Part shown: positions 1 to 64,000 of the stretch, piece by piece
Layout: each line of letters begins with the position of its first letter
Position numbering within the stretch: the stretch's first letter is position 1
From: Methanobacteriota archaeon
Lineage (GTDB): Archaea; Thermoplasmatota; DTKX01; VGTL01
Assembly (NCBI GenBank): GCA_016874675.1
Contig: VGTL01000003.1
Span: 11,346-75,345 of the forward strand
Length of the DNA stretch: 64,000 bases
Direction of reading: 5' to 3'
Notes under the pieces: generated by a model
What the model saw: the letters and a program-made list of their open reading frames with translations, nothing else
The model's database searches: none
Told to the model about the DNA's origin: nothing
Program-made: the position numbers and the translations under genes

Positions 1-2124
1 GCCGGTGTCCCTCCAGGTGAACGAGAGCGGGTCGCCGTCGGGATCGGAGCACTCCCCGGTGAAGTTCACCCTCGCGCCCGAGACGGACCGGGAACCGTTC
101 GCCGGCGAGAGTATCCGAAGCTCGCCCGGCGGGCGGTTGACGTTCGTGACCGAGAGCGCCCAGGTCCGCTCGAGGTCGTATTCGCCGTCAGAGATCCTCA
201 CCGTGACGTTGTGGGGTCCGGCGGAGTCGAATCCGGCGACGTAGGTGATGTTGCGGGAATTACCCACGGGCACCCCGTCGACGAGCCAGACCAGGCTCAA
301 CGCCGGTGAATCGACGTCCTCCACGGTCACCGAGAGGTCCAGGCTGGAGTTCTCCGCCATGGTCACGCGCCCGTTTTGGGGCTGGACCGCCACGACCACG
401 GGGGCGTCGTTCACCGGAGCAACGGTCACCCTCACCCTCTCGGTGGCGTTGCGGCCGGTGCCGTCGGTGGCCACGAACAGGAGGGAGGTGGCGCCGCTCC
501 AGTTCGCCGGCGCGGCGAGCTCCAGGAGGCCGGTGCGGCCGTCGAGGTCGCAGTCGAAGCCGGTGGTCAGGTCCTCCACCGAGAAGGTCAAAAGGTCGCC
601 GTAGGGCAGGTCCGCGTCGAAGAACCTCCCGGACAGGTCCGCGAGGAGACCGGTGTCCTCCGGCGTCGAGAGCTCGTGGGATGTGGCCACCACCACCGGG
701 GCGTCCGGCGTGTTGAGCACGGCGACCTTCAGGACGCCGTCGGCGGAGGCGCCGGCCCGATCCGTGGCGGTGACGGTGATGTTCTCGACGCCGCTCCAGT
801 TGACGGCGGGACGCAGCGTCACCACGCCGCCCGGGGAAATGCCCAGCGCGACGGAGCCGTTGTCCTTGAACGTGAGCGCAAGCGCGTCGCCGTAGGGGAA
901 ATCGACGTCATCGAAGTACTGCGAGAGCACGAGAGTGTCGTTGACCGTGTCCTCGTCCATTATGACCCCGGGGAGCGGGAGCACGAGCACCGGGGCGTCG
1001 TTCACCGGCGTGACGGTGACGTTGACCTCGGCCTTCGCCCGGGCGCCCCTCGGGTCCGTCGCCGTGAAAACGACCTTCTCGTAACCGCTCCAGTCCGCGG
1101 GGGTCTTGAACGTGGCCGTCCCGGTGGAATTGTCGACCGTGGTCGATATGTTCGTGAAGTTTCCGGCGGTGAAGGCCAGCCTGTCCCCGGCGTCCGGGTC
1201 CGAGAACACCCTGTACAGGTCCAGCGAGCCGGTCGTGTCCTCGGGGAAGCTCGCCTCCGGCACGGGCGAGGCGGCGGCGGGCGCGCGGTTGAGCGAGTAC
1301 TCCGAGAGGCGGAACAGTACCTCCAGGCCGGCCATCGGCGAGAACGTGCGGTGCACCAGGTTGGTCGCCTTCGGCGAGTAGAGGGCGGAGAGGTTCTGGG
1401 CCGTGGGCTGGCCGCCGCCCGTGGTGTAGGTCCCGTTGTAGGTGAGGTTCAGGCACGAAAGCGCCCCGGCGGGGACCGCGGCGTCCTCCGTCCGGGGCAC
1501 CGTGGCGTCGTACTCGACCTGGTCGGCGCTAGTGGTCTCGAACGCGCCGCCGGCGCCCGATGTCCTGGTCCAGACCGAAAGGTCCGACCGGATGTGCCAG
1601 GAGCCGCCGACGGACAGCGGGAACCGGTAGTACTCGACCGGGGGGCTGGCCGTGGTGGAGGTGTCGGCCGTGAACGTGCCTATGGCGGAGCCCATGTCTA
1701 CGACGATGTGCTGGTACGAGCGGACCAGTGCGAGGTCCGGGACGCGGTACAGGAAGGTCCCGTTGCCCGTGGCGGGCCACGAGACGGGCGTCGGGAAGCC
1801 CATTATCGTCAGGGTGCCCGAGAGGGTCTCGGAATAGGCGGCCTGGACGACGTAGACCTCCGTGCCGTTGTCGGCCGAAAGATCCGCCACCCGGTCCACC
1901 ATCTCGCCCGTGACGCGGGTGATGCGCACGCTCGCCAGCCCCAGGTCGATGGAGAAATTGACGGCCTGGTCGGCGGCCCACTTCCAGCGGCACCCGACCG
2001 CCCAGGGCGGGGCGGGCTCGGCCCGGCCCGCCCGCGGGGACGGCCCGTCCGCCAAAAGCACGCTCGCCAGCGCGGGGGCCGCAAGCAGGACCACTATTGC
2101 CAGCACGGGCGCGGCTTTTGGCAT
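1..2124 (-). CDS. Partial (3' end runs off the window) secreted cadherin-like adhesin. It has an N-terminal signal peptide (MPKAAPVLAIVVLLAAPALA), many N-x-S/T sequons and repeated VNDAPV cadherin-like motifs.
   Basis: Manual minus-strand translation from the ATG near 2124 stays open to position 1. The ORF track omits it because it has no in-window stop. The long Gly/Arg-rich plus-strand ORFs here are high-GC antisense artefacts. Confidence 0.45.
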   Translation of the reverse strand, partial: MPKAAPVLAIVVLLAAPALASVLLADGPSPRAGRAEPAPPWAVGCRWKWAADQAVNFSIDLGLASVRITRVTGEMVDRVADLSADNGTEVYVVQAAYSETLSGTLTIMGFPTPVSWPATGNGTFLYRVPDLALVRSYQHIVVDMGSAIGTFTADTSTTASPPVEYYRFPLSVGGSWHIRSDLSVWTRTSGAGGAFETTSADQVEYDATVPRTEDAAVPAGALSCLNLTYNGTYTTGGGQPTAQNLSALYSPKATNLVHRTFSPMAGLEVLFRLSEYSLNRAPAAASPVPEASFPEDTTGSLDLYRVFSDPDAGDRLAFTAGNFTNISTTVDNSTGTATFKTPADWSGYEKVVFTATDPRGARAKAEVNVTVTPVNDAPVLVLPLPGVIMDEDTVNDTLVLSQYFDDVDFPYGDALALTFKDNGSVALGISPGGVVTLRPAVNWSGVENITVTATDRAGASADGVLKVAVLNTPDAPVVVATSHELSTPEDTGLLADLSGRFFDADLPYGDLLTFSVEDLTTGFDCDLDGRTGLLELAAPANWSGATSLLFVATDGTGRNATERVRVTVAPVNDAPVVVAVQPQNGRVTMAENSSLDLSVTVEDVDSPALSLVWLVDGVPVGNSRNITYVAGFDSAGPHNVTVRISDGEYDLERTWALSVTNVNRPPGELRILSPANGSRSVSGARVNFTGECSDPDGDPLSFTWRDTG

Positions 2125-2134
2125 GGCGACCGCC

Positions 2135-2425
2135 TCAGCCCTCCAGGGCCCCAAGCTTCGTCGCCATGGTGTGGTCCTTGTCGCGGCGGTCGTCGATCTT
2201 CACCGTCGTGACCACCCGCTTCGCGCCCGCGGCGATGACCGCCCCGTGCGCCTTCCCGACGGCCGAGAACACCTCCTCGACCGTGCGGGCCTCCAGCGAG
2301 GTCGACATCGGCCCGTGCATGAGCTTGAGGCCTGATTCGTCCAGTGCCTTCACCGCCTTCTTCACGTACGCGCTGACGCTCGTCCCCACGCCCAGCGGCA
2401 CCACGCTCACATCGGCCACGATCAT
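2135..2425 (-). CDS. MTH1187/YkoF-family small protein (DUF77, thiamine-binding-like), about 96 aa.
   Basis: [45 protein letters not shown]... is typical of the MTH1187/YkoF fold. Start chosen at the internal Met. Confidence 0.55.
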
Positions 2426-2577
2426 CCTGCCACCCCCATTCGCTACAACCTCCCGCCTCAAAAGGGTTTTGGCCCCGATGCCAACTGTTATTTCACTGGT
2501 ATTCAGATGGGGGTGCGGGGATGGACTTGGTGGACGTCGGAAGGCCCCCGGCAAGGCCCGTCAGGGCCCCCCGGGGG

Positions 2578-4188
2578 ATGAAGCTCTCGTGCAAGGGCTG
2601 GCGCCAGGAGGCGATTCTCCGGATGCTCGAAAACAACCTCGAGAACGCCGAGAGGCCGGAGGAGCTCGTCGTCTACGGCGGGACCGGGCGCGCCGCGCGC
2701 AACTGGGACTGCTTCCGGGCCATTGTCAGGGAGCTCAGGCGCCTCGGGGACGACGAGACGCTGCTCGTGCAGTCCGGAAAACCGGTGGGGGTCTTCCGGA
2801 CCCGCAAGGACTCGCCGCGCGTGCTGATTGCCAACTCCAACCTCGTGCCGGAATGGTCCACCTGGGAGCGCTTCCGGGAGCTCGAGGAGCGCGGCCTCAT
2901 GATGTACGGCCAGATGACCGCCGGCTCCTGGTGCTACATCGGCACGCAGGGCATCATCCAGGGCACCTACGAGACGTTCGCCGCCGCGGCGCGCCATCAC
3001 TTCGGGGGCACGCTCGAGGGCCGGCTGGTGCTCTCGGGGGGGCTGGGCGGCATGGGCGGGGCCCAGCCCCTCGCCGTAACCATGAACGGCGGGGTGGCCC
3101 TGGTGGTCGAGGTGGACCGGAGCCGGATAAGCAGGCGCCTCGAGCGCGGATTTTGCGACCTGCTCGCCGAGAGCCTGGACGACGCCCTGGGCCGGGCGCT
3201 GGAGGCCAAGCGGAAGGGGCGGGCCCTCTCCATCGGCCTTGTGGGCAACGCCGCCGAGACGCACCCCGAGCTCGTCAGGCGGGGGGTGGTGCCGGACCTG
3301 GTGACGGACCAGACATCGGCCCACGACGCGCTGAACGGCTACGTGCCGGGCGGGCTCGCATTCGAAGAGGCGCTTAGGCTCAGGCGGCGCGACCCGGAGG
3401 AGTACACCCGCCGCTCCTACGAGTCCATGGCGGCCCAGGTGCGGGCGATGCTCCTGATGCGGCAGCGGGGCGCGGTGGTCTTCGACTACGGCAACAACCT
3501 GCGGGGCCAGGCCCTCCAGGCCGGCGTGAGGGAGGCCTTCGACTACCCCGGGTTCGTGCTGGCCTACATCCGGCCGATGTTCTGCGAGGGACGGGGGCCG
3601 TTCCGGTGGATAGCCCTATCGGGCGACCCGGAGGACATCCTGAAGACGGACCGCGTCGTCGTGCGCGAGTTCTCCGCCAACCGCTCCCTGGTCCGGTGGA
3701 TAGAGCTTGCCGAGAAGTTCGTCCCGTTCGAGGGCCTGCCGGCCCGGGTGTGCTGGCTCGGGTACGGCGAGAGGGCGCGCTTTGCCCGCATCATCAACCG
3801 GATGGTCGGCCGCCGGGAGCTCTCCGGGCCGATAGCGATAACGCGCGACCACCTCGACTGCGGCTCGGTCGCCTCGCCCAACCGCGAGACCGAGGGGATG
3901 AAAGACGGCACGGACGCGGTCGCGGACTGGCCCCTCCTGAACGCGCTGCTCAACTGCGCCGCCGGGGCCGATTCGGTCCACATCCACAACGGCGGGGGCG
4001 TGGGCATCGGGCTCTCCACCCACGCCGGGATGGTGGTCGTCGCCGACGGGTCCCGGGAGGCGGAGGGGCGCATAGCGAGGGTGTTTTCCACCGACCCCGG
4101 GATGGGGATAGTCCGCCACTGCGACGCCGGCTACGAGGAGGCCAGGCGCAACGCCCGCCGGCACGGCATTCGGATACCTATGAGATAG
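2578..4188 (+). CDS. hutU: Urocanate hydratase (urocanase).
   Basis: Full-length match to the urocanase family (...[13 protein letters not shown]..., ...[15 protein letters not shown]..., ...[10 protein letters not shown]..., C-terminal ...HNGGGVGIG...). First ATG at 2578 within ORF 2521-4188. Confidence 0.9.
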
Positions 4189-4744
4189 GTGCAATCGGAG
4201 GGAGGGGCACCAGGCAGTGCGGGCATGTATTCCAGGCCTTCATCACGAGCTTGGAGCACCTCGGGCAGCTGGAGAGGTAGCGGGGCATGGACCCTCCAGG
4301 CACCGCCGCGGGGCCCTGCAGCTCGCGCAGGAACGCCGGGATCCGCTTTGCGAGAAGCCGGGCGCCCTCGAGGTCTCCGGCCTGGAGGAACCTCTCGGCC
4401 CGGCCCAGAGCCTGCTGGAGGCGGTGCGTGTCCCGGCCGGAGCGCTCGAGCCTCCTTTTGGCCTCGGCCGCCCGGTCCAAAATCTTGCGGATGGGGCCCT
4501 GGAGCCTCTCGGCCTCCCGGGCCTGGTCGAGCGCCCCGGAGAGGAAGTCCTCCACGCCCTCGTGGTCCCTCTCCTCGAGAAGCTCCCGGGCCCTCCGGAC
4601 CATGACCACGGCCCCGTTGACGTTGATGCCCCGGGCCTGGACCCTGCCGACCTCGAGCAATGTCTCCTGGATGCGGGCGCTGGCCGAGCATTGCGGGCAG
4701 GCAACGCCCGCAAGCGGGCTCCCGCACACCGGACATTCGGGCAT
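4178..4744 (-). CDS. Hypothetical protein with N- and C-terminal CxxC...CxxC zinc ribbons flanking a helical region.
   Basis: [10 protein letters not shown]...CPQC at the N-terminus and CPRC...CPHC at the C-terminus. No recognisable family. Confidence 0.4.
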
Positions 4745-4748
4745 GGGG

Positions 4749-5402
4749 CTACGGCTGCTTCTTCGGGACCCTCTGCCAGTCCTCGAGGAACCTCTCGATG
4801 CCCGAGGTCGTCAGGGGGTGCTTCGTCAGGAGCTCGAGCACCTTGAACGGCACGGTCCCGATGTGGGCGCCGGCCCGGGCCGCCTCGAGTACGTGTATGG
4901 GGTGGCGGATGCTCGCCACGATTATCTCGGTGCGGAAGCCGTAGTTTCGGTAGATCTGGACCGTGTCCCGGACCACGTCCATGCCGGTGGCGCCGATGTC
5001 GTCGAGCCGCCCGATGAACGGGCTGACGAACGTGGCGCCGGCCTTGGCCGCTAGCATCGCCTGGACGGGTGTGAAGACCAGCGTGAGGTTGGTCTTGATG
5101 CCGGCCCTCGAGAGAATCCTGGTCGCCTTCAGTCCCTCGGTCGTCATGGGTATCTTGACGGTGATGTTTTGGTGGACCTTCGAAAGCTCCCGGGCGTCGG
5201 CCACCATCTCGTCGCCCTTCATCGCGCAGGTCTCGACGCTTATGGGCCCGTCGACGATGCGGCAGATCTCGGCGATGAGGGCGGTGGGCTCGGCCCTCTC
5301 CTTGGCGATGAGGGTGGGGTTGGTGGTCACGCCGTCCACCAGGCCCCAGCTTAGGGCCTCCCTTATCTCGGCCAGGTTGGCGCTGTCGATGAATAGCTTC
5401 AT
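4749..5402 (-). CDS. fsa: Transaldolase / fructose-6-phosphate aldolase (TalC/FSA family), about 217 aa.
   Basis: [35 protein letters not shown]...[11 protein letters not shown]... is the short transaldolase/FSA family. Start at the internal Met (5402). Confidence 0.85.
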
Positions 5403-5484
5403 CCTCGGGCCTCCGCGGACCTCCGGTGTCCGGAAGCCCCAAAGCCATCGGCCCTCATTAAGCTTTTTACGTGGATGAATGAAT

Positions 5485-5665
5485 TTCGCCACTTTGTTAT
5501 TCAAGGCGCAAGGCGCAAGGCGCAGGGCGCAAGGGACGAGGGGGCAGGGGAAAAGGATCAAGGAACGAGGGTCAAGGGAGAAGGGGCAGGGGACAGGGGA
5601 TGAAGGACGGTTTCCATCGTCCCTGCGCCCTGCGCCCTGCGCCTTGACCTTTTCACGGCAAGGGT
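5485..5665. repeat. Composite palindrome: tandem GCGCAAGG / GGGCAGGG units, a spacer, then the complementary CCTGCGCC units.
   Basis: Read directly: ggcgcaaggcgcaaggcgcagggcgcaagg ... ccctgcgccctgcgccctgcgcc. Lies between the fsa 5' region and rpe. Confidence 0.7.
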
Positions 5666-5693
5666 TTTATGCCAAAACGCCGGTCGCCCGGGC

Positions 5694-6359
<666 letters not shown>

Positions 6360-6449
6360 TGCCCCCGCCCCGCGGCCTCTCGGACGGCCAAAAATATTTA
6401 TGCGCCGTCCGCCTTGCCACACCCTGAGCCCGTGCCAGGTGCACGCCGT

Positions 6450-6556
6450 CCCGGCTTAGCTCAGACTGGTGGAGCGGGGGACTGTAGTCGGTTCCCGGAG
6501 AGATCCGGTACCCCGCGGCAATCCTCAGGTCGCTGGTTCAAATCCGGCAGCCGGGA
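6450..6556 (+). tRNA. Intron-containing tRNA, probably tRNA-Tyr (anticodon GTA), with a roughly 34-nt intron after position 37.
   Basis: Acceptor stem CCCGGCT/AGCCGGG. D arm GCTC...GAGC. Anticodon stem GGGGA/TCCTC with loop CTGTAG|intron|A. T arm GCTGG-TTCAAAT-CCGGC. The intron contains a ccggagagatccgg hairpin. No encoded CCA. Confidence 0.6.
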
Positions 6557-6743
6557 CTTGTCAATTTTACAGCCCGGCTGCCGGATTTGTCCAAACCGGA
6601 GAAGAGCTGTGAGAACCTGAAAGAGCTCTTCGGGGCCGCGGACGGTCGAAGCTCTTCCAGGCCGTAGACACCTCCCCTGCGGCCTTTTGCGGCGCAGACG
6701 CCGAACATAGCGGGCGCCAGAAGAGATATCTACCACGGAGGGA

Positions 6744-7712
6744 ATGGGCCGCCTGGAAGGGCGATATCAGATGATCGATTTCGACGAGTTCGGCCCGGAG
6801 AAGATTCTCAACGTCTACGACCCGAAATCCGGAACGAGGGGGGTGGTCGTCATCGATAGTACGGCGCTCGGCCCCGGCAAGGGCGGCATCCGGATGACGC
6901 CCTCCGTCAACACGGGGGAGGTCGCCAAGCTGGCGCGCACCATGACCTGGAAGAACGCCCTGGCCGGGTTGCCCTTTGGCGGGGCGAAGTCGGGCATCAT
7001 TGCCGACGACAAGAAGATATCGGGGAAGAAGAAGTAAGAGATCGTAAGGGCCTTTTCCCGCGCGATCAGAATAATCTGCCCCGGGATGTACGTCGCCGCT
7101 CCGGACATGGCAATGGGCTCTCAGGAGATGCGCTGGTTCGCCGAGGCCAACGGGGACAGGCGCGCCTGCACCGGAAAACCCAAAGACCTTGGGGGCCTCC
7201 CGCACGAACTGGGAAGCACGGGCCTGGGTGTTTTTCAGGCCGCCCGGGTGGCCGCCCCCCATGCAGGCCTGAGGCTCGGCGATGCCACCGTCGCCGTCGA
7301 GGGGTTCGGCAACGTCGGTTTCTTCGCCGCCAGATTCCTGGCCGGGGCGGGTGCCAGGCTGGTCGCGGTGTCGGACAGCAAGGGTGTGGTCTGCAACGGC
7401 AACGGCATCGACTTCGAGAAGCTGGCCGAAGCCAAGGCGAGGACCGGCACTGTCGCGGGCTACGAGCCGGCGGACAAGACCTGCTGTGACAGTATTTTGG
7501 ATGTGAGATCGGACATCCTCGTAACCGCGGCCGTCCCGGACCTCGTCGGGCCGTCCGATGTCGGGCGGTTGCACTTCAAGCTCATCGTCGAGGGTTCCAA
7601 CACCCGGTCGGTGCTTGGGGATTCCAAAGGGCGCGGCCTGCCGCCGCGGCGGTGCGCCATGGACCTGGCGGTCAAACGCGTCCGGGAGCGGATGGGGAAG
7701 GAAGGCCCCTGA
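6744..7712 (+). pseudogene. Glu/Leu/Phe/Val dehydrogenase-like gene interrupted by an in-frame TAA (7035-7037) and C-terminally truncated.
   Basis: ORFs 6744-7037 and 7086-7712 are in the same frame. The read-through gives ...GGAKSGIIADDKKISGKKK*EIVRAFSRAIRIICPGMYVAAPDM..., a contiguous GDH N-terminal domain. GGIR, the catalytic Lys and the GFGNVG Rossmann motif are conserved. It ends about 100 aa short of a canonical GDH. Confidence 0.5.
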
Positions 7713-7808
7713 ACGCGCCCGGCCGTTATCCCGCTTCTGATATCCCGGCCGGACCCACCTCCATTCTGCGGAGCGGGAGAAGGGACCGGCCCCGTCGCCT
7801 GGCGGCCC

Positions 7809-9269
7809 TCAGTCCTTCAGTATTCTCTCCACCTCGTCCGCGTCGGCGTCGATAACATACCTGAGCCCGCTTATCTCGGCCGCCTCGCGGGTCAGCGCCA
7901 CGAGGTCGTCGCGTGTCATGTGCTTGAGGGCGAACTTGCGGCTCCCGCACATGAGCTGGCGCAGGCCCTGTGCAATCCTCTCCAGGTAGGTGTACAGGCC
8001 GAATGCGCCGGTGGGCACGTCCTTGAACTTCGGACCGAGCTCGGCGGCAAGTTCGGGCGCTGTGACGAAGATCTCCTCCGGGGTGGTGCCAAAGCGCTTG
8101 ACGTACACCGGGACCTGGCCCTCCTTCATCTTCCGGCCCAGGGTCTTCCCGACCATCGCCGCCGCGAGCGGCCCGCGGGCCATGCCCACGAGCTTGAAAT
8201 AGGGCGCGCCGATGGCGAGCCCCTTGAACACCTGGTCCTCGAAGGCGAAGCCGCCGGCGACCGCTATTTCCGGGATGTACTTCTTCTCCCGGGCCAGCGA
8301 GGAGAACTTGACGGCCCGGGCCAGGTCCGCCGGGCGGTAGGCGCCGGTCTTGAGGAACACATACTTCGCGCCCATGTCCCGGAGCTCCTTGACCCTCTTG
8401 AGGAATCCCTCCTTGGTCACCATCCCGACGCGCGAGTGGCGCTCGAACTCCTTGAAGGAGCCGTTCTCGAAGGCCTTGATCACCTCCGGGTCCGCGGGGT
8501 CCGGGTGCACAACGTAGCCCCGGCTCTTGAGGAGCTGCTCGGCGACCGGGCTCACCGGGCATCCCGGGCCCTCCACCACGCACTTGGCCCGGACCGAGGG
8601 GGCGCTTTGCTCTTTGACGAGGCCGCCGGCACCGGTCAGCGCCAGGACATCGCAGTCCGTCTTGACGATGTCCTCGGGGTGGAGGCGCGCCGGCCCCCGG
8701 AAATGGGCCAGGGACTGCCTCTCGTTTGGCGCCCTGGAGTGCTTGAGCATCTTTGAGATGTCGAGGCCCTTGGGGTCCTGGACCCCGCCCCAGTCGTCGG
8801 TGACGGCCACTACGGTCGCTCCCTTGTGCACCAGGTAATTGACCAAGGCCGAACCGGTGATATCGAAACCCTGGACGGCCACCCGGACGCCGGCCAGATC
8901 GGAGGGGGCCGGTTTCGAGTGCCGGGAGGATTGCAGGTAGGTCTCGGCGACGAGCCCCATCCCGAAGCCCGCCACGCCCAGCTCATAGGGAATCCCGCCC
9001 ATCTCCGGGGGCTTGCCGGTGGCGCCCAGAAGGTCCCCGACCACGTGCGCGAAGGCTTTCATCTCCTCCTGGCCGGTGCCGAGGGTGAGGTTGTCGAGGA
9101 CCAGGATGCCCTGCATGCTCGCTTCCGGGTCATAGACCTGGAGGACCTCCACGGGGCCCCATTCGTCGAAGAAGGCGGAAACGTTGGTATCCTCCAGCAC
9201 CCGGAGCAGGGACTCGGGCCGGTAACCGCCAATGGGAGTCACATCGCCGCCTTGTGTCATAGGCATCAC
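7809..9269 (-). CDS. Fusion protein: degenerate Glu/Leu dehydrogenase-like N-terminal domain plus C-terminal part of a glutamate-synthase (GltB) FMN-domain-like TIM barrel.
   Basis: The N-terminal half is paralogous to the 6744-7712 gene, but GGIR/Lys/GxGxxG are degenerate. The C-terminal ...IAVAGGFAFEDQVFKGLAIGAPYFKLVGMA...GTTPEEIFVTAPELAAELG... resembles the GltB domain-2 C-terminal region. Confidence 0.5.
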   Translation of the reverse strand: MMPMTQGGDVTPIGGYRPESLLRVLEDTNVSAFFDEWGPVEVLQVYDPEASMQGILVLDNLTLGTGQEEMKAFAHVVGDLLGATGKPPEMGGIPYELGVAGFGMGLVAETYLQSSRHSKPAPSDLAGVRVAVQGFDITGSALVNYLVHKGATVVAVTDDWGGVQDPKGLDISKMLKHSRAPNERQSLAHFRGPARLHPEDIVKTDCDVLALTGAGGLVKEQSAPSVRAKCVVEGPGCPVSPVAEQLLKSRGYVVHPDPADPEVIKAFENGSFKEFERHSRVGMVTKEGFLKRVKELRDMGAKYVFLKTGAYRPADLARAVKFSSLAREKKYIPEIAVAGGFAFEDQVFKGLAIGAPYFKLVGMARGPLAAAMVGKTLGRKMKEGQVPVYVKRFGTTPEEIFVTAPELAAELGPKFKDVPTGAFGLYTYLERIAQGLRQLMCGSRKFALKHMTRDDLVALTREAAEISGLRYVIDADADEVERILKD

Positions 9270-9461
9270 GGCAAACTATTGATAAACTATTTATATGGAG
9301 ATGACAATATTAGCATTGATATGGTGCCGGAATAATAAAAATCGATTTTTATTGGGTAAAATCTGGAGGGTTATTAATATTAACAATGGCAAATATTATC
9401 GTACAATTCTATTATATTCACATATCCAGAATGCCATTATTAATATAGAAAAATATTTATT
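9270..9461. promoter_or_regulatory. AT-rich divergent intergenic region between the 7809-9269 gene (-) and the regulator (+), roughly 200 nt and about 25% GC.
   Basis: Runs of tatttatatgg, aataataaaaatcgatttttatt and ttaatatagaaaaatatttattatg in an otherwise roughly 68% GC genome. Multiple TATA-like boxes. Confidence 0.45.
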
Positions 9462-10556
9462 ATGACACCCATATACACCCACATGACGGATTTACTAAAC
9501 GACCGTCTCAACCTCGAAATCCTGGAAAGCATCTGCTCGGGAACGGGAGTGGAGGTCAACATCTCCGCACTGGCCAACTCGTTCAAGCGCCACCGCAACA
9601 CGATAAAGGAACAGGTGAAGGCGCTCTTCGAGCACAAGATACTGAACCGCCCCATCTTCCCCTTCATCTGGCTCTACGAGGAATACCCGCTGCTCGTCGT
9701 GGTGAGGGCGGACCTGCCCCGGAACGACCAGCTCGACCGTTGGCTCAAGGAGGACGAGCACATCTTCGGCGCGTTTTACGTGCGCGACGAGGAGTACAAC
9801 ACGCTTCTGATAGAGTTCTTCAAGGATCTTCATACCTACGGGGAGTGGAGGAAGAAGATAGTCGCCGAGAACAAGATACCCCCCAGGGAGTCCCGCTATC
9901 CATCCCACAGCCTCCTCTTCAGCAACCGCCTGATGATCAAGTACCAGCCCTATTCCCCCATCTACAAGATGGAAGAGCGCTACAAAAGCGGAGAGGACCT
10001 CACCCTGAACGATTTCAGGCTGAACAACCTTTGCTTCCAGATCCTGAAGAAGCTGGTTCTCGGCGAGGGGATTCGCACCAACGAGAACCTCTTGGCGCAG
10101 AAGCTCGACGTCCACCGCAAGACAATCGAGCGGCGCATCTCCGACCTGGTGAAGGCGGGAGTGGTCGCCAATCCCGCCTGCCGGTTCCCGAAGTTCTTCG
10201 TTCCCCCCGACAGTATTTTAATATATTATCTAATAGAAGTAAAGAAATCCATGGACAAGATCGTGAAGGCCATCAAGGCCGACCCGAGCATCCCGCTGGC
10301 CCTGGAGGCCAACATCGGCCGCTACAACCTTCTGCTCTTTGGCGCCCTTTCCAACGTAGAGGATTCCTTCAACTGGGAGGCGAGCTACGACAGCCGGTTC
10401 CCGGACTGCATCGGCGCCATGAAGAAGATCTACCTGTCGCCCCAGATGACCGCTTCCATAGACCAGCAGAAGGTCTCGCTCAACATCATCCGGCTGCGCA
10501 AGGAGGCGCTGGCGGGCCGGGGCCTTCTTGAGGCGGTCCGGCCCCGCGGGGAGTGA
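9462..10556 (+). CDS. Putative transcriptional regulator with two winged-HTH-like segments. Lower GC than its neighbours.
   Basis: LEILESICSGTGVEVNISALANSFKRHRNTIKEQVK and LCFQILKKLVLGEGIRTNENLLAQKLDVHRKTIERRISDLVKAGVV look like wHTH motifs. Family not recognised. Confidence 0.45.
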   Translation: MTPIYTHMTDLLNDRLNLEILESICSGTGVEVNISALANSFKRHRNTIKEQVKALFEHKILNRPIFPFIWLYEEYPLLVVVRADLPRNDQLDRWLKEDEHIFGAFYVRDEEYNTLLIEFFKDLHTYGEWRKKIVAENKIPPRESRYPSHSLLFSNRLMIKYQPYSPIYKMEERYKSGEDLTLNDFRLNNLCFQILKKLVLGEGIRTNENLLAQKLDVHRKTIERRISDLVKAGVVANPACRFPKFFVPPDSILIYYLIEVKKSMDKIVKAIKADPSIPLALEANIGRYNLLLFGALSNVEDSFNWEASYDSRFPDCIGAMKKIYLSPQMTASIDQQKVSLNIIRLRKEALAGRGLLEAVRPRGE

Positions 10557-10606
10557 GCGCTGGAAAGCTTTATGCCCTGTTTGACCGTTGCCGGCGGGGG
10601 TGTGCA

Positions 10607-12163
10607 ATGGCAGGCAGGATGGGGCTGGCGCTCCTCAGCGTGTGGGACAAGACGGGGGTAGTGGAGTTCGCCCGGGAGCTTTCGGCGATGGGGGCCGAGC
10701 TCGTATCGACCGGCGGGACGCTCAAGGCCCTGAAGGGGGCCGGCCTCGAGGTGCGCTCGGTGTCGGACCTCACGGGCTTCCCCGAGATTCTCGACGGCCG
10801 GGTCAAGACCCTGCACCCGGTGCTCCACAGCGGCATACTGGCCCGCCGGGACATCAGGGAGCACATGGACGAGCTCGACGGGCGGGGCATCCGGAAGGTG
10901 GACCTGGTCGCGGTGAACCTATACCCGTTCGAGGCGACCGTCAGCAAGCCCGGCTGCACGCTCGAGGAGGCGGTGGAGAACATAGACATAGGGGGGCCGT
11001 CGATGCTGCGCGCCGCCGCCAAGAACTACGAGGGGGTGGTGGTGGTCTGCAACCCGGCCCGCTACCCGCAGATAATCGAGGAGCTCAAGAAGGACGGCGA
11101 GGTCTCCCGTAGTACGCGCAAGCGGCTGGCGGCGGAGGTGTTCCGCCACACGGCCGCCTACGACGCCGCAATCTCGTCCCAGCTGCCCGGCATGATGGGC
11201 GTGGCCGAGCAGTTCCCGGACATCTTCACGGCCGGCGCCCGCAAGGCCCTGGACCTGCGCTACGGCGAGAACCCCCACCAGAAGGCCGCCTTCTACCGCG
11301 ACCCGTTCCGGAAGGAGCCCTGCGCCGCCTTCGGGGAGGTGCTCCACGGGAAGCTGCTCTCTTTCAACAACTACCTCGACCTGGACGCCGCCCTCGAGCT
11401 CGTCAAGGAGTTCGGGGAGCCGGCGGCCGTGCTCGTCAAGCACACGAGCCCCTGCGGCGTCGCAGTGCGGCCCGCAATATCGGCGGCCTACGAGGCGGCC
11501 CGCGCCGCCGACCCGAAGTCCGCCTTCGGAGGCGTGGTCGCCCTCAACCGGCGCTGCGACCGGGCCACCGCCGACCGGATCAACGCCACCTTCATCGAGG
11601 CGGTGGCGGCGCCCGACTTCGAGGACGATGCCCTGGAGGTGCTCCAGAGCAAGAAGAACGTGCGCCTGGTCCGGGTCGGGCCGCTGGAGGGCCTCCGGGA
11701 GCGCGACGAGCTCGACGTCCGGCGCGTCGTCGGCGGCTACCTCGTGCAGGACCGCGACCATGCGGTGCTCAAGGCCTCCGACCTCAAGGTCGTGACCAAG
11801 AAGAAGCCCTCCGAGAAGGAGATAGCCGACCTGCTCTTCGCCCGGCTGGTGGTCAAGCACGTGAAGTCCAACGCGCTGGTGTTCGCCAAGGACCTGACGA
11901 CCACGGGAATCGGGGCCGGCCAGCAAAGCCGCGTGGACGGGGTGGCAATCGCGGTCAAGAAGGGCGGCGACCGGATTCCCGGCAGCGTCATGGCATCGGA
12001 CGCCTTCTTCCCGTTCCGGGACGGCGTGGACGAGGCCGCGAAGGCCAGGGCGGTCGCCATCCTCCAGCCGGGGGGAAGCCTCCGCGACGCCGAGGCCATC
12101 GCGGCGGCGGACGAGCACGGCATCGCCATGGTGTTCTCGGGGCTGAGGAGCTTCAAGCATTAG
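10607..12163 (+). CDS. purH: Bifunctional AICAR transformylase / IMP cyclohydrolase.
   Basis: LLSVWDKTGVVEFARELSAMGAELVSTGGT...VKTLHPVLHSGILARRD... and the C-terminal AICARFT domain. Start taken at the internal ATG (ORF opens at 10553). Confidence 0.9.
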   Translation: MAGRMGLALLSVWDKTGVVEFARELSAMGAELVSTGGTLKALKGAGLEVRSVSDLTGFPEILDGRVKTLHPVLHSGILARRDIREHMDELDGRGIRKVDLVAVNLYPFEATVSKPGCTLEEAVENIDIGGPSMLRAAAKNYEGVVVVCNPARYPQIIEELKKDGEVSRSTRKRLAAEVFRHTAAYDAAISSQLPGMMGVAEQFPDIFTAGARKALDLRYGENPHQKAAFYRDPFRKEPCAAFGEVLHGKLLSFNNYLDLDAALELVKEFGEPAAVLVKHTSPCGVAVRPAISAAYEAARAADPKSAFGGVVALNRRCDRATADRINATFIEAVAAPDFEDDALEVLQSKKNVRLVRVGPLEGLRERDELDVRRVVGGYLVQDRDHAVLKASDLKVVTKKKPSEKEIADLLFARLVVKHVKSNALVFAKDLTTTGIGAGQQSRVDGVAIAVKKGGDRIPGSVMASDAFFPFRDGVDEAAKARAVAILQPGGSLRDAEAIAAADEHGIAMVFSGLRSFKH

Positions 12164-12335
12164 GGGGCAGCAGGCAGCGGGCAGCGGTGGGGCAGCGGGC
12201 AGCGGGCAGTGGTGGGGCATCGGGCAGCGGGCAGCGGCTGCAGGGGGGCGTCCGTCGTCCCCGCTGCCTGCTCCCCGATGCCCGATGCCCCCCTGCTGCC
12301 CGCTGCCTCTTCCCCCCACCGCAAAGTGCAAAAAT
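12164..12335. repeat. Composite palindrome: (GGGCAGCG)n ... spacer ... (CGCTGCCC)n.
   Basis: gggcagcgggcagcggtggggcagcgggcagcgggcag ... ctgcccgctgcctcttcc, immediately 3' of purH. Confidence 0.7.
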
Positions 12336-12365
12336 CACAAAGCGCATTGAGGTCTTGGGTTTCCT

Positions 12366-12977
12366 ATGCTCACCATCGGCGTCCTGATTTCAGGCAAGGG
12401 CTCGAACCTCCAGGCGATCATCGACGCGGTCGGGCGAGGCGAGATCACCGGCCGGGTGGCGGTGGTCATCAGCAACAAGGCCGACGCCTACGGACTGGAG
12501 AGGGCCCGCAAGGCGGGCATAGAGGCGCTGGTCATCCCGTCCAGGGGGAAGGAGCGCACCGACTTCGAGCGCGAGGTGGCCGAGGCCCTGGAGTCGCGGG
12601 GCGTGGAGCTCGTGTGCCTGGCGGGCTTCATGCGCGTGCTCACCCCCTATTTCATCCGCCGGTTCAAGCACCGGATAATGAACATCCACCCGGCCCTGCT
12701 GCCGTCCTTCCCCGGGGAGGACGCCCAGGGGCAGGCCTTCGCCTACGGCGTCAAGGTGACGGGCTGCACGGTCCACTTCGTGGACGAGGGCGTGGACACC
12801 GGGCCCGTAATCGTCCAGATACCGGTCGAGGTCCGCGAGGACGACACGGCCGACACCCTCTCGGGGAGGATACTGGAGCAGGAGCACCGGGCGTTCCCGC
12901 GGGCCATCCAGCTCTTCGCCGAGGGAAGGCTCCAGGTCACCGGCAGAAAGGCCAGGGTGCTGCCGGCGAGGAGATAG
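12366..12977 (+). CDS. purN: Phosphoribosylglycinamide formyltransferase.
   Basis: IGVLISGKGSNLQAIIDA...NIHPALLPSFPG... is the canonical PurN. Confidence 0.9.
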   Translation: MLTIGVLISGKGSNLQAIIDAVGRGEITGRVAVVISNKADAYGLERARKAGIEALVIPSRGKERTDFEREVAEALESRGVELVCLAGFMRVLTPYFIRRFKHRIMNIHPALLPSFPGEDAQGQAFAYGVKVTGCTVHFVDEGVDTGPVIVQIPVEVREDDTADTLSGRILEQEHRAFPRAIQLFAEGRLQVTGRKARVLPARR

Positions 12978-12984
12978 GGTCCGG

Positions 12985-13165
12985 GGGAAAAGGCGCACCC
13001 GGAGGACCTTCGGTCCTCCTCGCCTCGGCGAGCATGGCTCGCCTTCGGAGGCGCAGGGCGCAAGGGTCATGGCGCGAGGGGAAAGGGGCCTGGGGGGCTG
13101 CGCTGTCCCCGCCACCCTTCCCCCTTGTCCCTTTTCCCTTGCGCCTTTCCCCTTGAGCCTTGCGC
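12985..13165. repeat. Composite palindrome with GCGCAGGG/GCGCAAGG units and a complementary C-rich arm.
   Basis: ggcgcagggcgcaagggtcatggcgcgagggg ... ccttgcgccctgcgccccgcgcc, 3' of purN. Confidence 0.6.
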
Positions 13166-13225
13166 CCTGCGCCCCGCGCCTTCCTCCTTGCTGGAAAAAG
13201 AGTTGAAATTCCTACTAGGAAGAGG

Positions 13226-13262
13226 AAAAAAATCTTCGACCCCGGGCCGGAGCCCGGGGTCT
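13226..13262 (-). terminator. Hairpin plus T-tract terminator 3' of the first surface-protein gene.
   Basis: Minus-strand reading gaccccgggctccggcccggggtcgaagatttttt: a GC hairpin followed by T6. Confidence 0.5.
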
Positions 13263-13270
13263 TGGGTCGC

Positions 13271-15106
13271 TCAGTTCTTCCTGCGCCGGACCAGCACCGC
13301 GACCGCGAGAATCGCCGCGACCAGTATCGCAACCTCGAAGCCCGGAGACGAGTACTGGAGCTCGCAGGTGGCCTGCTTGGTCATGTTTCCCGGGTCCGGG
13401 TTGGGCAGGCTGACGACCGAGGTTATGGTGTGCTTCCCGGCGCCCTTCACCTTGAAGGAGACCTTGACCTCCTTGGTTGAGAGCGGGTCGACGCTGACGG
13501 TCTGGTTGGCGAGCAGCTTGGCGCTCGCACCGGTGCCCTCCATCAGCATCAGCTGGACCGAGCCGGCCTTCTCCCCGATGTTCTTCAGCGTCACGGTGGC
13601 GGTGAAGGACTGGGAGCTGTCCTTGGGCTGGTTGTCCTTCTTTGCCGGGGATATCTTGAAGGACTGGATGCCGATGGCGGCATATATCTGGCGCGCCACG
13701 AAGACCGTGGAGTCCTTCTTCGACTCGACCCCGCCGACAATTGCCACTGCGGTGTAAGTCTGGTTGCCGTCGATGACTTCGTCGTTGAGGCTGATCCCCA
13801 GCGTCACCGTCTTGCTCTCGCCGATGCTGAGGTTGAACGGCTCGGTCACATTGGTGTATTCCCAGCCTCCCTGCCGAAGCTTCACCACGACGCCCGTGGC
13901 GTTGGCGGTGCCGTTGTTTTTCACCGAGATGGAGACCTCGACGAAGTCGTTGACGCGCTTGTCTGCGGGCATCGAGAACGAGGTTACCTCCAGCACGGGC
14001 ATCCTCTTTTTGACGGTCACATTGACCGTCATGTAGGTCGAAAGGAATAATCCCTCGCCATAGCCCGCCCGGATGGTCTTGGTCTCGCTTCCCCCCGTTA
14101 TCTCGGGCAGGACGTAGTCCCAGGTGGCGTTGACAGTCTCGCCCTCGGGGACTGTAACATTTGGCAACTCGCCCACGGGCATGTAGACCAGTATGACGAA
14201 CTCGGAGAAATCGATGGTGATATTGTCGGCGGCGGCGGTCCCGTCGTTCATCAACGTCACGGTGAAGGTGACGGTCTCGCCCTCGTATCCGGAGGCCGGG
14301 GAAACGGCAAGCCCGGTGATCGTGATGTTCGCCATCGGGCTGGTCAGGCTGATGTTCGTGCCGGCCATCACGGGGTCCATTTCCAGTATCTTGGCCCAGA
14401 CGGTGTGCTCGCCGTCGGCGAGCCCGAGCCCGCTGAAGTCGGTCTCCAGCGCGCTGTCCCCGCCCTCGCCCGCGGCAAGGGTTATGTCCCTTTCGCCGAG
14501 CATGACGTCCGCGTCCATGCCGAAGCTCACCGTGACGGTCCCGTCCAGGTTGCCGTCGTTCGTGAGGGAGGCCGTGATGGTGACGGTGTCGACGCCGATG
14601 AGCGCCTCGGAGGCGCTGAGCGCCACCGACTCGACCGTGAAGTCGCTGGCCATCGACCTGTAGTGGACGGTCACCACGGTCTGGTTTTCGGTCTCGGTGG
14701 CGTTCACGGCGGTCACCATGATCTCGTAGTCGCCGTAGGTCGGCGGGTACCACTGCCAGGTGTGCTCGGCAGGCTGGTCCGCGTCCAGGGCGCCCATGCT
14801 GACCGGATCCCCTTCCGGTGTGCCGTCCACGGAGAGCGTCAGAACAAGATCGGTCGCATTCTCCATCAGGGAGGCGATCGACACGGTGGCGGTGATGTTC
14901 ACCGGCTCCGTCTCCATCCACTCGGAGGAGTTGTCATGGCTTCCGTCCGGGTTCGTGAACTCCACGTCCACGGCAAATTGCTCCGCCCTGCCCGAAGCCG
15001 CGCCCGCCGGGGCCGCGACCGCAAGGACGCTCAGAAGAAATCCCAGCGTCACAAGCAGGGTCCCAATATTTCCGCTCTTTTTCATTTCGCTCACCCTCTT
15101 TTCCAC
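13271..15106 (-). CDS. Secreted surface (S-layer-like) glycoprotein with a signal peptide, CARDB-like beta-sandwich repeats, many N-glycosylation sequons and a PGF-CTERM archaeosortase sorting signal.
   Basis: N-terminus MKKSGNIGTLLVTLGFLLSVLAVAAPAGA. C-terminus ...SSPGFEVAILVAAILAVAVLVRRRKN (PGF-CTERM). Repeated ...NNGT...TV motifs. Confidence 0.7.
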   Translation of the reverse strand: MEKRVSEMKKSGNIGTLLVTLGFLLSVLAVAAPAGAASGRAEQFAVDVEFTNPDGSHDNSSEWMETEPVNITATVSIASLMENATDLVLTLSVDGTPEGDPVSMGALDADQPAEHTWQWYPPTYGDYEIMVTAVNATETENQTVVTVHYRSMASDFTVESVALSASEALIGVDTVTITASLTNDGNLDGTVTVSFGMDADVMLGERDITLAAGEGGDSALETDFSGLGLADGEHTVWAKILEMDPVMAGTNISLTSPMANITITGLAVSPASGYEGETVTFTVTLMNDGTAAADNITIDFSEFVILVYMPVGELPNVTVPEGETVNATWDYVLPEITGGSETKTIRAGYGEGLFLSTYMTVNVTVKKRMPVLEVTSFSMPADKRVNDFVEVSISVKNNGTANATGVVVKLRQGGWEYTNVTEPFNLSIGESKTVTLGISLNDEVIDGNQTYTAVAIVGGVESKKDSTVFVARQIYAAIGIQSFKISPAKKDNQPKDSSQSFTATVTLKNIGEKAGSVQLMLMEGTGASAKLLANQTVSVDPLSTKEVKVSFKVKGAGKHTITSVVSLPNPDPGNMTKQATCELQYSSPGFEVAILVAAILAVAVLVRRRKN

Positions 15107-15200
15107 ATACCCAATCGGACTTCTTACAACACCTAATATTCTATTATATCATATTTATAAGTATCGCGCGGACAAGCACCCTCGCATGGAGAGATTCATC
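15107..15200 (-). promoter_or_regulatory. AT-rich promoter region upstream of the 13271-15106 surface-protein gene.
   Basis: tattctattatatcatatttataagtatcgcgcg contains TATA-like boxes upstream of the minus-strand start. Confidence 0.4.
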
Positions 15201-15286
15201 AAACCCGGGTGGAATGGCAATGACCTGCGGAGGGCGGGCCGGGAGTGCTCCGATTCATTCGCGAGCGGTGCATGACATTAACACAA

Positions 15287-15325
15287 AAAAAATCAACGAC
15301 CCCGGGCTTTCGCCCGGGGCCGCAA
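15287..15325 (-). terminator. Hairpin plus T-tract terminator 3' of the second surface-protein gene.
   Basis: Plus strand aaaaaaaatcaacgaccccgggctttcgcccggggccg. On the minus strand this is a hairpin followed by T8. Confidence 0.5.
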
Positions 15326-15331
15326 ATCCGC

Positions 15332-17095
15332 TCAGTCCTTCCTGCGCCTGATCAGCAGCGCGGCCACGAATATGGCCGCCACCAGGAACAGCACCTCGAA
15401 GCCGGGCGTGTATTCCAGAATGCACTTGGCCGTCTTGGTGGAGCCCGCCGGGTCGGCCTCGGAGCCGGTCAGCGTCGCCGTGGCGGTGTGGCCGCCGGAG
15501 CCCTTGACCTTCCAGGTGTAGGTCTTGGTCACGGTGCTGTTGCCCCCGAGCGTGATGGCCTCGGTGGCTATGTTCTTGGTGCCCTCCTTGATGGTCAGGG
15601 TGCAGTTGGTCGTCGCGAGCTCGCCGGTGTTGCTCAGCACCACGGTCAGGGTGTAGCTCTGGGTGCTGTCCTTGGGCTGGCCGTCCTTCTTGGTCGGCTT
15701 GACCGAGAAGGTGGTTATGGCCACCTTGGCCGGGATGGGCACGTGGGCGACCTTCTTCGTGACGTTCATCTCGGCGCCCATCGCCTTCGCGAAGAACTTG
15801 TGGTCGACGTCGGCCGGCGCGATCATCGTGACCTTGAGGGTCACGGTCGTGGTGTTGCCGGCCGGAAGGTCGAAGGCCGTGGAGTTGGCGAGCTTGGTGG
15901 TCCCGTCGTAGAACTCGACCACGACGCCCGTCGCGTCGCCGGTGCCGTTGTTCTTGATGACGGCGGTGAAGTCGACCATGTCGCCGACCTTCAGGCCGTC
16001 GGGCACCGTGAACGAGGTTATCTGTATCTGGGGCAGCTTGGCCTTGACGGTCACGTTCGCCATCGCCTCGGAGGTTCCGACCATCGCCTTGAGGTTCTTC
16101 ACGGTGTCGGCCGCGACGTCGGGCAATGTCCACTGGAACGTCACATCCTTGGTCTCGCCCATCGGGACGGTCACGTTGGTGACGTTGCCCAACTTGTTCG
16201 AGCCCTCGTAGAAGTCGACCACCAGCTCGGGGGAGTCGGCGGTCCCGGTGTTGTTGAGGGTGGCCTTGAGGGTCACCGTCGCGCCCTCGTAGGCGGAGGC
16301 CGGGTCGACCGTCAGCGTGTCGACCGCCACGTCAGCCATCGGGGTGGCCAGCGTTATGTTCGGATCCGCCCTCGCCTCGGTGTAGCCCCAGTCTTGGACC
16401 ATGGCCCTTATGGAGTGCTCGCCGTCGGCGAGGTCGAACCCGCCGAAGTCGGTGTCCAGGGCGATGTCGCCGCCCTCGCCGGAGGCGAGGGTTATGTCCT
16501 TCTCGCCGAGCCGGACGTCCGCGTCCGCGACGAACATGACCGTGGCGGTCCCGTCCATGTTGCCGTTGTTCACGAGGGAGGCCGTGATGGTGACGGTGTC
16601 GACGCCGATGAGCGCCTCGGAGGCGCTGAGGGAGACGGACTCCACGACGATGTCGCTGGCCAGGAAGGTGTATTCCTCGGTCACCACCGTCTGGTTCTCG
16701 ACCTCGGTGGCGTTGACGGCCGCCACCATGACCACGAATTCGCCGTACGCCATCGGGTGCCACTGCCAGGTGTAATCGACGGACTCGCCCTCGTTGAGGG
16801 CTCCGATGCTGACCGGGTCGCCCTCCATGTCTCCGTTGATGGTGAGCTCCAGCATCAGGTCGGTCACGTTCTCCATCATGGCGACAAGGGACACTGTGGC
16901 GGTGATGTTCACCGGCTCCGTCGCCATCCACACCGAGGAGTTGTCATGGCTCCCGTCGGGGTTGGTGAACTCCACGGTCACTGCGAAGTGCTCCGCCCTG
17001 CCAGCAGCGGCGCCCGCAGGGGCGACGACCGCAAGGACGCTCAGAAGAAATCCCAGCGTCATAAGCAGGGTTCCAATCTTCCCGTTCTTTTTCAT
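15332..17095 (-). CDS. Paralogous PGF-CTERM surface glycoprotein.
   Basis: MKKNGKIGTLLMTLGFLLSVLAVVAPAGA...PGFEVLFLVAAIFVAALLIRRRKD. Same architecture as 13271-15106. Confidence 0.7.
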   Translation of the reverse strand: MKKNGKIGTLLMTLGFLLSVLAVVAPAGAAAGRAEHFAVTVEFTNPDGSHDNSSVWMATEPVNITATVSLVAMMENVTDLMLELTINGDMEGDPVSIGALNEGESVDYTWQWHPMAYGEFVVMVAAVNATEVENQTVVTEEYTFLASDIVVESVSLSASEALIGVDTVTITASLVNNGNMDGTATVMFVADADVRLGEKDITLASGEGGDIALDTDFGGFDLADGEHSIRAMVQDWGYTEARADPNITLATPMADVAVDTLTVDPASAYEGATVTLKATLNNTGTADSPELVVDFYEGSNKLGNVTNVTVPMGETKDVTFQWTLPDVAADTVKNLKAMVGTSEAMANVTVKAKLPQIQITSFTVPDGLKVGDMVDFTAVIKNNGTGDATGVVVEFYDGTTKLANSTAFDLPAGNTTTVTLKVTMIAPADVDHKFFAKAMGAEMNVTKKVAHVPIPAKVAITTFSVKPTKKDGQPKDSTQSYTLTVVLSNTGELATTNCTLTIKEGTKNIATEAITLGGNSTVTKTYTWKVKGSGGHTATATLTGSEADPAGSTKTAKCILEYTPGFEVLFLVAAIFVAALLIRRRKD

Positions 17096-17226
17096 TATCT
17101 ATCACCTTTCTTCTTTGTTTTTCCTATCCGTTTTCATACCATATGAAATATCTTCACATTATATATATGTAGTGTTCAATGAAATTCTTCGGGGGCCGAA
17201 TCCCCGGCGCCCGGCGACGGCTCCCC

Positions 17227-18978
17227 TCATCCGGTACTCCTCCGGAATAGCAGGGCGGCGACGACGATCGCCCCGACCAAGAGCAAGACCTCGAAGCCGG
17301 GGGTGTACTCCAAAGTGCACCTTGCGGTCTTGGTGGACGCCGCCGGGTCGGCCTCGGAGCCCGTCAGGGCCGCCGTGGCGGTGTGGCCGCCGGCACCCTT
17401 CACCTTCCAGGTGTAGGTCTTGGTCAGGTTGCCGCCGCCCTCGAGGGCGATGTTCTCGGAGGCGACGACCCGGGCGCCCTCCCTGATGGTCAGCGTGCAG
17501 TTGGCCGACTTGACCTCCCCGGAGTTTTGCATGACCGCGGTCAGGGTGTAGCTCTGGGTGCTGTCTTGGGGCTGGTTCTCGCGCCTGGACGGGCTGACGG
17601 TGAAGGAGGAGATGGCCACCCTGGCCGGGACCGGGGTGTGGGCGACGTTTTTGGTCAGGTTCAGCTCGGCGCCCCCGGCCCTCGCGATGAAGGTGTGCAG
17701 GGCGTCCGGGGTCCCGGAGAGCCTCACGGGCAGCGAGACGGCCTTGCTCGAGCCGACCGATAGGTTGAACGGCCCCGAGCCGGCCAGCCGGGTCGCGCCG
17801 TCGAAGAACTCCACCACGACCCCGGTGGCGTCTCCGGTGCCGTTGTTCCTGACCGTGGCGGTGAAATTGACCTCGTCTCCGATCCGGAGGCCGTCCGGGA
17901 CGGTGAAGGACGAAAGGAGTATCCGGGCCAATCTCGCCAGGACGGTGACGTTCACGGAGGCCGAGGAGGCCCCCAGGCTCGCAGTCACCGTGAGGTTGGT
18001 GTCGGCGGCGACGTCGGGCAGCGACCAGACGAAGATGACGGGCCGGGTCTGGCCCATGCCGACGCTGATGTTGTGCACGAGGCCCAGAACGCCGGACCCG
18101 TCGGAGAACTCCACGGTCTGGTCGGGGGCGTTGGCCGTGCCGCTGTTGTTTATCAGGGCGGTCAGGGTGATGTTGGCGCCCTCGAGACCCGAGCCGTCGG
18201 AGGCGGTGAGGCTCTCCACCGCCAGCCTCGCCGCCGGGTTGGTGAGGGTGATGTTCTCCGTGGAGGCGGCCTCGCTGTACCGCCAGTCGGTCAGGCTGGC
18301 ACCGATGACGTGCTCGCCGTCGGTCAGGTCGTACCCCGAAAAGTCGGTGACAAGGACGGCGTTGGCGGCGCCTCCCTCCGGGACGTCTTGGTCCACCGTG
18401 GCGAGCGGGGTGCCGTCGATGCAGAATGTCACGCCCGCCGTCCCGGGCGCGTTGCCGGCGTTGGCCAGCGCTGCCGAGAGCGTCACCTCGTCCACGCCGA
18501 TGAGGGCCGTGTAGGCGGACGCCTCGACCGACCGGACGGTGATGTCGCTGCCCAGGGCCTTGAAGTGCTGCGTCGAGACCGTCTGGCCGGCGGCGTCGGT
18601 GCCGTTGATGGCGGTCACGACCACCAGGTGGTCTCCGTACACGACAGGGGTCCACTGGAAGGTATGCTCCCGGAACTCGCCCTCGTTGAGGGCCCCCACG
18701 GGCGCTTCGGCCTGGACCCCGCCGGAGTCGATGTCCAGCACGAGCTTGAGGTCCGTCACGTTCTCCATGCCGGCGGGGACGCTCACGTTGACCGTGATGT
18801 TGACCTGCGAGCCGGCATCGGAGACGTTGGAGGTCGCGCCGGTCGCGTCCATGAATTTCACTGAAAGCTCGAAGTTGCCCGCCCTGCCCGGGGCTGCGCC
18901 GGCCGGCGCCACCAGGACTCCCGCCAGTAGGCCCAGCGCCAGAAGCAGGGTCAATCCCTTGTTCCGGTTACACATCAT
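17227..18978 (-). CDS. Third paralogous PGF-CTERM surface glycoprotein.
   Basis: MMCNRNKGLTLLLALGLLAGVLVAPAGA...PGFEVLLLVGAIVVAALLFRRSTG. Start at the internal MM. An AT-rich promoter lies at roughly 19100-19160. Confidence 0.65.
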   Translation of the reverse strand: MMCNRNKGLTLLLALGLLAGVLVAPAGAAPGRAGNFELSVKFMDATGATSNVSDAGSQVNITVNVSVPAGMENVTDLKLVLDIDSGGVQAEAPVGALNEGEFREHTFQWTPVVYGDHLVVVTAINGTDAAGQTVSTQHFKALGSDITVRSVEASAYTALIGVDEVTLSAALANAGNAPGTAGVTFCIDGTPLATVDQDVPEGGAANAVLVTDFSGYDLTDGEHVIGASLTDWRYSEAASTENITLTNPAARLAVESLTASDGSGLEGANITLTALINNSGTANAPDQTVEFSDGSGVLGLVHNISVGMGQTRPVIFVWSLPDVAADTNLTVTASLGASSASVNVTVLARLARILLSSFTVPDGLRIGDEVNFTATVRNNGTGDATGVVVEFFDGATRLAGSGPFNLSVGSSKAVSLPVRLSGTPDALHTFIARAGGAELNLTKNVAHTPVPARVAISSFTVSPSRRENQPQDSTQSYTLTAVMQNSGEVKSANCTLTIREGARVVASENIALEGGGNLTKTYTWKVKGAGGHTATAALTGSEADPAASTKTARCTLEYTPGFEVLLLVGAIVVAALLFRRSTG

Positions 18979-19210
18979 GACTGGCCACCCTTGTGTCTGC
19001 CCTTGCGGACAGCGTTGCCGTATGTTATGTTCGGTCACCACACCATTCACGCTATATAAACCTAACTGGCCGAACTTCGATTAATGTTCAATTTCATCTT
19101 CGACGATCGCCGATGAATCCTCATAAGTGTTTTTATTCTTTATTATATTTATATAATTTATATATTTATAGAAATGAAAATAGAAGAAGACCGAAACGCC
19201 GAAGCCATGG

Positions 19211-19492
19211 CTACAGTTTCTTTGCCACCATCAGAAGGGTCTCTTGCTTGGGGTGCTTGCGTTTCACGAGCACCCTGCCGCGCCGGTCGAACCAGCGGGG
19301 GGAGTAGGCCTTCCGGGGCTCCGGGCGGGGCTCCAGCCCGGGGTCCGCGGCCCGGGCCGCGTTGAGCAGCGCCTCCACGGTGGGGGCGTCGCGGGCCAGG
19401 TTCTTCGGGACCCGGCGGCCCTCCTTCCTGGTGAGCCGGGAATCGAAGTATTCGGGGTACAGGACGAGCAGTCCCTCCTTCCTGGAAGGCAT
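19211..19492 (-). CDS. srp19: Signal recognition particle protein SRP19.
   Basis: MPSRKEGLLVLYPEYFDSRLTRKEGRRVPKNLA... is the canonical archaeal SRP19. Confidence 0.8.
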   Translation of the reverse strand: MPSRKEGLLVLYPEYFDSRLTRKEGRRVPKNLARDAPTVEALLNAARAADPGLEPRPEPRKAYSPRWFDRRGRVLVKRKHPKQETLLMVAKKL

Positions 19493-19504
19493 GCCCCGCC
19501 CCCG

Positions 19505-19885
19505 CTACTCCATCAGGACCGCGTTCAGGGTCCCGTGCTGGCCCGGGCGCGAGATGACGCGGGCCTTGCCCAGGTCGGTCTTGAGCACCGCCCCCTTCGT
19601 CACGATGTTGCGCTGGACGTAGTGGGGGTTCGAGGGGTTCTCCAGGACGGTGAGGACCTTTGTCCTCTGGACCTTGCCGGTCTTCGGGTTCAGAACGTTT
19701 GCGAACTCGATGGAGAGCAGGCGGACCTTCACGGCGGCCGCCCTGACCCGGACCTGCTTTGTCTTGGTCTTGCCGATGGTGGCAAGCTGGACCTCCCGGC
19801 CGATCTCGTGCTTTCGCTTCTTCCTCAGCGGCCGGTACATCCCGCCGGAAGGCTTTCGCTTCGACCTTCCCTGCCATAGGGCCAT
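19505..19885 (-). CDS. rps8e: 30S ribosomal protein S8e.
   Basis: MALWQGRSKRKPSGG...RKKRKHEIGRE... is the S8e signature. Confidence 0.85.
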   Translation of the reverse strand: MALWQGRSKRKPSGGMYRPLRKKRKHEIGREVQLATIGKTKTKQVRVRAAAVKVRLLSIEFANVLNPKTGKVQRTKVLTVLENPSNPHYVQRNIVTKGAVLKTDLGKARVISRPGQHGTLNAVLME

Positions 19886-19976
19886 GTCATCACCTTGGGA
19901 TTGACCCCATTGCACCTTCCATATTTGAAGATTTCTTGCAGAGCATTTATTAGCAAAGAGGGGGCATATCCGGGTC

Positions 19977-20807
19977 GTGGACTGGCTCGAGGCGCTTCTG
20001 CTGGGCGTCATCCAGGGCCTGACCGAGTGGCTTCCGGTGAGCAGCTCCGGCCATCTGGCCCTCGCCCACAGCTATCTCGGAGAGGTGCCGGTGGTCATCG
20101 ACGTCATGCTCCATTTCGGGACGATGGTCGTCCTTATAGTGTATTTCCGGAAGGAGGTGGGGATGGTGGGGCGCTCGGCGGGCGCCGTGCTGCGGGAGGT
20201 GGCGCGCGGGGCGGGATGGAAGGAGGCGATCTACAGGGACGCCCAACGGAGGCTCTCCTTTCTCATAGTGCTGGCCCTCGTCCCGACGGCGGTCCTCGCC
20301 CTGGCCTTCCGGTTCCTCCTGGGCGGGGCCCTGTTTTCGAACCTGCCCCTGGTCGCGGCCGGCTTCGCGGCCAGCGGGGCGATGCTCGTGCTCTGCGGCT
20401 TCGCAAGGAAGGGGGACCGGACGGATGACCGGCTCACGGTGGGAGATTCGATGGCGGTCGGGACCGCCCAGGGGGTCGCCTTCCTGCCCGGGTTCTCGCG
20501 GTCGGGGCTCACCATCGCCACCGGGATGCTCCGGGGCCTGGAGCCCCGGGCCGCCGGCCGCTACTCGTTCCTCATAATGCTCCCGGCAGTGCTCGGGGCC
20601 ATGGTCTTTTCCCTGCCGGACCTGGGCGTCGTCGGCCGGGAGCTCGTCGTTTTGGGACTGGCAGCCATGGCCGTGGCGATGGTCGTCGGCTGGCTGAGCC
20701 TGGACCTGCTGATGCGCATCCTGAAGAAAGGCGGGGTCCAGTACTTCGCCCCCTACTGCTTCCTCGCCTGCGGCCTGACGGTGCTCATCGCACTGGGATA
20801 TTTGTGA
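19977..20807 (+). CDS. uppP: Undecaprenyl-diphosphatase (UppP/BacA).
   Basis: LLGVIQGLTEWLPVSSSGHL...FSRSG.TI..G are the BacA family motifs. Polytopic membrane protein. Confidence 0.85.
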   Translation: MDWLEALLLGVIQGLTEWLPVSSSGHLALAHSYLGEVPVVIDVMLHFGTMVVLIVYFRKEVGMVGRSAGAVLREVARGAGWKEAIYRDAQRRLSFLIVLALVPTAVLALAFRFLLGGALFSNLPLVAAGFAASGAMLVLCGFARKGDRTDDRLTVGDSMAVGTAQGVAFLPGFSRSGLTIATGMLRGLEPRAAGRYSFLIMLPAVLGAMVFSLPDLGVVGRELVVLGLAAMAVAMVVGWLSLDLLMRILKKGGVQYFAPYCFLACGLTVLIALGYL

Positions 20808-20935
20808 AAAGGGGCAAGGCGCAGGGCGCAAGGGGTGAAGGCGCAGGGCGCAAGGACCTTGCGCCTTGACCCATGAGCCTTGCGCCTTGCGCCCTGCGCC
20901 CTGCGCCTTCCCTCATTCCCTTCGCAGGCTCAGCT
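20805..20935. repeat. Composite palindrome (GCGCAGGG/GCGCAAGG ... CCTTGCGCC/CCCTGCGCC).
   Basis: ggcaaggcgcagggcgcaaggggtgaaggcgcagggcgcaagg ... ccttgcgccttgcgccctgcgccctgcgcc. Confidence 0.65.
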
Positions 20936-21242
20936 TGGCCTTGCGCTCGTCCTCCTCGCGCTTGTGCCTCTGGCGCTCGTCGAGGAAGGCCGTTATGCGC
21001 CCGCGGGCGAGGCGCTCGGCCTCGGTGGCGCCCTTCTCGAGGATCCATTTCCCGCAGTCCACCTCGAGGTGGTCGATGAAATCCGTCGGGAGGGTGAACC
21101 GGCCGCGCTCCTTCGCGATGTCCTGGCGGACCTTGAGGATGAGCTCGTGGATCGTGTTGTGGGCGTATATCTCGACCAGGTGGTAAGGGGTCCCGTCGGT
21201 GGGAAGCGGCCGGGGCCGGCTCCCCCTCTCTTTTTCGCTCAT
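20913..21242 (-). CDS. Hypothetical protein of 109 aa, co-directional with and immediately downstream of pan.
   Basis: Open frame with normal composition. No family recognised. Confidence 0.3.
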   Translation of the reverse strand: MSEKERGSRPRPLPTDGTPYHLVEIYAHNTIHELILKVRQDIAKERGRFTLPTDFIDHLEVDCGKWILEKGATEAERLARGRITAFLDERQRHKREEDERKAKLSLRRE

Positions 21243-21248
21243 CGGTCC

Positions 21249-22472
21249 TCAGGCGAACATCACGCCGGCCTCGCCGTACTTCTTCGTCGAGCCGTGGAGC
21301 GCCTTGTCCAGCGCCTGCTCGAAGTCGCGGGCGGCGACCCTGTCGCGGTTGTCGCGTATGGCGAACATGCCTGCCTCGGTGCATATGGCCTTGATGTCGG
21401 CGCCTGTCGCGCCCTCGCACCTCTGGGCCAGCGAGTAGAACTCTATGCCGGGGTCTATGTTCATCTTGCGGGTGTGGATTTTGAATATCTCGAACCGGGC
21501 CTCCAGTGGGGGCACGGGTATCTCGATGATGCGGTCGAACCGGCCCGGCCGCAGCAGCGCCTCGTCGAGTATGTCCGCCCGGTTGGTCGCGGCCACTATC
21601 TTGACGTCGCCTATCGGGTCGAAGCCGTCCATCTCGGCCAGAAGCTGCATCAGGGTGCGCTGCACCTCTCGGTCGCCCGAGGTGGCCACCTCGAGCCGCT
21701 TGGCCCCTATTGCGTCCAGCTCGTCGATGAAGAGGATGCTCGGCGCCTTCTCCCGGGCGAGCTCGAAGAGCTCCCGCACCAGCCGGGCGCCCTCGCCGAT
21801 GTACTTCTGGACGAGCTCGGAGCCGACCAGCCGTATGAACGTGGCCTTGGTCTGCTGGGCCACGGCCTTCGCAAGAAGGGTCTTCCCGGTGCCGGGGGAC
21901 CCGATGAGAAGCACGCCCTTGGGGGGCTCGATGCCCACCTTGCGGAAGAGCTCCGGGCGGGTCAGCGGGTACTCGACGCACTCCTTTACCTCGCGGATCT
22001 GGTCGACGAGGCCCCCTATGTCCTCGTAGCCGACGCCGGGCTTCTCTATGACCTCGCCGCTGGTCACCAGCGGGTCCTTGGAGGCGGGCAGTATCCCCAT
22101 TATCGCCAGGGTCTGCTTGTTCATCGACACGCGGGTGCCGGGGGAGAGCTTCTTCCGGTCGATGTAGTCGGCCGAGTAGACGATGAAGTCGGGGCCTGTG
22201 CTGGACCGTATCACGACGCGCCCGTCCTCGAGGGCGTCGCGGACGTACCCCACGATCAGGGGCGGGGTCTTGAGCCTCTCGAGCTCCACCCGGAGGCGCT
22301 TTATCTCCTTCTGGAGCCGCAGGAGCTCGTTTTCGACGTACCGCCTCTCGCTCTCCGCCCGGCGGACGTCCTCCACGAGCTGGGCGTTCTTGCTCTCCAG
22401 CGCCGAGATCCGGTCGGCCAGGTAATGCGAAAGGTCCGCCCCGGCCTCGGCCGTCTCCTCCCGCTCGCCCAT
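21249..22472 (-). CDS. pan: Proteasome-activating nucleotidase (AAA+ ATPase), 407 aa.
   Basis: N-terminal coiled coil, an OB region, Walker A GSPGTGKT, ...ILFIDELDAIG..., second region of homology. An AT-rich promoter (caatatatacat on the minus strand) lies near 22515-22535. Confidence 0.9.
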   Translation of the reverse strand: MGEREETAEAGADLSHYLADRISALESKNAQLVEDVRRAESERRYVENELLRLQKEIKRLRVELERLKTPPLIVGYVRDALEDGRVVIRSSTGPDFIVYSADYIDRKKLSPGTRVSMNKQTLAIMGILPASKDPLVTSGEVIEKPGVGYEDIGGLVDQIREVKECVEYPLTRPELFRKVGIEPPKGVLLIGSPGTGKTLLAKAVAQQTKATFIRLVGSELVQKYIGEGARLVRELFELAREKAPSILFIDELDAIGAKRLEVATSGDREVQRTLMQLLAEMDGFDPIGDVKIVAATNRADILDEALLRPGRFDRIIEIPVPPLEARFEIFKIHTRKMNIDPGIEFYSLAQRCEGATGADIKAICTEAGMFAIRDNRDRVAARDFEQALDKALHGSTKKYGEAGVMFA

Positions 22473-22554
22473 GTGTCCACCCGAGTGTGAGCAAACAACA
22501 CAATTAAGGTGGATGTATATATTGTTTGCTAGACGGAAATCGAAACAAGCGATG

Positions 22555-22690
22555 TGAAGGCGGCAATGCAGGATGGCAGAAAGGCAGGAAGGGAGGCAGA
22601 ATGGCAGGACGGCAGAACGGGGATTGGTCTTTGGTCCCCTCCTGCCTTGCTGCCTTGCTGCCTTGCTGCCTTGCCGCCCATCGATTAAAA
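22555..22690. repeat. Composite palindrome with GGCAGGA/GGCAGAA units and complementary CTGCCTTG units.
   Basis: gcaggatggcagaaaggcaggaagggaggcagaatggcaggacggcag ... cctgccttgctgccttgctgccttgctgccttgcc. Confidence 0.7.
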
Positions 22691-22728
22691 TTATATGGGC
22701 CAACGCGGATGAGGAGTCGGCGATACCG

Positions 22729-23214
22729 TTGCTTTGCGAGGTATGCGGCAGGCAGACGTCGATGCTCCGGGTGGTCCTGATCGAAGGCTCGGAGCTCAAC
22801 GCCTGCCCCGACTGCGCCAGATTCGGCGTGGAGCGCGCCCCCAAGCCGAAGGCGTCCACCGCCCCGGTGCACATCTCCGAGGCGATCGAGCGCCGCGAGA
22901 AGCGCTCCCTGACGCGCGATGTCCTCTCGGACGGGACCGAGGAGCTGGTCTCCGATTTCCACGTCCGTATCCGCCGGGCCCGGGAGAAGCTGCTTTGGTC
23001 CCCCGAGGACCTCGGCCGGAAGATAAACGAGAAAAAGAGCGTTATCCTCAAGCTCGAGGGCGGCCAGATGCGCCCCGACGACTCGCTCATCCGCAAGCTC
23101 GAGCGGACCCTGAACATCAAGCTCAGGGAGAGGCCCACGATGGCCTCCGCCCCCAAGTCGGCAGTCCAGCGCGGCCTCACCCTCGGGGACCTCATTCGAA
23201 TCGAAAAAAAATGA
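22729..23214 (+). CDS. mbf1: Archaeal MBF1 homolog (N-terminal zinc ribbon plus XRE-type HTH), probably with a TTG start.
   Basis: (M)LCEVCGRQ...CPDCARFG zinc ribbon, then ...WSPEDLGRKINEKKSVILKLEGGQMRPDDSLIRKLERTLNIKL HTH. The ORF opens upstream inside the repeat element. TTG at 22729 gives the canonical M-x-C-E-x-C-G start. A TATA-like aaaattatatgg lies just upstream. Confidence 0.55.
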   Translation: MLCEVCGRQTSMLRVVLIEGSELNACPDCARFGVERAPKPKASTAPVHISEAIERREKRSLTRDVLSDGTEELVSDFHVRIRRAREKLLWSPEDLGRKINEKKSVILKLEGGQMRPDDSLIRKLERTLNIKLRERPTMASAPKSAVQRGLTLGDLIRIEKK

Positions 23215-23405
23215 TATGAGGCGCAAGGCGCAAGGCGCAGGGCGCAGGGCGCAGGGGGCGAAGGCGCAAGATGGAAGGATCAAGGGAACGACCGCTGATT
23301 CCTCCCTTGTCCCTCGCGCCTCATCCCTCGCGCCTTCAGCCTTGCGCCTCGCGCCTTCAGCCTTGCGCCTCGCGCCCTGCGCCCTGCGCCTTCCCGAAGA
23401 AGTAT
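23215..23405. repeat. Composite palindrome (GGCGCAAGG/GGCGCAGGG ... CCTTGCGCC/CCTCGCGCC).
   Basis: ggcgcaaggcgcaaggcgcagggcgcagggcgcaggg ... cttgcgcctcgcgccttcagccttgcgcctcgcgccctgcgccctgcgcc. Confidence 0.7.
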
Positions 23406-23517
23406 ATATCGTGAAGACAATACGTCATGGCGGTGGTTCGCGCTGGGCCGGGCGGGGGCGGGGTCGGGCCGTGGGGGCGCCGCCCCATCGCAGTCCGACG
23501 GGTCGCCCGGCGAGGCC

Positions 23518-26037
23518 GTGGTGGTCGTCATAGAGGACAACGGCAACGGGAACGGCCTGCCGCGCCCGGTGGAGTCCTTCCTCAACTCCTACACGCGCTT
23601 TCTCCGGCGGAGGGCCGAGTTCGTCGTGCTGGCCCTGGTGGTGCTCACCGCGGCGTTCGTCCCGGTTCTCCAGCAGATGCGGTTCGAGACCGACCTCGAA
23701 CAGTTCCTGCCCGAGGACCCGGTCATCGACGCCGACCGGCGGGCGGAGGGCTTTTTCGGGGCGCCGGCCGATCCGCAGTACTTCCTCGTCTCCGGCCCCA
23801 ACGTGCTGGCCCCGGCCGCGCTTCGGGAGGAGCTCAACATCACCCTCCAGGCGCGGTACATCGAGGGGGTGACCGAGACCCTGTCCCTCGCCGGCCTTCT
23901 CGACGAGGCCGCGCGCTGGGAGTTCGACGGCGCCAACTGGACCCGGCACCCCGACCGCGGGCTGCTCAACATGTCCGACGCGGAGGTCGTCGCGCTGCGG
24001 GACCTCGCGCTCTCAGTCCTGGACCCGGGGCTAGACCTTTCGGCCCTCCCGCTGCCGCCCGCGCTGGAGCCCGGGGACCTGCGCCTCCTGGTCTCCTCGC
24101 TCCTACCCGGGGACTTCCGGCCCGGCGACACCGGGGCCCCCTCGACCGTGGTCATCGCCGGCATCAACGGCTCCCTGTCCCCCGAGAGGCGCAAGGACGT
24201 GTCGGCGCTGCTCTCCGACCGGGTCGGCGCGCTGGGGCTTCGGGAGATCCGGGTGTCGACGACCTCGACCTCACTGCTCACCCGCGAGGTGGACCGCGCC
24301 ACCGTCCACGACAACCTTCCCATCGCGCTGGTGATAGTGGTGACTGTGTGCACCATCCTGGCCCTGGCGCTGCACCACTGGTCCTATGTCCTGCTCCCGC
24401 TCGCCTGCCTGGCCATGGCGGCCATCTGGACCTTCGGCTCCGCCATGCTGCTGGGGATCCGGCTCATCGCCATCGACATCGCCGTGATCCCCCTCATCGT
24501 CGGGCTCGGCGTGGACTACGTCATCCACGTGTCCCTGCGCTACCAGGAGGAGCTGGAGCGGGAGCGGAGACCGGGCCGGGCGATGTCCAACGCCCTGGTG
24601 GCCATCTTCTCCTCCATGTCGCTTGCGGTGCTCACCACCCTGGCGGCCTTCCTGACCTCGGTCTTCACGGGCATCCAGCCGATAAGGGAGTTCGGCCTGC
24701 TGTGCGCCCTGGGCGTCGGCTCCTGCGCGCTCCTGGCGGCCACGTTCTATCCGGCGGCGCGCATCCTGCTGGACCGGCGCCGGGCGGACGCCCGGGTGAG
24801 GACCCTTCGGAACACCCGCCTCTTCACGCACGGCATGGCCCTCGGCGCCGGGGCGGTCCGGAGGTTCCCGGCGGCGGTCGTGGTGGCCGTCATGGTCCTG
24901 ACCTTCGGGGGCCTTCTCGGGGCCTTCCACCTGCGCACGGAGTTCGGGGTGGAGGACTTCGTCCAGCCCGACTGGCCTGCGATGAGGACCGTCGAGCGGC
25001 TCCGTGAGGAGTTCCCGGGAGCCAGCATGTACCAGTCCGTCATCCTCCTCGAGGGGGACATCGCCAACCCGGCCACGCTCTGGGCCATATTCAACATCAC
25101 AGAGCGCGCCGGCGAGTCGAGGTTCGTCGTGAGATCGACCGTCGGCGGCACAGACATTCCCAAGGTGCAGAGCGCCGCCACGGTGGTCCGGCGCGCGCTG
25201 GCCCAGGACCCCGCGCTCGCCTCCCGATTCAATATCTCGGGGACGGGTCCCCTGCCCGCCTGCGGCCCTGACGACGTGGCGGGGCTCTTCGACCATCTGC
25301 GGGCGAACCAGACCTTCGGCGAGGCGTTCGGCCAGGTGGTCCACCGGGGGCATCGCTACGATGCCGCGGTCGTCAGGGTGTACAGCTTCGTGCGCGACAC
25401 CGCCCAGGGAAGGGAGCTCTACCGCGAGCTCTCTGAGGCGGCGGGAGGGGCCGGCACGGCCACGGGCGGGACGATCCTCACCATCCGAACCCTGGACGCC
25501 TTCCGCGACAGCCAGATATCGTCGACGGTGGTGTCCGTGGTCTTTGCGGCGCTCTTCCTCGTGGCGGTCTACCGCAAGCCGGTGCTGGGGCTCCTCTCGT
25601 TGCTGCCGGTGGCCCTGTCGGCCATCTGGGTCCTGGGCACCATGTTCGTCCTGTCCATCTCGCTGAACGCGCTGACACTGACCGTGACCGCCCTGACCAT
25701 AGGGCTCGGGATAGACTACACCATCTACATCACGCAGCGGTTCCGGCAGGAGATGGCGTGCAAGCGCCCCGCCCCGGCCATGCACGACACGATAATGAAC
25801 CTCGGCGCCCCCATCTTCCTGAGCGCGCTGACCACCTGGGCGGGTTTCGGCGTGCTGGCCCTGTCCCCGATGCCCCTGACCCAGCAGTTCGGGGTGGTGA
25901 GCGCGGCGACGATCGGGTACTCGTTCCTGCTGGGGACCTTCGTCTTCCCCATCTTCCTGGTTGCCCTGGAGGTGTGGAAGCGCCGGCGGGGTCGCGGGGG
26001 CGGGGCACCGGCCACCGGTGGTGACGAGGGAGAGTGA
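23518..26037 (+). CDS. MMPL/RND-superfamily membrane transporter (two MMPL/SSD domains), 839 aa.
   Basis: Two blocks each with about 6 TM helices and large intervening loops. Typical MMPL family composition (..LPLIVGLGVDYVIH.., ..TIGLGIDYTIY..). Confidence 0.75.
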   Translation: MVVVIEDNGNGNGLPRPVESFLNSYTRFLRRRAEFVVLALVVLTAAFVPVLQQMRFETDLEQFLPEDPVIDADRRAEGFFGAPADPQYFLVSGPNVLAPAALREELNITLQARYIEGVTETLSLAGLLDEAARWEFDGANWTRHPDRGLLNMSDAEVVALRDLALSVLDPGLDLSALPLPPALEPGDLRLLVSSLLPGDFRPGDTGAPSTVVIAGINGSLSPERRKDVSALLSDRVGALGLREIRVSTTSTSLLTREVDRATVHDNLPIALVIVVTVCTILALALHHWSYVLLPLACLAMAAIWTFGSAMLLGIRLIAIDIAVIPLIVGLGVDYVIHVSLRYQEELERERRPGRAMSNALVAIFSSMSLAVLTTLAAFLTSVFTGIQPIREFGLLCALGVGSCALLAATFYPAARILLDRRRADARVRTLRNTRLFTHGMALGAGAVRRFPAAVVVAVMVLTFGGLLGAFHLRTEFGVEDFVQPDWPAMRTVERLREEFPGASMYQSVILLEGDIANPATLWAIFNITERAGESRFVVRSTVGGTDIPKVQSAATVVRRALAQDPALASRFNISGTGPLPACGPDDVAGLFDHLRANQTFGEAFGQVVHRGHRYDAAVVRVYSFVRDTAQGRELYRELSEAAGGAGTATGGTILTIRTLDAFRDSQISSTVVSVVFAALFLVAVYRKPVLGLLSLLPVALSAIWVLGTMFVLSISLNALTLTVTALTIGLGIDYTIYITQRFRQEMACKRPAPAMHDTIMNLGAPIFLSALTTWAGFGVLALSPMPLTQQFGVVSAATIGYSFLLGTFVFPIFLVALEVWKRRRGRGGGAPATGGDEGE

Positions 26038-26039
26038 AG

Positions 26040-26160
26040 GACGCGGGAAGGGCAGCGGGCAGTGGGCAGCGGCGGACGACGGGCTCCGCGTCGTCACCGC
26101 TCCCTGCTGCCCGCTGCCCGCTGCCTTTCCCCCCCGCTGCCTGCTGCCTTGCTGCCTCGT
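26040..26160. repeat. Composite palindrome (GGGCAGCG/GGGCAGTG ... CTGCCCGCTGCC).
   Basis: gggcagcgggcagtgggcagcggcggacgacgggctccgcgtcgtcaccgctccctgctgcccgctgcccgctgcc. Confidence 0.7.
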
Positions 26161-26251
26161 TTTATATAAGATAATTTATTTATACTTCATACTGTTACGA
26201 ACGTATATTGACGGAAGGTGGCTCGCTCTGAGGCGGTTCGTCGGGGCCGTC

Positions 26252-29200
26252 GTGGCGGTCCTGTCCCTGCTGGCGGGGCTTCCGTTCCAGCCGGTCCAGG
26301 CCTCCGTATACCAGGCCAGCGCCGAGCCCGTGGCGCCCTCCTGGATTAATCCCTCCTCCCGGCCCGTGGCGGTCATCGGGATAAACCTGTCCCAGAACTC
26401 GGGGGAGAGGCTGCTGGAGGTGGGGGTCAGCTTCACGGACACCGGCGGGGACGGCGACTTCACCACCACCGACCTGCTCCCGCTTTCCAAGGACGCCTCG
26501 AGCGGGGTGGCGCTCTACCTGGACAACAAGAGCGCCGGCAGCTTTGGAACGTTCGACGCGGCGGACCGCCCGATCGCCCTCTCGGCCGTACCGGCGTGGA
26601 CCGCGGGCAACTCCTCTTTCCGCACCCTGCTCCGGACCGGCGGCACCGCCATCCCGGCCAACGACCTCGGCAACAACACCGGCCCCGACCTGTTCGTGGT
26701 CGTCCGCACGAGCTCCACCGCCTCGGAGGGGGACGACTTCTCCGTTTCGCTTGGGCCCGATGACGTACTGGTCGAGGGGGGACCGCTCGATTTCCCGGCG
26801 GCGGACACCGACACGATAACGGTCGATGCCACTTCGCCCCGGGCGAGGGCCGGACCCGACATCACGGTGGACGAGGGCGTGGAGACGGGGTTCAGCGCCG
26901 CCACATCCACGGACAACATCGGCATCGCCAACTACACCTGGACGTTTGGGGATTTCGGACCGGACTTCCGGGCGTGGGGCGTCTACGTCACGCATGCCTT
27001 CGCCGCGCCGGGGAGGTTCCTGGTCCTCCTCAACGTGACCGACTACGCCGGGAACTCGGACGTCGCGGCGCTGACCGTCACGGTGCGGAACGTGAACCAG
27101 CCGCCGGCAATAACATCGACGCCCGTCACCGCCGCCCTGCAGGGCTCTCCCTACTACTACCTGCTGACGGCGACGGACCCGGACCACGACACATTGCGGT
27201 TCCTGGTCCTCTCGGCGCCTCCCAACATGACGGTCAACCCCTTGAACGGCCTGGTGTCCTGGGTCCCGGGCCAGGGGGATGTCGGCGGGGTGTCGGTCAC
27301 GCTCGGCGTCACCGACGACAAGAGCCCGGTGGTGAGGCAGTCCTACACAATAGAGGTCCGGGACGTCAACGACCCGCCTTGGTTCACCAGCCTGCCGGTG
27401 TATCTGGCGACCCAGGGACAGTCGTATTCATACAGGGCCGGGGCCCAGGACCCGGACAACAACCAGCTGGTCTACGGGCTCGTCGCCGGGCCGGCCAACA
27501 TGACCGTCGGCAAATTCTCCGGCCTCGTGACCTGGACCCCGGCCTGGGACCAGGTCGGCCTCAACAGGGTGGTGCTCTCCGCTTCCGACGGCCAGTACAC
27601 CGTGTACCAGGACTTCTGCGTGACCGTCATCAACACCAACGACCCCCCGGTCATAGTCTCCGTGCCGCCCACCACGGCGCTCCAGGGCGTTCCCTACGGC
27701 TTCAGGGTCCAGGCGTTCGACCCCGACGGGGACGTGGTGAGGTTCTTCCTGAACGGCTCGCCGCCCGGGATGGTGCTGGACGAGGTCAGCGGGGTCCTCG
27801 ACTGGACGCCCTCGGCGGACCAGGTCGGGGAGGTGCAGGTGAAGCTCGAGGCCACGGACAGGCACGGCGGCCAAAGCAACCTGTCGTACACCATAATTGT
27901 GGTCAACGTCAACGACCCTCCGGTGATAACGAGCGCCCCGCCGCCGACCGCCCGGCAGGGGAGCCTCTACACCTACCAGGTCCGTGTTTCGGACCCCGAT
28001 GGCGACCCGGTGACGCTCTCCCTGCTCTCCCACCCGCCGGGGATGTCCGTCAACGCCTCGTCGGGGGTGGTGGAGTGGGTGCCCGGGCAGGAGTCCGTAG
28101 GCAGGGCAGAGGCGTCCATCCTGGCCTCGGACGGGCGGGGGGGGATTGCCGTCCAGAGCATCCAGCTCGCGGTGCAGGACACGAACGACGCTCCGGTCTT
28201 CCTGGGCGGGATCGCCCCGGTGGCGTACCAGAACCAGCCCTATGTCTCGCAGGTGCGCGCCTTCGACCCGGACGGGGACCAGCTCATCTACACCCTCATC
28301 AACCCGGAGGAGGACATCAGCCTGGACAGGCAGACCGGGACGCTGGTGTGGTACCCCCGGGTCCCCCAGGAGGCCAAGATAGCGGTCAGGGTGACCGACC
28401 CGAACGGCACCTCCGCCGATGAGGTCTTCACCGTGACGGTCAGGCCCTCGCCGGTGCCGCCGGTGGTGCAATCCATCGGGTTGCTCCGTGCCCGCGTCGG
28501 GGAGCGCTTCACCTACCAGATCGAGGCCTCCGACCCGGACGGGGGCAGGTTGAGGTTCTCCACCCCGTCCAGGATGCTGCGCATCAACGCCACCACGGGT
28601 GTTCTCTCATTCACTCCCCGTCCGGCGGACGCCGGGGTCCACGAGTTCACGGTGGAGGTGTCGGACACCGGCGGGATGAACACGACCGCCACCGGGGTCC
28701 TGGTGGTCGACCCCGAGGACGGGGGATTCTCCCTCGAGGGGATCTTCGGCTTCGCCATGGCCGGGCTCGCCGGCATCGACCCCCGGCTCGCCCTCACCAT
28801 CATCGTCGCCCTCGGGGCGGCCCTGGCGTACCAGTTCGCGCGATTGCGACGCCTGGACGAGCTGGAGCGGCCGGCCGGGGGGGAGGCACCGCCCGGGCCC
28901 GCAGGCGTGACCGAGGAGGAGCGGCGGGCGCTCCAGCTAAGGCAGTCGCGGGAGCTGGAGGCCCGGGAGGCGGCCATGAGGGACGCCGGCACCGCCGGGG
29001 CGGATGCCGGCATGGCAGCGGAGGAGCGGGAGCGCCTGGAGCGGAAGGCGAGGGAGTGGGATGCCGCGCTCCAGAAGGAGAGGGAGGCCCGGGAACTCAG
29101 GGAGAGGGCGCGGGAGGCCGGGGGACCGGTGCTCTCGAGAGAGGAGCAGGAGCGTCTCGAGAGGGAGGTCGAGGAGGAGCTGGCCGCGGCCGGGCTCGGC

Positions 29201-29359
29201 GGAACCGGAATCGACGTCGCCGGGGATGCCGGGAAGGGCGCCATCCAGGGCGAGACGCGAAAGACCGCGGAGGACGGCACCCGCAGGAAGGTACCGCCCA
29301 AGAGGTCCAAGAGGAGATCGAGGGACCGGGCCGGGCAGCGGGGAGGGGACAATCATTAA
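26252..29359 (+). CDS. Large type-I membrane protein. It has a signal peptide, about 8 cadherin-like / putative Ig (He_PIG-type) repeats and a PKD-like region, then one TM helix and a cytoplasmic Glu/Arg-rich coiled-coil tail.
   Basis: Repeats of the form ...ITSTPVTAALQGSPYYYLLTATDPDHDTLRFLVLSAPPNMTVNPLNGLVSWVPGQ.... TM helix ...ALTIIVALGAALAY.... Tail with ERLERKAREWDAALQKEREARELRERARE. Start uncertain (GTG 26252 or CTG 26228). An AT-rich promoter lies at roughly 26160-26215. Confidence 0.6.
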   Translation: MAVLSLLAGLPFQPVQASVYQASAEPVAPSWINPSSRPVAVIGINLSQNSGERLLEVGVSFTDTGGDGDFTTTDLLPLSKDASSGVALYLDNKSAGSFGTFDAADRPIALSAVPAWTAGNSSFRTLLRTGGTAIPANDLGNNTGPDLFVVVRTSSTASEGDDFSVSLGPDDVLVEGGPLDFPAADTDTITVDATSPRARAGPDITVDEGVETGFSAATSTDNIGIANYTWTFGDFGPDFRAWGVYVTHAFAAPGRFLVLLNVTDYAGNSDVAALTVTVRNVNQPPAITSTPVTAALQGSPYYYLLTATDPDHDTLRFLVLSAPPNMTVNPLNGLVSWVPGQGDVGGVSVTLGVTDDKSPVVRQSYTIEVRDVNDPPWFTSLPVYLATQGQSYSYRAGAQDPDNNQLVYGLVAGPANMTVGKFSGLVTWTPAWDQVGLNRVVLSASDGQYTVYQDFCVTVINTNDPPVIVSVPPTTALQGVPYGFRVQAFDPDGDVVRFFLNGSPPGMVLDEVSGVLDWTPSADQVGEVQVKLEATDRHGGQSNLSYTIIVVNVNDPPVITSAPPPTARQGSLYTYQVRVSDPDGDPVTLSLLSHPPGMSVNASSGVVEWVPGQESVGRAEASILASDGRGGIAVQSIQLAVQDTNDAPVFLGGIAPVAYQNQPYVSQVRAFDPDGDQLIYTLINPEEDISLDRQTGTLVWYPRVPQEAKIAVRVTDPNGTSADEVFTVTVRPSPVPPVVQSIGLLRARVGERFTYQIEASDPDGGRLRFSTPSRMLRINATTGVLSFTPRPADAGVHEFTVEVSDTGGMNTTATGVLVVDPEDGGFSLEGIFGFAMAGLAGIDPRLALTIIVALGAALAYQFARLRRLDELERPAGGEAPPGPAGVTEEERRALQLRQSRELEAREAAMRDAGTAGADAGMAAEERERLERKAREWDAALQKEREARELRERAREAGGPVLSREEQERLEREVEEELAAAGLGGTGIDVAGDAGKGAIQGETRKTAEDGTRRKVPPKRSKRRSRDRAGQRGGDNH

Positions 29360-29421
29360 GACCGCAGAGGGAGATTAACCGTGACTTCGGGAATCGGCGG
29401 AAAGCCGGGGGGCGGGGTAGG

Positions 29422-30342
29422 ATGGCGCGCCGCAGGTTGAAGGGCAGTGGTGGCGCCCGGGCCGCTGCCGGCCGGCTGCCGCGCCCGTCCGGGGGCGGGC
29501 GCGCCGGTCCGGCGGCCCCGGGGCGGGCACCGGCAGCCGGGCCACCAGTCCTTCGGGCCGGCCACGTCGACGCCGACCGGTTCGAGCGCTCAAAGCGCGT
29601 GGGCTGGTTCGACTTCGAAAGGATACGGAAGGAGAGGGTGCTGGTGGTCGGGGCGGGGGCCCTGGGGAACGAGGTGGTCAAGAACCTCGTGCTCTCGGGC
29701 TACCGCCGGATATCCCTCGTGGACATGGACCGCGTGGTCTACTCGAACCTGAACCGGTGCGTCTTCTTCTCGGAGGAGGACTCCCGCCGGAAGAGGCTCA
29801 AGGCCGAGGTCGTGGCGAGCAAGGCCGGGCTCCTGGACCGCGAGGCCCGGATAGTACCGTACGACCATCGCATAGAGGAGCTCCCGGACGGTTTCTTCGG
29901 CGACCACGACCTCGTGCTCGGCTGCCTCGACAACATCGCCGCCCGGCTCCACATCAACGCCCGCACCTACCCGCGCCTCATTCCGTACGTGGACGGGGCC
30001 ACGCTCGGCACGGTGGGCAAGGTCCAGGTGGTGCTCCCGCCCGAGACGCCCTGCCTGGAGTGCGGGATGAACCGCACCCACATGAAGGTGCTCGAGAAGC
30101 GCTGGAGCTGCACCGGCCGGGACGTGACCTTCTTCGACCCCAAGCTCGCCGCCGAGATAACCACCACGAGCGTCATCGCGGCGGTCCAGGTGCGCGAGGC
30201 CCTCAAGCTGACCAGCCGCCGGCATGAAAGCTGCATCCGGCACATGTTCTACTACGACGCCACGAGGAACGTTTGCGATGTCCTGCAGGTCGACCTGAAC
30301 CCCAGATGCCCCCACCACGGGGCCCCGGAGGCCGTGGAATGA
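29422..30342 (+). CDS. E1-like ubiquitin/SAMP-activating enzyme (ThiF/MoeB/UBA family).
   Basis: Rossmann motif VLVVGAGALGNEVVKNLVLSGYRRISLVDMDRVVYSNLNRCVFF. CxxC zinc motif (ETPCLECG, later RCPHHG). A disordered Gly/Arg-rich N-terminal extension. The stop overlaps the next gene's ATG (ATGA). Confidence 0.75.
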   Translation: MARRRLKGSGGARAAAGRLPRPSGGGRAGPAAPGRAPAAGPPVLRAGHVDADRFERSKRVGWFDFERIRKERVLVVGAGALGNEVVKNLVLSGYRRISLVDMDRVVYSNLNRCVFFSEEDSRRKRLKAEVVASKAGLLDREARIVPYDHRIEELPDGFFGDHDLVLGCLDNIAARLHINARTYPRLIPYVDGATLGTVGKVQVVLPPETPCLECGMNRTHMKVLEKRWSCTGRDVTFFDPKLAAEITTTSVIAAVQVREALKLTSRRHESCIRHMFYYDATRNVCDVLQVDLNPRCPHHGAPEAVE

Positions 30343-33300
30343 AGGGCCGGTTCGACGCGCTCAAGTACGCCAAATCGCTCGAAAAGCAGCTGAGCGCCGA
30401 CCCGCGCAAGAAGAGGCTCCAAGACGACGTCGCCCGGCTCCAGTCCCGGCTCGCCGACGAGGGCAGGAAGGGCGCCGACGTCTCCGGCCTGGAGAGGCTG
30501 CTCTCGGACGCCTCCTCGGCCGTGGAGGGCGGCGACCTCGGCCTGGCCGAGGAGCTCGTCTCCAGGGCGGAGAAGGGGCTATCGGGGCTGGGGGCGCTCT
30601 CTGTCGAGGAGGCCATCGCTCGGGCGCGCCGGGCGGCCGAGGACGTCGGGATGCTGGGCCTCGACAACGTCCGGGCGCTGGAGCTGATAGGGCAGGCGGA
30701 GGACGCCATCCGAAAGAAAGACCACAGGTCCGCCCGGAAGCTGGCCGTCGCATCGCAAAAGGAGGCGGAAACGGCCCTGGAGGGATCGGTCCAGGACGCC
30801 CTGCCCTATGCCGAGGGCCTCGTCTCGGAGTGCGAGAGGTGCGGGATGGACGTATCGGGACTGCGGGGGAGGCTCTCCGCCGTCCGGGAGCTTTTGGGAA
30901 AGCGGGAGTACAACGCCGCCCTGCAGGAGTGCACCACGCTCGTCGAGGACATCGAGCCCGCCCGGAAGTCCTTCTTCCGCGAGCGCCTCGCCCGGGCGGG
31001 CGAATCCGTCGAGCGCGCCCGGGAGGGGGGCCGGGATGTCTCCGCGCTCGAGGGCTCCCTGGCCCGCGCCCGCAGGCTGCTCGACCTCAAGGACTTCGAG
31101 GGGGCCTGCGAGGCCCTCGGAGAGGTCGAGGCGGCCACAGGCGCGGCGGCGGCCCCGGCCGGCCCGCCGGGACCCGGCCCGGAGGCCCCCCCGGACGAGG
31201 TGGAGGAGGCCTCCGGGGTGCTCTCGGAGCTCAGGTCGGCCATCGCGGCCGGGACCAAGATGGGTCTTGACCTCAAGGCCGAAACGGCCAGGGTGCCCGA
31301 GGTCGAGGGCCTGTTGAAGGCCGGTGACGGCCGGGGCGCCGCCGCCGTCGGGCGGCAGGTGCTGGCGAAGGTGCGCGAGCGCCAGAAGGCCCTCTCCGGG
31401 AGCGCCATAGCGTCGCTCGAGGATGAGGTGGCCCGGCTCCGCAAGGGGGGCGCCTCGGTGGCCCCCGCGCAGAAGGTCCTCGAGCAGGCCTCCGAGAGGC
31501 TGCGGGCCGGCTCCCACGAGGAGGCGTTCGCCCTGGCCCGCCGGGCGGTCGACGAGCTCGACGCCCTCCGGGAAGGGATGGCCGGCTACGCGGAGGCGAT
31601 GTCCCGGTGCAAGGGCCTGCTCAAGGACGCCGCTGGGAGCCGGCTGGACTGCACGCTCGCCGAGCCCCTGGTCGAGGAGGCCCGGGCGGCCGCGGCCCGG
31701 GGCGAGTACCTCGCCGCTGCCGGGAAGCTCGCCGAGGCCCTCGGGTTGCTCGAGGACGCGATGGCCGGCCGGGCCGCCGGCGGCCTCCGGCGGGCGCTGG
31801 AGCTGGTCTCCCGCGCCGACGAGGAGGGGACGGACCTCGAGGACGTCGAGAGGCTGGCGCTCGACGGGCTGGCATTCGAGGAATCCGGGGAGGGCGGGCG
31901 GCTGGGCGAGGTGGCCGCCACCATCGAGCGGCTGGCGGGCTCGCGGGCCCGCTCATCGATGATGGCCCGGGACGCCCTCGACCGGGCCGGCGAGACGATG
32001 GCCGAGGCGATGATGGAGATGCTGGACGTCTCCGACGAGACCCGCAAGGTGGGGCTGGCCGGGGAGGCCCTGCAGAGGGGGGAGTACGAGGACGCCCGGT
32101 TCCTCGCGGAGGACGTCGCCCCGGCCCTCCGCCAGCGGTGCCGCGAGGCCCTGGACCAGTCCATATCGAAGGCGGCCTCGATGGTGGAGGAGCTGGGCCA
32201 GTCCGGGGCCGAGATGCCCCGGGCGCGGGAGTACCTCCGCAGGTCGCGCGAGCTCGCCGAGTGCGGCCGTTTCGGGCTGGGGCACTCCTACGCGCTGCAG
32301 GCGGTCCAGGAGGCCCGCGCGGTCGGCGACCGCTTCCGGGAGGCCCAGGACGCCCGCGCCGCCGTGGAGGCCATGCTCGAGAGCGCGACGGCGCTGGGGG
32401 TGCCCCGGGAGGATTTGGAGGCCGCCCTGTCGGAGGTCAGCTCGGCCATCGAGGTTCGCGCCTACGAGAGGGCAGTGGCGGCCGGGGCGGCCGGACTGGA
32501 GCGGGGCGAGGAGCGCTTCGCCCGGGAGGCCCGCGCCCTGGAGGCGGGCCTCTCCGAGCTCCTGTCGTCGCTTCGCAAGCTGCCCATCGATGGCTCGGCC
32601 GGGGCGGCGGCCCTCAAGGCCGCCCGGGGCCACCTGGGGAAGGCGGAGCACGCCGAGGCCATATCGGCGCTCAGGGGGCCGACCGAGAGCCTGTCGAGGG
32701 CGAGGCGGCAGTACGAGGATTCAGCGGCCGCGCTGGAGGCTGCGCTGGCGCGTCTGTCGGAGGCCGAGGGATACGGCCTGGACGTCTCCGAGATCAGGCC
32801 TGACCTCGAGGCCGCCTCCCGTGCCCATTCCTCCGGCGCCTACGACGAGGGATTCCGGCTTGCGCGCACCGCCCTGGAGCTGGGGGAGCACCTGATCTCC
32901 GAGAGGGCCGCGCAGGCGATGGGGGAGCTCCGGGACCTCCTGGAGTCCACCGAGCGGGCCGGCACCGTCCTCGACGACCTGCACGAGCGCGTCGGGGCGC
33001 TCTCCGGGTGCTTCTCGTCCAAGGCGTTCGGGGGGCTCTTCAAGGAGGCGGTGGCCATACGCGCCGAGATAGGGAGGCGCCGGGCGCGCCACTCCGAGGC
33101 GGTCACGGCCATCCAGGGCATCCAGGCCGCCATCGAGGAGGTCAAGGCGATGGGCGCGGACCTCAGCCCGACCGAGGACCTCCTGGGATTGGCGCGGTTC
33201 GCCTCCGAGCGGGGCTCCTATGACGATGTGCTGGACTACTCCCGGCGGGCGCAGTCGGAGCTCACCGCCGCCGCCGGATCGAGCGTGGACAGGCAGCGGG

Positions 33301-36300
33301 AGGCCCTCGCCGCGCGCATCGCCAGGCACGCCGGCGAGGGTGTGGAGCTTCGGGCCTGCCGGAACGCTCTTTTGGCCAACCCCGGCCTGCTTCCCGACGG
33401 CGGCTTCCGGGCCGTCCTGGCCGACCTCAAACGCATCGAGACCGACATGGAGGTGCGCCGGGACCAGCACCGCAACACCCAGAAGGTCCTGGCGGCAGCC
33501 GAGTCCCGCCTGACCGAGGCCGGGAGCCTGGGGGTCAACACCGCCGATGCCTCCCGGCTCCTCGAGTCGGCAAGGGGGGCCTCTTCGGCCGGCGACTACC
33601 CCAAGGCGGTGGAGCTCGCCGAGCAAGCGCGCGACATCGCCGCCCGCAGCACCGAGAGCCACCAGCAGACCATGGGCGCGATGGAGCTCGCCCGCGCCCA
33701 CCTGCGCGACGCCGAATCGATGGGGGCCGACATCGCCCGTGCCCGGGAGCTCCTGGAGCGGGCGGCCGCGATGTTCGCGGCGCGCAACTACGACGACGCC
33801 ATGGCCCTGGTGGTCGAGAGCGAGACCGATATCCTCCACTCGCAGGAGACGCTGGTGGGGGACACGATGGATCTTGCCCGCTCTACGCTGGATGAGGCCC
33901 AGAAGATCGGCGCCGACACGAACGGCGCCATGGAGCTCCTCGGGCGCGCCGAGAGCGCCAGGCAGGCGCGCGACTTCGGGCCGGCCTTTGCCCTGGCCCG
34001 GGAATCCTACGAGAGCGCCCAGGAGGAGCGTTCCCGCCACAGCACGGCCCTGGGGGCCCTCAGCGAGATCCAGGAGATGGTACAGAAGGCGCAGGCCGAG
34101 GGGGTGCGGGTGGAGCGCCTGGTGAAGGAGCTCGAGCACGCCCGGGAGGCCCTGCAGAGATTCGACTACGAGGGCTGCACCGGCACCGCCGAGCGGGTCC
34201 GGATGCAGGCGGAGGAGTGCATCGGCGCCGCCACGCAGGCCCGGCGGGCGCTGGAGCGCTGCGAGGCCGCCCTCCGCACGGCCACCGAGATGGCTGCCCA
34301 GACCAACGAGGGCGAGGGGCTGCTTCTCCGCTGCCGGGAGCAGTACCAGGCCGGCGAGTACCGCGCCGCCCTCTCCACCGCCGGGACCTGCCACGAGCGC
34401 CTGGCCGCCGCCCAGCACCGCCAGGTCTGGGGCGAGCTCGGCCAGCTGGTCCTCGAGCTAGACGACGCGGAGGATGCGGGGGCCGAGCTCTCGGCGGCGT
34501 GGGGGCTGGCCGAGGAGGCGGGGCTCGCGCTCGCCGGCGGGGACTTCCCCAGCGCGCTCCTGAGGACCCGGGCCGCCCGGACGAGGCTCGCCGAGGCCAC
34601 CCACGCGTTCGAGGGCATCTCCAGCGTCATGCTCGCCAGCCGCCTGATAGTGGACGAGGCGCGCTTCATGGAGGCCGACGTCGCGGTGGCCTCGGACCTC
34701 TCCGCCGGTGCCCAGAGCGAGCTTCGGGCGGGCAACTACCACGGCACCCAGGAGCTGGCGCTCCAGGCGGCGGAGGAGGCCACCCGCAACCAGAGGAGCC
34801 TCCTCAACCAGCTCATCTCGACGGCCGACCGGGCCGTGTCGGAGGCGGCGGGGTGGGGCATCAGGTCGCGCCTTGCGGTCGACCGGCTGGCGCGCTCCCG
34901 GACGGCGATGGAGTTCCAGGACTTCAAGGGGGCCCGCGACCTCCTCGAGGAGTGCGACGACGCGCTGGCGCAGGCGATAACCGACCACAAGGGCGTCTCG
35001 GACAGGATGGCCCAGCTCACCGAGTCCCTCGTGAGGGCCGAGGCGCTCGGCCTGGACCCAGCCCCCGTGCGGAAGGGGGCCGCCGAGGCCGAGACGCTGG
35101 CGGCCCGGGGCGAGTACTCCCGGGCGCTGGAGGCGCTGGGCGACCTGTCCCGGGAGCTGGCCGCGGCCGAGCGCACGCTGGTGTCGGACCGCCTGGAGCA
35201 ATCCCGATTGGCCCTGGAGGAGGCCCTCGCCCAAGGCGTGTTCATCGCCGATGCCGCCCGGGCCATTGAAGGGGCGAGGGGGGCCCTGGAGTCGGGGCAG
35301 TTCCAGTCCGCCCTGGAGCTTGCCGCGGAGGCATCGCGCACGGTGGAGAACAACCGCCAGGAGCACCGGCGGGTCACGGCGATCGTGATGGAGCTCTCCT
35401 CCGAAATCGAGTGCGGCAAGGAGCTGGGTGTGGGGGTCCCCGACTCGCCTGCCGTCCTCTCCGGCGCCCGGGAGCTCCTCTCCCGCGGGGAGTTCGCCCA
35501 GGCCGAGGAGCAGGCGCGCCGGGGCCGCGCCGCCGTGGCGAGCGCCCTCACCGGGGCGATGCAGGGCAACCTCTCCGCGCTGGAGGAGGAGCTGCGCGAG
35601 GCCGAGCGACAGGGCGTTAGGTCGGCGGTGGCCGCCGGGCTCCTGAAGGGGGCCGACCGGGACCTCCGCTCCAGATCCTACTCGGAGATGATCGGCCACA
35701 TCGAGGAGGCGCGCCGGGAGCTCGCCGCGGCCCGCCGGGCCCGTGAGCAGATCCAGCGGACGCTCGAGTCCATGGGCGAGAGGCTGAAGGAGACGGAGGC
35801 GCTGGGCGCCGACGGCGAGGCGGCCTCGGCGCTCGTGGGCCGCGCGATGGAGGTCTCCTCGGAGGGCGACTACGCCCAGGCCCTGGAGCTCCTGGGGGAG
35901 GCCGATCTTGCCGTCGAGGCCGCCCAGCGCGTCCGGGTGGAGGAGGCGCTCTCGGGGGCCTCGGCGCTCGTCGAGGAGGGCGACGCCATCGGCGCGGACA
36001 CGCGCGCCGCCCACAAGGCGCTCGCCGGCGCGAGGAAGGCCCTGGAGGGGAGGGACTACCGGGGGACCTCCGGGCTCGCCCGGGAGGCCCTCGAGGAGGC
36101 CGAGCGGCGGGTCGGGGAGCACCGGCGCAGCATCGAGACTGTGGCCGTATCGGAGAAGACGCTGGCGGACGCCGAGTCCGAGGGGCTGAACGTGGAGCGG
36201 CTGCGCCGCGTGCTGGAGGAGGCACGCCGCAGCCTGCGCAAGCACGACTACCCGGCGGTGGCGGAGGCGGCCGCCCGGATCGACCGGGAGGTCGGGACCC

Positions 36301-39300
36301 TCCTGCGCCAGTCCAGCGAGGCCCGGCGGCTGATAGGCTTCTGCGAGCGCAAAATCGACTCGGCGCGCCATATCGGCGCCGATGTCTCATCGGCGGAGGC
36401 CCTCCTGGCCGAGGCCCGGGCCGCCACGGAGAAGCGGGTCTTCGTGAAGGCCTTCGAGCTCGCCACCCAGTGCCTGCGGCAGATAGACAGCATGCAGCAC
36501 GCCGTCGTGCTGGGGTACCTCACCGACAGCGAGCTCCAGCTCGCCGAGATGGAGGAGGCGGGGGCCGACATCGCCGAGGCCCAGGAACTGATAGAGATCG
36601 CCATCGAGGCCCTCAACGAGAGCGAGTTCGAAAAATCCATGGAGCTCGGCCGCCAGGCGGTCGAGACCGCCCGGGGCAAGATGTCCCAGCACGAGCTGGC
36701 CGCCGAGAGGGTCCGGGAGCTCGAGCGCAAGATGAAGGACGCCACGGAGCTGGGCGGGGACCTGCGCTCCATCGAGAGGCTGCACTCCGAGGCCCGCTCG
36801 GCGCTCCAGTCCCACGACCACGCCCGCCTGGAGGCGATCGCCGGCGAGGCGCTGGAGGCGATGGTCGGCTCCCTCCACGAGCTGGTGGCCACCCGGACCG
36901 CCGAGGCCTCGGCGGTCATCTCGGGCGTCGAGGAGATAGGCGCGGCCGTGGCCAGGGCGCGCGACCGCCTGCTGCGGTCCCGGCGGGCGCTCGAGTGCGA
37001 CGACTTCAAGACGGCCCTCAACCTGCTTGAGGAATCCCAGAGCGCCGCGGGCGCCGCCCGGCTCAGGCACGCCGAGACTCTCGAGGGCGTCAAGGGGCTC
37101 CAGAACATGGCCCGGGAGGCCTCCGAGCTGGGGCTGGACGTGTCGCGGGCCCGGTGGGCGCTGGCCGAGGTGGACGAGGCCATCGACGAGGGCCAGTACG
37201 ACCAGGCCGACCGCATAATCTCCGAAACGCGCGCCGAGCTGGAGAAGGGCTACCTCAGCCACGCCGAGCAGGCGCTCGCCCGGACGGAGGAGGCGCTGGT
37301 CAAGACCCGGGAGCTGGGGGCGGACGTCGGGGCCGAGGTGAAGGCCCTGGCCGAGCTGCGCGTCATCTTCTCGCAGGGACGCTACCAGACGGTGATGAAG
37401 TCGTGCCGGGAATGCCGGCGCAGGCTGGACGAGAGGCTCAACGAGCACATCGCCGGGATCATCCTCCGGGCCGAGAACCTCATAAACGAGGCGGGGAAGG
37501 TGGGGGTGGACGCCCGGGAGTACCGGGAGACCCTGGAGCGCTCCGAGGAGACCGTCAGCGAGGGCGACTACGAGGCGGCCCTCCGTTTGGCCAGCGAGGC
37601 CATCGACCGGACCCGGGCGCTCCTGCGCAGCTCCATATCGGGAACGATATCGACCCTGGGGGGGCTGATAGAGGAGTCGCGCCGCATCGGGGCCGACGTC
37701 CGGGAGGTGGAGGAGTACTCCCGGCAGGCGCTCTCGGCCCTGCAGAAGGACGAGTACGAGCTCGCCCACGACCACGCCCTCTCGGGCATCGCGGCGGTGG
37801 ACCGCGTCCGGGAGGAGTTCATCGTCCGCCGCAGGCAGGAGGTCGAGCGCAAGATCTCCGAGGCCGAGGCGATGGGGGCCCAGGTGGAGGACTTCCGCCG
37901 CTCGACGGCCAAGGCCCAGGAGTTCCTGGAGAGGGCGGACTTCGAGAAGGCCGCCCTGCTGCTTCAGGAGACGGAGGAGAACACCCTCAAGCGGCAGTCG
38001 CGCGTGGCCGAGGAGAGCATCCGCCGGGCCGAGGAGCAGCTCGCCAAGGTGAAGATGGACATAGACCTGGCCCGGGCCCGCTCGCTCCTCGACGAGGCGC
38101 GCAGCGCCCTGGGATACGGGGAGTTCGAGGAGGCGGTGGACTACTCGGTGCAGTGCGTGGAGGAGACGAACCGCGTCCAGGCCCAGTTCGTCGAGGAGGT
38201 GATCGGCACCACGGAGGAGACCATCGCCGCGGCCGCCCAGATGGGCGCCGACACCCAGAAGGCGCGCGAGCTCCTCGACTACTCGCGCGCCGACCGGGAG
38301 GCGGGCAACTTCGACGCCGCCCTGGCGAAGGCTGTGCAGGGGGCGGAGGAGGCCGAGCAGGCCCAGTACGACTTCGTGCGCGGGCCCATCGAGCACATCC
38401 GCCGGGTGATGAAGGAGGCCCGGCTCTCCGACGACAGGATAAAGCGGCTGATGGCGGCGGCCGAGGGGCACCTCGAGAAGAAGGAGTACCAGGAGGCCCG
38501 CCGGGAGGTCATGCGCGCCATGGACCTCACCGGGGAGATCCAGGAGAAGCTCGCCCGCAAGGAGATAATGGACTCCGAGGAGGTCGTGGCCGGGGTCGAG
38601 AAGGCGGGGGCGGTCTCGCCCGTCGCCCGCAACCTGCTCCGGAGCGCCCTGACCGCCATCAACGCCCGCGACTTCGAAAAGGCCATGAAGTTCTCCCGCG
38701 AGTGCTCCGTTCAGGCCATGAAGACGCGCGACGAGTTCGCCTCCGCCCAGAGGGCCCAGACTGCGGCGGAGGCCGAGATCGCCACCCTGAACGAGCTGGG
38801 CCTCATGACCGAGGAGACGGGGGACCTTCGGGACCTCTCGAGGTCCGGGTTCTCCTCCGGCGATTACATGAAGTCGAAAGAGTACTCCGCCCAGGTGGTC
38901 CACAAGGCGGAGTCGCTCTACTTCAAGGCGGCCGGAGAGGCCCTCTCCTCGTCCCAGTTCAAGATAAACTACGCCAGAAACATCGGGGCGGACGTCAGCA
39001 CGGCCGAGAGCCTGCTTCGCGACGCGAAGGCCGCAAACGAGTCCCGGGACTTCCGCCGCACCCTCGAGCTCGCCCGGCGCTGCCGAGAGGAGGCCGAGAG
39101 GGCCAAGGAGCGCTACAAGGAGCTCGTGGACACCATCTACTCCGCCGAGTCGAAGATATCGGTCGCCCACACCTACGGCCTGGACACCTCCGCCGCCGAG
39201 CGGCTGCTCTCGATGGCGGTGGCCCAGAAGTCGAAAAACGGCGAGGAGGCCCTCGATTTCGCCCGCCAGAGCATGGAGGAGGTCCAGCGGGCCCTCGAGA

Positions 39301-39824
39301 GGTTCACCCCCGACATCAAGGTCGAGATAAAGCTCGAGGGGGTGCTCCAGAAGGAGCGGTGGAGCCAGGCCTCCCTGACCATCTCGAACACCGGGAAGGC
39401 GACGGCCAAGGACATCTCCGTGCGCTTCAGCGGCGACCTCGAGGTGCAGGGCGGCGAGCGCGTGAGCGTTCTGCGCGGCGGGGAGAGCCGGAGGCAGTCC
39501 GTGCGGGTCCGGCCCTCGAAGGGCGGGGACCTGCCCCTGGGAACGAGCGTGGTGAGCTTGAGGGAGTTCGACGACAAGGAGTTCCGGTCACAGGAGACGC
39601 GCTGGATCCGCGTGGAGGACGCCACACCCCTGGCGACGCCCCTCAACCAGTTCGTCACCAAGTCCGTGAGGTGCCATATCTGCCTGGGCACGATAAAGTC
39701 CGGGCTGCCCCTCGTGCGGTGCGAGTGCGGCAAGACCTACCACGAGACCTGCGCCTCGCGCGTGGGGGAGTGTCCCAACTGCGGGCGGGACCTGCATAAC
39801 GTCGGCCCGGGCGGGGGGGGCTGA
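30339..39824 (+). CDS. Giant (3161 aa) alpha-helical repeat protein: about 40 tandem copies of a 65-75-aa unit, a beta-rich domain, then a C-terminal C4HC3 RING-variant/PHD-like zinc finger. Candidate E3-like scaffold.
   Basis: Repeat core G-[AV]-D-[VT]-x3-A-x2-LL-x2-A-x2-A-x4-[DE]-[YF]-x2-A-x2-LA, for example GADVSRARELLERAAAMFAARNYDDAMALV. C-terminus CHICLGTIKSGLPLVRCECGKTYHETCASRVGECPNCG fits C-x2-C-x12-C-x-C-x4-H-x2-C-x6-C-x2-C. Translationally coupled to the E1 gene. Confidence 0.7.
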   Translation: MKGRFDALKYAKSLEKQLSADPRKKRLQDDVARLQSRLADEGRKGADVSGLERLLSDASSAVEGGDLGLAEELVSRAEKGLSGLGALSVEEAIARARRAAEDVGMLGLDNVRALELIGQAEDAIRKKDHRSARKLAVASQKEAETALEGSVQDALPYAEGLVSECERCGMDVSGLRGRLSAVRELLGKREYNAALQECTTLVEDIEPARKSFFRERLARAGESVERAREGGRDVSALEGSLARARRLLDLKDFEGACEALGEVEAATGAAAAPAGPPGPGPEAPPDEVEEASGVLSELRSAIAAGTKMGLDLKAETARVPEVEGLLKAGDGRGAAAVGRQVLAKVRERQKALSGSAIASLEDEVARLRKGGASVAPAQKVLEQASERLRAGSHEEAFALARRAVDELDALREGMAGYAEAMSRCKGLLKDAAGSRLDCTLAEPLVEEARAAAARGEYLAAAGKLAEALGLLEDAMAGRAAGGLRRALELVSRADEEGTDLEDVERLALDGLAFEESGEGGRLGEVAATIERLAGSRARSSMMARDALDRAGETMAEAMMEMLDVSDETRKVGLAGEALQRGEYEDARFLAEDVAPALRQRCREALDQSISKAASMVEELGQSGAEMPRAREYLRRSRELAECGRFGLGHSYALQAVQEARAVGDRFREAQDARAAVEAMLESATALGVPREDLEAALSEVSSAIEVRAYERAVAAGAAGLERGEERFAREARALEAGLSELLSSLRKLPIDGSAGAAALKAARGHLGKAEHAEAISALRGPTESLSRARRQYEDSAAALEAALARLSEAEGYGLDVSEIRPDLEAASRAHSSGAYDEGFRLARTALELGEHLISERAAQAMGELRDLLESTERAGTVLDDLHERVGALSGCFSSKAFGGLFKEAVAIRAEIGRRRARHSEAVTAIQGIQAAIEEVKAMGADLSPTEDLLGLARFASERGSYDDVLDYSRRAQSELTAAAGSSVDRQREALAARIARHAGEGVELRACRNALLANPGLLPDGGFRAVLADLKRIETDMEVRRDQHRNTQKVLAAAESRLTEAGSLGVNTADASRLLESARGASSAGDYPKAVELAEQARDIAARSTESHQQTMGAMELARAHLRDAESMGADIARARELLERAAAMFAARNYDDAMALVVESETDILHSQETLVGDTMDLARSTLDEAQKIGADTNGAMELLGRAESARQARDFGPAFALARESYESAQEERSRHSTALGALSEIQEMVQKAQAEGVRVERLVKELEHAREALQRFDYEGCTGTAERVRMQAEECIGAATQARRALERCEAALRTATEMAAQTNEGEGLLLRCREQYQAGEYRAALSTAGTCHERLAAAQHRQVWGELGQLVLELDDAEDAGAELSAAWGLAEEAGLALAGGDFPSALLRTRAARTRLAEATHAFEGISSVMLASRLIVDEARFMEADVAVASDLSAGAQSELRAGNYHGTQELALQAAEEATRNQRSLLNQLISTADRAVSEAAGWGIRSRLAVDRLARSRTAMEFQDFKGARDLLEECDDALAQAITDHKGVSDRMAQLTESLVRAEALGLDPAPVRKGAAEAETLAARGEYSRALEALGDLSRELAAAERTLVSDRLEQSRLALEEALAQGVFIADAARAIEGARGALESGQFQSALELAAEASRTVENNRQEHRRVTAIVMELSSEIECGKELGVGVPDSPAVLSGARELLSRGEFAQAEEQARRGRAAVASALTGAMQGNLSALEEELREAERQGVRSAVAAGLLKGADRDLRSRSYSEMIGHIEEARRELAAARRAREQIQRTLESMGERLKETEALGADGEAASALVGRAMEVSSEGDYAQALELLGEADLAVEAAQRVRVEEALSGASALVEEGDAIGADTRAAHKALAGARKALEGRDYRGTSGLAREALEEAERRVGEHRRSIETVAVSEKTLADAESEGLNVERLRRVLEEARRSLRKHDYPAVAEAAARIDREVGTLLRQSSEARRLIGFCERKIDSARHIGADVSSAEALLAEARAATEKRVFVKAFELATQCLRQIDSMQHAVVLGYLTDSELQLAEMEEAGADIAEAQELIEIAIEALNESEFEKSMELGRQAVETARGKMSQHELAAERVRELERKMKDATELGGDLRSIERLHSEARSALQSHDHARLEAIAGEALEAMVGSLHELVATRTAEASAVISGVEEIGAAVARARDRLLRSRRALECDDFKTALNLLEESQSAAGAARLRHAETLEGVKGLQNMAREASELGLDVSRARWALAEVDEAIDEGQYDQADRIISETRAELEKGYLSHAEQALARTEEALVKTRELGADVGAEVKALAELRVIFSQGRYQTVMKSCRECRRRLDERLNEHIAGIILRAENLINEAGKVGVDAREYRETLERSEETVSEGDYEAALRLASEAIDRTRALLRSSISGTISTLGGLIEESRRIGADVREVEEYSRQALSALQKDEYELAHDHALSGIAAVDRVREEFIVRRRQEVERKISEAEAMGAQVEDFRRSTAKAQEFLERADFEKAALLLQETEENTLKRQSRVAEESIRRAEEQLAKVKMDIDLARARSLLDEARSALGYGEFEEAVDYSVQCVEETNRVQAQFVEEVIGTTEETIAAAAQMGADTQKARELLDYSRADREAGNFDAALAKAVQGAEEAEQAQYDFVRGPIEHIRRVMKEARLSDDRIKRLMAAAEGHLEKKEYQEARREVMRAMDLTGEIQEKLARKEIMDSEEVVAGVEKAGAVSPVARNLLRSALTAINARDFEKAMKFSRECSVQAMKTRDEFASAQRAQTAAEAEIATLNELGLMTEETGDLRDLSRSGFSSGDYMKSKEYSAQVVHKAESLYFKAAGEALSSSQFKINYARNIGADVSTAESLLRDAKAANESRDFRRTLELARRCREEAERAKERYKELVDTIYSAESKISVAHTYGLDTSAAERLLSMAVAQKSKNGEEALDFARQSMEEVQRALERFTPDIKVEIKLEGVLQKERWSQASLTISNTGKATAKDISVRFSGDLEVQGGERVSVLRGGESRRQSVRVRPSKGGDLPLGTSVVSLREFDDKEFRSQETRWIRVEDATPLATPLNQFVTKSVRCHICLGTIKSGLPLVRCECGKTYHETCASRVGECPNCGRDLHNVGPGGGG

Positions 39825-39864
39825 GGGAATGCGGGCACGGGGCGGAGCGAGGGGGCCGAGCCGC

Positions 39865-39905
39865 TACATGCCAGGGACAAAAAGTAAATATAAGGAAATG
39901 CGAAT
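39865..39905 (+). promoter_or_regulatory. AT-rich promoter-like element upstream of the Ub-like gene.
   Basis: caaaaagtaaatataaggaaatgcgaatatgg, a TATA-like taaatataagg in GC-rich context. An aggggt RBS-like sequence precedes the ATG at 39981. Confidence 0.4.
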
Positions 39906-39980
39906 ATGGTTGCCGTAAAGGGTACAAAGCGGAGGTTTTGACGGACTACGGCCTTGCTCGGCTGCGGGAAAGGGGTATTG

Positions 39981-40223
39981 ATGACCACCAGGGTGACGAT
40001 AAAGGACGCGGACACCGGCAGCAGGATCGAGATGGACCTTGAACCGGACAACACCATCGAGGAGACCATCGAGAGCGCCGCCAGCTACTGGGAGAAGGAG
40101 GCCGGGGCGTACGTCCTCCGCTGCGGCAAGAGGGTGCTCCGCGGTCAAATCACGCTTGCCGAATCGGGGATCCGAGAGGGCGATGTCCTGGAGCTCATCC
40201 CCGATCCCGAGGGCGGAGCGTGA
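39981..40223 (+). CDS. Small ubiquitin-like beta-grasp protein (80 aa) ending ...PEGG-A.
   Basis: MTTRVTIKDADTGSRIEMDLEPDNTIEETIE...VLELIPDPEGGA. Ubiquitin-like in length and pattern, with a C-terminal diglycine followed by one extra residue. Confidence 0.6.
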   Translation: MTTRVTIKDADTGSRIEMDLEPDNTIEETIESAASYWEKEAGAYVLRCGKRVLRGQITLAESGIREGDVLELIPDPEGGA

Positions 40224-40390
40224 GAGCCCCCTTGGCCGTCGCGCTGGGCCGGGGGAGGGGAGAGGGAACCGGGGTGCTGGGTCGGACCGGGACGGGCCGG
40301 TCCCGTGAAGGGGGGGTGTGAGGAACGCCGCTTCCCAAGGAGATACTTCGAAGGAGGCTCCAGAACGAGATAGCCCAGGTCCGCCGCAAG

Positions 40391-40873
40391 ATGATCCACA
40401 CCATCGTGGTCTCGGACCCCACTTTCAGCACGTTCCCCGTGGAGATAAAGGTCACGCTGCGCGGCGTGCCGGGGCCCATCCTTCGCGACGGCAAGGTCTC
40501 CCACAAGTTCACCCACAAGTTCACGATGGAGATCACCGATGACTATCCCTATCACAAGCCCATAGTGAGGTGGGAGACGCCGGCGTTCCACCCCAACGTG
40601 ATGCTCCCCGAGGACGGCGGCTACGTGTGCACGCGCCTTTTAGACGAGTGGGACTTCAACTCGACGCTGCTCACCTTCTTCAAGGGCATAGAGTCGCTTC
40701 TGTCCAACCCCAATCCCGCCAACCCGTACGGCACGGACAGCTGCACCCGCGCCGCCGAGTACTTCAACAAGCACCCCTACAAGCCCCCCGAGATAGTCCA
40801 GTCCGCCAAGAAGGCGCCGCGGATACTCGGGGACCGCAACGAGCCCGAGCGGGCGGGCGACCCGGGCGGGTGA
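40391..40873 (+). CDS. E2-like ubiquitin-conjugating enzyme (UBC fold).
   Basis: HPN motif and catalytic Cys in ...WETPAFHPNVMLPEDGGYVCTRLLDEWDFNSTLLTFF.... The upstream in-frame sequence LRRRLQNEIAQVRRK resembles the UBC N-terminal helix, so the true start may lie upstream at 40322-40390. Confidence 0.65.
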   Translation: MIHTIVVSDPTFSTFPVEIKVTLRGVPGPILRDGKVSHKFTHKFTMEITDDYPYHKPIVRWETPAFHPNVMLPEDGGYVCTRLLDEWDFNSTLLTFFKGIESLLSNPNPANPYGTDSCTRAAEYFNKHPYKPPEIVQSAKKAPRILGDRNEPERAGDPGG

Positions 40874-40916
40874 GCCCAACGGCCGAAGCGTCCGCGACAT
40901 CGGGGGTGCAGTAGGC

Positions 40917-41858
40917 TTGTCGGACCGGCCCAAGATCGTCGCCGAGAGGAAGCGCCGGGCCCGCGAGATGAAGCCGCCCCAGGACTTCATCATCCACGAG
41001 TGGGGGAAGCCCTACGCCGGCATAGAGGTCTACATATCCCAATTGGCGTTCGACAAGATGATGAAGCAGTGCTCTCTCTACGCCAAGCGCCACCTCGAGG
41101 CGCTGGGCTACCTGGTGGGCGACTACTGCCGGTGGAAGAACAAGGAGTACACCATAGTCGAGGACGCCGTGACCTCGGACCTGGACACCACCTCCGTGTC
41201 GGTCCACTTCCAGGCCTTCGAGAAGGCGTTCGACCAGCTGGACCGGATAGACTTCGACTACGTCCTCGTCGGCTGGTACCACTCCCACCCGGGCCACGGC
41301 TGCTTCATGTCCCAGACCGACATATCGACGCAGAAGCGGATGTTCAACAAGTCGTTCCACCTAGCGATAGTCATCGACCCCATCAACAAGGAGTTCAAGG
41401 TCTACAAGATGGACGGCCCGGTGCCGGAGGAGAAGGTCTTCGGGATATACCGCAACCTCAACGGCGAGGGGCCTCCCTCCCTGGAGGTGCACGGGCCCGG
41501 CGCGGAGGGCTATGCGCCCTACGGGGACCGGAACTCGACGCCGGCCTACGAGCCCGGGTCGGCGCCCCGCGGGGGGGCCGCCCGGGCCAAGGCGGCCGCC
41601 CGCACCGAGGCCGAGCGCATCGCCCGCGAGCGCGAGAGCCAGCGCCGCTCCCGCGAGCGCGCCGCCGAGAGGACCCGGCTCTTCAGCACGGCGCTGCTCC
41701 TCTTGCCGCTCTTCTTCGCGGCTTTCGGCGGGGTGCTGGGCTTCGCCCTCGCGTTCCAGAGGGACCGCGTGGCGGCGTGGGTCATCCTGGCCGTCGGCGG
41801 GGTCATGACCGTCCTCTGGGCATTGTGGGCGGCGGCGGGACCGCCGTTCATTGGGTAG
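40917..41858 (+). CDS. JAMM/MPN+ metalloprotease (Rpn11/deubiquitinase-like) with a C-terminal membrane anchor.
   Basis: Exact JAMM motif GWYHSHPGHGCFMSQTDI (H-S-H-x7-S-x2-D) with an upstream Glu. C-terminal hydrophobic helices LFSTALLLLPLFFAAFGGVLGFALAF and VAAWVILAVGGVMTVLWALWAAAG. Confidence 0.75.
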   Translation: MSDRPKIVAERKRRAREMKPPQDFIIHEWGKPYAGIEVYISQLAFDKMMKQCSLYAKRHLEALGYLVGDYCRWKNKEYTIVEDAVTSDLDTTSVSVHFQAFEKAFDQLDRIDFDYVLVGWYHSHPGHGCFMSQTDISTQKRMFNKSFHLAIVIDPINKEFKVYKMDGPVPEEKVFGIYRNLNGEGPPSLEVHGPGAEGYAPYGDRNSTPAYEPGSAPRGGAARAKAAARTEAERIARERESQRRSRERAAERTRLFSTALLLLPLFFAAFGGVLGFALAFQRDRVAAWVILAVGGVMTVLWALWAAAGPPFIG

Positions 41859-41859
41859 A

Positions 41860-42002
41860 TCGGCTCGGGGGACGTGTTGTTGATATCGGTTAGGGGGACT
41901 TGTTTTTCCTGTCGGTGAATGGAAGACGGCGGTAGAAAAACGAATGTACTTGTTCTCGTCTACCCCCTACCCGATCTCACCCGCACGTCCCCCGAACCGA
42001 TT
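41860..42002. terminator. Long imperfect inverted repeat between the convergent JAMM and leuB genes. Likely a bidirectional terminator.
   Basis: Arms cggctcgggggacgtgttgttgatatcggttagggggac and gtctaccccctacccgatctcacccgcacgtcccccgaaccg flank a T/A-rich centre (cttgtttttcc ... gaaaaacgaa). Confidence 0.4.
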
Positions 42003-43151
42003 TCATATTCTCCCCACCTTCGCTGCTATCGCCGTCGCCAGGGCCATGGTGCCCATGCTCCCGCCCATGTCCGGGGTGCGGACGCGGCCCTCGCGGATGA
42101 CCTGGGCCACCGCGGCCTCGACCCGGCCGGCCCTCTCTTTCTCTCCGAGCCACCCGAGCATCAGCCTGGCCGACAGGACCGCCGCCACGGGGTTGGCCAC
42201 GCCGCGGCCGGCGATGTCGGGCGCCGAGCCGTGGGCGGGCTCGAACATCGCGTAATCGTCGCCGATGTTGGCCCCCGGGGCGAACCCCAGCCCCCCGACG
42301 AGCTGGGCGCAAAGGTCCGACAGGATGTCGCCGAACATGTTGGTGGTGACCAGCACGTCGAAGTGAAGGGGGTCGCCCACCAGCCTCATCGCGCAGGCGT
42401 CCACCAGCATCTCCTCGTACTCGATTTCGGGGTGGTCGCGGGCGACCTCCCTGACCGCCGACAGGAAAACGCCATCGGTGGCGCGCAGGACGTTGGCCTT
42501 GTGCACCGCGGTCACGCGGCGCCTCTCCCCGTCCCTGCCGGCGATGCCCGCGCGGGCGGGCCAGCTGCGGCGCGGGACGGACGCGGCGTGCTCGAACGCC
42601 GATTTGGCTATCCGGTGGGAGGCCCTCTTCGTTATGGCCCGGACGGCTATCGCGGCCTGCCGCGGGACCCGCTCCATCCCCCGGATCTCGTAAAGCTCCT
42701 GCGGTATCCGGTCCCACTCGACGCCCGAGTACATCCCCTCGGTGTTCTCCCGGAAGATCGTTATATCGACGCCCTCGCGCATGTTCCCGGGGTTCCCGGG
42801 ATAGGCCCTGCAGGGCCGAAGATTCGTAAAGAGGTCGAACATCCTGCGGATGCGTACGACGGCGCCCGAGTAGCGGGCCCCCCTGGCCCTCTGGGCCTCG
42901 GAGAGCTCGGCCATCGCGTCCGCCTCCGGCTTAGAGGTCACCGCGCCGAAGAGCGCGCAGTCCGTCCTCCGCAGGAGCTCGATGGTGCGGTCCGGGAGGG
43001 GCGTGCCCTCCTTCCTCCAGAACTCCCAGCCGATGTCCCCGGGCATGTACCGGGCCTCGAACCCCGTGGCGTCCAGCACCAGCCGGGCGGCGCCCAGAAC
43101 CTCCCGCCCGATGCCGTCGCCCGGCAGCCAGGCGATGTCAGGCCTTGCCAT
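42003..43151 (-). CDS. leuB: Isopropylmalate/isocitrate dehydrogenase family enzyme. Probably 3-isopropylmalate dehydrogenase, given the adjacent leuCD.
   Basis: LPGDGIGREV...NLRP...IFRENTEGMYSG...TTNMFGDILSDLCAQLVGGLG... are the family motifs. Confidence 0.7.
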   Translation of the reverse strand: MARPDIAWLPGDGIGREVLGAARLVLDATGFEARYMPGDIGWEFWRKEGTPLPDRTIELLRRTDCALFGAVTSKPEADAMAELSEAQRARGARYSGAVVRIRRMFDLFTNLRPCRAYPGNPGNMREGVDITIFRENTEGMYSGVEWDRIPQELYEIRGMERVPRQAAIAVRAITKRASHRIAKSAFEHAASVPRRSWPARAGIAGRDGERRRVTAVHKANVLRATDGVFLSAVREVARDHPEIEYEEMLVDACAMRLVGDPLHFDVLVTTNMFGDILSDLCAQLVGGLGFAPGANIGDDYAMFEPAHGSAPDIAGRGVANPVAAVLSARLMLGWLGEKERAGRVEAAVAQVIREGRVRTPDMGGSMGTMALATAIAAKVGRI

Positions 43152-43632
43152 GCGGAAGCCTCCTTCTGGTGTGCGGCACCAGCCCCCCGTCCTCCAGGAT
43201 GTCCATCATGAACCTCGGCAGCCGCTCGCCGTCCAGGACGCGCCTCCCGCGGCCGCACCGCAGGGTGCCTGCGGAGAGATCGACCAGGACGCGCTCGCCC
43301 TCCCTCACGGCCTTGCGGGCGCCCGGGCACCGGAGCACCGGGAGGCCCACGTTCACGGCGTTTCGGAAGAATATCCGGCCGAACGAGCCGGCCACGATGG
43401 CCTGGACGCCCGCGGCCTTCAGGGCCATCGGCGCCTGCTCCCGGCTGGAGCCCACGCCGAAGTTTAGGCCGGCCACGATGACCCGCCCCGAGAGGCGCCG
43501 CCCCGCCGGGAGGGCTCCCTCGAGGGCATGGGGGGCGAGCCTCCCCGGGTCCGCCGTCCGGCAGTGCTTCCCGGCGATTATCGCGTCCGTGCTCACTGCG
43601 TCGCCCAGGAGGAGGGCTCGGCCCCGGACCAT
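43138..43632 (-). CDS. leuD: 3-isopropylmalate dehydratase small subunit (aconitase-family swivel domain).
   Basis: MVRGRALLLGDAVSTDAIIAGKH...VIVAGLNFGVGSSREQAPMALKAAGVQAIVAGSFGRIFFRNAVNVG. Confidence 0.75.
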   Translation of the reverse strand: MVRGRALLLGDAVSTDAIIAGKHCRTADPGRLAPHALEGALPAGRRLSGRVIVAGLNFGVGSSREQAPMALKAAGVQAIVAGSFGRIFFRNAVNVGLPVLRCPGARKAVREGERVLVDLSAGTLRCGRGRRVLDGERLPRFMMDILEDGGLVPHTRRRLPHGKA

Positions 43633-44897
43633 CACCGACGCATCACCTCCCGCGGGTCGGCTATCTCCCCCTTCAGCGCGGAGGCGGCCACGGTGGCGGG
43701 GGAGGCCAGGTAGATGTCGGCCCGGGGGCTTCCCATCCGCCCCCGGAAATTGCGGCTCGTGGTCGAAATGCAGACCTCTCCGGGGGCGAGGACGCCCTGG
43801 TGCGCCCCCAGGCAGGGGCCGCAGCCGGGGCTCTCCAGGACGGCCCCCGATTCGAGCAATCTCGCGAAGACGCCCCTGCGGAGCCCCTCGAGCAGGACCT
43901 CCCTCGACGCCGGCACGAGGAGCAGTCGCACCCGGGGGTGGACCCTCCTTCCCCCGAGGATCCGGGCGGCCACCTCGAAATCCCCCAGGCGGCCGTTGGT
44001 GCACGAGCCGATGACCGCCTGGTCCAGGGGGCGGCCGGCCTCCTCCCAAACGGGCCGGACGCGGTCGACGGAATGGGGGCAGGCGAGGAGGGGCTCAAGG
44101 CGCGAGCAGTCGACCCGTATCCGCCGCTCGTACCGCGCTCCCGGGTCGGCCCGGACGGCGGCCCTCCGGGACCGAAGGCCCCCGGCGGCCAGGTAGCCGA
44201 GCGTCCTCCAGTCCGGCTCGACGATGGCGGCCTTGGCACCCATCTCGGTGGACAGGTTGCAGAGCGTCTGGCGCGCCCCGATGCCCATTCCCGACACCGT
44301 CCCTCCCGAGAACTCCATCGCCCTGTACTCCGCGCCGTAGGCGCCGATCTCACCGACCAGGTGCAGGGCCAGGTCCATCGCCCCGACGCACTGCGGGAGC
44401 CGTCCACCCGCCTCGACGCGGACCGTCCCGGGGACGCGAAGCCATATCCTCCCTGTGGCCCAGACCGCGGCGAGGTCGGTCGGTCCGACGCCGGTGGCGA
44501 ACGCTCCCAGGGCGCCCGCCATGGTGGTGTGAGAGTCGGCCCCCACGACGAGATCGCCGGGGCGGACATGCCCATTCTCGGCGAGGAGCTGGTGGCAGAC
44601 CCCCTCCCCCACGTCGTAGAAATGGCGGATTCGGTGCCTTCGCACGAAATCCCGGACGAGCCGGTGGGCGGCGGCGGTCTCCTCGCACTCGGCGGGAGAG
44701 CGGTGGTCCAGCGCGATGACGACCGTTCCCGGCCGCAGGACCCTCCGGGCGCCCATCGCCGAGAAGCCCTCTATCGCGATGCGGGCGCTCTCGTGGGCCA
44801 GCGTTAGGTCGGGGCGCGCCTGGACGAGGTCGCCCGGGTCGACCCTCTTCATGCCCGAGGCGCGCGCCAGGACCTTCTCGGAAACCGTCCGGCCCAT
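43632..44897 (-). CDS. leuC: 3-isopropylmalate dehydratase large subunit (aconitase family).
   Basis: MGRTVSEKVL...GDLVVGADSHTTMAGALGAFATGVG...GSCTNGRLGDF...CGPCLG.... Confidence 0.8.
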   Translation of the reverse strand: MGRTVSEKVLARASGMKRVDPGDLVQARPDLTLAHESARIAIEGFSAMGARRVLRPGTVVIALDHRSPAECEETAAAHRLVRDFVRRHRIRHFYDVGEGVCHQLLAENGHVRPGDLVVGADSHTTMAGALGAFATGVGPTDLAAVWATGRIWLRVPGTVRVEAGGRLPQCVGAMDLALHLVGEIGAYGAEYRAMEFSGGTVSGMGIGARQTLCNLSTEMGAKAAIVEPDWRTLGYLAAGGLRSRRAAVRADPGARYERRIRVDCSRLEPLLACPHSVDRVRPVWEEAGRPLDQAVIGSCTNGRLGDFEVAARILGGRRVHPRVRLLLVPASREVLLEGLRRGVFARLLESGAVLESPGCGPCLGAHQGVLAPGEVCISTTSRNFRGRMGSPRADIYLASPATVAASALKGEIADPREVMRR

Positions 44898-44959
44898 CGC
44901 TGGTCGCTGGACACGTAGGGTGAGGTTGGTTATTTTCTTTTGCCCCTCGCCCGCCGGAA

Positions 44960-45136
44960 TCAGCGCTTCTCGATGAGCTCGACGAGCGTCCCGTCCGGGT
45001 CCTCGACGAAGGCTATCTCGGCCCGGTTCTGGGGTATGGGCCGTCGGCTGGCCAGCCTCATGCCGAGGAAAGCCTCGTAGAAACGGATGGAGCGCTCCAG
45101 GTCCGAGCTCCTTACGGATACATGCGCGAAAGTCAT
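44960..45136 (-). CDS. Small VOC/glyoxalase-like domain protein (58 aa, single beta-alpha-beta-beta-beta module).
   Basis: MTFAHVSVRSSDLERSIRFYEAFLGMRLASRRPIPQNRAEIAFVEDPDGTLVELIEKR. Confidence 0.4.
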   Translation of the reverse strand: MTFAHVSVRSSDLERSIRFYEAFLGMRLASRRPIPQNRAEIAFVEDPDGTLVELIEKR

Positions 45137-45168
45137 CCGGCCACCCCGGGCGAGATGCCTTAACCGGC

Positions 45169-46722
45169 CTAATAAAGTGCCGGCGGGGGAGTCTGGGGGG
45201 CCGCGGGCGGGGATCTGCGGCCTTCCCACTTAAGCAAGAGCTCCACGGCGTACTTTCCCGAGACGATGCAGCCCGGGACGCTTCCCCCGGGCGTGGCCCA
45301 CTGCCCCGCCATGCAGAATCCGGAAAGGCCGGGCAGGGTGATGGGGAGGCTCTTCGTGACGAGCTCGGGCGTGATGAGCCAGCCTCCCCAGGCACCCTCG
45401 TGGTTGAGCGTGTAGCGCCAGGTGGTGCAGGGGGTGGCGACGTCGGTGAGCTCCACACTGGCCCCGATGCCCGGATAGACCCGCCCGAGCGTTTGGAGGA
45501 TTGCGGCCGCGGCGTCGCGCTTCTCCATTTCATAGAGCGAGATGTCCTTTTCCAGGAGCTCCTTCCAGGGCCCCCATTCCGTCTCGACCATGGCCTGCAG
45601 GACGGACCTGCCCTCCGGGCAGAACCCTCCCCGGCGGTCCATTATCCTCCAGGAAAGCGCCCCAACCGGCCTCCCGGCCACCCGCAGGGGGCTCGCCAGC
45701 TGCAGGAACGAGAAGTGCGGCTCTCCCTCGAAGGTCCTCGCCAGGCCATAGCTGACAGTCAGCAGTGGGCGCACGGTCTTCCACCCGGCGTACCGTTCGC
45801 GGACGGCCCGGCCGGCGTATTTCCCTTCCAGCATGGAGAAAATGGTGCTGCGGCCGTCGGCGGCGGATATCACATAATCGGCCCGGCGCTCGGCCCCGTC
45901 CCGCAGCCTCACGCCCAAGGCGCGACCGCCCTCGACCATTATTCGCTCGACGGTGCTCCGGAATACCATCTCGCCGCCCAACGAACGATACTTTGCCTCC
46001 ATCCCGCCGATGAAATCCCGGCAACCGGTCCGGAGCAGGGACATCCTTCCGTCCGCGAGCAGGGCGAGCGTCATCATGATGAACCAGACCGGCACCTCCG
46101 GAAGGAAGAGCGAGCGGAAAAGGTCCCTCAGCACGGGGGAGCGCAGCCCCCCGGCGAAATCACCGACCGGGCGGGCGTACCGCCCGGCCAGGTACCTGAG
46201 CAGGCGGCGCATCTTCCACATGGCCCAAAGGCCGTCCAGCGTCCCGGCAAGCTCCGGTGGCCGGAAAGACTCGATAAGGCCCATGTCGACGCCCCTGAGG
46301 GCCTTGGCGCCGTCGATGAACCAGTCGACCTGAGCGGCGTCTCCCGGTGAGATCCCCCGTAGGTCGGTCCGTAGCCGGTCCAGGTCGCCGGTGGTGTCGA
46401 TGCGGGTCCCGGTGGATTCGTCGGTGAATCGCCCCAGCCCGTCCATCCGCGAGAGGCTTCCGGGCCCGAGCGCACCCACCTCCCGGTAGGCCTCGAGCCC
46501 CCCGCCGTCCATTATGAAATGGATGCCGTCGTCGATAACGTACTGCCCGCGCCTCCACCAGGCCGCCACCCCGCCGGCCCTCGTGTGGTGCTCGAGGATG
46601 GTCGCCTCCAGGCCGGCGAGGCGGGCATATATCCCGGCCGAAAGACCGGCTATCCCCGCCCCGATGATGATCACCGAGGCGTGGCCCGGGCGCCCCTTTC
46701 CGGCCCGCCGGGGCGGCGGCAC
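45169..46722 (-). CDS. FAD-dependent oxidoreductase (phytoene desaturase/CrtI-like amine oxidase family).
   Basis: N-terminal dinucleotide-binding VIIIGAGIAGLSAGIYARLAGLEATILEHHTRAGG. Length and pattern as for CrtI-like enzymes. Confidence 0.7.
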   Translation of the reverse strand: MPPPRRAGKGRPGHASVIIIGAGIAGLSAGIYARLAGLEATILEHHTRAGGVAAWWRRGQYVIDDGIHFIMDGGGLEAYREVGALGPGSLSRMDGLGRFTDESTGTRIDTTGDLDRLRTDLRGISPGDAAQVDWFIDGAKALRGVDMGLIESFRPPELAGTLDGLWAMWKMRRLLRYLAGRYARPVGDFAGGLRSPVLRDLFRSLFLPEVPVWFIMMTLALLADGRMSLLRTGCRDFIGGMEAKYRSLGGEMVFRSTVERIMVEGGRALGVRLRDGAERRADYVISAADGRSTIFSMLEGKYAGRAVRERYAGWKTVRPLLTVSYGLARTFEGEPHFSFLQLASPLRVAGRPVGALSWRIMDRRGGFCPEGRSVLQAMVETEWGPWKELLEKDISLYEMEKRDAAAAILQTLGRVYPGIGASVELTDVATPCTTWRYTLNHEGAWGGWLITPELVTKSLPITLPGLSGFCMAGQWATPGGSVPGCIVSGKYAVELLLKWEGRRSPPAAPQTPPPALY

Positions 46723-47334
46723 TCAGGCGCCTCCCTTGCGGCCCGGGCGGGCCAGCCCGTCCAGGGCGATCTCCGCCGCGGCCTTGAAGGCCGGTTCCAG
46801 TGGGAATCCCTGCGGATCTGCAGCATGCTGGATGAAGAGGCCGTCGCACAGCGCGATGAGGGACGCGGCGGCGTTCTCGAGCCTCCCCGCCGGCCGGCGC
46901 AGGGCGCGCGAGAGGGCGCGGGCCACCACCCTCCGGTACTCGGCGTAGATGCCCACGACATGCCTCACCAGGCGGGATTCGGAGAGTATCTGCCCCTCGA
47001 ACGTCATCGTCGAGTAGAACCGGGCGATCTTTGGGTTCTCGGCGTAGAACCGGGCGTTGAGCTCGAAGAGCGACCCGACGACCTGCGGGAGCGAGGACGC
47101 GCCCTCGAGCGGTTCCAGGACCGCCCTCCGGTAGGCGTCGGCGGCCTCCAGCGCGGCGGCCAGGTAGAGGTCACGCTTGTCCCGGAAGTGCCAGTACATC
47201 GCGCCCTTGGTTGTGCCGGCGGCGCGCGTGACGTCGTCGATGGAGGCGGCGTGGTAGCCCCTCTCACCGAACACCTCGCGGGCCGCCTCCAGTATGCTCC
47301 GTCTCGTCGGGGACCTGCCGCCTTTCATGCCCAT
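46723..47334 (-). CDS. TetR-family transcriptional regulator.
   Basis: SILEAAREVFGERGYHAASIDDVTRAAGTTKGAMYWHFRDKRDLY is a TetR HTH. It is upstream of, and co-directional with, the FAD oxidoreductase. Confidence 0.7.
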   Translation of the reverse strand: MGMKGGRSPTRRSILEAAREVFGERGYHAASIDDVTRAAGTTKGAMYWHFRDKRDLYLAAALEAADAYRRAVLEPLEGASSLPQVVGSLFELNARFYAENPKIARFYSTMTFEGQILSESRLVRHVVGIYAEYRRVVARALSRALRRPAGRLENAAASLIALCDGLFIQHAADPQGFPLEPAFKAAAEIALDGLARPGRKGGA

Positions 47335-47436
47335 ACTAAACGGTCGGTATGTCATTAATGCTTTCGGCGCGGAGCCGATCCGGAGCGTGCCCCGGGGCCC
47401 AAAACCTATTAATGGCCGGTCCGGCAATGACCTTTC

Positions 47437-48549
47437 GTGCTCTGCCTGGGCCTCGAGAGCACCGCGCACACCATCGGCGCCGGCGTCGTCGACGGGAGGT
47501 GCCGGGTGCTCGCAAACGAGCTGGAGTCGTACGTGCCGCCGGAGGGGGGCATCCACCCGAGGGAGGCCGCCAACCACCACGCCGAGCGCGTGGTGCCGGT
47601 CATTCGGGCGGCCGTGGAGAGTGCCGGCGTGCGGTTCTCCGAGCTGGACCTCGTCTCGTTCTCCCAGGGGCCGGGCCTGGGTCCCTGCCTGCGGACCGGC
47701 GCCACGGCGGCGCGCTCGCTTGCGGTCTCGCTGGGATTGCCCATCATCGGGGTCAACCACTGCATCGCCCACCTGGAGATCGGCCGCGGCGCCACCGGCG
47801 CCCGGGACCCGGTCCTGCTCTACGTCTCGGGCGGGAACACGCAGGTCATCGCCTACATGGCGGGCCGCTACCGGATATTCGGCGAGACCCTGGACATCGG
47901 CGTGGGGAACCTTTTGGACAAGTTCGGCCGGGGCATGGGCCTGGCCTTCCCGGCGGGGCCCAAGATAGAGAAACTTGCCCTGGAGTACGCCGCGCAAAAC
48001 GAATCCGGGGGCCGGGTGCCGGGGGCCGGGTCGCCAAGCCCGTCGCCCGGCGCATCGATCGTCACCCGGCCCCCGGCACCCGGCCCCGTCCCGGCCCCCG
48101 GCACCCGGCACCCGGCACCCGGCTACCTCCCATTGCCCTACTCGGTCAAGGGAATGGACATCTCGTTCTCCGGGATACTCACGGCCGCGGAAGTGAGAAG
48201 GCGCGAGGGCGTGCCCGTCCCGCAGCTTTGCTTCTCGATGCAGGAGACGATCTTCGCGATGCTGGTGGAGGTCACCGAGCGCGCGATGGCCCACGTCGAG
48301 AAGGACGAGGTGGTCCTGGGCGGGGGCGTGGCGGCCAACGCCCGGCTGCGCCAGATGCTGGGACGGATGGCGGCCGACCGGGGCGCCAGGATGTTCGTCC
48401 CGGAGAAGCGCCTCTGCATCGACAACGGCGCGATGATCGCCTGGCTGGGCATCCTCATGCACCGGTCGGGCGTCCGGATGCCAGTCCGGGGGACCCGGAT
48501 TCGCCAGCGGTTCCGCACCGACGAGGTGGAGGTCGCATGGCGCGATTGA
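47437..48549 (+). CDS. kae1: tRNA N6-adenosine threonylcarbamoyltransferase Kae1, carrying a roughly 35-aa Pro/Gly-rich in-frame insertion.
   Basis: MLCLGLESTAHTIGAGVV...VNHCIAHLEIGR...LLYVSGGNTQV... The insertion ESGGRVPGAGSPSPSPGASIVTRPPAPGPVPAPGTRHPAPGY is encoded by a repeat element. Confidence 0.9.
   Translation: MLCLGLESTAHTIGAGVVDGRCRVLANELESYVPPEGGIHPREAANHHAERVVPVIRAAVESAGVRFSELDLVSFSQGPGLGPCLRTGATAARSLAVSLGLPIIGVNHCIAHLEIGRGATGARDPVLLYVSGGNTQVIAYMAGRYRIFGETLDIGVGNLLDKFGRGMGLAFPAGPKIEKLALEYAAQNESGGRVPGAGSPSPSPGASIVTRPPAPGPVPAPGTRHPAPGYLPLPYSVKGMDISFSGILTAAEVRRREGVPVPQLCFSMQETIFAMLVEVTERAMAHVEKDEVVLGGGVAANARLRQMLGRMAADRGARMFVPEKRLCIDNGAMIAWLGILMHRSGVRMPVRGTRIRQRFRTDEVEVAWRD
48020..48130. 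repeat. CCGGCACC-unit composite palindrome inserted in-frame within kae1.
   Basis: ccgggggccgggtgccgggggccgggtcgcc ... cccggcacccggccccgtcccggcccccggcacccggcacccggcacccggc. The same CCGGCACC unit array recurs intergenically at 56995-57045. Confidence 0.65.
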
Positions 48550-49193
48550 GGAAGGGCGCAAGGCGCATGGCGCAAGGCGCCGAGGCCGAGCTCCGCCTGG
48601 TGGACTGGATGGGCCGGAAGGCGGTCGCCAAGCGGCGGGTCCCCAAGCCCTACCGCCTCCCGGAGCTGGACCGCGCGCTGCGCCAGTCGCGCACGAGGCT
48701 CGAGGCGCGGCTTCTGCGCCTAAGCCGCCTGGCGGGCGTCCCGGCCCCGCTGGTCTACGACGTCGACCTCGCCGACGACTCCTGCACCCTGACCATGGAG
48801 TTCATCGCGGGCGAGCAGGCCAAGCGCCTGCTCAACCGCCTCCCGCTCCCGGCGGCCCGCAGGCTCTCGCGCCAAATCGGGGAGGCCGTCGGGAGGCTCC
48901 ATACCGGCGGAATAGTCCACGGCGACCTCACGACCTCGAACATGCTCCTGAGCGGCGGCACCCTCTACTTCATCGACTTCGGGCTGGGCGCAGCGACCGG
49001 GGAGCTCGAGGCCCAGGGGGTCGACCTGCGCGTGCTCAAGGAGGCCTTCGGCAGCACCCACGCCCACATCGGCCGGTGCTTCGACGACATGATGGCCGGC
49101 TACCGGGCCGCCTACCGAAGCGGCGCCGAGGCGGAGAGGCGCCTGAGGGAGATAGAGGGCCGGGGCCGCTATTCGGACCAGGTGGAAGGATGA
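48537..49193 (+). CDS. bud32: Bud32/PRPK-like atypical serine kinase (KEOPS subunit).
   Basis: ...GAEAELRLVDWMGRKAVAKRRVPKPYRLPELDRALR...HTGGIVHGDLTTSNML...LYFIDFGLG.... The start overlaps the kae1 stop. The first codons run through a GCGCAAGG repeat fragment. Confidence 0.8.
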   Translation: MARLRKGARRMAQGAEAELRLVDWMGRKAVAKRRVPKPYRLPELDRALRQSRTRLEARLLRLSRLAGVPAPLVYDVDLADDSCTLTMEFIAGEQAKRLLNRLPLPAARRLSRQIGEAVGRLHTGGIVHGDLTTSNMLLSGGTLYFIDFGLGAATGELEAQGVDLRVLKEAFGSTHAHIGRCFDDMMAGYRAAYRSGAEAERRLREIEGRGRYSDQVEG

Positions 49194-49759
49194 GGCTTTT
49201 GCTCGTTTCGGGCAACGAAGGGAAGTTCCGGGAGTTTCGGGAGGCGCTGGGGAGACGGGGCCACCGGCTGGAGTGGAAGCGGTTCCCCTACCCGGAGGTC
49301 CAGTCGGCCTCCCTCGACGAGGTGGTGGGGGAGGCCCTGGCCTGGCTTAGGGCGAGGCTGGGCGAATCCGAGCCCTTCATGATCGACGACTCGGGCCTCT
49401 TCGTCCCGGCGCTCAACGACTTCCCCGGCGTCTTCTCGGCCTACGTCCTCCGGACGGTCGGCAATCCCGGGATGCTCCGTCTGATGGAGGGCGTGGGGGA
49501 CCGCCGGGCGCGCTTCGAGGCGCGCCTGGGCCTCTGGAGCCGGGAGACCGGCCAGAGGATATTTCCGGGCAGGGTGGACGGCAGGATAGGGACGGAGGCG
49601 AGGGGGGCCGGCGGCTTCGGCTTCGACCCGATATTCGTCCCTGAGGGCCGCGACCGCACCTTCGCCGAGATCTCCGTCGAGGAGAAGAACTCGTTCTCCC
49701 ACCGCGGAAGGGCGGTGGCGGCGCTCTTGGATTTCCTGGAGGGGCGGGCCGGCCGCTGA
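49190..49759 (+). CDS. rdgB: Non-canonical purine NTP pyrophosphatase (RdgB/HAM1/ITPase).
   Basis: MRLLLVSGNEGKFREF...GFGFDPIFVPEG...TFAEIS.EEKN.FSHRGRA.... The ATG overlaps the bud32 stop (ATGA). Confidence 0.8.
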   Translation: MRLLLVSGNEGKFREFREALGRRGHRLEWKRFPYPEVQSASLDEVVGEALAWLRARLGESEPFMIDDSGLFVPALNDFPGVFSAYVLRTVGNPGMLRLMEGVGDRRARFEARLGLWSRETGQRIFPGRVDGRIGTEARGAGGFGFDPIFVPEGRDRTFAEISVEEKNSFSHRGRAVAALLDFLEGRAGR

Positions 49760-49774
49760 CGGGCCGGGGGCGCC

Positions 49775-50749
49775 TCAGATTATCGTGAACGAGAGGCCGG
49801 CGCTAGCCCGGTTGCCCGCCCCGTCCTCGGCGACCAGGGTCAGGTTGTGGGCGCCCTGCGACCAGCGCATGTCGGAGGCGGTGGGCTTGACAAGGTAGAC
49901 ATTGTCGCGCAGGTAGTCGCTTTTCAGGTTTGAGTAGCTCCTGACGGGCTTGAGGAAGTGCTTCTCCGTGCTGGCATCCAGGGTGTAGTGGAAGCCGGAG
50001 ATCATCGCGTTGTCATGCACCCGGATGTAGATTGGCGTGCCCAGCGTGAGGTTGGTGCCGTTGACGATGGCGATGATATCGATGACCGGGGGCTCCGAGG
50101 CGACGATCTCGGTCTGGCGCTCCAGAGAGGAGGTCCGGCCGGTGCCGTCCTCCACCCGGACGATGTATCCGTACACGCCCGTCTCGGTGTAGTTGAGCTC
50201 CAGCTGGTGGAGCCGGGCGTCGATCTGGACGAAGTCGTCCCGCGTGACGGTCAACCCGTTGGGCGGCAGGACGAGCTCGGCAGTCATGGCGTTTATCCCC
50301 GAGTTCTCCATCACATCTATCGAGAGCCGCAGGCTGCCGCCCAGCTCCTGGTGCTTGGGCGTGCGGTCGACGAGCTGCGGGGGCGACAGGTCCATGATGG
50401 GCGGGTTGACGAGGAGTATCCAGAACGCGAGCCAGCACATGAAGTAGGAGAAGAAGAGCCCCGGCCACTTCATTCCCTCCATCTTGCGGGTGATGATGCG
50501 CAGGCGGTCCAGCATCGGCTTGAGCGCGAGCGCGGCCAGCACGCCGACCGCGAGCCCGATGTGCCACGAGCCGCTCAGGACGAAGACGGCCGTGGATATC
50601 AAGGCCGCGAGGAGCCCCCAGAGGGCCGCCACGAGGGTGCCCCTGGCGAGCTCGACCTCGCCGAGATAGTAGCCCTTCTCGTCGAAGGGCGGGGGGGCGA
50701 ACTCCTCCTCCTCGTCCTCCGCCGCCTTGCGAAGCTTCTTCTTGGCCAT
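49775..50749 (-). CDS. Hypothetical membrane protein: acidic N-terminus, three TM helices and an extracellular beta-rich domain.
   Basis: TM segments LVAALWGLLAALISTAVFVL, IGLAVGVLAALAL and LFFSYFMCWLAFWILLV. No family recognised. Confidence 0.4.
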   Translation of the reverse strand: MAKKKLRKAAEDEEEEFAPPPFDEKGYYLGEVELARGTLVAALWGLLAALISTAVFVLSGSWHIGLAVGVLAALALKPMLDRLRIITRKMEGMKWPGLFFSYFMCWLAFWILLVNPPIMDLSPPQLVDRTPKHQELGGSLRLSIDVMENSGINAMTAELVLPPNGLTVTRDDFVQIDARLHQLELNYTETGVYGYIVRVEDGTGRTSSLERQTEIVASEPPVIDIIAIVNGTNLTLGTPIYIRVHDNAMISGFHYTLDASTEKHFLKPVRSYSNLKSDYLRDNVYLVKPTASDMRWSQGAHNLTLVAEDGAGNRASAGLSFTII

Positions 50750-50828
50750 GCCGGGACCTCAAACACCGGACGGTTATTAATTGTTGCCCCACGGATGGGT
50801 TTAATAGCCACGGGTGGGATTTTGGGGC

Positions 50829-51713
50829 ATGGGCGGACGGGGAACAGGGAGCAGGGGGCAGGGGGCAGGGGGCAGAAGGCGGAGGGCAGGGGGCGCTGAG
50901 CGGGCGCGAGCGGAGAGGCAATATCACATCGCGCTCTCGCCGGGGGAGCTTGCCGAGCATGTCCTGCTTTGCGGGGACCCGGACCGGGCGGCCCGGGTGG
51001 CCTCCCGCTTCGACGAGGTGCGATTCGAGCGCCGCCACCGCGAGTACATCACGTTCACCGGCAGGTGGGAAGGCGCGGACCTCTCGGTGATGTCGACGGG
51101 CATCGGGCCCGACAACACCGAGATAGCCGTCATCGAGATCTCCCGGGTGTGCCGGCGCCCCACGCTCATAAGGATAGGCAGCTGCGGGGCGCTGCAGGAA
51201 AGAATGAGGCTCGGCGACCTCGTGATCTCGGCCGGCGCGGTCCGGCTCGAGAACACCTCGACCTTCTTCGTCCATGAAGGGTACCCGGCCGTCTCCGACT
51301 GCGAGGTCCTGCTGGCGCTGGTCGCGGCCGCCGCGCGCAGGGGGCACCGCCACCACGTCGGGCTGACCGCCACGGCGCCCGGCTTCTACGGCGCCCAGTG
51401 CCGGGCCGTCGATGGCTTCCCTCTCAGGCGGCCGGGCCTCATCGGCGAGCTCGCCGCCCAGGGCGTGCTGAACTACGAGATGGAGACGAGCGCACTGCTG
51501 ACGCTGGCCTCCCTGCGCGGCCTGCGCGCCGGGGCGGTGTGCGCGGTCTTTGCCCACCGGCCGTCGGGCCGGTTCATCGACGGCAGGGACATCCCGCGCG
51601 TCGAGGCCCGCTGCATCGAGACGGGGCTGGAGGCGGTGCGCGTCCTGCGCCGGATGGACGAGGTGAAGCGGGCCGCCGGCGCGACCAGGTGGACGCCGGA
51701 GATGAGGATATGA
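50829..51713 (+). CDS. Purine/uridine nucleoside phosphorylase family (PNP_UDP_1) enzyme.
   Basis: ...QYHIALSPGELAEHVLLCGDPDRAARVASRFDEV...ITFTGRWEGADLSVMSTGIGPDNTEIAVIEI...NYEMETSALLTLA.... The N-terminal roughly 30 codons are Gly/Arg-rich and encoded by a GGGCAGGG repeat array. Start uncertain (GTG 50814 or ATG 50829). Confidence 0.65.
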   Translation: MGGRGTGSRGQGAGGRRRRAGGAERARAERQYHIALSPGELAEHVLLCGDPDRAARVASRFDEVRFERRHREYITFTGRWEGADLSVMSTGIGPDNTEIAVIEISRVCRRPTLIRIGSCGALQERMRLGDLVISAGAVRLENTSTFFVHEGYPAVSDCEVLLALVAAAARRGHRHHVGLTATAPGFYGAQCRAVDGFPLRRPGLIGELAAQGVLNYEMETSALLTLASLRGLRAGAVCAVFAHRPSGRFIDGRDIPRVEARCIETGLEAVRVLRRMDEVKRAAGATRWTPEMRI

Positions 51714-51714
51714 G

Positions 51715-51835
51715 GGAAGGGGAGCGGGCAGCGGTGGACGACGGGGGCCGCTTCGTCACCGCTCCCCGCTGCCCGCTGCCCGCTCCCCTTCCCATTGCCC
51801 CGTGACCCGTGCCCCTTGCCCCTTGCCCGGTGCGG
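51715..51835. repeat. Composite palindrome (GGGCAGCG ... CGCTGCCCGCTGCCC, plus CCCCTTGCC units).
   Basis: gggaaggggagcgggcagcggtggacgacgggggccgcttcgtcaccgctccccgctgcccgctgcccgctcccc. Confidence 0.7.
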
Positions 51836-51836
51836 T

Positions 51837-52319
51837 CTATTTCTTGTACCCGATCTTCCGCAGAAACTCCCGTCGCTCCCTGACATCGGCGTCGGTCTCG
51901 AGGCCCCGGCTCCTCTCGCCGTCGATGACGCCCAGGATGCCCCGGCCGCGCTCGTTTTGGGCGATTATCACGTCCACCTCGTTGGCCGTGGCGCAGATGA
52001 TTTGGCAGACCTCCGGAACCTCGCGCAGGGCGCGCAGGATGTTGATGGGGTAGGCGTCCTTCAGGGCGATGAAGAAGGTGTGGCCGGCCGAGAGTGCCAG
52101 GGCGTTCTTCGCCGCTATCCTCTTCATCTCCTCGTCGTTGCCCTCGACGCGCACCAGGCACTTCGTGGAGGCCTCGCAGAAGGCCACGCCGAACCTCGAT
52201 TGCGGCACGGCGTTCACCACCGCCTCGTAGACGTCCTCGGCGGTCTTGATGAAGTGGGACTGACCTATCACTATGTTCAGGCCCTCGGGCTTCTCTATCC
52301 TCACGCTGGCTAGCTCCAT
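51837..52319 (-). CDS. Small conserved archaeal protein resembling the adenosine-specific kinase family (PF04008-like).
   Basis: MELASVRIEKPEGLNIVIGQSHFIKTAEDVYEAVVNAVPQSRFGVAFCEAS.... Family assignment is from memory only. Confidence 0.35.
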   Translation of the reverse strand: MELASVRIEKPEGLNIVIGQSHFIKTAEDVYEAVVNAVPQSRFGVAFCEASTKCLVRVEGNDEEMKRIAAKNALALSAGHTFFIALKDAYPINILRALREVPEVCQIICATANEVDVIIAQNERGRGILGVIDGERSRGLETDADVRERREFLRKIGYKK

Positions 52320-52372
52320 CCGCTCACCGCCCTCCCGGAGGGGCCCGGCGGGATTTAAAACCATCCGCCCCG

Positions 52373-55129
52373 TCAGTTGAGGTAGCAGCGGGTGAGGCGC
52401 CCCTCGCGGTCCAGCCGGACGGCCCCGGCGGCGACCAGGTTGCGGATGTGGTAGTTCACGACCTGGCTGCTCACGCCCATCCTCCGGGCGAGCTCGTTTT
52501 GGGTTATCCCGGGCGAGGAGCGGACGTTCTCCAGAACTATCTCCTGGATGGCGCTGAACTCGCTCCTGCGGCGGGGCAGCAGGGCGGAATCCGGGTAGAA
52601 GCGCTTGAACATCCCGTCGCGCGTGGTTTTCACGTAGCCCTCCCTCTCGAGCACCCGCAGGTGGTAGGCCAGCGTCCCGTTCTTGAGCCTAAGCTGGGCC
52701 TTTATGGAGTTGTAGTGCTCCCCGGGGTTGGCGATTATGTAGCCGTGGATCTTGCCCCGCGTGTACTGGTCGAGCACCTCCTCCCGGCGCAGCTTGACAT
52801 AGACCGGCAGCAGGAGGTTGAGCATCGCGACCAGCACCACCTCGTTCCAGCCCAGGGCCAGACCGCCCAGCACCAGGAAGACCGCCAGGGCCATCCCCAG
52901 CCCCTCCATCGAGACCACGGGGCCTCCTCGGGGTGCGGGCTGGAGCGTGACGGTCACGGTCTGGGGCTCCGCCGAGACGCCCTCCCCGACCGCCTGTATC
53001 GTCAGTGTGCCTTTCGTGACCGCGCCCGTGGGGCCGGACGGGCGGAGCAACACCAGGAAGGTGTGGTTCTCGCCGGCGCGCAGGTCCCGGGGGAGCTCCG
53101 TCACCTGGTACGCGAGCCCCAGCTCCTCGGCGCCGGTGATCCTGAGCGTCACGTTGCCTATGTCGGAGCCGGTGCAAAGCACCGAGACCGGGAACGTGAG
53201 CCCCTCCCCGCCGGTGAGGGTGATGGACCGGTCCCGGGGGTGGACCCGGAGCCTCGGCCAAAGCTCGGCCGGGTCGAGGTCCCTGACCGTGACGAAGAGG
53301 ATTCTCTCCACGACCAGGTCCGGCCGCCCCAGCGAGCTGGCGCGCACGATGATGGGGTAGATGCTGACCGTCACCGCGCTCCCGGGGACAGTGATGTCCA
53401 GCCGCACCACCTTGAGCTCGCCGGGGGAGACCGGGACGAAGGAGGTGTCGAACCGGCCCCAGGCGGCGAAGTCGCCGGCGAGCGCCACGGTCGCCTCGTC
53501 GGGGGCGTTGCCGGTGTTCCCCAGCGTGAACAGCACCGTCAGGCGGTTGGAGACGAAGAGGTTGACCTCGCGGGCGGGCCCGCCCATCGGCTCGAGCTCC
53601 AGGCCGCGGACGGGCGCCACCTCCACCTCGAACACTAGCTCGCGCAGGGGGCCCAGCTCCGGGTCGGAGAGGCGGACCCTCACGAGGTGCGTGCCGGCGG
53701 GCGACCGGTTGAAATCCGGCGACGGCTCCACCCTCAGCACCGCGCCCGCGGAGGCGCCCGGGCGGACGGAGTCGGCCCGTTCGGGCTCGACCGAGGCGTC
53801 CCATCCGGCCGGCGCCTCCGAGACCTCGTACAGGACGGTCCGGGGGGCGTTGCCGGAGTTGGTGAAGCCGAACGGGAACTGGACCGCCCGGCCCGGCTCT
53901 ACCGGGTGGGGGGAGGGGAAGTGCTCCTGCGGCACGGTTATCCCCCTGACCGGGAGGACCGCAAGCCGGACCTCCTCGGTCCTCTCGAACTCTTTCCCGG
54001 GCGGGCCGGAGGAGCGCGCCGTGAGCAATGCGATGTAGGTGTCGCCCGCCAGGGCGTTGTGCGGCGGGGTCACGCGCAGGTCGGTGGAGGCCAGCCTCCC
54101 GGGGGCGATGGCCAGCCTGTCCTTGCCGAACCCGAATGTCCAGGAGGACGAAGGAAACACAGCGCGCACTCCCAGCGTCACGGTATCGTCGCCGTTCCCC
54201 AGGTTGACCACGGAGACGGTGAACACGGCCTGCTGCCCGGGGAGCAGGGAGGCCGAGGGGGGCGCGACCCCCAGGCTCAGGCCGAATGTCTGGTTCACCC
54301 GGAGGACTGTGGAGTTGGTGTCCTGGCGGCCCGGGTCGCGCTCGGAGGCGACGCTCATCGAGAGCTGCACGCCGTCCGTGCCGCCGCTGGGCCGGATGTC
54401 GAAGGGCAGCTGGACCCGCACCCTCTTGACGGCCCTCTCGCCGGGCGCCAGGGTCGCCGTCCAGCTGTCCTGGCCCTCCAGCGCCGGATTGATGCTGAGC
54501 ACGGATGCGGTTACCGAGGTCACGTTGAACCGGTCCTTGCCGTTCCCGGTATTGACTATCGTGAAATCGAACCGAAGCAGGTTGCCGGGATCGCCCGACT
54601 GCGGCGGCGGGGCGTCCAGGTGGACGCCGGCAAACTGCCTGATGTCGAGGTTGATGGAGATGGAGTTGGCGGTGGCGCCGGTCTCGTTGCCCCTGATATT
54701 GAACGTGTATCGCTTGGCCTCGGCGTCGGCGGCCGGGTACAGGACGAGAAATACGGTCCCCGTCTCGCCGGGGGAGAGCTCGAACGGCACGGATGGCAAG
54801 AAGTTGTACGACCAATTGTTCCCGACAGGCCAAGGGTACAGTTCGAGGATGAGAAAGCCCGAGCCTCCGTTGTTCTTGACCTGGAAGCCGAACGTCGCGG
54901 ACTTCTGCGACGTGGTCGGGTCGACATACTTCGTGGCGTTGACCGGGAGGATGGAGAGGATGTAGTCCGGCTCCCGCGCCGCGGCGCCGCATTCGCCCCC
55001 GCCGCCTCCCTCGCCGCCCCCGCATCCGGAGGCGGCCGCAAGCCCGGGCAGGAGGAAGAGGCCGGCCAGGAGCAGGACCCGCAGGGGCCCGATTCGCCCC
55101 CCCCGCCGGCCGCCGGATAGCCCTTTCAC
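52373..55129 (-). CDS. Membrane-tethered transcription regulator of 918 aa. It has a signal/lipobox-like N-terminus, about 700 aa of extracellular CARDB-like beta-sandwich domains, TM helices and a cytoplasmic tandem winged-HTH.
   Basis: N-terminus MKGLSGGRRGGRIGPLRVLLLAGLFLLPGLAAASGC. TM helix MALAVFLVLGGLALGWNEVVLVAMLNLLLPVYV. C-terminus ...KIHGYIIANPGEHYNSIKAQLRLKNGTLAYHLRVLEREGYV... and ...GITQNELARRMGVSSQVVNYHIRNLVAAGAV.... Confidence 0.6.
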   Translation of the reverse strand: MKGLSGGRRGGRIGPLRVLLLAGLFLLPGLAAASGCGGGEGGGGGECGAAAREPDYILSILPVNATKYVDPTTSQKSATFGFQVKNNGGSGFLILELYPWPVGNNWSYNFLPSVPFELSPGETGTVFLVLYPAADAEAKRYTFNIRGNETGATANSISINLDIRQFAGVHLDAPPPQSGDPGNLLRFDFTIVNTGNGKDRFNVTSVTASVLSINPALEGQDSWTATLAPGERAVKRVRVQLPFDIRPSGGTDGVQLSMSVASERDPGRQDTNSTVLRVNQTFGLSLGVAPPSASLLPGQQAVFTVSVVNLGNGDDTVTLGVRAVFPSSSWTFGFGKDRLAIAPGRLASTDLRVTPPHNALAGDTYIALLTARSSGPPGKEFERTEEVRLAVLPVRGITVPQEHFPSPHPVEPGRAVQFPFGFTNSGNAPRTVLYEVSEAPAGWDASVEPERADSVRPGASAGAVLRVEPSPDFNRSPAGTHLVRVRLSDPELGPLRELVFEVEVAPVRGLELEPMGGPAREVNLFVSNRLTVLFTLGNTGNAPDEATVALAGDFAAWGRFDTSFVPVSPGELKVVRLDITVPGSAVTVSIYPIIVRASSLGRPDLVVERILFVTVRDLDPAELWPRLRVHPRDRSITLTGGEGLTFPVSVLCTGSDIGNVTLRITGAEELGLAYQVTELPRDLRAGENHTFLVLLRPSGPTGAVTKGTLTIQAVGEGVSAEPQTVTVTLQPAPRGGPVVSMEGLGMALAVFLVLGGLALGWNEVVLVAMLNLLLPVYVKLRREEVLDQYTRGKIHGYIIANPGEHYNSIKAQLRLKNGTLAYHLRVLEREGYVKTTRDGMFKRFYPDSALLPRRRSEFSAIQEIVLENVRSSPGITQNELARRMGVSSQVVNYHIRNLVAAGAVRLDREGRLTRCYLN

Positions 55130-55237
55130 GCTCCCACCACCTTGAACAATCTGTCCGCGGACCTAATGAACATTGGCATTGGACCCTTCTGGGACCCCTT
55201 CTTATATCAATTGTTTAGTACGCGTTTTGATGATGGC

Positions 55238-55885
55238 TTAAGCCTTGTGGTGGGCATCTTGATGGACAACTGCCCCGGATGACCCGCGCGATATCTCCGC
55301 CTCCACGACGGCCCGATGGATGCGCGCCCGGCCGGCCCTCTGCTCCCAGTCCCTCTCCTGCACGTGCAGCTCCCCCGCCCCCGGGAATAGGAGGCCCACC
55401 TCCCCGGGCGTGAAGTAGTGGTGCCATATCCCGTCGCCGCGCTCGAAGGTCGCCGGCTCCACCTCCCGCCCCCTTCCGAAGCGGGCGTCGGCGGTCGAGA
55501 ACCCCTCGAAGAACAGCCTGCCCCCGGCCCGGACGACCCGGAGCATCTCGGAGGCGGCGGCCCTGCGGCCCTCCTCGGGGAGGTGGCCCAGCACGTGGCG
55601 GCAGAGCACCGCGTCGAAGCTCCCGTCGCGAAAGGGCAGCGCGGCGACCTCCGCCCGGACCAGCCGTCCGGGGCAGCGGCCGGCAAGGGCGCGCAGCGCC
55701 GAGCGGGCGATGTCCACGCCGACGACCGTCAGGCCGGGGAGGTGGCGCGAAAGGGGGACGAGCAGCCGGCCGCCCCCGCAGCCGGTCTCCAAGACAAGCG
55801 CGCCCTGCGGGAGGTCGGGCAGGACGACCGCACCGCTCCACGGCCGCCGCCGCGTTTCGTAGAAGCGCTCCCAGGCTTCTTTCAT
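55238..55885 (-). CDS. Class I SAM-dependent methyltransferase.
   Basis: VLETGCGGGRLL (motif I) ...GSFDAVLC...VVRAGGRLFF. Confidence 0.7.
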   Translation of the reverse strand: MKEAWERFYETRRRPWSGAVVLPDLPQGALVLETGCGGGRLLVPLSRHLPGLTVVGVDIARSALRALAGRCPGRLVRAEVAALPFRDGSFDAVLCRHVLGHLPEEGRRAAASEMLRVVRAGGRLFFEGFSTADARFGRGREVEPATFERGDGIWHHYFTPGEVGLLFPGAGELHVQERDWEQRAGRARIHRAVVEAEISRGSSGAVVHQDAHHKA

Positions 55886-56178
55886 CCTTGGAACATCCTC
55901 TCCAGGGCCTCGCGCGCGGTCATGCCCTCGGTGATGCCGAGCTTCCGGGCCTCGTCGGACACGTTGGCCACCCTGGCGTCCAGGAGGTCCTCGAAGGTCC
56001 TCACCCCAATGACGCGCACCGCCACCTCGCCCGCCTTGTTGACGGAGTCCATGTTCAGGTACCCGCACATGGCGAAGCCCCGGTCGGCGCGGACCATGAC
56101 CAGGGGCGCCTTGGGCAGGTCGACCTTCACGCCGAGGGCGACGCCCTTTCCCAGGCGGATGTGTTCCACAAGCGGCAT
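55882..56178 (-). CDS. Small conserved hypothetical protein (DUF1805/YunC-like), 98 aa.
   Basis: MPLVEHIRLGKGVALGVKVDLPKAPLVMVRADRGFAMCGYLNMDSVNKAGEVAVRVIGV.... Overlaps the methyltransferase start by 4 nt. Confidence 0.35.
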   Translation of the reverse strand: MPLVEHIRLGKGVALGVKVDLPKAPLVMVRADRGFAMCGYLNMDSVNKAGEVAVRVIGVRTFEDLLDARVANVSDEARKLGITEGMTAREALERMFQG

Positions 56179-56274
56179 CTGGAGGGCCTCCCGCCGCGGT
56201 GATTCCCCCTTCCCGATATATCGGTTCCGGTGGGGCAAACCAGATAATCCGGCAAGACACTGGATGTCGAGCCC

Positions 56275-56988
56275 ATGAAGGAGAAGGTCGTCCGGCTCCA
56301 GGACCCGCGCGCGGTGGTCTACGGGGCCGAGAGGCTCTCCCTGCTCGCCCGCCTCCGGGAACGGGCGGAGGGCATCGGCCGGGCGCTCGGCCAGGGCTGG
56401 TACGTGCACGGTTCCATCGCCCGCGGGGACGTGAAGCGGGGCAGCGACATCGACCTCGTGTTCCTCGAGGGCGCGCTCGCGTCGTTCGAGGTCGAGTCCC
56501 GGCTGGAGCGCGCCGGCCTCCACTGGACCTCGCGCGAGGTCGTGCTGGCCACGCCCATGAGCTCCCCCAAGGGGCACCTTCACCTGGACGAGGAGGCGAC
56601 CGTCACGTTCCCGCTTGCCGGCTTCCGCCCGCAGGAGGAGGCGTTCTACAGGTTCGGGGGCCTGCTCCCCGCCCGGGGGCTGGCCGGGGCGCCGAGGGTG
56701 CCGGGCGTGAGCAAGCGACTCCTGCTCGTCATGCCCACCCCGGAGGGACACGTCGAGAGCTCCATCCTGGGCCGCGAGGCCGAGACCGCCAGCATTCTGG
56801 GCGTCCCGGTCGACGTCGTGAACGAGCGCGTGCGCGTCCTGGGCCGCCGGGACAGGATAGGCCGGACGGGCGTGTACCTGCGGGAGGAAGTTGCCGACCG
56901 GAGCTCGCTTGAGGAGACTCTCAGGTTCATCCAGGACCGCGACCCGGTGGTGCGCCGGGCGGCGGGCGGCCGGGGGAAACGTTCCTAG
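56275..56988 (+). CDS. Pol-beta-superfamily nucleotidyltransferase domain protein.
   Basis: GQGWYVHGSIARGDVKRGSDIDLVFL is the G[SG]x9-13Dx[DE] NTase motif. Confidence 0.6.
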   Translation: MKEKVVRLQDPRAVVYGAERLSLLARLRERAEGIGRALGQGWYVHGSIARGDVKRGSDIDLVFLEGALASFEVESRLERAGLHWTSREVVLATPMSSPKGHLHLDEEATVTFPLAGFRPQEEAFYRFGGLLPARGLAGAPRVPGVSKRLLLVMPTPEGHVESSILGREAETASILGVPVDVVNERVRVLGRRDRIGRTGVYLREEVADRSSLEETLRFIQDRDPVVRRAAGGRGKRS

Positions 56989-56994
56989 CTACGT

Positions 56995-57045
56995 CCCCCG
57001 TCCCCCGTCCCCCGGCACCCGGCACCCGGCACCCGGCACCCGGAT
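56995..57045. repeat. Tandem CCCCCGT x3 plus CCGGCACC x4 array. Same unit as the kae1 insertion.
   Basis: cccccgtcccccgtcccccggcacccggcacccggcacccggcacccgg. Confidence 0.65.
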
Positions 57046-57461
57046 CAGGCCCCGCTGCCGGCCCTCTCCTTCAGGAGCGCCAGGAAGGAGGGCAGGTCCT
57101 CCACCGTCCGGCAGCCGCCCCCCGCCAGTCGCCGGAGCCGCGACCATATGAAGTCGTCGGATTCGACCCGGGCGTCCCGGAGCAGGCGCACCAGGCGGTC
57201 GTGGAGCTCCACGCCCTTGCGGTCCCAGTCCGTAAGGACGATGACCTGCCGGTACCTGCGGGAGAGCGCGTCGGTCCGGTCGACCAGGCTCTTTCCGCGG
57301 TTGAGCTTGACCACCTCCCCCTCGAGGCCCAGGGCGCGCAACGCCCCAACGTCCCGCTTGCCCTCGACCAGGACCGGGGATTCCAGGTTCGCCGCGCAAA
57401 GGCGCCCGAGCAGCTTCTCGAGCTCGTCGAGCTCGCGCTTGCGGTCAGCCATCCCTGCCAC
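57045..57461 (-). CDS. Small Toprim-domain protein.
   Basis: ...VLVEGKRDVGALRALGLEG...VIVLTDWDRKGVELHDRL... is a Toprim E...DxD pattern. Confidence 0.5.
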   Translation of the reverse strand: MAGMADRKRELDELEKLLGRLCAANLESPVLVEGKRDVGALRALGLEGEVVKLNRGKSLVDRTDALSRRYRQVIVLTDWDRKGVELHDRLVRLLRDARVESDDFIWSRLRRLAGGGCRTVEDLPSFLALLKERAGSGA

Positions 57462-57861
57462 CGTCCAGACGCGCGGCCAGCCGGCCCAGCGCCTCTTGGG
57501 GCCCGAGCCCCTCCACCTCCACGCCCCTCCACCTGTCGGCCCTCCCGGAGGTGATGCGGAGGGAGCCCTCCTTGACGCCCAGCACGGAGGACAGCACCTC
57601 GAGCAACTCGGCGTCAGCCCGGCCCCTCTCGGCCCTCGAGCCCACGGCCACCCTTATCCGCTTCCGCCAGCGGTCGTACGAGAGCCTCCCCGGCCGGCCG
57701 GAGCCGGGCTGGACCTCGACGAGCAGCAGGCACCCGCCCGGGGCGGGCAGCACGGCCGCCTCCACGCCCCCGCCCTTTTCGGTCGCCCCGCCGGCCCTGG
57801 TCGCCGGGGGGTCCCATGCACCCTTGCACCCTTGCACCCTTGCACCCTTGCACCCTTGCAC
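57445..57861 (-). CDS. DUF167/YggU-like protein. The N-terminal codons derive from a GCACCCTT repeat array.
   Basis: ...LLLVEVQPGSGRPGRLSYDRWRKRIRVAVGSRAERGRADAELLEVLSSVLGVKEGSLRITSG.... The ORF's first 15 codons read KGARVQGCKGA from (aagggtgc)n. True start uncertain. Confidence 0.45.
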   Translation of the reverse strand: MQGCKGARVQGCKGAWDPPATRAGGATEKGGGVEAAVLPAPGGCLLLVEVQPGSGRPGRLSYDRWRKRIRVAVGSRAERGRADAELLEVLSSVLGVKEGSLRITSGRADRWRGVEVEGLGPQEALGRLAARLDGGRDG

Positions 57862-57875
57862 AAACAGCCTTGTTT
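57800..57875. repeat. Tandem GCACCCTT x5 array.
   Basis: gcacccttgcacccttgcacccttgcacccttgcacccttgcac. Confidence 0.7.
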
Positions 57876-58230
57876 TTTGTGCCCCAGGGGCTACTTGCCC
57901 CCATCATGGTTTCCTCCGGGGCCGATTCTCCCTGGGGCCGGATTTCCCCGGGCGTTAACAGGCACCTTCATAGGGCGCAGGGCGCTCTCCGGCGGATGAC
58001 CCCGCCCGGGTGTGCGGAACCGGGGTTGGTCCGGAATCATTTCGCGGCGTTGCGCCGGCCTCATCCGGAGACCCATTTTGCGGTACCGCCTGTTGTGGCC
58101 CCACGTCGTCGCAGCGGTTCACGGCTCCCCGCATATCTGTCATGGGGCGGGATTGCGATGGCGGTCGGCGGATTTAAGCTTTGGCAAAACCGTTAAGTAC
58201 GGCCCGGGCGTTTCATCGGCCGGGAGCACG

Positions 58231-58653
58231 ATGATAGTCCGAAGCGGCCACATAGTCTTCCCGAAGAAGGTCAGGTACAAGGACCTCGCCCGCGTCCTCC
58301 CGGACCTCATGAAGCTGTTCCTCAAGGAGAGCGGCCAGACGCCGGAGGACGAGGCGCTGGTCCGGATACTGATCCGCACCAACGTCGCCGACCTGGCCGC
58401 CAACCGCAAGCCGGAGGGGTACAACCGGGACAACAAGCTCAGGCTCATCTTCCCCATCCGCAAGGGAGGGGAGGTGTGCCTCTACATCTACCGCTCGAGC
58501 CGGAGCGAGGAGGTGGCCCGCATCACCGAGGCCATCAGCGCCCTCCTCAGGCACCGGGGCCTGCCCCACAAGCTGGAGTGGGACAAGATGGTCCTTTACC
58601 ATTACAAGGAGCGGAGGGCGAGGCGCCAGGAGGCGCCGGCCCCCAACGCCTGA
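58231..58653 (+). CDS. Hypothetical protein of 140 aa.
   Basis: MIVRSGHIVFPKKVRYKDLARVLPDLMKLFLKESGQTPEDEALVRILIRTNVADLAANRKPEGYNRDNKL.... No family recognised. Confidence 0.3.
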   Translation: MIVRSGHIVFPKKVRYKDLARVLPDLMKLFLKESGQTPEDEALVRILIRTNVADLAANRKPEGYNRDNKLRLIFPIRKGGEVCLYIYRSSRSEEVARITEAISALLRHRGLPHKLEWDKMVLYHYKERRARRQEAPAPNA

Positions 58654-58745
58654 CTCCGTTTCTATCGGTGAAAGGCACCCGGCGTCACCTATATGATATA
58701 TAATGACTGCGAGCGGGCCGACGGTCCGAAACATTTATAATCGGA

Positions 58746-59471
58746 TTGGAATATCCGGAGAGCATGAACGAATATATTTATCTCGCCCTGTCTGCTGTAG
58801 TGTTCCTAGTGGGCCTGATTATCGGTATCATGCTTCTGCGCCGAAGCATCAGGGAGCAGGAGGAGTACGACCTGAAGTTCCGTACCCTCGCTTCCGCCTC
58901 CGCACCCGCCGCCCCATCGACCGAGGAGGCCCCGCCGGTCCCGGCCAAGGAGGCCGAGGAAGCGCCGGCGCCCGCCTCCGCGCCCACGATCGCGCCGACC
59001 GAGGCGCCGGCCCCGGCCGCCGAGGGTGCCGGCACCACCGAGGCCCAGGCCAAGGAGAAGGTGGAGCAGGCCAAGGGCGAGATCGAGAAGCTGCGGGGAG
59101 ACGGGATCAACGTCGGCTCCGCGGAGAAGCTGCTCCAGCTTGCAACATCCAGCCTTTACAGCGGCGATTTCGATCGCGCCCTGAAATACGCCACCAAGGC
59201 CTCCAAGGTCGGACGGGACCTCAAGGAGCGCGCCTCCGCGGAGAAGCCCGCCGAGGCCGCGCCCGCCGCGAGCTCCGAGGAGAAGGAGGTCGTCGCCCTC
59301 ATCAGCGCCGTTCAGGGCAAGGTCGCCGCCATCAAGGAGGACAGCGTCGAGAAGAGCGAGGTGGAGAACCTGCTGCGGCTGGCCACCTCGTTCGTTCGCA
59401 GCAAGAGCTACGCCAAGGCCCAGCGGTACGCCAAGCAGGCGGAGGAGAAGGCCAACGCGCTGGCGAAGTAG
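58746..59471 (+). CDS. N-terminally membrane-anchored protein with an Ala/Pro/Glu-rich linker and two copies of the helical motif found in the giant 30339-39824 protein.
   Basis: TM helix IYLALSAVVFLVGLIIGIMLL. Motifs GINVGSAEKLLQLATSSLYSGDFDRALKYATKA and SEVENLLRLATSFVRSKSYAKAQRYAKQA. Confidence 0.5.
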   Translation: MEYPESMNEYIYLALSAVVFLVGLIIGIMLLRRSIREQEEYDLKFRTLASASAPAAPSTEEAPPVPAKEAEEAPAPASAPTIAPTEAPAPAAEGAGTTEAQAKEKVEQAKGEIEKLRGDGINVGSAEKLLQLATSSLYSGDFDRALKYATKASKVGRDLKERASAEKPAEAAPAASSEEKEVVALISAVQGKVAAIKEDSVEKSEVENLLRLATSFVRSKSYAKAQRYAKQAEEKANALAK

Positions 59472-59513
59472 TCTTTCCTTTTTAACCTCGATTCCCATAG
59501 TCCGGGGGACCAG

Positions 59514-60173
59514 ATGGTGTACACGCTCGAGGAGGGGAAGCTGGCCGTTTCCGTGGCCCGCCGGGTGGTGGAGGGCTGGGTCCAGGGCAACAAGAAGGAG
59601 TACAGGCCGCCCCGGGACCTCCCCGGGTCCTTCCGCCGGGACTCCGGCGTCTTCGTCACGCTCAATACCTACCCCGACCGGGCCCTGCGCGGCTGCATCG
59701 GCTACCCCGAGCCGGTCATGCCGCTCATCGACGCCATAATCGATTCGGCCAAGAGCGCCTCCACCCGGGACCCGCGCTTTCCCCCGGTGACCGCTAAGGA
59801 GCTCGACAGAATCGTGGTCGAGGTGAGCCTGCTCACCCCGCCCGAGCTCATCCGGGTGGGCAGCCCCAAGGAATACCTCGATGTCGTGAAGATCGGCCGG
59901 GACGGCCTCATCGCCGACAACGGGATACTGCGGGGCCTGCTGCTGCCCCAGGTGCCGGTGGAGTGGAAGTGGACCGTGCACGAGTTCCTCGACCACACCT
60001 GCAACAAGGCCGGGCTTCCCATGGACGCCTGGACCGACCCGGAGACCAAGATGTACCGCTTCACCGCCGAGGTCTTCGACGAGGTCAGGCCGCGCGGCGA
60101 GGTCGAAGCCCGGGCACTGGACAACGGCCAGTCCCAGAAGAACGGGCCGACGGTGCCGGCCGCGCGAAAATGA
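59514..60173 (+). CDS. AMMECR1-domain protein.
   Basis: ...GVFVTLNTYPDRALRGCIGYPEPVMPLIDAI...DPRFPPV.... Confidence 0.8.
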   Translation: MVYTLEEGKLAVSVARRVVEGWVQGNKKEYRPPRDLPGSFRRDSGVFVTLNTYPDRALRGCIGYPEPVMPLIDAIIDSAKSASTRDPRFPPVTAKELDRIVVEVSLLTPPELIRVGSPKEYLDVVKIGRDGLIADNGILRGLLLPQVPVEWKWTVHEFLDHTCNKAGLPMDAWTDPETKMYRFTAEVFDEVRPRGEVEARALDNGQSQKNGPTVPAARK

Positions 60174-60174
60174 T

Positions 60175-60265
60175 GCTGGGTGCGGGGAGCGGGGTGCAGG
60201 GGGACGGACGCGGCCACACGCCCCCGCACCCAGCCCCCTGCACCCCGCACCCGGAGGCGGAGCGT
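60175..60265. repeat. Self-complementary GGTGCGGGG ... CCCCGCACC palindrome.
   Basis: ggtgcggggagcggggtgcagggggacggacgcggccacacgcccccgcacccagccccctgcaccccgcacc. Confidence 0.6.
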
Positions 60266-60271
60266 GCAAGC

Positions 60272-60712
60272 ATGGACTGGGAACCCGTAAGGTACAGGTA
60301 CGCCACCTCCCTGAGATGGACCGGGGAGCACAAGGGCGACCTCTCGTGCGAGGGGAAGCCCACGCTGAAAGTAGCCTGCCCCCCGGAGTGGGGCGGCCAC
60401 GCGGGCATCTGGTCCCCGGAGGACCTCTTCGTCGGGTCCCTCGAGGTCTGCACGCTGACGACCTTCCTCTTCCTCTTGGACAAGCTCCGCGGCCGCATCT
60501 CGTCCTACGAGAGCTCGGCGGCGGGCACGGCCCAGATGGTCGACCACGATTTCGTGTTCAAGGACATCGTGATCGAGGTGAAGGTGGTGGTCCCCACGGC
60601 CGCCGACTCGGAGAAGGCCGAAAGGGTGTTCTCCGAGATCGGCAAGCTCTGCCTCATAACGAAGAGCGTGAACTGCGAGGTCGGGGTCAGGCCCGAGATA
60701 GCCGTCGGGTGA
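60272..60712 (+). CDS. OsmC/Ohr-family peroxiredoxin-like protein.
   Basis: ...CPPEWGGHAGIWSPEDLFVGSLEVCTLTTF...KLCLITKSV.. is the OsmC pattern with two Cys. Confidence 0.7.
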   Translation: MDWEPVRYRYATSLRWTGEHKGDLSCEGKPTLKVACPPEWGGHAGIWSPEDLFVGSLEVCTLTTFLFLLDKLRGRISSYESSAAGTAQMVDHDFVFKDIVIEVKVVVPTAADSEKAERVFSEIGKLCLITKSVNCEVGVRPEIAVG

Positions 60713-60810
60713 GCCCCGGGGCCGCCGGATTTGTGCGACATTGTGGCATATATATTAAAGCGGAGCCGGCTATGCTCGGCGCGTCCAAGAAGGCACGGGA
60801 GTGGAGAAAC

Positions 60811-61179
60811 ATGGCGGACAAGCAGAAGATGTTGTATGTCGTGACGTCGGGGCCCGACCGGGCCGAGCAGCTGTACGCGCCATTCGTGCTGGCCCAGACG
60901 GCCGTGGCGATGGGGATGGAGGCGACAGTCTACTTCGTCATCAAGGGCGTGATGGCGGTCAAGAAGGGAGAGGCCGACAAGATCAAGATGGGCTCCTTCC
61001 CCAGGCTCAGCGAGGTCATGCAGGGGGCCATCAAGGCCGGCGTCAAGGTCATGGTCTGCGAGCAGAGCTGCGGCCTCCTGGGCATCCCGAAGGGCTCGTT
61101 CGAGGAGTGGGCGAAGATAGTGGGCGCCGCCACCCTCAACGACCTTACACTGGACGCCGACGGCGTGCTGTGCTTCTGA
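60811..61179 (+). CDS. DsrE/DsrF-like (YchN fold) small protein.
   Basis: MLYVVTSGPDRAEQLYAPFVLAQTAVAMGMEATVYFVIKGV...VMVCEQSCGLLGI. Confidence 0.5.
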   Translation: MADKQKMLYVVTSGPDRAEQLYAPFVLAQTAVAMGMEATVYFVIKGVMAVKKGEADKIKMGSFPRLSEVMQGAIKAGVKVMVCEQSCGLLGIPKGSFEEWAKIVGAATLNDLTLDADGVLCF

Positions 61180-61184
61180 AAAAA

Positions 61185-61250
61185 AAGTCGCACGGCGCAG
61201 GGCGCAAGGTCCCTTGCGCCATGGGCCTTGCGCCTCCGTAGACGACCGGC
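61185..61250. repeat. Short GCGCAGGG/GCGCAAGG ... CCTTGCGCC palindrome.
   Basis: gcacggcgcagggcgcaaggtcccttgcgccatgggccttgcgcctcc. Confidence 0.55.
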
Positions 61251-61349
61251 CCTAGGCCGGTCGTCCCGGCCTAAGCGAGCTTCGCTCGCTTGCGGTGCAC
61301 CCTCTCACCGACCGCAACGGCTATTAGCCCCGACGGGCATCCGAATGCG

Positions 61350-62390
61350 ATGGCCGACGGCTTCGAGCGGGTGGCCCGGAACGCCGAGGAGATCGTGACC
61401 CGCGAAGAGCTGCGGGAGCTCTGCGGCCGTACGACGAAGCGGGCCTACATCGGCATCGAGCCCTCGGGCCAGGCCCACCTGGGCTGGAAGATTGTCGCCG
61501 AGAAGGTGCGCGACCTTTCGGCGGCCGGTTTCGACATGACCGTCCTTCTGGCCGACTGGCACGCCCACATCAACGACAAGTTCGGCGGGGACCTGGACAG
61601 GATACGCACCGCCGCCGAGTACATCAAGGACGCCCTGGAGGCGCTCGGAGTCCCCCGGGAGAGCGTCCGGTACGTCCACGCCTCGGAGTACATCGGCGAC
61701 CCCGGGTACTGGGAGCGGATAATCCGCATCTCCAAGGCGACCTCGCTCTCCAGGATAAAGCGCGCCATGGACATCATGGGGCGCAAGGAGGACGAGCTCG
61801 AGCTCGATTCCTCCCGCCTCATCTACCCCATGATGCAGGTCGCCGACATATTCCACCTCGACGTCGATCTGGCGTACGGCGGCCTGGACCAGCGCAAGGC
61901 CCACATGCTCGCCCGCGACGTCGGCGAGAAGTACGGATGGAAGAAGGTGACGGCCCTCCACACGCCGCTCCTGCCCAGCCTCACCGGCGCTGACCGCATG
62001 GACCCGCTCGACGCCAAGATGTCCAAGAGCCGGCCGGACTCGGCCGTCTTCGTCACCGACTCCGAGGAGGACATCCGCCGCAAGATAAAGGGGGCGTTCT
62101 GCCCGGCCAGGCAGGTGGAGGGGAACCCCGTGCTGGACCTGTGCCGCCTGGTGCTGTTCCCGTACTCCGGGCCCCTGAAGGTATCCCGGCCGGCAAAGTA
62201 CGGCGGGGACCTGGTCGTGGGGAGCTACCCCGAGCTCGCCGGGATGCACGCCTCCGAGAAGCTGCACCCGGCCGACCTCAAGTCCGCCGTCGCGGGGGCG
62301 CTCATGGAGATGCTGGCGCCGGCCCGCCGCTTCTTCGAGGGGCACCCCGACAATTTCGAGGCGGTCAGGAAGTTCACTGCCACGAGGTGA
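61350..62390 (+). CDS. tyrS: Tyrosyl-tRNA synthetase (archaeal type).
   Basis: ...AYIGIEPSGQAHLG (HIGH-like) ... KMSKS present (DAKMSKSRPD). Confidence 0.9.
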   Translation: MADGFERVARNAEEIVTREELRELCGRTTKRAYIGIEPSGQAHLGWKIVAEKVRDLSAAGFDMTVLLADWHAHINDKFGGDLDRIRTAAEYIKDALEALGVPRESVRYVHASEYIGDPGYWERIIRISKATSLSRIKRAMDIMGRKEDELELDSSRLIYPMMQVADIFHLDVDLAYGGLDQRKAHMLARDVGEKYGWKKVTALHTPLLPSLTGADRMDPLDAKMSKSRPDSAVFVTDSEEDIRRKIKGAFCPARQVEGNPVLDLCRLVLFPYSGPLKVSRPAKYGGDLVVGSYPELAGMHASEKLHPADLKSAVAGALMEMLAPARRFFEGHPDNFEAVRKFTATR

Positions 62391-62399
62391 GGGCGGCCT

Positions 62400-62570
62400 C
62401 GATATTATTGTGAGAATAGGGCAGCAAGGCAGGAAGGCAGAAGGGCAGCAAGGGAGGGCAGGAAGGCAGCAAGGGAGGACGGCCGTCCCCCTCCAGCCAT
62501 CCCTCCTTCTTGCTCCCTTGCTGCCTTGCTGCCTTGCTGCCTTGCTGCCTTCCCGCCTCATATCACAAAC
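62400..62570. repeat. Composite palindrome (GGCAGCAAGG/GGCAGGAAGG ... CCTTGCTGCC).
   Basis: gggcagcaaggcaggaaggcagaagggcagcaagggagggcaggaaggcagcaaggg ... cccttgctgccttgctgccttgctgccttgctgccttcc. Confidence 0.7.
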
Positions 62571-62601
62571 TATATCCGTCCCCGCGCCACATTCGTAGCC
62601 G

Positions 62602-64000
62602 ATGGGGCTCGGGCCAGGCGGGGCGGCCCGCCTTTCACTGAAGAACCTGCGAAGGCGAAGCGCCGTCCCCCTGCTCCTGGCGCTGCTCGTGCCGTCGGCG
62701 TCCGTGATGGTCCCGCTAGCGATGGGCGCCTCGTTCGAGGAGAGCCTCAGGCGGGACATCATCGAGAAGCTGGGCCCGGTGGACGAGATCGTGCGCTCCG
62801 CGGGCGTGATGCGGCCGGGGCTCTTCGACGACCTGGCGGCCGACCCGCGGCTGGGCGACCTCACCGACGGACTGGCGCCGGCGCTCATCCTGCCCGGGAT
62901 ACTGACCGGCCCCTCCGGGGAGCTCAGGGACACCCGGGTCGACGTGATAGGCATCGACGGCCGGGCCTCCGGGTTCGGCGCCTTCGCCGATGTCAAGGGG
63001 GGCCGGCCCGGGCTGCCCATCGCGCCCGGCGAGGTCTACCTGGGCGACGACTGCGCCAGGCGCCTGAACGTTTCGACCGGCGACTTTCTGCCGGCCGTCA
63101 TAAGGGACGCCGCCTTCTCCCTGGAGAGCGTCTACACCCCCGGGGCCCCGACGCACAATGCCACCCTGCGCGTCGCCTCCGTGGTCGGCCCGACCGGCCT
63201 GGGGGGGCTCCGCCTCGTCCCGCGGGGCCCCGACCGCCGAACCGCCTACGTCGACCTGGACTGGCTCATGGAGGCCACCGGGAGCGGCGGGATGAACGCC
63301 GTCCTGGTCTCCAACAACGGCGACGCCCGGGCCGGCCTGGGGGGCACCGCGGCGGTCTCGGCGCGCCTTGCGGAGCTCCTGGACGGCCTGGTCGGCCTCC
63401 GCGAGGGCGGTTTCACGCTGACGGCCGCCCAGGGCTACGTCAAGCTCGAGAACCGCAACATCTTCTTCAATAGCCGCTACGGGGACCTGGTCCGAGCCTC
63501 GGACCCGCGCGTTTCGGCGGTCTCGGTCCAGACCTCCTATTTCGTGAACATGCTCATGGCCAACGGCTCGCACATCGCCTACTCCACCGTCACGGCCCTC
63601 GACCCGGCGGCGGACGCCCCGTTCGGCCTTTTCACCGACAACGAGACGGGCCTCTTCACCCGGGGCGACCTCACCGACGACGAGATCATCCTGACCTCCT
63701 ACGCCGCCGGGAGGCTGGGCGTCGGCGTCGGAGAGGCCGTCACCCTCAACTACACGGTCTACGACAGCGCCTTCCGCCAGGAGCTCCGCTACGCCGGGTT
63801 CAAGGTGAGGCAGGTCGTCGAACTCGAGGGAAAGGCGGACGACCCGGAGCTCATGCCGCCCTTCCCGGGCATCAAGGGCAAGGCCTCCTGCGGCGACTGG
63901 AGCCCGCCCGTCCCCATCGACCGCGACATAATGGTCGGCGAGGACCTCACCTACTGGCAACAGCACGGCGGGGCGCCCAAGGCCTACATATCATCGGAGG
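62602..64000 (+). CDS. Partial (5' portion) exported/membrane protein resembling an FtsX/MacB-type ABC permease with a large extracytoplasmic domain. Continues past the window end.
   Basis: The open frame from the ATG at 62602 runs through 64000 with coding-like composition. The ORF track omits it because it has no stop. N-terminal hydrophobic helix AVPLLLALLVPSASVMVPLAMGA. Confidence 0.4.
   Translation, partial: MGLGPGGAARLSLKNLRRRSAVPLLLALLVPSASVMVPLAMGASFEESLRRDIIEKLGPVDEIVRSAGVMRPGLFDDLAADPRLGDLTDGLAPALILPGILTGPSGELRDTRVDVIGIDGRASGFGAFADVKGGRPGLPIAPGEVYLGDDCARRLNVSTGDFLPAVIRDAAFSLESVYTPGAPTHNATLRVASVVGPTGLGGLRLVPRGPDRRTAYVDLDWLMEATGSGGMNAVLVSNNGDARAGLGGTAAVSARLAELLDGLVGLREGGFTLTAAQGYVKLENRNIFFNSRYGDLVRASDPRVSAVSVQTSYFVNMLMANGSHIAYSTVTALDPAADAPFGLFTDNETGLFTRGDLTDDEIILTSYAAGRLGVGVGEAVTLNYTVYDSAFRQELRYAGFKVRQVVELEGKADDPELMPPFPGIKGKASCGDWSPPVPIDRDIMVGEDLTYWQQHGGAPKAYISSE

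Follow-up and report, generated by a model that had tools for sequence, protein, structure and literature searches.

Composite hairpins of tandem G-rich heptamers and octamers in a high-GC Thermoplasmata archaeon: candidate REP/REPIN-like simple-sequence elements

The window, that is the whole 64-kb stretch of DNA analysed here, derives from an uncultured Thermoplasmata archaeon found in Lake Tanganyika metagenomes (68% GC), and contains a family of hairpin-forming elements in which a tandem array of G-rich 7- or 8-mers is followed by a spacer and a complementary C-rich array. With moderate confidence, these can be regarded as dispersed, fast-evolving palindromic simple-sequence elements of REP/REPIN-like character that grow by slippage. 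On the best reading they would be an archaeal counterpart both of the paired inverted heptameric simple-sequence repeats (SSRs) found in Xanthomonas and of intergenic palindromes of the REP/REPIN type, and the repeat class resembles those known in Xanthomonas and cyanobacteria.

The arrays were recovered by each of the three procedures applied to the window (TRF, an inverted-repeat finder and an explicit (unit)n grammar). A total of 24 tandem arrays, covering 883 nt, was found, 21 with a period of 7 and three with a period of 8, while periods of 9–12 were absent from the window. The corresponding number in 100 dinucleotide shuffles was 0.61 on average, with a maximum of 4, i.e. the observed count is ~40-fold higher. 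The arrays hold between 2 and 11 units without any preference for four, and the genome of the window carries at least eight unit types (7- and 8-mers), GGCGCAR being common to six loci and GGGCAGC to three. Composite loci, comprising a G-rich array, a spacer and a complementary C-rich array, number 12 in the window. Nineteen of the 24 arrays are intergenic, in 8.3% of the window sequence (p = 9e-17), and the elements make up ~32% of the intergenic nucleotides.

An initial annotation of this DNA had named equal density inside coding sequence as the mark of a compositional artefact; the density is in fact 38-fold greater in intergenic regions. That the elements are a compositional or assembly artefact of high-GC sequence has a negligible probability. 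The genome is indeed GC-rich and metagenome contig ends often fall at element loci, but the excess over shuffled sequence, the specificity for period 7 and the gap between intergenic and coding density all speak against it, and the element sequences are identical in the independent JGI and Logan assemblies and are thus not assembly artefacts. The shuffle counts, the intergenic density and the independent assemblies refute this explanation. The element families of the window are carried also by contigs of the same lake lineage (L036, L040 and L046), and bacterial contigs (L018, L088 and L120) bear the same unit and architecture. Searches against Rfam returned one tRNA in the window and nothing else, a literature search by unit sequences found no papers, and a GTDB genome scan with PAN as query yielded just two AAA proteins, one actinomycete and one clostridial. 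Some metagenome matches (L031, L090) are eukaryotic telomere-like repeats and irrelevant here. GGCGCAR/GGGCAGC arrays occur on 57 viral contigs, nearly all of them as single arrays, and provide no evidence for a viral origin.

The loci of the window are as follows, with strand stated where one was assigned:

5497–5650, composite hairpin GGCGCAR ×5 / CCCTGCG ×4, its interior rich in G/A, in the region from which the tal and rpe promoters diverge
12163–12317, the reported locus, a composite hairpin that begins 1 nt past the purH stop (12163) and ends ~50 nt short of purN (promoter/start, 12366); G arm of GGGCAGC units with a 25-nt higher-order repeat, apex GGGGGGCGTCCGTCGTCCCC, C arm GCTGCCC/GATGCCC
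12985–13048, nested small palindromic modules, followed at 13049–13181 by a composite hairpin with GGCGCAR outer and GGGGAAA-type inner units, 3' of the purN stop in a convergent intergenic region
20809–20911, composite hairpin GGCGCAR / YTGCGCC (z −7.9), occupying exactly the interval where bacA (stop 20807) and a 109-aa gene (stop 20913) converge
22555–22680, composite 8-mer hairpin GGCAGNAN / CTGCCTTG, with the TATA boxes of PAN and of a divergent HTH_3 gene on either side
23217–23394, composite hairpin lying upstream of the TATA box of MMPL, with an overlap into the HTH_3 stop codon; G arm GGCGCAR, C arm with a 21-nt higher-order repeat that has no mirror in the G arm
26045–26157, composite hairpin GGGCAGC / GCTGCCC (z −9.4), 8 nt past the MMPL stop and just before the TATA box of a PKD gene; subfamily core GGACGACGGGnnCCGCnTCGTCACCGCTCCC and termini GGGAAGGG/CCTTTCCC, with extra GCTGCCT(T) units after the element
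41859–42001, composite of tandem 26-nt units, spacer and complement (z −7.1), between convergent JAB and isocitrate/isopropylmalate dehydrogenase genes
48005–48127, composite hairpin CCGGGKG / CMCCCGG, in frame in kae1
48553–48580, plus strand, single G-rich array GGCGCAW ×4 in the N-terminal coding sequence of Bud32
50840–50894, plus strand, single G-rich array CAGGGGG ×7 with no C arm, within the N-terminal Gly/Arg-rich extension encoded by PNP
51715–51833, composite hairpin, second copy of the 26045 subfamily, taking up the interval where the stops of PNP and adenosine kinase converge, and trailed by extra CCCCTTG/CCCGTGA units
56989–57046, C-rich arrays only (CGTCCCC ×3, CCCGGCA ×5), filling a 56-nt gap between convergent stops
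57812–57863, single array CCCTTGCA ×6, G-rich on the minus strand with a C arm only, just upstream of or overlapping the DUF167 start
60174–60252, composite hairpin of GGGGWGC units, 1 nt past the AMMECR1 stop
61189–61233, small composite hairpin, GGCGCAR ×2 and complement, 10 nt past the DsrE stop
61228–61290, dispersed palindromic module CCGTAGACGACCGGCC..., after the preceding hairpin
62420–62558, composite 8-mer hairpin GGCAGSAA / CTTGCTGC (z −7.0), downstream of the stop of a TrpRS/TyrRS-type synthetase and flanked by inverted AT-rich boxes

The initial annotation had listed 15 such loci as one family with one hairpin-capable architecture. The common architecture is borne out, with hairpins of 45–180 nt, and arrays are present at all 15 loci; only 12 of these are composite, however, the other three having a single arm. 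The sole G-rich partner of the C-rich arrays at 56989–57046 is weak and lies within the upstream ORF. The list was also incomplete, having missed the single array at 48553–48580 and the composite 26-nt-unit hairpin at 41859–42001, of which a related copy is found in L017. Nor do the two arms hold the same number of units, as had been stated, save seldom (e.g. 27 vs 64 nt, and 69 vs 90 nt).

In line with the folding-energy check proposed earlier, all elements fold into long hairpins that are more stable than those of shuffled sequences (z −3.7 to −9.4). For the element at 12163–12317 the calculated RNA MFE is −120 kcal/mol (z = −5.2), and here the arms mirror each other significantly in a unit-permutation test (2/1000). 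Over the 11 loci tested, the two arms behave for the most part as independent arrays, with strong mirroring at a single locus. Strict maintenance of the palindrome, with template switching or selection for perfect pairing as its cause, was consequently rejected. A 'GGACG' apex was likewise dropped as a family-wide signature, since its enrichment is only ~2-fold (8 of 197 sites in 2.2% of the sequence); the motif holds for the GGGCAGC subfamily only. Conservation of the apex at the purH>purN locus between the window and L006 is marginal (45/1000).

The order of the arms is strict. The G-rich arm precedes the C-rich arm in at least 21 cases to none (six window and 15 metagenome loci by the strict grammar, C>G 0), whereas ordinary hairpins are balanced in this respect (5:5). 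The same order has been reported in the unrelated Xanthomonas and Methanomicrobiaceae. Such exclusive polarity is unpredicted by a purely neutral model, which hints at a functional or mechanistic constraint.

The elements separate convergent stops or divergent TATA boxes, or lie in the stretch from a stop to the promoter that follows. By gene orientation they occupy 5 of 7 convergent, ~4 of 7 divergent and 5 of 17 tandem intergenic regions of the window, and the enrichment in convergent over tandem regions is not significant (p = 0.085). The earlier statement that most copies lie within about 10 nt of a stop codon is correct for ~10 of 16 loci, but four are situated at divergent starts or 5' ends and three within ORFs. 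The latter are in-frame arrays in Kae1, Bud32 and PNP. The copy inside kae1, noted already in the initial annotation, is truly an in-frame insertion: it adds ~43 residues in a surface loop, splits the Pfam TsaD match, and has no counterpart in the Kae1 structure 2IVN or in the closest homologues, which are 328 aa long. In PNP, no start codon is found between the array and the conserved RQYHIAL motif. A second Kae1 insertion (L016, P0137) folds no better than shuffled sequences (z = +0.1) and is therefore not evidence for another hairpin element.

This distribution bears on the possibility that the elements are dedicated bidirectional transcription terminators or insulators, serving an archaeon of 68% GC in which oligo-T is scarce. 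Polymerase arriving from either side would transcribe the G arm first and then its complement, and the nascent hairpin, or an R-loop or G-quadruplex (G4) on the G-rich non-template strand, would halt the polymerase or protect the 3' end. Although we regard it as unlikely, this proposal has appreciable weight. It is consistent with the proximity to stop codons, with the occupancy of convergent regions and with the exclusive arm order, which is the same from both sides and unlike that of ordinary hairpins. It also matches the strand rule of Xanthomonas, by which the G-rich strand of an array is the sense strand when it follows a stop and the antisense strand when it lies upstream of an ORF (PMC4692102). 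Some orthologous intergenic regions retain a hairpin with a different unit. Moreover, in Haloferax volcanii hairpins precede 503 mapped 3' ends, and a tested hairpin gave 59% termination (PMC7237163). T5 runs are found at 0 of 12 element-bearing 3' ends and at 5 of 22 others, but this contrast is not significant (p = 0.14).

Conversely, the general role as transcript 3' ends or terminators suggested by the initial annotation fits poorly with the elements that lie upstream of both TATA boxes in divergent regions, in 5' regions and inside essential ORFs, where three arrays are translated, as well as with the lack, at the ~12 element-bearing gene ends, of the oligo-T tract on which termination in archaea relies. 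The elements are patchy in close relatives and missing from those of lower GC content. A genuine hairpin-plus-T7 terminator at 13235–13262 is conserved and separate from the adjoining array element, which is not. An RNA-strand signature is also lacking, with 14 sense and 12 antisense G·U pairs. A leaky hairpin-terminator or insulator role of the elements is possible.

Folding of the G-rich arm into G4, acting as a G4/hairpin switch in the regulation of transcription or replication, is an improbable explanation. The GGGCAGC, CAGGGGG and CCGGGKG arrays meet the G3N1-7 ×4 motif, heptameric G-rich SSRs form G4 in vitro (PMC4692102), and the order of a G-rich tract and a 3' C-rich complement is as described for archaeal quadruplex-forming sequences (PMC8044849). 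However, only about one composite locus in two has a G3-type motif on one strand or the other; in GGCGCAR, the most frequent unit, and in the 8-mers GGCAGNAA, the G runs do not exceed GG. Many units of the window lack GGG runs, and G4 formation, put forward earlier as an alternative fold, is therefore not general. In addition, the long complementary arm should out-compete G4, and four-unit arrays are not favoured. More improbable still is the idea that the units are tandem sites recognised by a protein that binds DNA or RNA, for instance a chromatin protein, a regulator or a nuclease specific for hairpins, and that the palindrome mirrors its binding as a dimer. Such sites would agree with the invariant orientation of the asymmetric units, with the GCA core that recurs in many of them and with the promoter-adjacent location; the units differ across loci and between orthologous sites, turnover is rapid, a period of 7–8 mismatches the DNA helical repeat, and no candidate protein was identified.

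The comparison with relatives, another check proposed at the outset, revealed rapid turnover. In relatives whose proteins are 88–95% identical the same intergenic regions are empty or hold other units, while the flanking promoter boxes are conserved; orthologous intergenic regions measure 56, 92, 160 and 202 nt. The tal/rpe element (5497–5650) is missing from the orthologous region of L006, where both promoter boxes are conserved, and the element at 12985–13181 is absent in L006, L008 and L010. Between PAN and the HTH_3 gene, L006 has a hairpin of GGGTGGAA units in the same place, L008 a short one and L010 none. No arrays were detected in ~63 kb from relatives at 52–57% GC. Between samples, the contig L003 carries an additional 25-nt unit at the purH/purN locus, confined to the G arm; population polymorphism was not found in five other contig pairs. 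Higher-order repeats of 21 and 25 nt are each confined to one arm. The active generating process assumed in the initial annotation is thus supported by the one-arm copy-number polymorphism and the higher-order repeats, by the differences in presence and unit between close relatives, and by dispersed copies with a common unique spacer.

The last of these are best seen for the elements at 26045 and 51715, which have a common spacer and termini (90% identity over 39 nt, E 3.6e-7). This GGGCAGC/GGGGAGC subfamily comprises at least 3–4 dispersed copies, a third being located on L036 and a diverged one on L046. Across the ~100 kb of the lineage that was sampled, dispersal with a shared core was seen for this subfamily only. 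The common internal segment of the GGCGCAR loci is short and not significant by BLAST, and a module of the 12985–13181 locus recurs on L040 (97% over 36 nt). A covariance model of the 26045 subfamily recovers every composite locus but is too generic to split subfamilies. No target-site duplication was found on comparing empty and filled sites (purH>purN, PAN<>HTH, kae1 and PNP><AdoK), and the MITE-like mechanism considered initially finds no support there. Among the genes of the window and of the relatives' contigs, Pfam searches detected no RAYT (Y1/HUH), IS200-type or other transposase. An IS5-like ORF on L036 merely adjoins an element, and no common ends were seen.

A purely in-situ origin, in which GC-rich palindromes at gene boundaries seed slippage and each locus arises independently and without mobility, appears doubtful. 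In its favour, the kae1 gene of L017 is an empty site containing the palindrome GCCGGC, the kae1 C-arm unit CCGGCAC of the window resembles the native flank CCGGCTACC, and the last unit merges into it. Likewise, the Ham1 element of L017 begins from native CGGGC, L008 has two-unit 'proto' hairpins where the window and L006 have long arrays, and the arms evolve independently. It is less easily reconciled with the recurrence of GGCGCAR at six loci and GGGCAGC at three within 64 kb, or with the non-repetitive spacers and termini common to copies. Furthermore, the PNP and adenosine-kinase stops of L017 are 1 nt apart, and in the window this gap is occupied by a 123-nt element.

Under the preferred reading of REP/REPIN-like elements that grow by slippage, the element would be a hairpin-forming unit whose 5' arm, on either strand, is made of G-rich 7–8-mers and whose 3' arm is a complementary C-rich array. 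Copies would first spread to new sites without target-site duplication, as one subfamily shows and as is presumed for the rest, and would survive only in dispensable sequence (from stop to promoter, between convergent stops, between divergent TATA boxes) or, rarely, in frame in tolerant protein loops or N-termini. Each arm would then lengthen and shorten with little dependence on the other, through replication slippage or through unequal exchange of one unit or of multi-unit blocks, as the one polymorphism and the higher-order repeats show. With the arms slipping independently, unit variants, arm lengths and unit types would turn over within the divergence of close relatives. Persistence might finally reflect mutational drive in a high-GC lineage together with tolerance of insertion, rather than an essential function. 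The likeliest molecular effect would be a very stable stem-loop in read-through transcripts, or a DNA cruciform. Transcription running into the spacer from either side might thereby meet a leaky barrier that needs no oligo-T, or have its 3' ends protected. Several observations sit against this reading: the likeness of the kae1 unit CCGGCAC to the native CCGGCTACC, which would fit in-situ seeding and not insertion, the common core seen in one subfamily only, the transposase search that came back empty, the strict arm order, and the absence of T5 runs at element-bearing gene ends.

A bolder proposal is that the elements belong to a hairpin class spanning archaea and bacteria, obligately G-arm-first, that forms bidirectional oligo-T-independent transcription barriers or insulators in high-GC genomes and is spread by a putative dedicated hairpin-recognising enzyme. 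The strict polarity, the bacterial copies and the absence of T-tracts from element-bearing gene ends, unexplained by a purely neutral model, motivate this proposal, to which we give a low probability. The enzyme would propagate the elements and possibly rebuild them unit by unit.

Should the preferred reading hold, roughly one third of this lineage's intergenic DNA would be young, self-expanding palindromic simple-sequence DNA, and the Archaea would gain a repeat class characterised so far in few bacteria (Xanthomonas, heterocystous cyanobacteria and REPIN-bearing proteobacteria). It would account for metagenome contigs of these organisms ending at gene boundaries, and would imply that repeats can remodel essential proteins in frame, as in the ~43-aa loop of Kae1 and the N-termini of Bud32 and PNP. 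The G-then-C polarity, seen in two domains and absent in ordinary hairpins, would provide a testable handle for distinguishing a transcription stop from a by-product of element formation.

Among known systems, the heptanucleotide STRRs of cyanobacteria such as Calothrix and Nostoc (GGGGA(C/T)T repeats) form several families per genome, are intergenic and vary in copy number. Small dispersed repeats are known to be inserted into them, which recalls the nested modules of the window. They differ in their AT-richer composition and bacterial hosts. Inverted pairs are rare in Nostoc (PMC4692102).

REP, BIME and REPIN sequences are mobilised by RAYT transposases (PMC3337134, PMC3116915), REPINs being defined in PMC3337134. 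Like REPINs, the present elements are ~80–180 nt long and consist of two inverted arms and a spacer that form one long hairpin with a fixed arm order; they belong to several families per genome, lack target-site duplications, include mosaic loci, and imply hundreds of intergenic copies. Both are commoner in GC-rich genomes; in bacteria and archaea alike, the abundance of REP-like palindromes rises with GC content (PMC12306157). REP palindromes are single and 20–30 nt long, unlike the present arms, which are tandem arrays prone to slippage; neither a conserved GTAG-type 5' tetranucleotide nor a RAYT gene was seen. REPINs have been described in bacteria, whereas the host of the window is archaeal.

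An archaeal parallel in arrangement is offered by the recurrent putative quadruplex sequences of Methanomicrobiaceae, which are intergenic (50% tail-to-tail, 39% tandem and 11% head-to-head) and carry a partly complementary 3' C-rich tract, so that hairpin, triplex and G4 are alternative structures (PMC8044849). As in the window, an intergenic G-rich sequence is followed 3' by a C-rich complement. These sequences, however, are built on a single conserved motif of ~30 nt with a C tract of 10–12 nt (C3TC3-type), rather than on tandem arrays of variable units with a full complementary array of 20–90 nt, and occur in a different archaeal class. The hairpin sites of Haloferax are likewise GC-rich stem-loops at gene ends of a high-GC archaeon. 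Unlike these and bacterial intrinsic terminators, the elements of the window lack a U-tract, are 5–10 times longer than terminator stems, and are found also upstream of promoters and in ORFs.

In Xanthomonas, 70–75 convergent inverted pairs of GGGAATC arrays per genome are intergenic and lie within 50 bp of stops (Rehm 2015, PMC4692102), and the array length varies between species while the repeat type is kept (PMC4692102). The elements described here differ in their archaeal host and in having at least eight unit types instead of one, many of them without GGG runs, and show no four-unit preference. Mosaic loci, nested modules, higher-order repeats and in-frame protein copies are further differences, as is the common unique spacer of one subfamily. 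Conversely, both systems consist of tandem G-rich heptamers that are strongly intergenic and near stops, both place arrays of opposite strands in a fixed, convergent G-then-C order capable of forming a stem-loop, and in both the copy number varies between related genomes, as exemplified here by the 25-nt gain in L003.

Tandem Repeats Finder placed arrays of short tandem units at every locus named in the initial annotation, and for most of them an inverted-repeat finder detected a complementary partner 4-105 nt away. A grammar requiring at least three copies and at least 85% self-identity at period 7 or 8, with 1-3-nt periodicity excluded, recovered 24 arrays (883 nt in total; 21 of period 7 and three of period 8) from the whole window, whereas 100 dinucleotide-preserving shuffles averaged 0.61 and never exceeded 4; the same grammar returned none at periods 9-12. 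The array loci are real and the pattern lies far beyond chance. However, the single architecture originally attributed to at least 15 loci was only partly borne out: in 12 loci a G-rich array, a spacer and a complementary C-rich array form a true composite, three have a single arm, and two loci had been missed. Nor do the arms hold equal numbers of units; in most cases their lengths differ (kae1, 27 vs 64 nt; 23217-23394, 69 vs 90 nt).

12163-12317, read on the + strand: reported composite between the tandem genes purH and purN, starting 1 nt past the purH stop codon; about ten GGGCAGC-type units in a 25-nt higher-order repeat, a short G/C-rich apex, then GCTGCCC/GATGCCC units
50840-50894: G arm only
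56989-57046: C arm only
57812-57863: C arm only
48553-48580: single array, previously missed
41859-42001: composite hairpin on the (unit)n-spacer-(complement)n plan with 26-nt units (ATCGGTTAGGGGGACGTGTTGTTCAT), between convergent JAB and dehydrogenase genes, previously missed

All composites fold into a single long stem-loop (MFE -30 to -120 kcal/mol, z -3.7 to -9.4 vs dinucleotide shuffles). Only about half contain the canonical G3N1-7 x4 quadruplex motif, and the commonest unit, GGCGCAA/GGCGCAG (GGCGCAR), as well as the 8-mers GGCAGNAA, contains GG runs only. Consequently, of the hairpins or G-quadruplexes first proposed, only the former apply throughout, and the shared property is complementarity rather than G4 potential.

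A gene map was built from JGI gene calls and Pfam, with exact-protein matches in the Lake Tanganyika metagenomes JGI 3300020083/84/603. The host is an archaeon, since SRP19, ribosomal protein S8e and the proteasome-activating nucleotidase (PAN) are among the neighbouring genes; the best named homologues of PAN and Kae1 are labelled 'Thermoplasmata archaeon'. The sole Rfam match in the window is a tRNA (6450-6556) of 107 nt vs a 71-position model, a length that suggests an intron. Beside an intact convergent GDH gene, a glutamate-dehydrogenase paralogue is present as two ORFs (6744-7712, ELFV_dehydrog_N, and 7809-9260, ELFV_dehydrog), possibly a pseudogene. An operon for a eukaryote-like ubiquitin system (29455-41858: ThiF/E1, a 3183-aa Prok-RING_1 protein, a ubiquitin/YukD-like small protein, UQ_con (E2) and a JAB deubiquitinase) is conserved in the contigs L006, L008 and L017 of relatives.

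Intergenic DNA makes up 8.3% of the annotated span and holds 19 of the 24 arrays (p = 9e-17). In the density comparison named in the initial annotation, made here for the window, arrays occupy 13.4% of intergenic vs 0.35% of coding nucleotides; whole elements amount to ~32% of intergenic DNA. Elements occur in all orientation classes of intergenic regions of at least 50 nt (convergent 5/7, divergent ~4/7, tandem 5/17), and many are flanked by AT-rich TATA-like boxes. Those in tandem and convergent spacers lie directly against the stop codon (0-10 nt in about ten loci), and in tandem spacers they end ahead of the TATA box of the next gene. In the divergent spacers tal<>rpe and PAN<>HTH, the element lies exactly between both conserved promoter boxes. 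Thus, the proposed proximity of most copies to a stop codon (within 10 nt) describes these ten or so loci, but not the divergent regions or the copies within ORFs.

Transcript 3'-end or terminator structures, the general account offered at first, fared less well. Elements are also found upstream of promoters and inside essential ORFs, both of which count against a terminator role. T5+ runs were seen at none of ~12 element-bearing gene ends vs 5/22 other ends, although this difference is not significant (p = 0.14). Downstream of both a CARDB gene and purN, a hairpin with T7 (13235-13262; CCCCGGGCCGGAGCCCGGGG between an A7 run and a T run) has the sequence expected of a canonical bidirectional, intrinsic-terminator-like hairpin; it is kept in L006 and L008, whereas the neighbouring array element is not. 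The adjoining region 13271-18978 encodes three CARDB-domain surface-protein paralogues in tandem (nucleotide identity 75-82% across 660-700 nt), which number one in L006 and three in L008. In Haloferax volcanii, however, 503 mapped 3' ends have a hairpin ahead of them, and an assay of one hairpin showed termination of 59% of transcripts together with read-through (PMC7237163). By analogy, a leaky transcription-barrier role is compatible with all data, in-ORF copies included.

The in-ORF copy initially noted in kae1 was confirmed. The element (48005-48127) splits the Pfam TsaD match, and the corresponding query residues ~182-228 have no counterpart in Pyrococcus abyssi Kae1 (2IVN). The closest Kae1 homologues (88-90% identity, 328 aa) lack the insertion, the empty site in L017 reading ...GAGAACACGGCC|GGCTACCTG.... 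In other relatives this loop carries 6-38 additional residues; in the L008 lineage (L016 10480-10600) a different insertion of ~38 aa folds no better than shuffles (z = +0.1), and the loop is therefore a general insertion hotspot in this clade. In Bud32, array 48553-48580 replaces part of the N-terminus, with the frame kept because three heptamers equal 21 nt. Array 50840-50894 lies in a Gly/Arg-rich N-terminal extension of PNP, with no start codon between it and the conserved RQYHIAL motif. In combination, these three genes reveal that the generating process is not confined to spacers; evidently, selection spares copies only at sites that tolerate them.

The window matches contigs from three samples at 99.7-100% identity. 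Among these, L003 has an extra 25-nt higher-order unit only in the G arm of the reported locus, no further indel was found in five other contig pairs, and several contigs end exactly at elements (48095, 50851, 51742). Contig L003 also has a 1-nt deletion in a G run at ~2890 (window ~5279), splitting the transaldolase gene relative to the window, which reflects either a sequencing/assembly error or a population frameshift. Among relatives gathered by PAN and Kae1 matches, L006 (PAN identity 95%, 66.7% GC) carries arrays of other units (GTGAACC, GGGTGGAA, CAGGGTG) and L008/L016 (93%, 63% GC) a few arrays, and the grammar returned none in L017 (Kae1 identity 88%, 64.6% GC) or in ~63 kb of L010, L011 and L012 (77-90% identity, 52-57% GC). 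The purH>purN spacer, whose downstream box ACCGCAAAGTGCAAAAATC is kept in all four, varies as follows:

L010: 56 nt, no hairpin
L008: 92 nt, two-unit GGGTTCA hairpin
L006: 160 nt, GTGAACC x4 hairpin
Window: 202 nt, GGGCAGC units

Likewise, both TATA boxes of PAN<>HTH are kept across the window and relatives, while the DNA between them holds GGCAGNAA units in the window, GGGTGGAA in L006, a short hairpin in L008 and nothing in L010. The elements of tal<>rpe, MMPL>PKD, kae1 and the convergent PNP><AdoK are missing in L006 or L017, the PNP and adenosine-kinase stops being 1 nt apart in L017. The convergent Ham1><324aa spacer has a hairpin element in L017 and is only 15 nt long in the window. The 41859-42001 hairpin has a related copy at L017 3919-4123, and in its place the JAB and dehydrogenase genes overlap in L016. 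The related-strain comparison suggested earlier thus uncovered both presence/absence and unit differences at orthologous spacers, and elements are therefore gained, lost and rebuilt within a few per cent protein divergence.

The relation between arms was assessed by permuting the 7-8-nt blocks of one arm and realigning them to the other. Real pairing strongly exceeded permuted pairing only at purH>purN (2/1000), was marginal at four loci (32-66/1000) and gave no signal at six; moreover, the 21-25-nt higher-order repeats and the population indel are each confined to one arm. The two arms thus consist of complementary units but evolve largely as separate arrays, and on the same grounds palindromes held perfect by template switching or strong selection were rejected. 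At tandem or ORF loci, G.U pairs fall equally either way (14 sense strand vs 12 antisense), with no signature of selection on a particular RNA in these counts.

Every composite runs G-rich arm, spacer, C-rich arm, an order identical on both strands by symmetry, and the equally symmetric C>G order was never found among composites. Strict-grammar G>C counts were 6 in the window, 15 in metagenome loci and 1 viral, with no C>G (21:0, p = 1e-6; by eye, at least 30:0). Outside elements, ordinary perfect hairpins show the two orders in balanced numbers (window 5 vs 5, relatives 6 vs 9), so the bias is specific to array elements. This polarity is the main observation unaccounted for by a purely neutral model; a leaky barrier would lend it a meaning, as a polymerase arriving from either side would transcribe the G arm first.

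Beyond the unit, loci 26045-26157 and 51715-51833 have in common a unique spacer (GGACGACGGGnnCCGCnTCGTCACCGCTCCC; 90% over 39 nt, E 3.6e-7) as well as the termini GGGAAGGG.../...CCTTCCC. This subfamily has a third copy on L036 and a diverged one on L046, both contigs from the same lake, and the purH>purN locus carries the GGACGACGG apex in inverted orientation. Two small dispersed palindromic module families (GCACCCGGAGGACCTTCGGTCCTCC... and CCGTAGACGACCGGCC...) are nested in or beside GGCGCA arrays:

Window 12995-13050: recurs on L040 (1047-1082) at 97%
Window 61228-61290: recurs on L006, L016 and L048
L006 9108-9130, L016 11188-11205 and L017 12240-12300: sites of these modules in relatives

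No target-site duplication was found at the empty vs filled sites compared between window and relatives. Some in-situ seeding is nevertheless plausible, given that the C-arm unit in kae1 looks like the native flank and L008 has two-unit 'proto-hairpins'. Origin by dispersal and slippage is reasonably supported; any function of the elements is inferred.

The pattern GGCGCARGGCGCARGGCGCARGG matches at least 116 metagenome contigs from many environments, some matches being eukaryotic telomere-like repeats. Among the matches listed, 12 contigs carry GGCGCAR composites with the same G-then-C polarity. Bacterial contigs account for at least three of the 12, each with its GGCGCAR composite hairpin abutting a stop codon:

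L018 1783-1974: contig encoding ribosome recycling factor (frr)
L120 786-925: contig with bacterial-type LeuRS (leuS)
L088 9181-9359: contig encoding PepP (pepP)

The L018 and L120 elements have the junction CAAGAGGAGC in common, and viral contigs hold mostly single arrays. A search of one literature collection for the unit sequences found no matching paper. Of these findings, the strict polarity and the occurrence in two domains most deserve attention.

Overall, the loci are best viewed as slippage-prone palindromic simple-sequence elements of a REP/REPIN-like kind. Their nested modules recall the small dispersed repeats that sit within cyanobacterial heptamer arrays, and their arm order matches the Methanomicrobiaceae 'PQS + 3' C-tract'. 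Among described repeats, the inverted heptameric SSR pairs of Xanthomonas come closest; there, the G-rich strand is sense after stops and antisense upstream of ORFs (Rehm et al., PMC4692102), a strand rule reproduced by the polarity found here. However, the present elements fail the quadruplex criterion of the Xanthomonas family, and differ from it in unit diversity, mosaic structure, shared spacers, archaeal host and in-frame protein insertions.

Follow-up and report, generated by a model that had tools for sequence, protein, structure and literature searches.

The window analysed here, a stretch of 64,000 nucleotides from an uncultured Thermoplasmatota archaeon, quite likely carries a ubiquitin-type protein-conjugation system, in which a minimal E1-like enzyme, a giant RING finger protein, a ubiquitin-like modifier (Ubl), an E2 conjugating enzyme and a JAMM protease are encoded by five co-oriented open reading frames (ORFs), all on the plus strand. 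Eukaryote-style tagging machinery is thereby placed in a euryarchaeal lineage, that of an uncultured Thermoplasmata-type archaeon. The five-gene set and its coordinates agree with the original prediction, being borne out by the ORFs, Pfam, motifs and the profile or fold test that each gene passed. Each test named beforehand as able to overturn the interpretation came out in its favour. The Ubl conjugation system is real and probably functional, the single steps of its mechanism being predicted by homology; a description of it was not found in the searchable literature. The rarity claimed for such a cassette was overstated, since E1-Ubl-E2-JAMM modules are widespread in Thermoplasmatota MAGs and the E2 is already called as such in the NCBI annotation.

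Genes for the predicted steps of activation, conjugation and removal

The E1-like gene (29422..30342, plus strand) encodes 306 aa with a ThiF fold (Pfam ThiF, 1.2e-45), which by its best PDB matches is nearer to the adenylation domains of eukaryotic E1s (UBA7, UBA1, UBA3 and SAE2, ~1e-23) than to MoeB (1.6e-16) or ThiF (1.3e-12). Its scores are far under the NCBIfam cut-offs for ThiF (107 vs 275), MoeB (83 vs 266) and UbaA (73 vs 450). A GxGxxG motif is located at 29650-29673, and three motifs are invariant, namely the zinc CxxC (30049-30063), an SCTG (30106-30117) whose Cys230, in the crossover loop, is the catalytic candidate, and a C-x2-H (30307-30318). While the predicted fold and CxxC were thus found, the architecture is minimal, as the orthologue alignment delimits a conserved core of ~255 aa and shows neither the Cys domain nor the UFD. 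Because these two are missing, the cassette departs from the E1 architecture of Caldiarchaeum and eukaryotes.

The Ubl precursor (39981..40223, plus strand; 80 aa) ends as predicted in EGG-A, with the di-glycine codons at 40212-40217 followed by a single Ala. In Pfam the window protein itself falls slightly short of the thresholds for YukD and ubiquitin, and a ubiquitin match was obtained for 10 of its 11 orthologues (best 1.4e-8), against weak ThiS matches in 4 of the 11 (best 2.9e-4). When the family profile was compared with the PDB, only ubiquitin, Rad23-UBL and Rub1 appeared among the best 60 matches listed. By these family tests the protein groups with ubiquitin rather than with ThiS/MoaD/SAMP, and the short tails of 0-5 residues that follow an invariant ELIPDPEGG in the orthologue alignment resemble those of ubiquitin precursors. 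Upstream of the gene, an AT-rich island (CAGGGACAAAAAGTAAATATAAGGAAATGCGAATATG; 39872..39908, plus strand), with 17 of 20 bases A/T against a window average of 6.4, may serve Ubl-E2-JAMM as an archaeal TATA/BRE promoter. Only one other such island, at 26153-26209, lies between 26.2 and 41.9 kb; this map fits the two transcription units that had been proposed, although the units themselves are predicted.

The E2 gene (40325..40873, plus strand) would encode 182 aa if translation starts at the ACG at 40325. Its product has the UBC fold, and its HPN motif (40589-40597) and catalytic Cys102 (within 40622-40633) could be aligned to those of eukaryotic E2s, as had been expected. The start at ATG 40391, on the other hand, had been mis-set. 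The protein called from there exceeds the UQ_con gathering score (3e-14), but it would have 160 aa, would lack helix alpha1, and covers only positions 44-124 of the profile, compared with 1-124 (9.9e-15) when the N-terminal extension is included. Furthermore, the upstream 21 codons are conserved, synonymous changes making up 6-11 of the 8-13 differences per pair, and a relative in the same 90% cluster (P0303) begins with MPLPKEIL at the codon corresponding to 40325. The coding region almost certainly starts 66 nt upstream of ATG 40391, at this non-canonical ACG codon. No canonical start codon is available for the full-length form in the window; since ACG replaces the ATG or CTG of the relatives, the population sampled here may produce full-length E2 only in small amounts, or else a form without alpha1, the usual E1/E3-binding helix.

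The last gene (40917..41858, plus strand; 313 aa) encodes an Rpn11-like JAMM/MPN+ metalloprotease, with the conserved Glu within 41097-41120 and the full predicted HSHx7Sx2D motif at 41280-41321. It scores over the gathering score of JAB (5.7e-12) and also matches Prok-JAB (1.1e-7); its best PDB matches are yeast Rpn11 (5e-15), C. subterraneum Rpn11 (4e-13) and CSN5 (1.7e-9), and the desampylase NCBIfam model reaches a score of 22 at the locus versus a cut-off of 130. Its C-terminal tail, which is lineage-specific in the orthologue alignment, contains two TM helices predicted by a TM scan (41679-41756 and 41769-41840).

The giant RING protein

Between the E1 and the Ubl lies the gene of the E3 candidate (30339..39824, plus strand), a giant cytosolic protein of 3,161 aa in which the TM/hydropathy scan found no TM segment. 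Its predicted overlap with the E1 gene is present in the sequence, stop and start sharing the ATGA at 30339-30342, which is consistent with translational coupling. Orthologues in the same position have 3,145, 3,106 and 3,129 aa in loci L014, L019 and L022, respectively, and 3,019 aa in L023. A helical-repeat array (30471..39272, plus strand) comprises ~47 repeats with a period of ~63 aa, a super-period of 126 aa and a conserved 34-aa core, GADVSRARELLERAREALEAGDYEAALELAREAL. Autocorrelation with BLOSUM scores peaks at lags of 62-64, 126 and 252, an iterated HMM found 35 and then 43 repeat matches, and a model of the last repeat shows a helix hairpin. The protein is rich in A (17%), E (13%), L (11%) and R (11%), and its repeats match no Pfam family.

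The repeats are followed by an Ig-like (CARDB-type) beta-sandwich domain (39309..39617, plus strand) and then by the predicted C4HC3 finger (39672..39782, plus strand; C-x2-C-x12-C-x-C-x4-H-x2-C-x6-C-x2-C), which is of the Prok-RING_1 type. The only Pfam matches of the giant are sub-threshold and C-terminal (CARDB, Prok-RING_1 and zf-RING_2), the finger reaching 25.8 bits against a Prok-RING_1 gathering score of 29.1. Its structure models confidently, and fold and profile comparisons place it closest to E2-binding RING E3 domains, in keeping with a RING fold. Read against textbook RING features, the finger has neither the canonical linchpin residue, expected directly past the last Cys, nor the Trp found in RING-H2 helices. 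Proteins with this combination of repeats, beta-sandwich and RING form a large family of 652 cluster representatives; a description of the architecture and of its conserved position after the E1 was not found in the searchable literature.

Genomic context and distribution

Directly 5' of the E1 gene lies a gene for a type I membrane protein (26252..29359, plus strand; start uncertain). Its ORF opens at 25961 and spans the strong AT-rich island at 26153-26209; therefore, the real start lies downstream, probably at GTG 26252. Translation and hydropathy scan reveal an N-terminal signal/TM segment, an extracellular PKD/He_PIG/cadherin-like Ig array (Pfam He_PIG 3e-49, Big_9, Cadherin_4 and PKD) and a TM helix (28787-28840, plus strand), which is followed by an E/R-rich cytoplasmic tail of ~170 aa. 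There is no AT-rich island between this gene and the E1 gene, and the two are probably co-transcribed. In L014, L015 and L019 the orthologous proteins carry at their C-terminus a RING belonging to the family of the giant's finger, which the window copy lacks; because the sister-genome copies bear their own cytoplasmic RING, the protein may be a partner or a substrate. Further upstream, the PAN proteasome-activating ATPase (21249-22472, minus strand; Prot_ATP_ID_OB_C, AAA, AAA_lid_3) was found where it had been predicted, divergent from an HTH_3 regulator (22573-23214, plus strand), and the order PAN(−)/HTH_3(+)/E1/giant is common to the window and the distant locus L023.

Beyond the window, the E1-giant pair occurs in the L014/L015, L019, L022 and L023 lineages. 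L014, L015 and L019 share the layout surface protein-E1-giant-Ubl-E2, while L022 has E1-giant-small ORF-E2-JAB, with a giant C-terminus only 33% identical, and L023 has the pair alone. L011 and L012 contain a compact E1-Ubl-E2-JAB operon, and L008, L013 and L017 contain Ubl-E2-JAB. E1-Ubl-E2-JAMM would be the ancestral module, with the giant RING gene standing between E1 and Ubl in the clade of the window.

Predicted pathway and alternative readings

In the proposed pathway, the JAMM protease would trim the one residue that follows the di-glycine in the Ubl precursor. The MoeB-sized E1, which is probably homodimeric, would adenylate the Ubl C-terminus and form a thioester on the SCTG Cys of the crossover loop, as in UBA5, and the Ubl would then pass to Cys102 of the E2. 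The C-terminal RING of the giant would dock E2~Ubl, with the beta-sandwich and the repeats serving as a substrate-binding or scaffolding surface; the giant would thereby act as a scaffold-type RING E3. The JAMM, membrane-anchored in the window lineage, would also reverse the modification. The receptor-like membrane protein would be co-transcribed with the cassette genes, and the conserved proximity of PAN hints at a proteasomal outcome.

The giant is the likely ligase of this pathway. A less probable reading accepts the E1, Ubl, E2 and JAMM as a conjugation core but gives the giant a structural or scaffolding role, or makes it the main substrate, with a treble-clef finger that might, for example, bind peptides, lipids or nucleic acids; conjugation would be independent of an E3, like that of SAMP, Urm1 or Bil-type systems. 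At many Ubl-E2-JAB loci of Thermoplasmatota the neighbourhood contains no RING gene, and an E3 may for this reason not be obligatory; in addition, the genes of family members of ~1.5 kaa stand apart from any Ub genes, and 14 of 43 fingers also match C1_2 weakly. Against this, 40 of the 43 fingers match Prok-RING_1 better than any other Pfam family, the window finger is closest in fold and profile to the RING E3 domains noted above, and the invariance of the finger over 43 residues would suit a partner that stays the same, for instance the highly conserved E2. Moreover, the gene directly follows the E1, overlapping or abutting it, in four further lineages, with the E2 at three.

It is improbable that the cassette serves anti-virus defence by tagging invader proteins, as systems of the Bil, CBASS-Cap2-Cap3 or Bub kind do, rather than housekeeping. 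Conflict systems often include huge repeat proteins. PADLOC gave weak matches for the E1 (CBASS E1-E2 fusions 7e-11, BilD 3e-6) and for the JAMM (defence JAB models), but none for the Ubl or the E2, the latter being a canonical UQ_con member. Phage defence has been demonstrated for bacterial E1/E2/Ubl/JAB operons (PMC10557695, PMC11601596), whereas the E1 family here keeps 57-86% identity across more than 100 clusters and the neighbours of the module are housekeeping genes (LysRS, transketolase, ribosomal proteins, AlaRS, PAN) instead of defence islands. An ordinary SAMP/ThiS/MoaD sulfur carrier for cofactor or tRNA thiolation, with the remaining genes as chance neighbours, is very improbable and effectively refuted by the family tests: the E1 is MoeB-sized with a MoeB-type zinc site and no UFD, and some Ubl orthologues match ThiS weakly, but eukaryotic E1s outscore MoeB/ThiF, the NCBIfam scores (desampylase included) are far under their cut-offs, the Ubl profile matches solely ubiquitin-family structures among the best 60 listed, and the operon also conserves a bona fide UBC E2 together with a RING finger.

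Comparison with known systems

UBR4, BIRC6 and MYCBP2 are giant eukaryotic scaffold E3 ligases in which a catalytic module ends a huge helical-repeat body. The window giant shares this plan of a multi-thousand-residue alpha-helical repeat scaffold with a small zinc-finger ligase module at its end, by analogy only, as its repeats, which match no Pfam family, have no detectable homology to theirs. Like the haloarchaeal SAMP/UbaA/HvJAMM1 system, the locus pairs a GG-ended beta-grasp modifier with an E1-like activator and adds a JAMM protease, and its euryarchaeal host likewise has PAN and the proteasome; the SAMP system has no E2 or E3, and the UbaA and desampylase scores and the grouping of the Ubl set the two further apart. 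Burroughs, Iyer and Aravind (2011) reportedly defined the Pfam Prok-RING families and predicted conjugation of YukD-like Ubls; the finger's best family and the YukD-like matches of the Ubl are features in common with archaeal 'Cluster III' and bacterial Ubl operons.

Operons for Ub, E1, E2, a small RING finger protein and Rpn11 are known from Candidatus Caldiarchaeum subterraneum (Aigarchaeota) and Asgard archaea (Nunoura 2011, PMC3082918; Hennell James 2017, PMC5654768; Fuchs 2018, PMC6043591). The window resembles them in encoding the same five functional parts together, RING-type finger included, in its GG-plus-tail Ubl precursor, in the HPN/Cys core of its E2 and in a JAMM closest to Rpn11, that of Caldiarchaeum itself being among its matches. 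It differs in the size and architecture of the E3 candidate, in the membrane anchoring of the JAMM, in the second RING on the receptor-like protein of the sister genomes and in its host, which belongs to Thermoplasmatota (Euryarchaeota) and not to TACK or Asgard. According to PMC5654768, Cluster I/II archaeal E1s have a catalytic-Cys domain and a C-terminal Ub-like domain, both of which are absent from the window E1. The archaeal 'Cluster III' Ubl/E1/E2/RING/JAB operons of Hennell James 2017 (Supplementary Note 4, PMC5654768) share other features with the window: like bacterial operons, they have an E1 without the C-terminal Ub-like domain and combine Ubl, E1, E2 and JAB, sometimes with a RING. 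The window differs from both in an E2 that is matched directly by eukaryotic UQ_con and by the structures of eukaryotic E2s and, in the texts searched, in its giant placed after the E1. By description, the window JAMM, encoded with Ub, E1 and E2 homologues, is like JAMM-3, the prokaryotic JAMMs of Ub/E1/E2 operons that resemble Rpn11/CSN5 more closely than desampylases do (Fuchs 2018, PMC6043591). The same paper restricts E3-like RING proteins to the systems of Caldiarchaeum and Asgard archaea; the window operon, by contrast, includes a RING protein.

Organization of the ubiquitin-type cassette

The five co-oriented ORFs described on the plus strand at 29422-41858 are indeed present, and the original prediction that they form a ubiquitin-type conjugation cassette is supported by our analysis, with corrections on four points, namely the minimal build of the E1, the start of the E2, the membership of the giant protein in a large family and the supposed rarity of the system, which is in fact not rare. 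The G+C content of the window is ~69%, and the cassette proteins are deposited at NCBI as MBM4248010-14 from a 'Euryarchaeota archaeon' metagenome-assembled genome (MAG), where the E2 is named a ubiquitin-conjugating enzyme, and the giant protein, the ubiquitin-like protein (Ubl) and the JAMM protease are 'hypothetical'. The named relatives all come from Thermoplasmata/Thermoplasmatota MAGs.

The E1 gene (29422-30342) and the gene of the giant protein (30339-39824) have the ATGA at 30339-30342 in common, as the stop of the former and the start of the latter. Promoters were surveyed by a scan for AT-rich islands, a sigma-70 scanner being unsuited to archaea. Between 26.2 and 41.9 kb the scan returned two islands only, at 26153-26209 and 39872-39908, a map that fits the two proposed transcription units, i.e. 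a membrane protein, the E1 and the giant protein in one, and the Ubl, E2 and JAMM genes in the other. No other AT-rich, TATA-like island of the region is as strong as that at 26153-26209 (TTTTATATAAGATAATTTATTTATAC), which lies inside the listed ORF 25961-29359; therefore, the gene of the membrane protein starts downstream of the island, and the preceding MMPL gene (23518-26037) is a separate unit.

The modifier and the E2

The 80-aa Ubl (39981-40223) scores just under the Pfam thresholds for YukD and ubiquitin when the window sequence is searched. Among 11 orthologues, which are 56-99% identical to it, ubiquitin is matched by 10 (best E-value 1.4e-8), Rad60-SLD by seven and YukD by seven, while weak ThiS matches are found in four. 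All 11 contain an invariant ELIPDPEGG followed by 0-5 residues; the protein ends at GG in five loci, and the others carry A, G, H, KR, RW or HGQRV, such a variable short tail being the pattern expected of ubiquitin-type precursors. When the family profile was compared with all PDB sequences, it retrieved ubiquitin, poly-ubiquitin, Rad23-UBL and Rub1, and no ThiS, MoaD, SAMP or Urm1 entry was among the top 60 matches. The small protein, for which the sulfur-carrier families had been named as the competing assignment, is thus placed with ubiquitin, and is predicted to be a beta-grasp modifier ending in, or processed to, Gly-Gly.

The 160-aa ORF assigned to the E2 matches Pfam UQ_con above threshold (3e-14). 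Its HPN motif and catalytic Cys align with those of the eukaryotic E2-C (clam E2-C and human UBE2C), Rad6 and Ubc9 (best 8e-13) and are invariant in the orthologues, so the UBC fold, motif and cysteine originally claimed all hold, but the start at 40391 does not. Read from the ATG at 40391, the protein has no helix alpha1, and the 21 in-frame codons 5' of this ATG, PLPKEILRRRLQNEIAQVRRK, match the N-terminus of the E2 orthologues. In comparisons of these codons with L014 and L019, two of the loci from related genomes and contigs that we compared with the window (L001-L024), the differences were synonymous in 11/13, 6/8 and 11/13 cases. With the extension the UQ_con profile is covered from 1 to 124 (54.8 bits, gathering score 27), versus 44-124 without it. 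An in-frame TGA stands at 40319-21, and between it and the ATG at 40391 there is no ATG, GTG or TTG in the E2 frame. The ACG at 40325, 6-7 nt 3' of a conserved Shine-Dalgarno-like run, GGGGGGTG(A), aligns with a CTG in L014, L019 and L022; P0303, a related 182-aa protein in the same 90% cluster as the window E2, begins MPLPKEIL with an ATG at the codon aligned to it. The same ACG occurs in the independent assemblies L001 and L002, and identical copies of the E2 were found on 12 metagenome contigs. We conclude that the predicted E2 spans 40325-40873 (182 aa) and would be initiated at the near-cognate ACG; otherwise, this population would make an E2 lacking alpha1. Read-through of a stop codon from the Ubl into the E2 was also considered as the source of the N-terminus, and was rejected because the two genes are in different frames in the window.

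A minimal E1

The E1 contains the adenylation domain of the ThiF/UBA superfamily (Pfam ThiF, 1.2e-45). In the PDB it comes closest to the active adenylation domains of UBA7, UBA1, UBA3 and SAE2 (~1e-23), well ahead of MoeB (1.6e-16) and ThiF (1.3e-12), and its alignments to the canonical E1s span residues 65-211 only. The NCBIfam models score far under their cut-offs, with 107 against 275 for ThiF, 83 against 266 for MoeB and 73 against 450 for the SAMP activator UbaA. Alignment of nine orthologues defines a conserved core of ~255 aa, in which a CxxC, an SCTG 17 residues further on and a C-terminal NPxC[P/T]xH are invariant. The crossover region is ~30 aa long with a single invariant Cys, that of SCTG, and the alignment reveals neither an inserted catalytic-cysteine domain nor an E2-recruiting ubiquitin-fold domain (UFD), the latter because the conserved core stops at the zinc site (NPxCPxH) with nothing beyond. 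The crossover-loop landmarks of related enzymes are Cys184 in ThiF, and Cys250 with the zinc ligands 226, 229, 303 and 308 in UBA5. By analogy, the SCTG cysteine may occupy the position that the catalytic Cys has in the crossover loop of minimal E1s. The protein is predicted to work like an E1, but its architecture is not of the Caldiarchaeum/eukaryote type, and it raises the testable question of how a UBC-type E2 would be charged without the canonical recruitment domain. In lacking a C-terminal Ub-like domain it resembles the archaeal 'Cluster III' E1s, as these are described by Hennell James et al. (PMC5654768).

An Rpn11-like protease with a predicted membrane anchor

The JAMM protein (40917-41858) has the conserved Glu together with HSHx7Sx2D, in agreement with the E...HxHx7Sx2D signature, and matches Pfam JAB at 5.7e-12 (45.9 bits, gathering score 22.5). 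Among solved structures it comes closest to yeast Rpn11 (5e-15), to C. subterraneum Rpn11 (4e-13) and to CSN5 (1.7e-9), while the haloarchaeal desampylase model gives a score of 22 versus a cut-off of 130. An extra tail of ~150 aa, consisting of a low-complexity linker and two predicted transmembrane (TM) helices (41679-41840), is missing from the orthologues of other clades (L007-L013, L017 and L022); with this tail, the predicted deconjugating enzyme would be membrane-anchored.

The giant protein and its RING family

The residues A, E, L and R abound in the 3,161-aa giant protein, the candidate E3, which has no TM segment according to a TM scan. Its residues 45-2978 form a repeat array with a period of ~63 aa and a super-period of 126 aa, whose conserved 34-aa core, GADVSRARELLERAREALEAGDYEAALELAREAL, has 43 HMM matches; no Pfam family covers the repeat. 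At the C-terminal extremity the Pfam matches to CARDB, Prok-RING_1 and zf-RING_2 are all sub-threshold. In an AlphaFold2 model of the C-terminal 223 residues (mean pLDDT 89.8), computed from an alignment of 20 distantly related sequences, a helical hairpin is followed by a beta-sandwich of ~100 residues and then by a small finger (39672-39782) with the spacing C-x2-C-x12-C-x-C-x4-H-x2-C-x6-C-x2-C. A 43-residue stretch containing this finger is 100% identical between giants with an overall identity of 50-55%.

When the single finger sequence was compared with the PDB, the matches were marginal, with RING-H2 ligases first. The eight ligands are invariant across 43 fingers of the family, and a profile of these fingers retrieved the RINGs of Arkadia/RNF165, RNF24, RNF4, Doa10 and ZNRF at 1e-6 to 1e-3, the first PHD being that of Pygopus (2.5e-3). 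The commonest Pfam match among the family fingers was Prok-RING_1 (PF14446; 40 of 43, best 7.7e-9), a family said to go back to Burroughs et al. 2011, followed by zf-RING_2 (37 of 43). The window finger reaches 25.8 bits (E 1.1e-5) against Prok-RING_1 on its own and 18.2 bits when scored inside the whole protein, the gathering threshold being 29.1, and a 1,455-aa relative has a precomputed match with an E-value of at most 1e-5. Modelled alone, the finger has a pLDDT of 90.2, and its best 50 Foldseek matches are all RING E3 domains. Because the profile, Pfam, model and Foldseek results favour RING, a cross-brace RING fold, which had been proposed as a RING-variant or PHD-like finger, is supported in silico; identity as a PHD finger was discarded, as RING profiles and structures match better.

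A word-indexed search with the C-terminal 223 aa had returned only five near-identical fragments, as if the giant were an orphan. This view was overturned by searching exhaustively with HMMER for the C-terminal module, which gave 652 cluster representatives, 198 of them at an E-value of 1e-10 or better. Many family members have ~1,450-1,590 aa, several ~3,100 aa and one 4,891 aa; the module is at the extreme C-terminus in most, some have 2-4 fingers, and the named members are all from Thermoplasmatota. The relatives of ~1.5 kaa have the same repeat and may be encoded away from the ubiquitin genes. Given these representatives and the recurring E1-giant loci, the giant belongs by sequence to a large RING family specific to this lineage, and the pairing of its gene with that of the E1 is conserved. 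Tandem fingers, two to four in number, occur in the related proteins P0155/P0280 (1,987 aa), P0196, P0183 and P0200 (4,891 aa); one of the multi-finger or very large members is annotated as DUF2341-containing. In L024 (1718-6923) a 1,496-aa repeat-RING member is located directly 3' of an ScpB (SMC_ScpB) gene.

Receptor-like membrane proteins

Directly 5' of the E1, a type I membrane protein is encoded (26252-29359); a single TM helix separates its Ig/PKD/cadherin-like ectodomain from an E/R-rich tail of ~170 aa in the cytoplasm. The tails of its orthologues in L014 (9940-10056), L015 (7912-8028) and L019 (6270-6386) end in a C4HC3 RING of the same family as that of the giant, and these orthologues are predicted to be receptor-like transmembrane RING proteins. 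The window copy has a longer E/R-rich tail than its RING-bearing sister orthologues, and when all six frames of the window were scanned with a regular expression, the finger of the giant was the only one found, which speaks against a lost RING on the tail of the window copy.

Comparison of gene neighbourhoods

The layout of the window, i.e. an Ig-type membrane protein, E1, giant, Ubl and E2, is also found in L014, L015 and L019, with E1s 75-77% identical to that of the window. Compact E1-Ubl-E2-JAB clusters occur in L011 and L012; L008 and L013 have Ubl-E2-JAB beside a class-I LysRS and without an adjacent E1; and in L017, a 1.99-Mb genome, Ubl-E2-JAB is 1.5 kb from the E1. The much more distant L022 contains an E1, a 3,129-aa giant, a small ORF, an E2 and a JAB, and the C-terminus of its giant is 33% identical to that of the window. 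No Ubl homologue was found in this 29-kb locus; at the Ubl position (19514-19849) there is a 111-aa protein of helical or repeat-like look, ending ...VVGGD, which is not a homologue of the beta-grasp Ubl; it may be another kind of di-glycine protein, or its gene may have been miscalled. ORFs near the E1 or E2 in L016, L017 and L020 were considered as RING genes and dismissed; they encode a beta-helix protein, a prenyltransferase-like protein, a small membrane protein and secreted repeat proteins.

In L023 the E1 and a 3,019-aa giant follow the gene of the proteasome-activating ATPase PAN on the minus strand and a plus-strand HTH_3 gene. The same divergent pair, PAN(-) and HTH_3(+), lies 5' of the cassette in the window (21249-23214), as in L023 (2985-6014); in the window, the genes of the MMPL transporter and the Ig protein intervene between HTH_3 and E1. 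The shared order hints at a conserved linkage of the cassette to PAN.

Alternative explanations

The reading of the cassette as a SAMP/ThiS-ThiF/MoaD-MoeB sulfur-carrier system is excluded because an E2 and a RING are present, and because of the family scores: the E1 is under all the NCBIfam cut-offs and the protease under that of the desampylase, and the carrier belongs to the ubiquitin family. An anti-phage defence system of the Bil or CBASS Cap2-Cap3 type is unlikely, since PADLOC has no match for the Ubl or E2 and produces generic and weak ones for the E1 (BilD at 24 bits, E1-E2 fusions at most 39 bits) and likewise for the JAB; moreover, the genes are kept at 57-86% identity over >100 clusters and sit among housekeeping genes. 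The strongest rival reading, in which the ligase is not the giant protein, is suggested by the many Ubl-E2-JAB loci that show no RING nearby.

The cassette is real and encodes a probably functional variant within a known kind of conjugation system, for which an ATP-dependent thioester relay from E1 to E2 and isopeptide conjugation to substrates are predicted. A wider proposal, which we offer tentatively and consider rather less than probable, is that the Thermoplasmatota have a vertically inherited, complete E1-E2-RING-E3 pathway distinct from those of Aigarchaeota and Asgard, with helical-repeat scaffold ligases (1.5-4.9 kaa, terminal beta-sandwich and RING), receptor-like single-pass ligases (extracellular Ig array, cytoplasmic RING), a membrane-anchored Rpn11-like protease and a link to PAN and the proteasome.

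Relation to known systems and implications

The giant repeat-RING proteins and the membrane-receptor RING proteins of sister genomes would be, to our knowledge, among the largest prokaryotic RING-type E3 candidates, and they are concrete candidates for asking what the targets of archaeal ubiquitin are. The searchable literature holds no prokaryotic description of either ligase architecture, and no account of a ubiquitin/E2/RING system in Thermoplasmata/Thermoplasmatota, an earlier mention in Burroughs et al. 2011 being possible. Grau-Bové et al. list scattered RING and DUB genes only, in one Marine Group II single-cell genome. Fuchs et al. (PMC6043591) place a 'JAMM-3' group in Ub/E1/E2 operons and state that RING partners accompany Caldiarchaeum and Asgard only.

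Caldiarchaeum is the only source of characterised eukaryote-like ubiquitylation operons that include an E3, which are inferred for Asgard as well; such operons have been used to trace the origin of eukaryotic ubiquitin. This phyletic picture is altered by a widespread, conserved euryarchaeal system that combines a canonical UBC E2 with a tag of the ubiquitin family, a protease like Rpn11 and its own RING family. On the wider proposal, if true, the E1/E2/RING triad would be older than the split between Euryarchaeota and TACK/Asgard, or would have moved early between those lineages, and the system could be a euryarchaeal counterpart of ubiquitin-dependent turnover of surface proteins. The Thermoplasmatota cassette also offers a second, independent prokaryotic protein set for reconstitution.

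Other features of the window

Immediately downstream of the cassette, on the minus strand, lie genes for an isopropylmalate/isocitrate dehydrogenase-like protein and aconitase-family small and large subunits (leuB/leuCD-like, 42003-45533). A plus-strand ORF at 41919-43211 overlaps these genes, has no Pfam match and is probably spurious. Farther upstream, the minus strand encodes a CARDB-domain protein at 17227-19050 (Pfam CARDB 1e-19, DUF11) and two ORFs without a Pfam match (19158-19877 and 19950-20831). Rfam reports a tRNA match at 6450-6556 (48 bits), where ARAGORN reports none; its length of 107 nt suggests an intron-containing archaeal tRNA.

Follow-up and report, generated by a model that had tools for sequence, protein, structure and literature searches.

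Does a short open reading frame of an uncultured Thermoplasmatota archaeon encode the precursor of a ubiquitin-type modifier, and which of the genes around it would mature the product and put it to use? Archaeal ubiquitin cascades serve as evidence for an archaeal origin of ubiquitin signalling and, to our knowledge, eukaryote-like cascades of this sort have been characterised solely in Caldiarchaeum and Asgard archaea. Nunoura reportedly described the ubiquitin system of Caldiarchaeum subterraneum in 2011. Its components include the ubiquitin CsUb (Csub_C1474), the protease CsRpn11 and an E1/E2/srfp operon (Hennell James 2017, PMC5654768; Fuchs 2018, PMC6043591). Only two passing mentions of a ubiquitin-like (Ubl) system in the Thermoplasmatota were found in the searchable literature; an Rpn11-like protein was noted in Methanomassiliicoccus luminyensis (PMC4453063), and a Thermoplasmatota E2 clade was mentioned in a preprint (bioRxiv 10.1101/2023.07.25.550441). 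We analysed a stretch of 64,000 nucleotides (hereafter, the window) and conclude that the ORF is probably the precursor of a ubiquitin-type modifier belonging to a Thermoplasmatota E1-E2-JAMM conjugation system. The genes considered and the parts of the Ubl gene are the following:

29422-30342, forward strand: E1-like adenylating enzyme with a ThiF fold (Pfam ThiF, 3e-45)
30339-39824, forward strand: giant protein of ~3160 aa, rich in Ala, Glu, Leu and Arg, with no predicted transmembrane segment
39981-40223, forward strand: Ubl precursor ORF of 80 aa, from the ATG at 39981 to the TGA at 40221-40223
40212-40217, forward strand: codons of G78-G79, the last two residues of the predicted mature form (residues 1-79)
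40218-40220, forward strand: codon of the Ala cap, A80, the single residue after GG
40224-40324, forward strand: spacer between Ubl and E2, including ~94 G-rich nt missing in the closest relatives
40325-40873, forward strand: E2 with a UBC fold and an HPN...C active site (Pfam UQ_con, 3e-14)
40917-41858, forward strand: Rpn11-like JAMM/MPN+ metalloprotease (Pfam JAB/MPN, 5.7e-12)

The initial annotation had described an 80-aa ubiquitin-like protein ending in GG-Ala, and both the coordinates and the translation match the protein quoted there. Positions 39981-40223 translate exactly as MTTRVTIKDADTGSRIEMDLEPDNTIEETIESAASYWEKEAGAYVLRCGKRVLRGQITLAESGIREGDVLELIPDPEGGA followed by the stop codon, and the peptide after R65, the tryptic C-terminal remnant, is EGDVLELIPDPEGG. 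Homologues with 55-99% identity form 106 protein clusters, and relatives are encoded in 195 species-level genomes, all named matches being Thermoplasmatota. Compared with its three closest loci, the Ubl gene carries 30-31 nucleotide differences per 237 nt, 27 of them on third codon positions, and the codon changes comprise 26-27 synonymous and 1 non-synonymous. Because of the 106 clusters, the 195 genomes and this excess of synonymous changes, the Ubl is counted as a real gene, one that is, judging from the aligned codons, under strong purifying selection.

Assigning the protein to a family by sequence is less direct. The Pfam ubiquitin model (PF00240) scored 18.2 bits, below its gathering score of 25.4, and searches with the Ubl returned no match in NCBIfam or in PADLOC. 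A profile alignment (hhalign) of the Ubl family with human ubiquitin gave an E value of 1.8e-4 and a probability of 49%. Searched against PDB chains, the family profile yielded sub-threshold ubiquitin matches only and did not reach CsUb at E <=10, so the placement of the family rests on its fold. The same profile also reaches Paramecium poly-ubiquitin-like proteins, which are made of repeats. Members of the family lie below every curated model and are annotated as 'hypothetical' or 'EsaB/YukD'.

The latter label corresponds to a different reading, in which the protein would be a non-conjugated beta-grasp of the YukD/EsaB type and its terminal GG-Ala would have no function. YukD (PF08817) was indeed the top Pfam match (4.9e-5), and one NCBI homologue record is titled 'EsaB/YukD family protein'. 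The match, however, remained sub-threshold (24.4 bits against a gathering score of 27), G78 and G79 are invariant in 49/49 aligned sequences, nothing in the surroundings points to type VII secretion, and the linkage to E1, E2 and JAB genes is conserved. This reading was rejected, its probability being close to nil.

The fold itself had been put forward as a check on the ubiquitin-like assignment, and the prediction came out as anticipated. The AlphaFold (AF2) model has a pLDDT of 89, a pTM of 0.74 and the element order beta-beta-alpha-beta-beta-3(10)-beta. Its best Foldseek matches were SUMO1, CsUb, ubiquitin and NEDD8 (probability 1.00, TM 0.80-0.85), with TM values of 0.83-0.85 for the CsUb structures 6fnn and 6fj7, and Hub1 was also among the top matches. 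The Ubl is, therefore, confidently predicted to fold as a ubiquitin-like beta-grasp. Equivalents of the Ile44 patch, which had likewise been expected, are only partly kept: L46 and I73 provide hydrophobic counterparts, but the equivalents of L8 and H68 are acidic. In the family alignment, ubiquitin L8 corresponds to Asp/Glu, H68 to Glu, R72 to Asp and R74 to Glu. The equivalents of ubiquitin G47-K48 are retained, with G49 present in 48/49 and K50 in 36/49 aligned sequences. The C-terminal arm of the Ubl is acidic (PDPEGG), whereas that of ubiquitin is basic, a charge reversal that could be useful for work on E1 and DUB specificity.

This arm ends in the feature that bears most directly on maturation. 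The motif P[DE]P[EQ]GG occurs in 105/106 clusters, the sole exception being a truncated sequence, and the longer ELIPDPEGG in 102/105. Past this fixed segment the tails are hypervariable: 28/105 clusters have none, 46 have a single residue and 31 have 2-12 aa; 77/105 clusters thus carry tails of 1-12 aa, the single Ala of the window Ubl among them, and 45/80 species loci have no tail. The first residue past GG is of 14 different kinds across the clusters, and 99%-identical relatives (L087-type) have RR or KGQRV in place of the window's A. GG is also kept at the junction of natural Ubl-E2 fusions from four lineages (P0123, P0159, P0183 and P0186), of which P0159 was recovered from two independent assemblies and P0183 stands in a locus with the order JAB-ThiF-[Ubl-E2]. 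Variable tails and E2 fusions beyond an invariant GG are therefore read as the signature of a precursor that is cut after GG. The alignments consequently favour the earlier suggestion that the ORF encodes a pro-form in need of trimming.

Which enzyme would do the trimming? The JAMM protein has an intact motif of the form H-S-H-x7-S-x2-D (HSHPGHGCFMSQTD), two transmembrane helices predicted at its C-terminal end (aa 253-308) and sequence matches to yeast Rpn11 (2e-15) and CsRpn11 (2e-13). Of the 86 loci scanned, most have its gene in one operon with the Ubl gene, and we propose the JAMM protein as the processing and deconjugating enzyme of the Ubl system. For JAMM enzymes, a leaving group of one residue is unusual. 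Eukaryotes remove single-residue caps with Cys-protease DUBs (UCH or USP enzymes), and we know of no citable precedent for a JAMM protein removing a single residue. Alternatively, a general carboxypeptidase, a DUB encoded elsewhere or some other enzyme might remove the Ala cap, with the JAMM protein acting in deconjugation only. The JAMM gene is equally kept where the Ubl already ends in GG, that is, in the 28/105 clusters and 45/80 loci without a tail, and is thus kept for purposes besides maturation. Against a second enzyme, only an endopeptidase specific for the bond past GG could release a tail of up to 12 aa or a whole fused E2, and no other protease was found linked to the operon in the loci inspected. 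In Caldiarchaeum, moreover, CsRpn11 does both jobs (PMC6043591); it cleaves pro-CsUb after GG, and the E1 of that system does not activate uncut pro-Ub (PMC5654768, PMC6043591). In the structure 6FNN, CsUb reaches into the active-site groove. We consider removal of the cap by another enzyme unlikely and, by analogy with CsRpn11, retain the JAMM protein at 40917-41858 as the plausible trimming enzyme, as the initial annotation had it.

The remaining genes are those expected of a conjugation cascade. The best PDB matches of the E2 are the eukaryotic UBE2C, RAD6 and UBC9, and the catalytic motifs of both the E2 and the JAMM protein are intact. The start of the E2 is uncertain, with ACG at 40325 where 70/79 relatives have ATG, GTG or TTG; an in-frame TGA stands at 40319 in the sequence as assembled, and the first canonical ATG of the ORF lies at 40391. 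Since the E2 has no canonical start codon, the cascade may be weakened in the window strain. In the closest relatives, 4 nt separate the Ubl stop from the E2 start. A search of the window and of every locus found no second copy of the 94-nt insertion, which, being unique, is not a repeat or mobile element that we could recognise. We also considered that the Ubl-E2 spacer might form a hairpin or attenuator with a regulatory role, but dropped the idea, as the RNA fold of the spacer was no better than that of shuffled sequences (z = 0.60).

The best PDB matches of the E1 are active domains of the eukaryotic E1s UBA7, UBA1, NAE and SAE2, at ~1e-24, with MoeB behind at 1e-16. It has no C-terminal ubiquitin-fold domain: ThiF reaches residue 419 in the 428-aa ORF, too close to the end for a further domain to fit, and the E1 of relatives measures ~265-288 aa. 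Its stop codon and the start codon of the giant gene share the ATGA at 30339-30342 (translational coupling). The C-terminus of the giant protein carries a CARDB-like domain followed by a C4HC3-type RING-like finger, recognised by its Cys/His pattern; the Pfam models Prok-RING_1, zf-RING_2 and CARDB all stayed below threshold, with RING matches of 17-18 bits. This C-terminus is 86% conserved in L087-L090, and the giant protein is a candidate E3. Most of the 86 scanned loci preserve the gene order E1-Ubl-E2-JAB, and most Thermoplasmatota loci have no RING protein beside the operon.

The architecture of the E1 raises the question of whether the Ubl serves chiefly in sulfur transfer, as a carrier of the SAMP, Urm1, MoaD or ThiS type, thiocarboxylated at its GG, with tagging secondary or absent. 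Archaeal SAMPs have both sulfur-carrier and protein-tagging functions. The SAMP/UbaA/HvJAMM1 system of Haloferax and Urm1 resemble the window system in combining a small GG-ended beta-grasp, a MoeB/ThiF-like E1 for its activation and a JAMM protein for its processing or removal. The window E1 is small, MoeB/ThiF-like in architecture and without a ubiquitin-fold domain, and it has sub-threshold NCBIfam matches to ThiF, MoeB and the SAMP E1 (73.5 bits for the last, cut-off 450). Sulfur transfer, however, needs neither a UBC-type E2 (HPN...C) nor an Rpn11-like JAMM protein, and both are conserved here. SAMP systems work without E2 or E3, whereas the UBC E2 is conserved in the window family and a protein with a RING-like end is present in the window lineage. 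In addition, the window JAMM protein is Rpn11-like rather than a SAMP desampylase (22 bits in NCBIfam, cut-off 130), the best structural matches of the Ubl are ubiquitin, SUMO and NEDD8 and not MoaD or ThiS, the E1 scores eukaryotic E1s above MoeB, and neither rhodanese nor cofactor-biosynthesis genes lie next to the cluster. A role mainly in sulfur transfer was rejected as very unlikely, and a protein modifier is the reading that we carry forward.

We then considered how the gene would be expressed. The elements found upstream of the ATG are the following, the parts of the block being named after general archaeal promoter architecture:

39880-39909, forward strand: promoter-like block, AAAAG-TAAATATA-AGGAAATGC-GAATATGG
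39880-39884, forward strand: BRE-like purine run
39885-39892, forward strand: TATA box
39902-39909, forward strand: A/T-rich proximal element
39971-39976, forward strand: Shine-Dalgarno-like AGGGGT, 4 nt before the ATG

A TATA-like and an RBS-like sequence had been reported just upstream of the Ubl. Both are there, with 'taaatataagg' at 39885-39895, but the TATA box lies 89-96 nt from the ATG, a distance of ~90 nt compared with a family norm of ~30-40 nt. In a window of 68% GC, TAAATATAA is the sole A/T run >=7 nt between 26184 and 44930 (18.7 kb). The 30-nt block is identical at 28/30 positions in L087, L088 and L090, with flanks that have diverged on both sides, and both mismatches fall in the spacer between its two A/T elements. 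Across the family, 75 non-redundant upstream regions have a peak in G frequency of 0.51 at -10..-6, and A/T content peaks at -40..-31 even where the E1 gene ends ~70 nt away.

Alternatively, the A/T block could be some other conserved site and no promoter, the E1, giant, Ubl, E2 and JAMM genes forming a single transcript. These five genes share the same strand, the box stands ~90 nt from the ATG and not at the family's -40..-31, and no T-rich terminator occurs between 39824 and 39880. The conservation of the block amid diverged flanks speaks against this, as does its make-up, a purine run, TAAATATA and a second A/T element ~10 nt on, the only such run in the 18.7 kb. The A/T and Shine-Dalgarno peaks before Ubl are family-wide, and in other loci (L005 and L018) divergent or unrelated inserted genes lie directly upstream of Ubl. 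In the window, moreover, the Ubl gene is preceded by a spacer of 156 nt, whereas the E1 and giant genes overlap and are coupled in translation. A conserved RNA element also finds no counterpart: Rfam at a permissive threshold returned nothing on 39780-40420, and the consensus fold of the predicted 5' leader, computed from three sequences only, had an unfavourable covariation term (+0.45 kcal/mol), with no significant RNA structure. A single five-gene transcript without an internal promoter is in our judgement improbable, and an internal promoter is the reading that we prefer. Judged from the sequence, the block at 39880-39909 would be the promoter of a three-gene unit made up of Ubl, E2 and JAMM. 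The proposal that the Ubl has its own promoter thus stands as regards the conserved block and the family-wide peaks, but has to be modified in that the promoter would serve three genes and not Ubl alone. Full independence from the giant gene, which had also been proposed, is less secure, since read-through from that gene is possible where no T-rich terminator follows it.

The best explanation of the locus can now be set out; the start site, the JAMM cleavage, the conjugation and its targets are the parts of it that we infer. Transcription from the internal archaeal promoter at 39880-39909 would yield a transcript with a leader of ~60-65 nt that carries Ubl, E2 and JAMM. The 80-aa product would fold as a beta-grasp whose terminal Ala blocks the carboxylate of Gly79 until the chain is cut after this residue, the Rpn11-like JAMM protein of the operon being the most likely protease. 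The ThiF-type E1 would then adenylate Gly79, and the Ubl would pass to the catalytic Cys of the UBC-type E2 and from there to lysines of target proteins, possibly with the assistance of the giant RING-ended protein in the window lineage. The same JAMM protein, anchored in the membrane by its two C-terminal helices, would reverse the modification.

The window system is one of the archaeal eukaryote-like ubiquitin systems, a known kind, in a phylum for which it is barely described. Like CsUb, the window Ubl is archaeal and consists of a single beta-grasp of ~78-79 residues up to GG with an encoded C-terminal pro-peptide, and both clusters also encode an E1 of the ThiF type, an E2 of the UBC type, an Rpn11-like JAMM protein and a RING-type protein, the last being putative in the window. 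The two modifiers are, however, only 23-24% identical, and the family profile does not match CsUb by sequence. The tail measures 1 aa in the window and 9 aa (CGEPIRRAA) in CsUb, and the arm is acidic and proline-rich (IPDPEGG) in the former and LITRTVGG in the latter. The window E1 lacks the C-terminal ubiquitin-fold domain of the Caldiarchaeum E1, a feature of Clusters I/II of Hennell James 2017. Compared with CsRpn11, the window JAMM gene is co-directional and within the operon, and its product is membrane-anchored by prediction. The RING-like end sits on a protein of ~3160 aa, whereas Caldiarchaeum has a small RING-finger protein, and the host belongs to the Thermoplasmatota, not to the Aigarchaeota or Asgard archaea. 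With eukaryotic ubiquitin, NEDD8 and SUMO precursors the Ubl shares the beta-grasp and a GG followed by a cap or fused protein, which is removed before E1 activation, and the E1-E2-RING logic would be common to both. Unlike eukaryotic ubiquitin, the window family is found fused to an E2 and not to a ribosomal protein, and no Cys-protease DUB is linked to the window operon.

The family occurs in at least 195 species-level Thermoplasmatota genomes, and E2 and Rpn11-like genes adjoin it in most loci. With its precursor tails and natural E2 fusions, it offers a second, independent archaeal test case for GG maturation, and an in-vivo route is possible because the Methanomassiliicoccales include cultured species. 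More tentatively, and with the odds against it as a whole, the Thermoplasmatota cluster may be an old, mostly vertically inherited and complete ubiquitin-type system outside TACK/Asgard, built from a minimal E1, a UBC E2 and a membrane-anchored Rpn11-like protease, to which some lineages would add a giant RING-ended E3. The acidic-armed (PDPEGG) precursor of the modifier, with an extension ranging from nothing to a whole E2, would be matured by the operon's JAMM protein. If this were true, GG maturation and Rpn11-type deubiquitylation would predate the split of the Thermoplasmatota from the lineage leading to eukaryotes, and the system would be open to experiment in the cultivable Methanomassiliicoccales.

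Vertical inheritance has a counterpart in the idea that the Ubl belongs to a horizontally acquired antiviral cassette of the bacterial Bil/ISG15-like kind. Bil (BilABCD) and the related Ubl-E1-E2-JAB operons of bacteria (Iyer/Burroughs/Aravind 2006, PMC1779556; 'Cluster III' of Hennell James 2017) have the same four components (Ubl, E2, JAB and E1), including a small E1 without a ubiquitin-fold domain, and weak PADLOC matches were obtained for BilD (7e-6), JAB models (down to 4e-7) and the E2 (0.055). PADLOC, however, returned nothing for the Ubl itself, and the closest matches of the enzymes are the eukaryotic Rpn11, E2 and E1. The spread across the 195 species genomes, with named matches all in the Thermoplasmatota, is phylum-wide and not sporadic, and the context is one of housekeeping genes and not a defence island. 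An antiviral cassette was rejected as highly improbable, and a resident Thermoplasmatota conjugation system remains our preferred reading. The surroundings of the cluster include tRNA synthetases and ribosomal proteins, and SIS and AP-endonuclease neighbours are common to distant loci. Within the window, ARAGORN reported no tRNA, while Rfam detected one.

The ORF of the ubiquitin-like protein (Ubl) runs on the plus strand from ATG 39981 to TGA 40223 and encodes 80 residues ending in ...ELIPDPEGGA, as described in the initial annotation. The window has a G+C content of 68% and, as a result, contains spurious long ORFs on both strands. Judging from its homologues, species spread and codon changes, this ORF is a real gene. 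Homologues were retrieved from a protein collection in 106 clusters (55–99% identity), and relatives are encoded by 195 genomes among species representatives. Compared with the three nearest loci (L087, L088 and L090), 30–31 of 237 nucleotides differ, 27 of these differences fall on third codon positions, and the codon changes are mostly synonymous (26–27, against 1 non-synonymous). All named matches belong to Thermoplasmatota (Thermoplasmata, Methanomassiliicoccales and marine lineages).

In 11 species loci (L039, L041, L063, L064, L067, L069, L070, L077, L079, L082 and also L035), Met1 of the Ubl aligns with CTG, while close relatives have TTG, GTG or ATG there. The spacing to the GGTGGT Shine–Dalgarno sequence is unchanged in these loci, several of which have no canonical in-frame start upstream, and gene callers begin at Met18, giving truncated entries of 62–68 aa (e.g. 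P0105 and P0106). Translation of the Ubl may start at CTG in these 11 loci.

The Ubl gene lies in a plus-strand cluster, in the order listed below, which is closed by a convergent isopropylmalate/isocitrate dehydrogenase gene.

Genes of the Ubl cluster (window coordinates)
29422–30342, plus strand: E1, ThiF-type (Pfam 3e-45); ATG 29422 is the probable start
30339–39824, plus strand: giant protein, ~3160 aa
39981–40223, plus strand: Ubl, 80 aa
ending at 40873, plus strand: E2, UBC-type, with HPN...C (Pfam 3e-14)
40917–41858, plus strand: JAB/MPN protein (JAMM protease) carrying E...HSHx7SxxD; two transmembrane helices predicted at the C-terminus

The identification of ORF 40917–41858 as a JAMM protease thus held. 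By their best PDB sequence matches, the neighbours of the Ubl look eukaryote-like: the E1 matched the active adenylation domains of UBA7, UBA1, NAE and SAE2 (~1e-24), with MoeB behind (1e-16); the E2 matched UBE2C, RAD6 and UBC9 (down to 3e-13); and the JAB protein matched yeast Rpn11 (2e-15), Caldiarchaeum Rpn11 (2e-13) and CSN5 (8e-10). The order E1-Ubl-E2-JAB is conserved in most of 86 related loci, where E1 and Ubl are typically ~70 nt apart and Ubl and E2 ~10–25 nt. The setting among housekeeping genes speaks against a defence island. The two predicted helices of the JAB protein (aa 253–308) follow a low-complexity linker, so that the proposed deubiquitylase would be membrane-anchored.

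Variants of this arrangement were also observed. In marine lineages, the Ubl is followed by a long JAB gene and no E2 was detected nearby; seven such loci (L001, L002, L007 and L009–L012) showed neither E1 nor E2 in the vicinity. The L001 JAB protein has 417 aa, with the JAB domain at aa 270–385 and an uncharacterised N-terminal half. Two Ubl loci occur together in one metagenome-assembled genome (CAZSUE01): L007, which lacks an E2, and L008, which has both E1 and E2. In L016, L018, L019, L021 and L025, 1–2 kb of unrelated genes separate E1 from Ubl (in L018, a 275-aa protein encoded on the minus strand and a membrane protein with a zinc ribbon), and insertions appear to recur at the E1-Ubl junction.

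Profile searches with the Ubl gave sub-threshold scores for Pfam YukD (24.4 bits, cut-off 27) and Pfam ubiquitin (18.2 bits, cut-off 25.4), and no match among NCBIfam and PADLOC models. The structure prediction proposed in the initial annotation was run with AlphaFold2 on a 49-sequence alignment and returned a beta-grasp fold (pLDDT 89, pTM 0.74) with the element order of ubiquitin, beta-beta-alpha-beta-beta-3(10)-beta. Foldseek matched this model in the PDB to SUMO1, Caldiarchaeum ubiquitin, ubiquitin, Hub1 and NEDD8, each with probability 1.00; the Caldiarchaeum structures (6fnn, 6fno and 6fj7) aligned with TM scores of 0.83–0.85 at 23–24% identity.

Residues were paired with human ubiquitin through a profile alignment of the Ubl family (E 1.8e-4, probability 49%), and conservation was counted over 49 family sequences. 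The anticipated equivalents of the Ile44 patch were found only in part. L46 (ubiquitin I44) is hydrophobic (L, V, I or M) in 48 of 49 and I73 (V70) is I in 48 of 49, but E71 (H68) is invariant and D11 (L8) is D or E in all. On this alignment, the hydrophobic patch is only half kept, because hydrophobic residues at two of its positions are accompanied by acidic ones at the others. K50, paired with ubiquitin K48, is K in 36 of 49. In contrast to the basic C-terminal arm of ubiquitin (LRLRGG), that of the Ubl (IPDPEGG) is acidic and rich in proline; D75 and E77, at the positions of R72 and R74, are respectively invariant and E in 47 of 49.

Of 105 full-length Ubl clusters, 102 contain the nonapeptide ELIPDPEGG, and the remaining three have one conservative change each. 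What follows the GG varies: 28 of these clusters have no tail, 46 have one residue and 31 have 2–12 residues, while among 80 species loci the tail is absent in 45, a single residue in 21 and longer in 14. The first residue after GG can be A, R, F, C, S, L, Y, V, H, K, N, T, W or I, and in relatives that share 99% identity with the window Ubl over the mature part, RR or KGQRV takes the place of A. As judged from this comparison, the sequence past GG is unconstrained. When 1.84 billion representatives were searched exhaustively with a profile, four divergent natural Ubl-E2 fusions were retrieved (P0123, P0159, P0183 and P0186), in all of which ...PDP(T/I/V)GG is directly followed by a UBC-fold E2 (Pfam UQ_con). 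The P0159 fusion was recovered from two independent assemblies, and the P0183 locus reads JAB-ThiF-[Ubl-E2], with no separate Ubl gene. Fusions lie at 2586–3368 of L092, 1742–2509 of L093 and 155–922 of L094, in ThiF/JAB operons without a separate Ubl gene.

If the bond after GG is cut post-translationally, as in the precursors of eukaryotic ubiquitin, NEDD8 and SUMO and in Caldiarchaeum pro-ubiquitin, the GG should be invariant and whatever follows it, be it no residue or an entire enzyme, free to vary; this is what the family shows. The proposal of a pro-form that must be trimmed was therefore supported by sequence comparison, and the Ubl is quite likely a conjugated modifier made as a precursor. 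In the proposed mechanism, the internal promoter would start a transcript from which the Ala-capped precursor would be translated; cleavage after Gly79 would be followed by adenylation of the trimmed Ubl by the E1, transfer to the E2 cysteine and attachment to target lysines, from which the JAMM protease would take the Ubl off again. The earlier interpretation is supported in its essentials, conjugation and JAMM cleavage being predicted steps.

The weakest link of this mechanism is the identity of the enzyme that removes the single Ala. It could be an enzyme other than the JAMM protease, which is equally retained where the Ubl is tail-less, and we know of no demonstration of a JAMM protease removing a one-residue cap. 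Yet the longer tails and the fused E2s call for an endopeptidase that acts specifically at the bond after GG, and the JAMM protease is both Rpn11-like and operon-linked to the Ubl. There is also a precedent for JAMM maturation in Caldiarchaeum, where experiments showed that Rpn11 cleaves pro-ubiquitin and that the uncut form does not react with E1 (PMC5654768, PMC6043591). On balance, we lean towards the JAMM protease as the maturase.

Other family members depart from this pattern. In P0126, P0132, P0144 and P0176 the Ubl is joined to an FHA domain and the GG is gone, so it is probably a non-conjugated domain there. P0129 contains a tandem pair of Ubl copies followed by hydrophobic segments.

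Upstream of the Ubl, taaatataagg was found at 39885–39895 and aggggt at 39971–39976, as annotated. The TATA-like string falls in a 30-nt block, AAAAGTAAATATAAGGAAATGCGAATATGG (39880–39909), of which 28 positions are identical in L087, L088 and L090; the two mismatches fall within the spacer that separates the A/T elements, and the flanking intergenic sequence is strongly diverged on both sides. TAAATATAA is the sole A/T run of at least 7 nt within 26184–44930, the remaining ones in the window lying mostly within A/T-rich clusters. The block comprises a purine run, TAAATATA and a second A/T element 10 nt on, a layout that fits the BRE/TATA/proximal-element arrangement of archaeal promoters and predicts a putative transcription start at ~39915–39920, with a leader of ~60–65 nt. 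Across 75 non-redundant Ubl upstream regions aligned at the start codon, the A/T fraction peaks at 0.68–0.71 at −40 to −31 (baseline ~0.5) and G at 0.51 at −10 to −6, and the motif cGAAAAC-nnTATAAc followed by GGTGGT recurs. These signals persist even where E1 ends ~70 nt before the Ubl; the gene upstream is divergent in L005, and unrelated genes intervene in L018. The block is probably a working promoter.

Given the conserved block, the family A/T and G peaks, the 156-nt spacer ahead of the Ubl and the translational coupling of E1 to the giant gene (ATGA overlap, 30339–30342), Ubl-E2-JAB looks like a separate transcription unit. The claim of an own promoter thus stands, except that it would serve the Ubl, E2 and JAB genes and not the modifier alone. 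Independence from E1 and the giant protein is likewise favoured only in part, since no T-rich terminator lies between the giant gene and the Ubl and read-through is possible. Neither the leader nor the Ubl-E2 spacer matched a known RNA family or gave a significant structure. Elsewhere in this 68% G+C sequence, two strongly A/T-rich islands at 9288–9463 and 19130–19170, with many A/T runs within 30–180 nt, may be promoter regions or have another nature.

The Ubl-E2 spacer (40224–40324) holds ~94 G-rich nt that are missing in 99%-identical relatives, where the E2 start lies 4 nt past the Ubl stop. This insertion begins directly after the GG codons, changing the tail from RR to A; it has GTGAGAG-like strings on both flanks, shows no significant fold and occurs nowhere else. 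An ATG, GTG or TTG is found exactly two codons ahead of a conserved L-P-x-E of E2 in 70 of 79 loci; the window has ACG at this position (40325). The 20 codons from 40331 to the first ATG (40391) correspond to E2 helix 1 and appear to be translated, because they differ from L087 by five synonymous changes and one conservative change. The E2 frame is open from GTG 40220, which overlaps the Ubl stop, and is broken by TGA 40319. The missing canonical start could be explained by initiation at ACG, by a sequencing error or by damage to the gene.

The giant gene is restricted to the clade of the window, its C-terminus being 86% identical in L087–L090. Its product is rich in Ala, Glu, Leu and Arg, has no predicted membrane segments, and ends with a CARDB-like domain and a RING-like finger of the C4HC3 type (C-x2-C-x12-C-x-C-x4-H-x2-C-x6-C-x2-C). 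An E3 role is only a suggestion, as Pfam RING matches to this finger were below threshold.

In its predicted mode of action the Ubl resembles the ubiquitin/Rpn11 system of Caldiarchaeum as well as eukaryotic ubiquitin and Ubl precursors, but it is no close relative of either in sequence. It fails the Pfam ubiquitin threshold, and its family profile, searched against PDB sequences, did not reach Caldiarchaeum ubiquitin. Clusters I and II of Hennell James et al. (PMC5654768) are marked by a ubiquitin-fold domain in the E1, which is missing from the window E1. A SAMP/Urm1 reading was rejected because the E2 is conserved and the protease Rpn11-like, a Bil reading because gene context and distribution are different and matches to its models are lacking, and a YukD reading because the GG is invariant and the gene context is another. 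Previous work called M. luminyensis WP_019177758 Rpn11-like (PMC4453063), devoted one sentence to a deep-branching Thermoplasmatota E2 clade (bioRxiv 10.1101/2023.07.25.550441) and, in a 2015 survey, listed among Euryarchaeota only a marine group II single-cell genome with UCH and RINGs (PMC4327156). Nothing on the modifier itself was found in the searchable literature, outside which most subscription-journal papers fall, and this is no proof of novelty. The mechanism is unsurprising; the notable points are that the family is widespread in Thermoplasmatota and missing from curated models, that the charge of its C-terminal arm is reversed, that Ubl-E2 fusions occur naturally and that the Rpn11-like protease is predicted to be membrane-anchored.

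Away from the cluster, an Rfam search identified a tRNA at 6450–6556 (48 bits) that ARAGORN missed; its length of 107 nt suggests an intron-containing archaeal tRNA.
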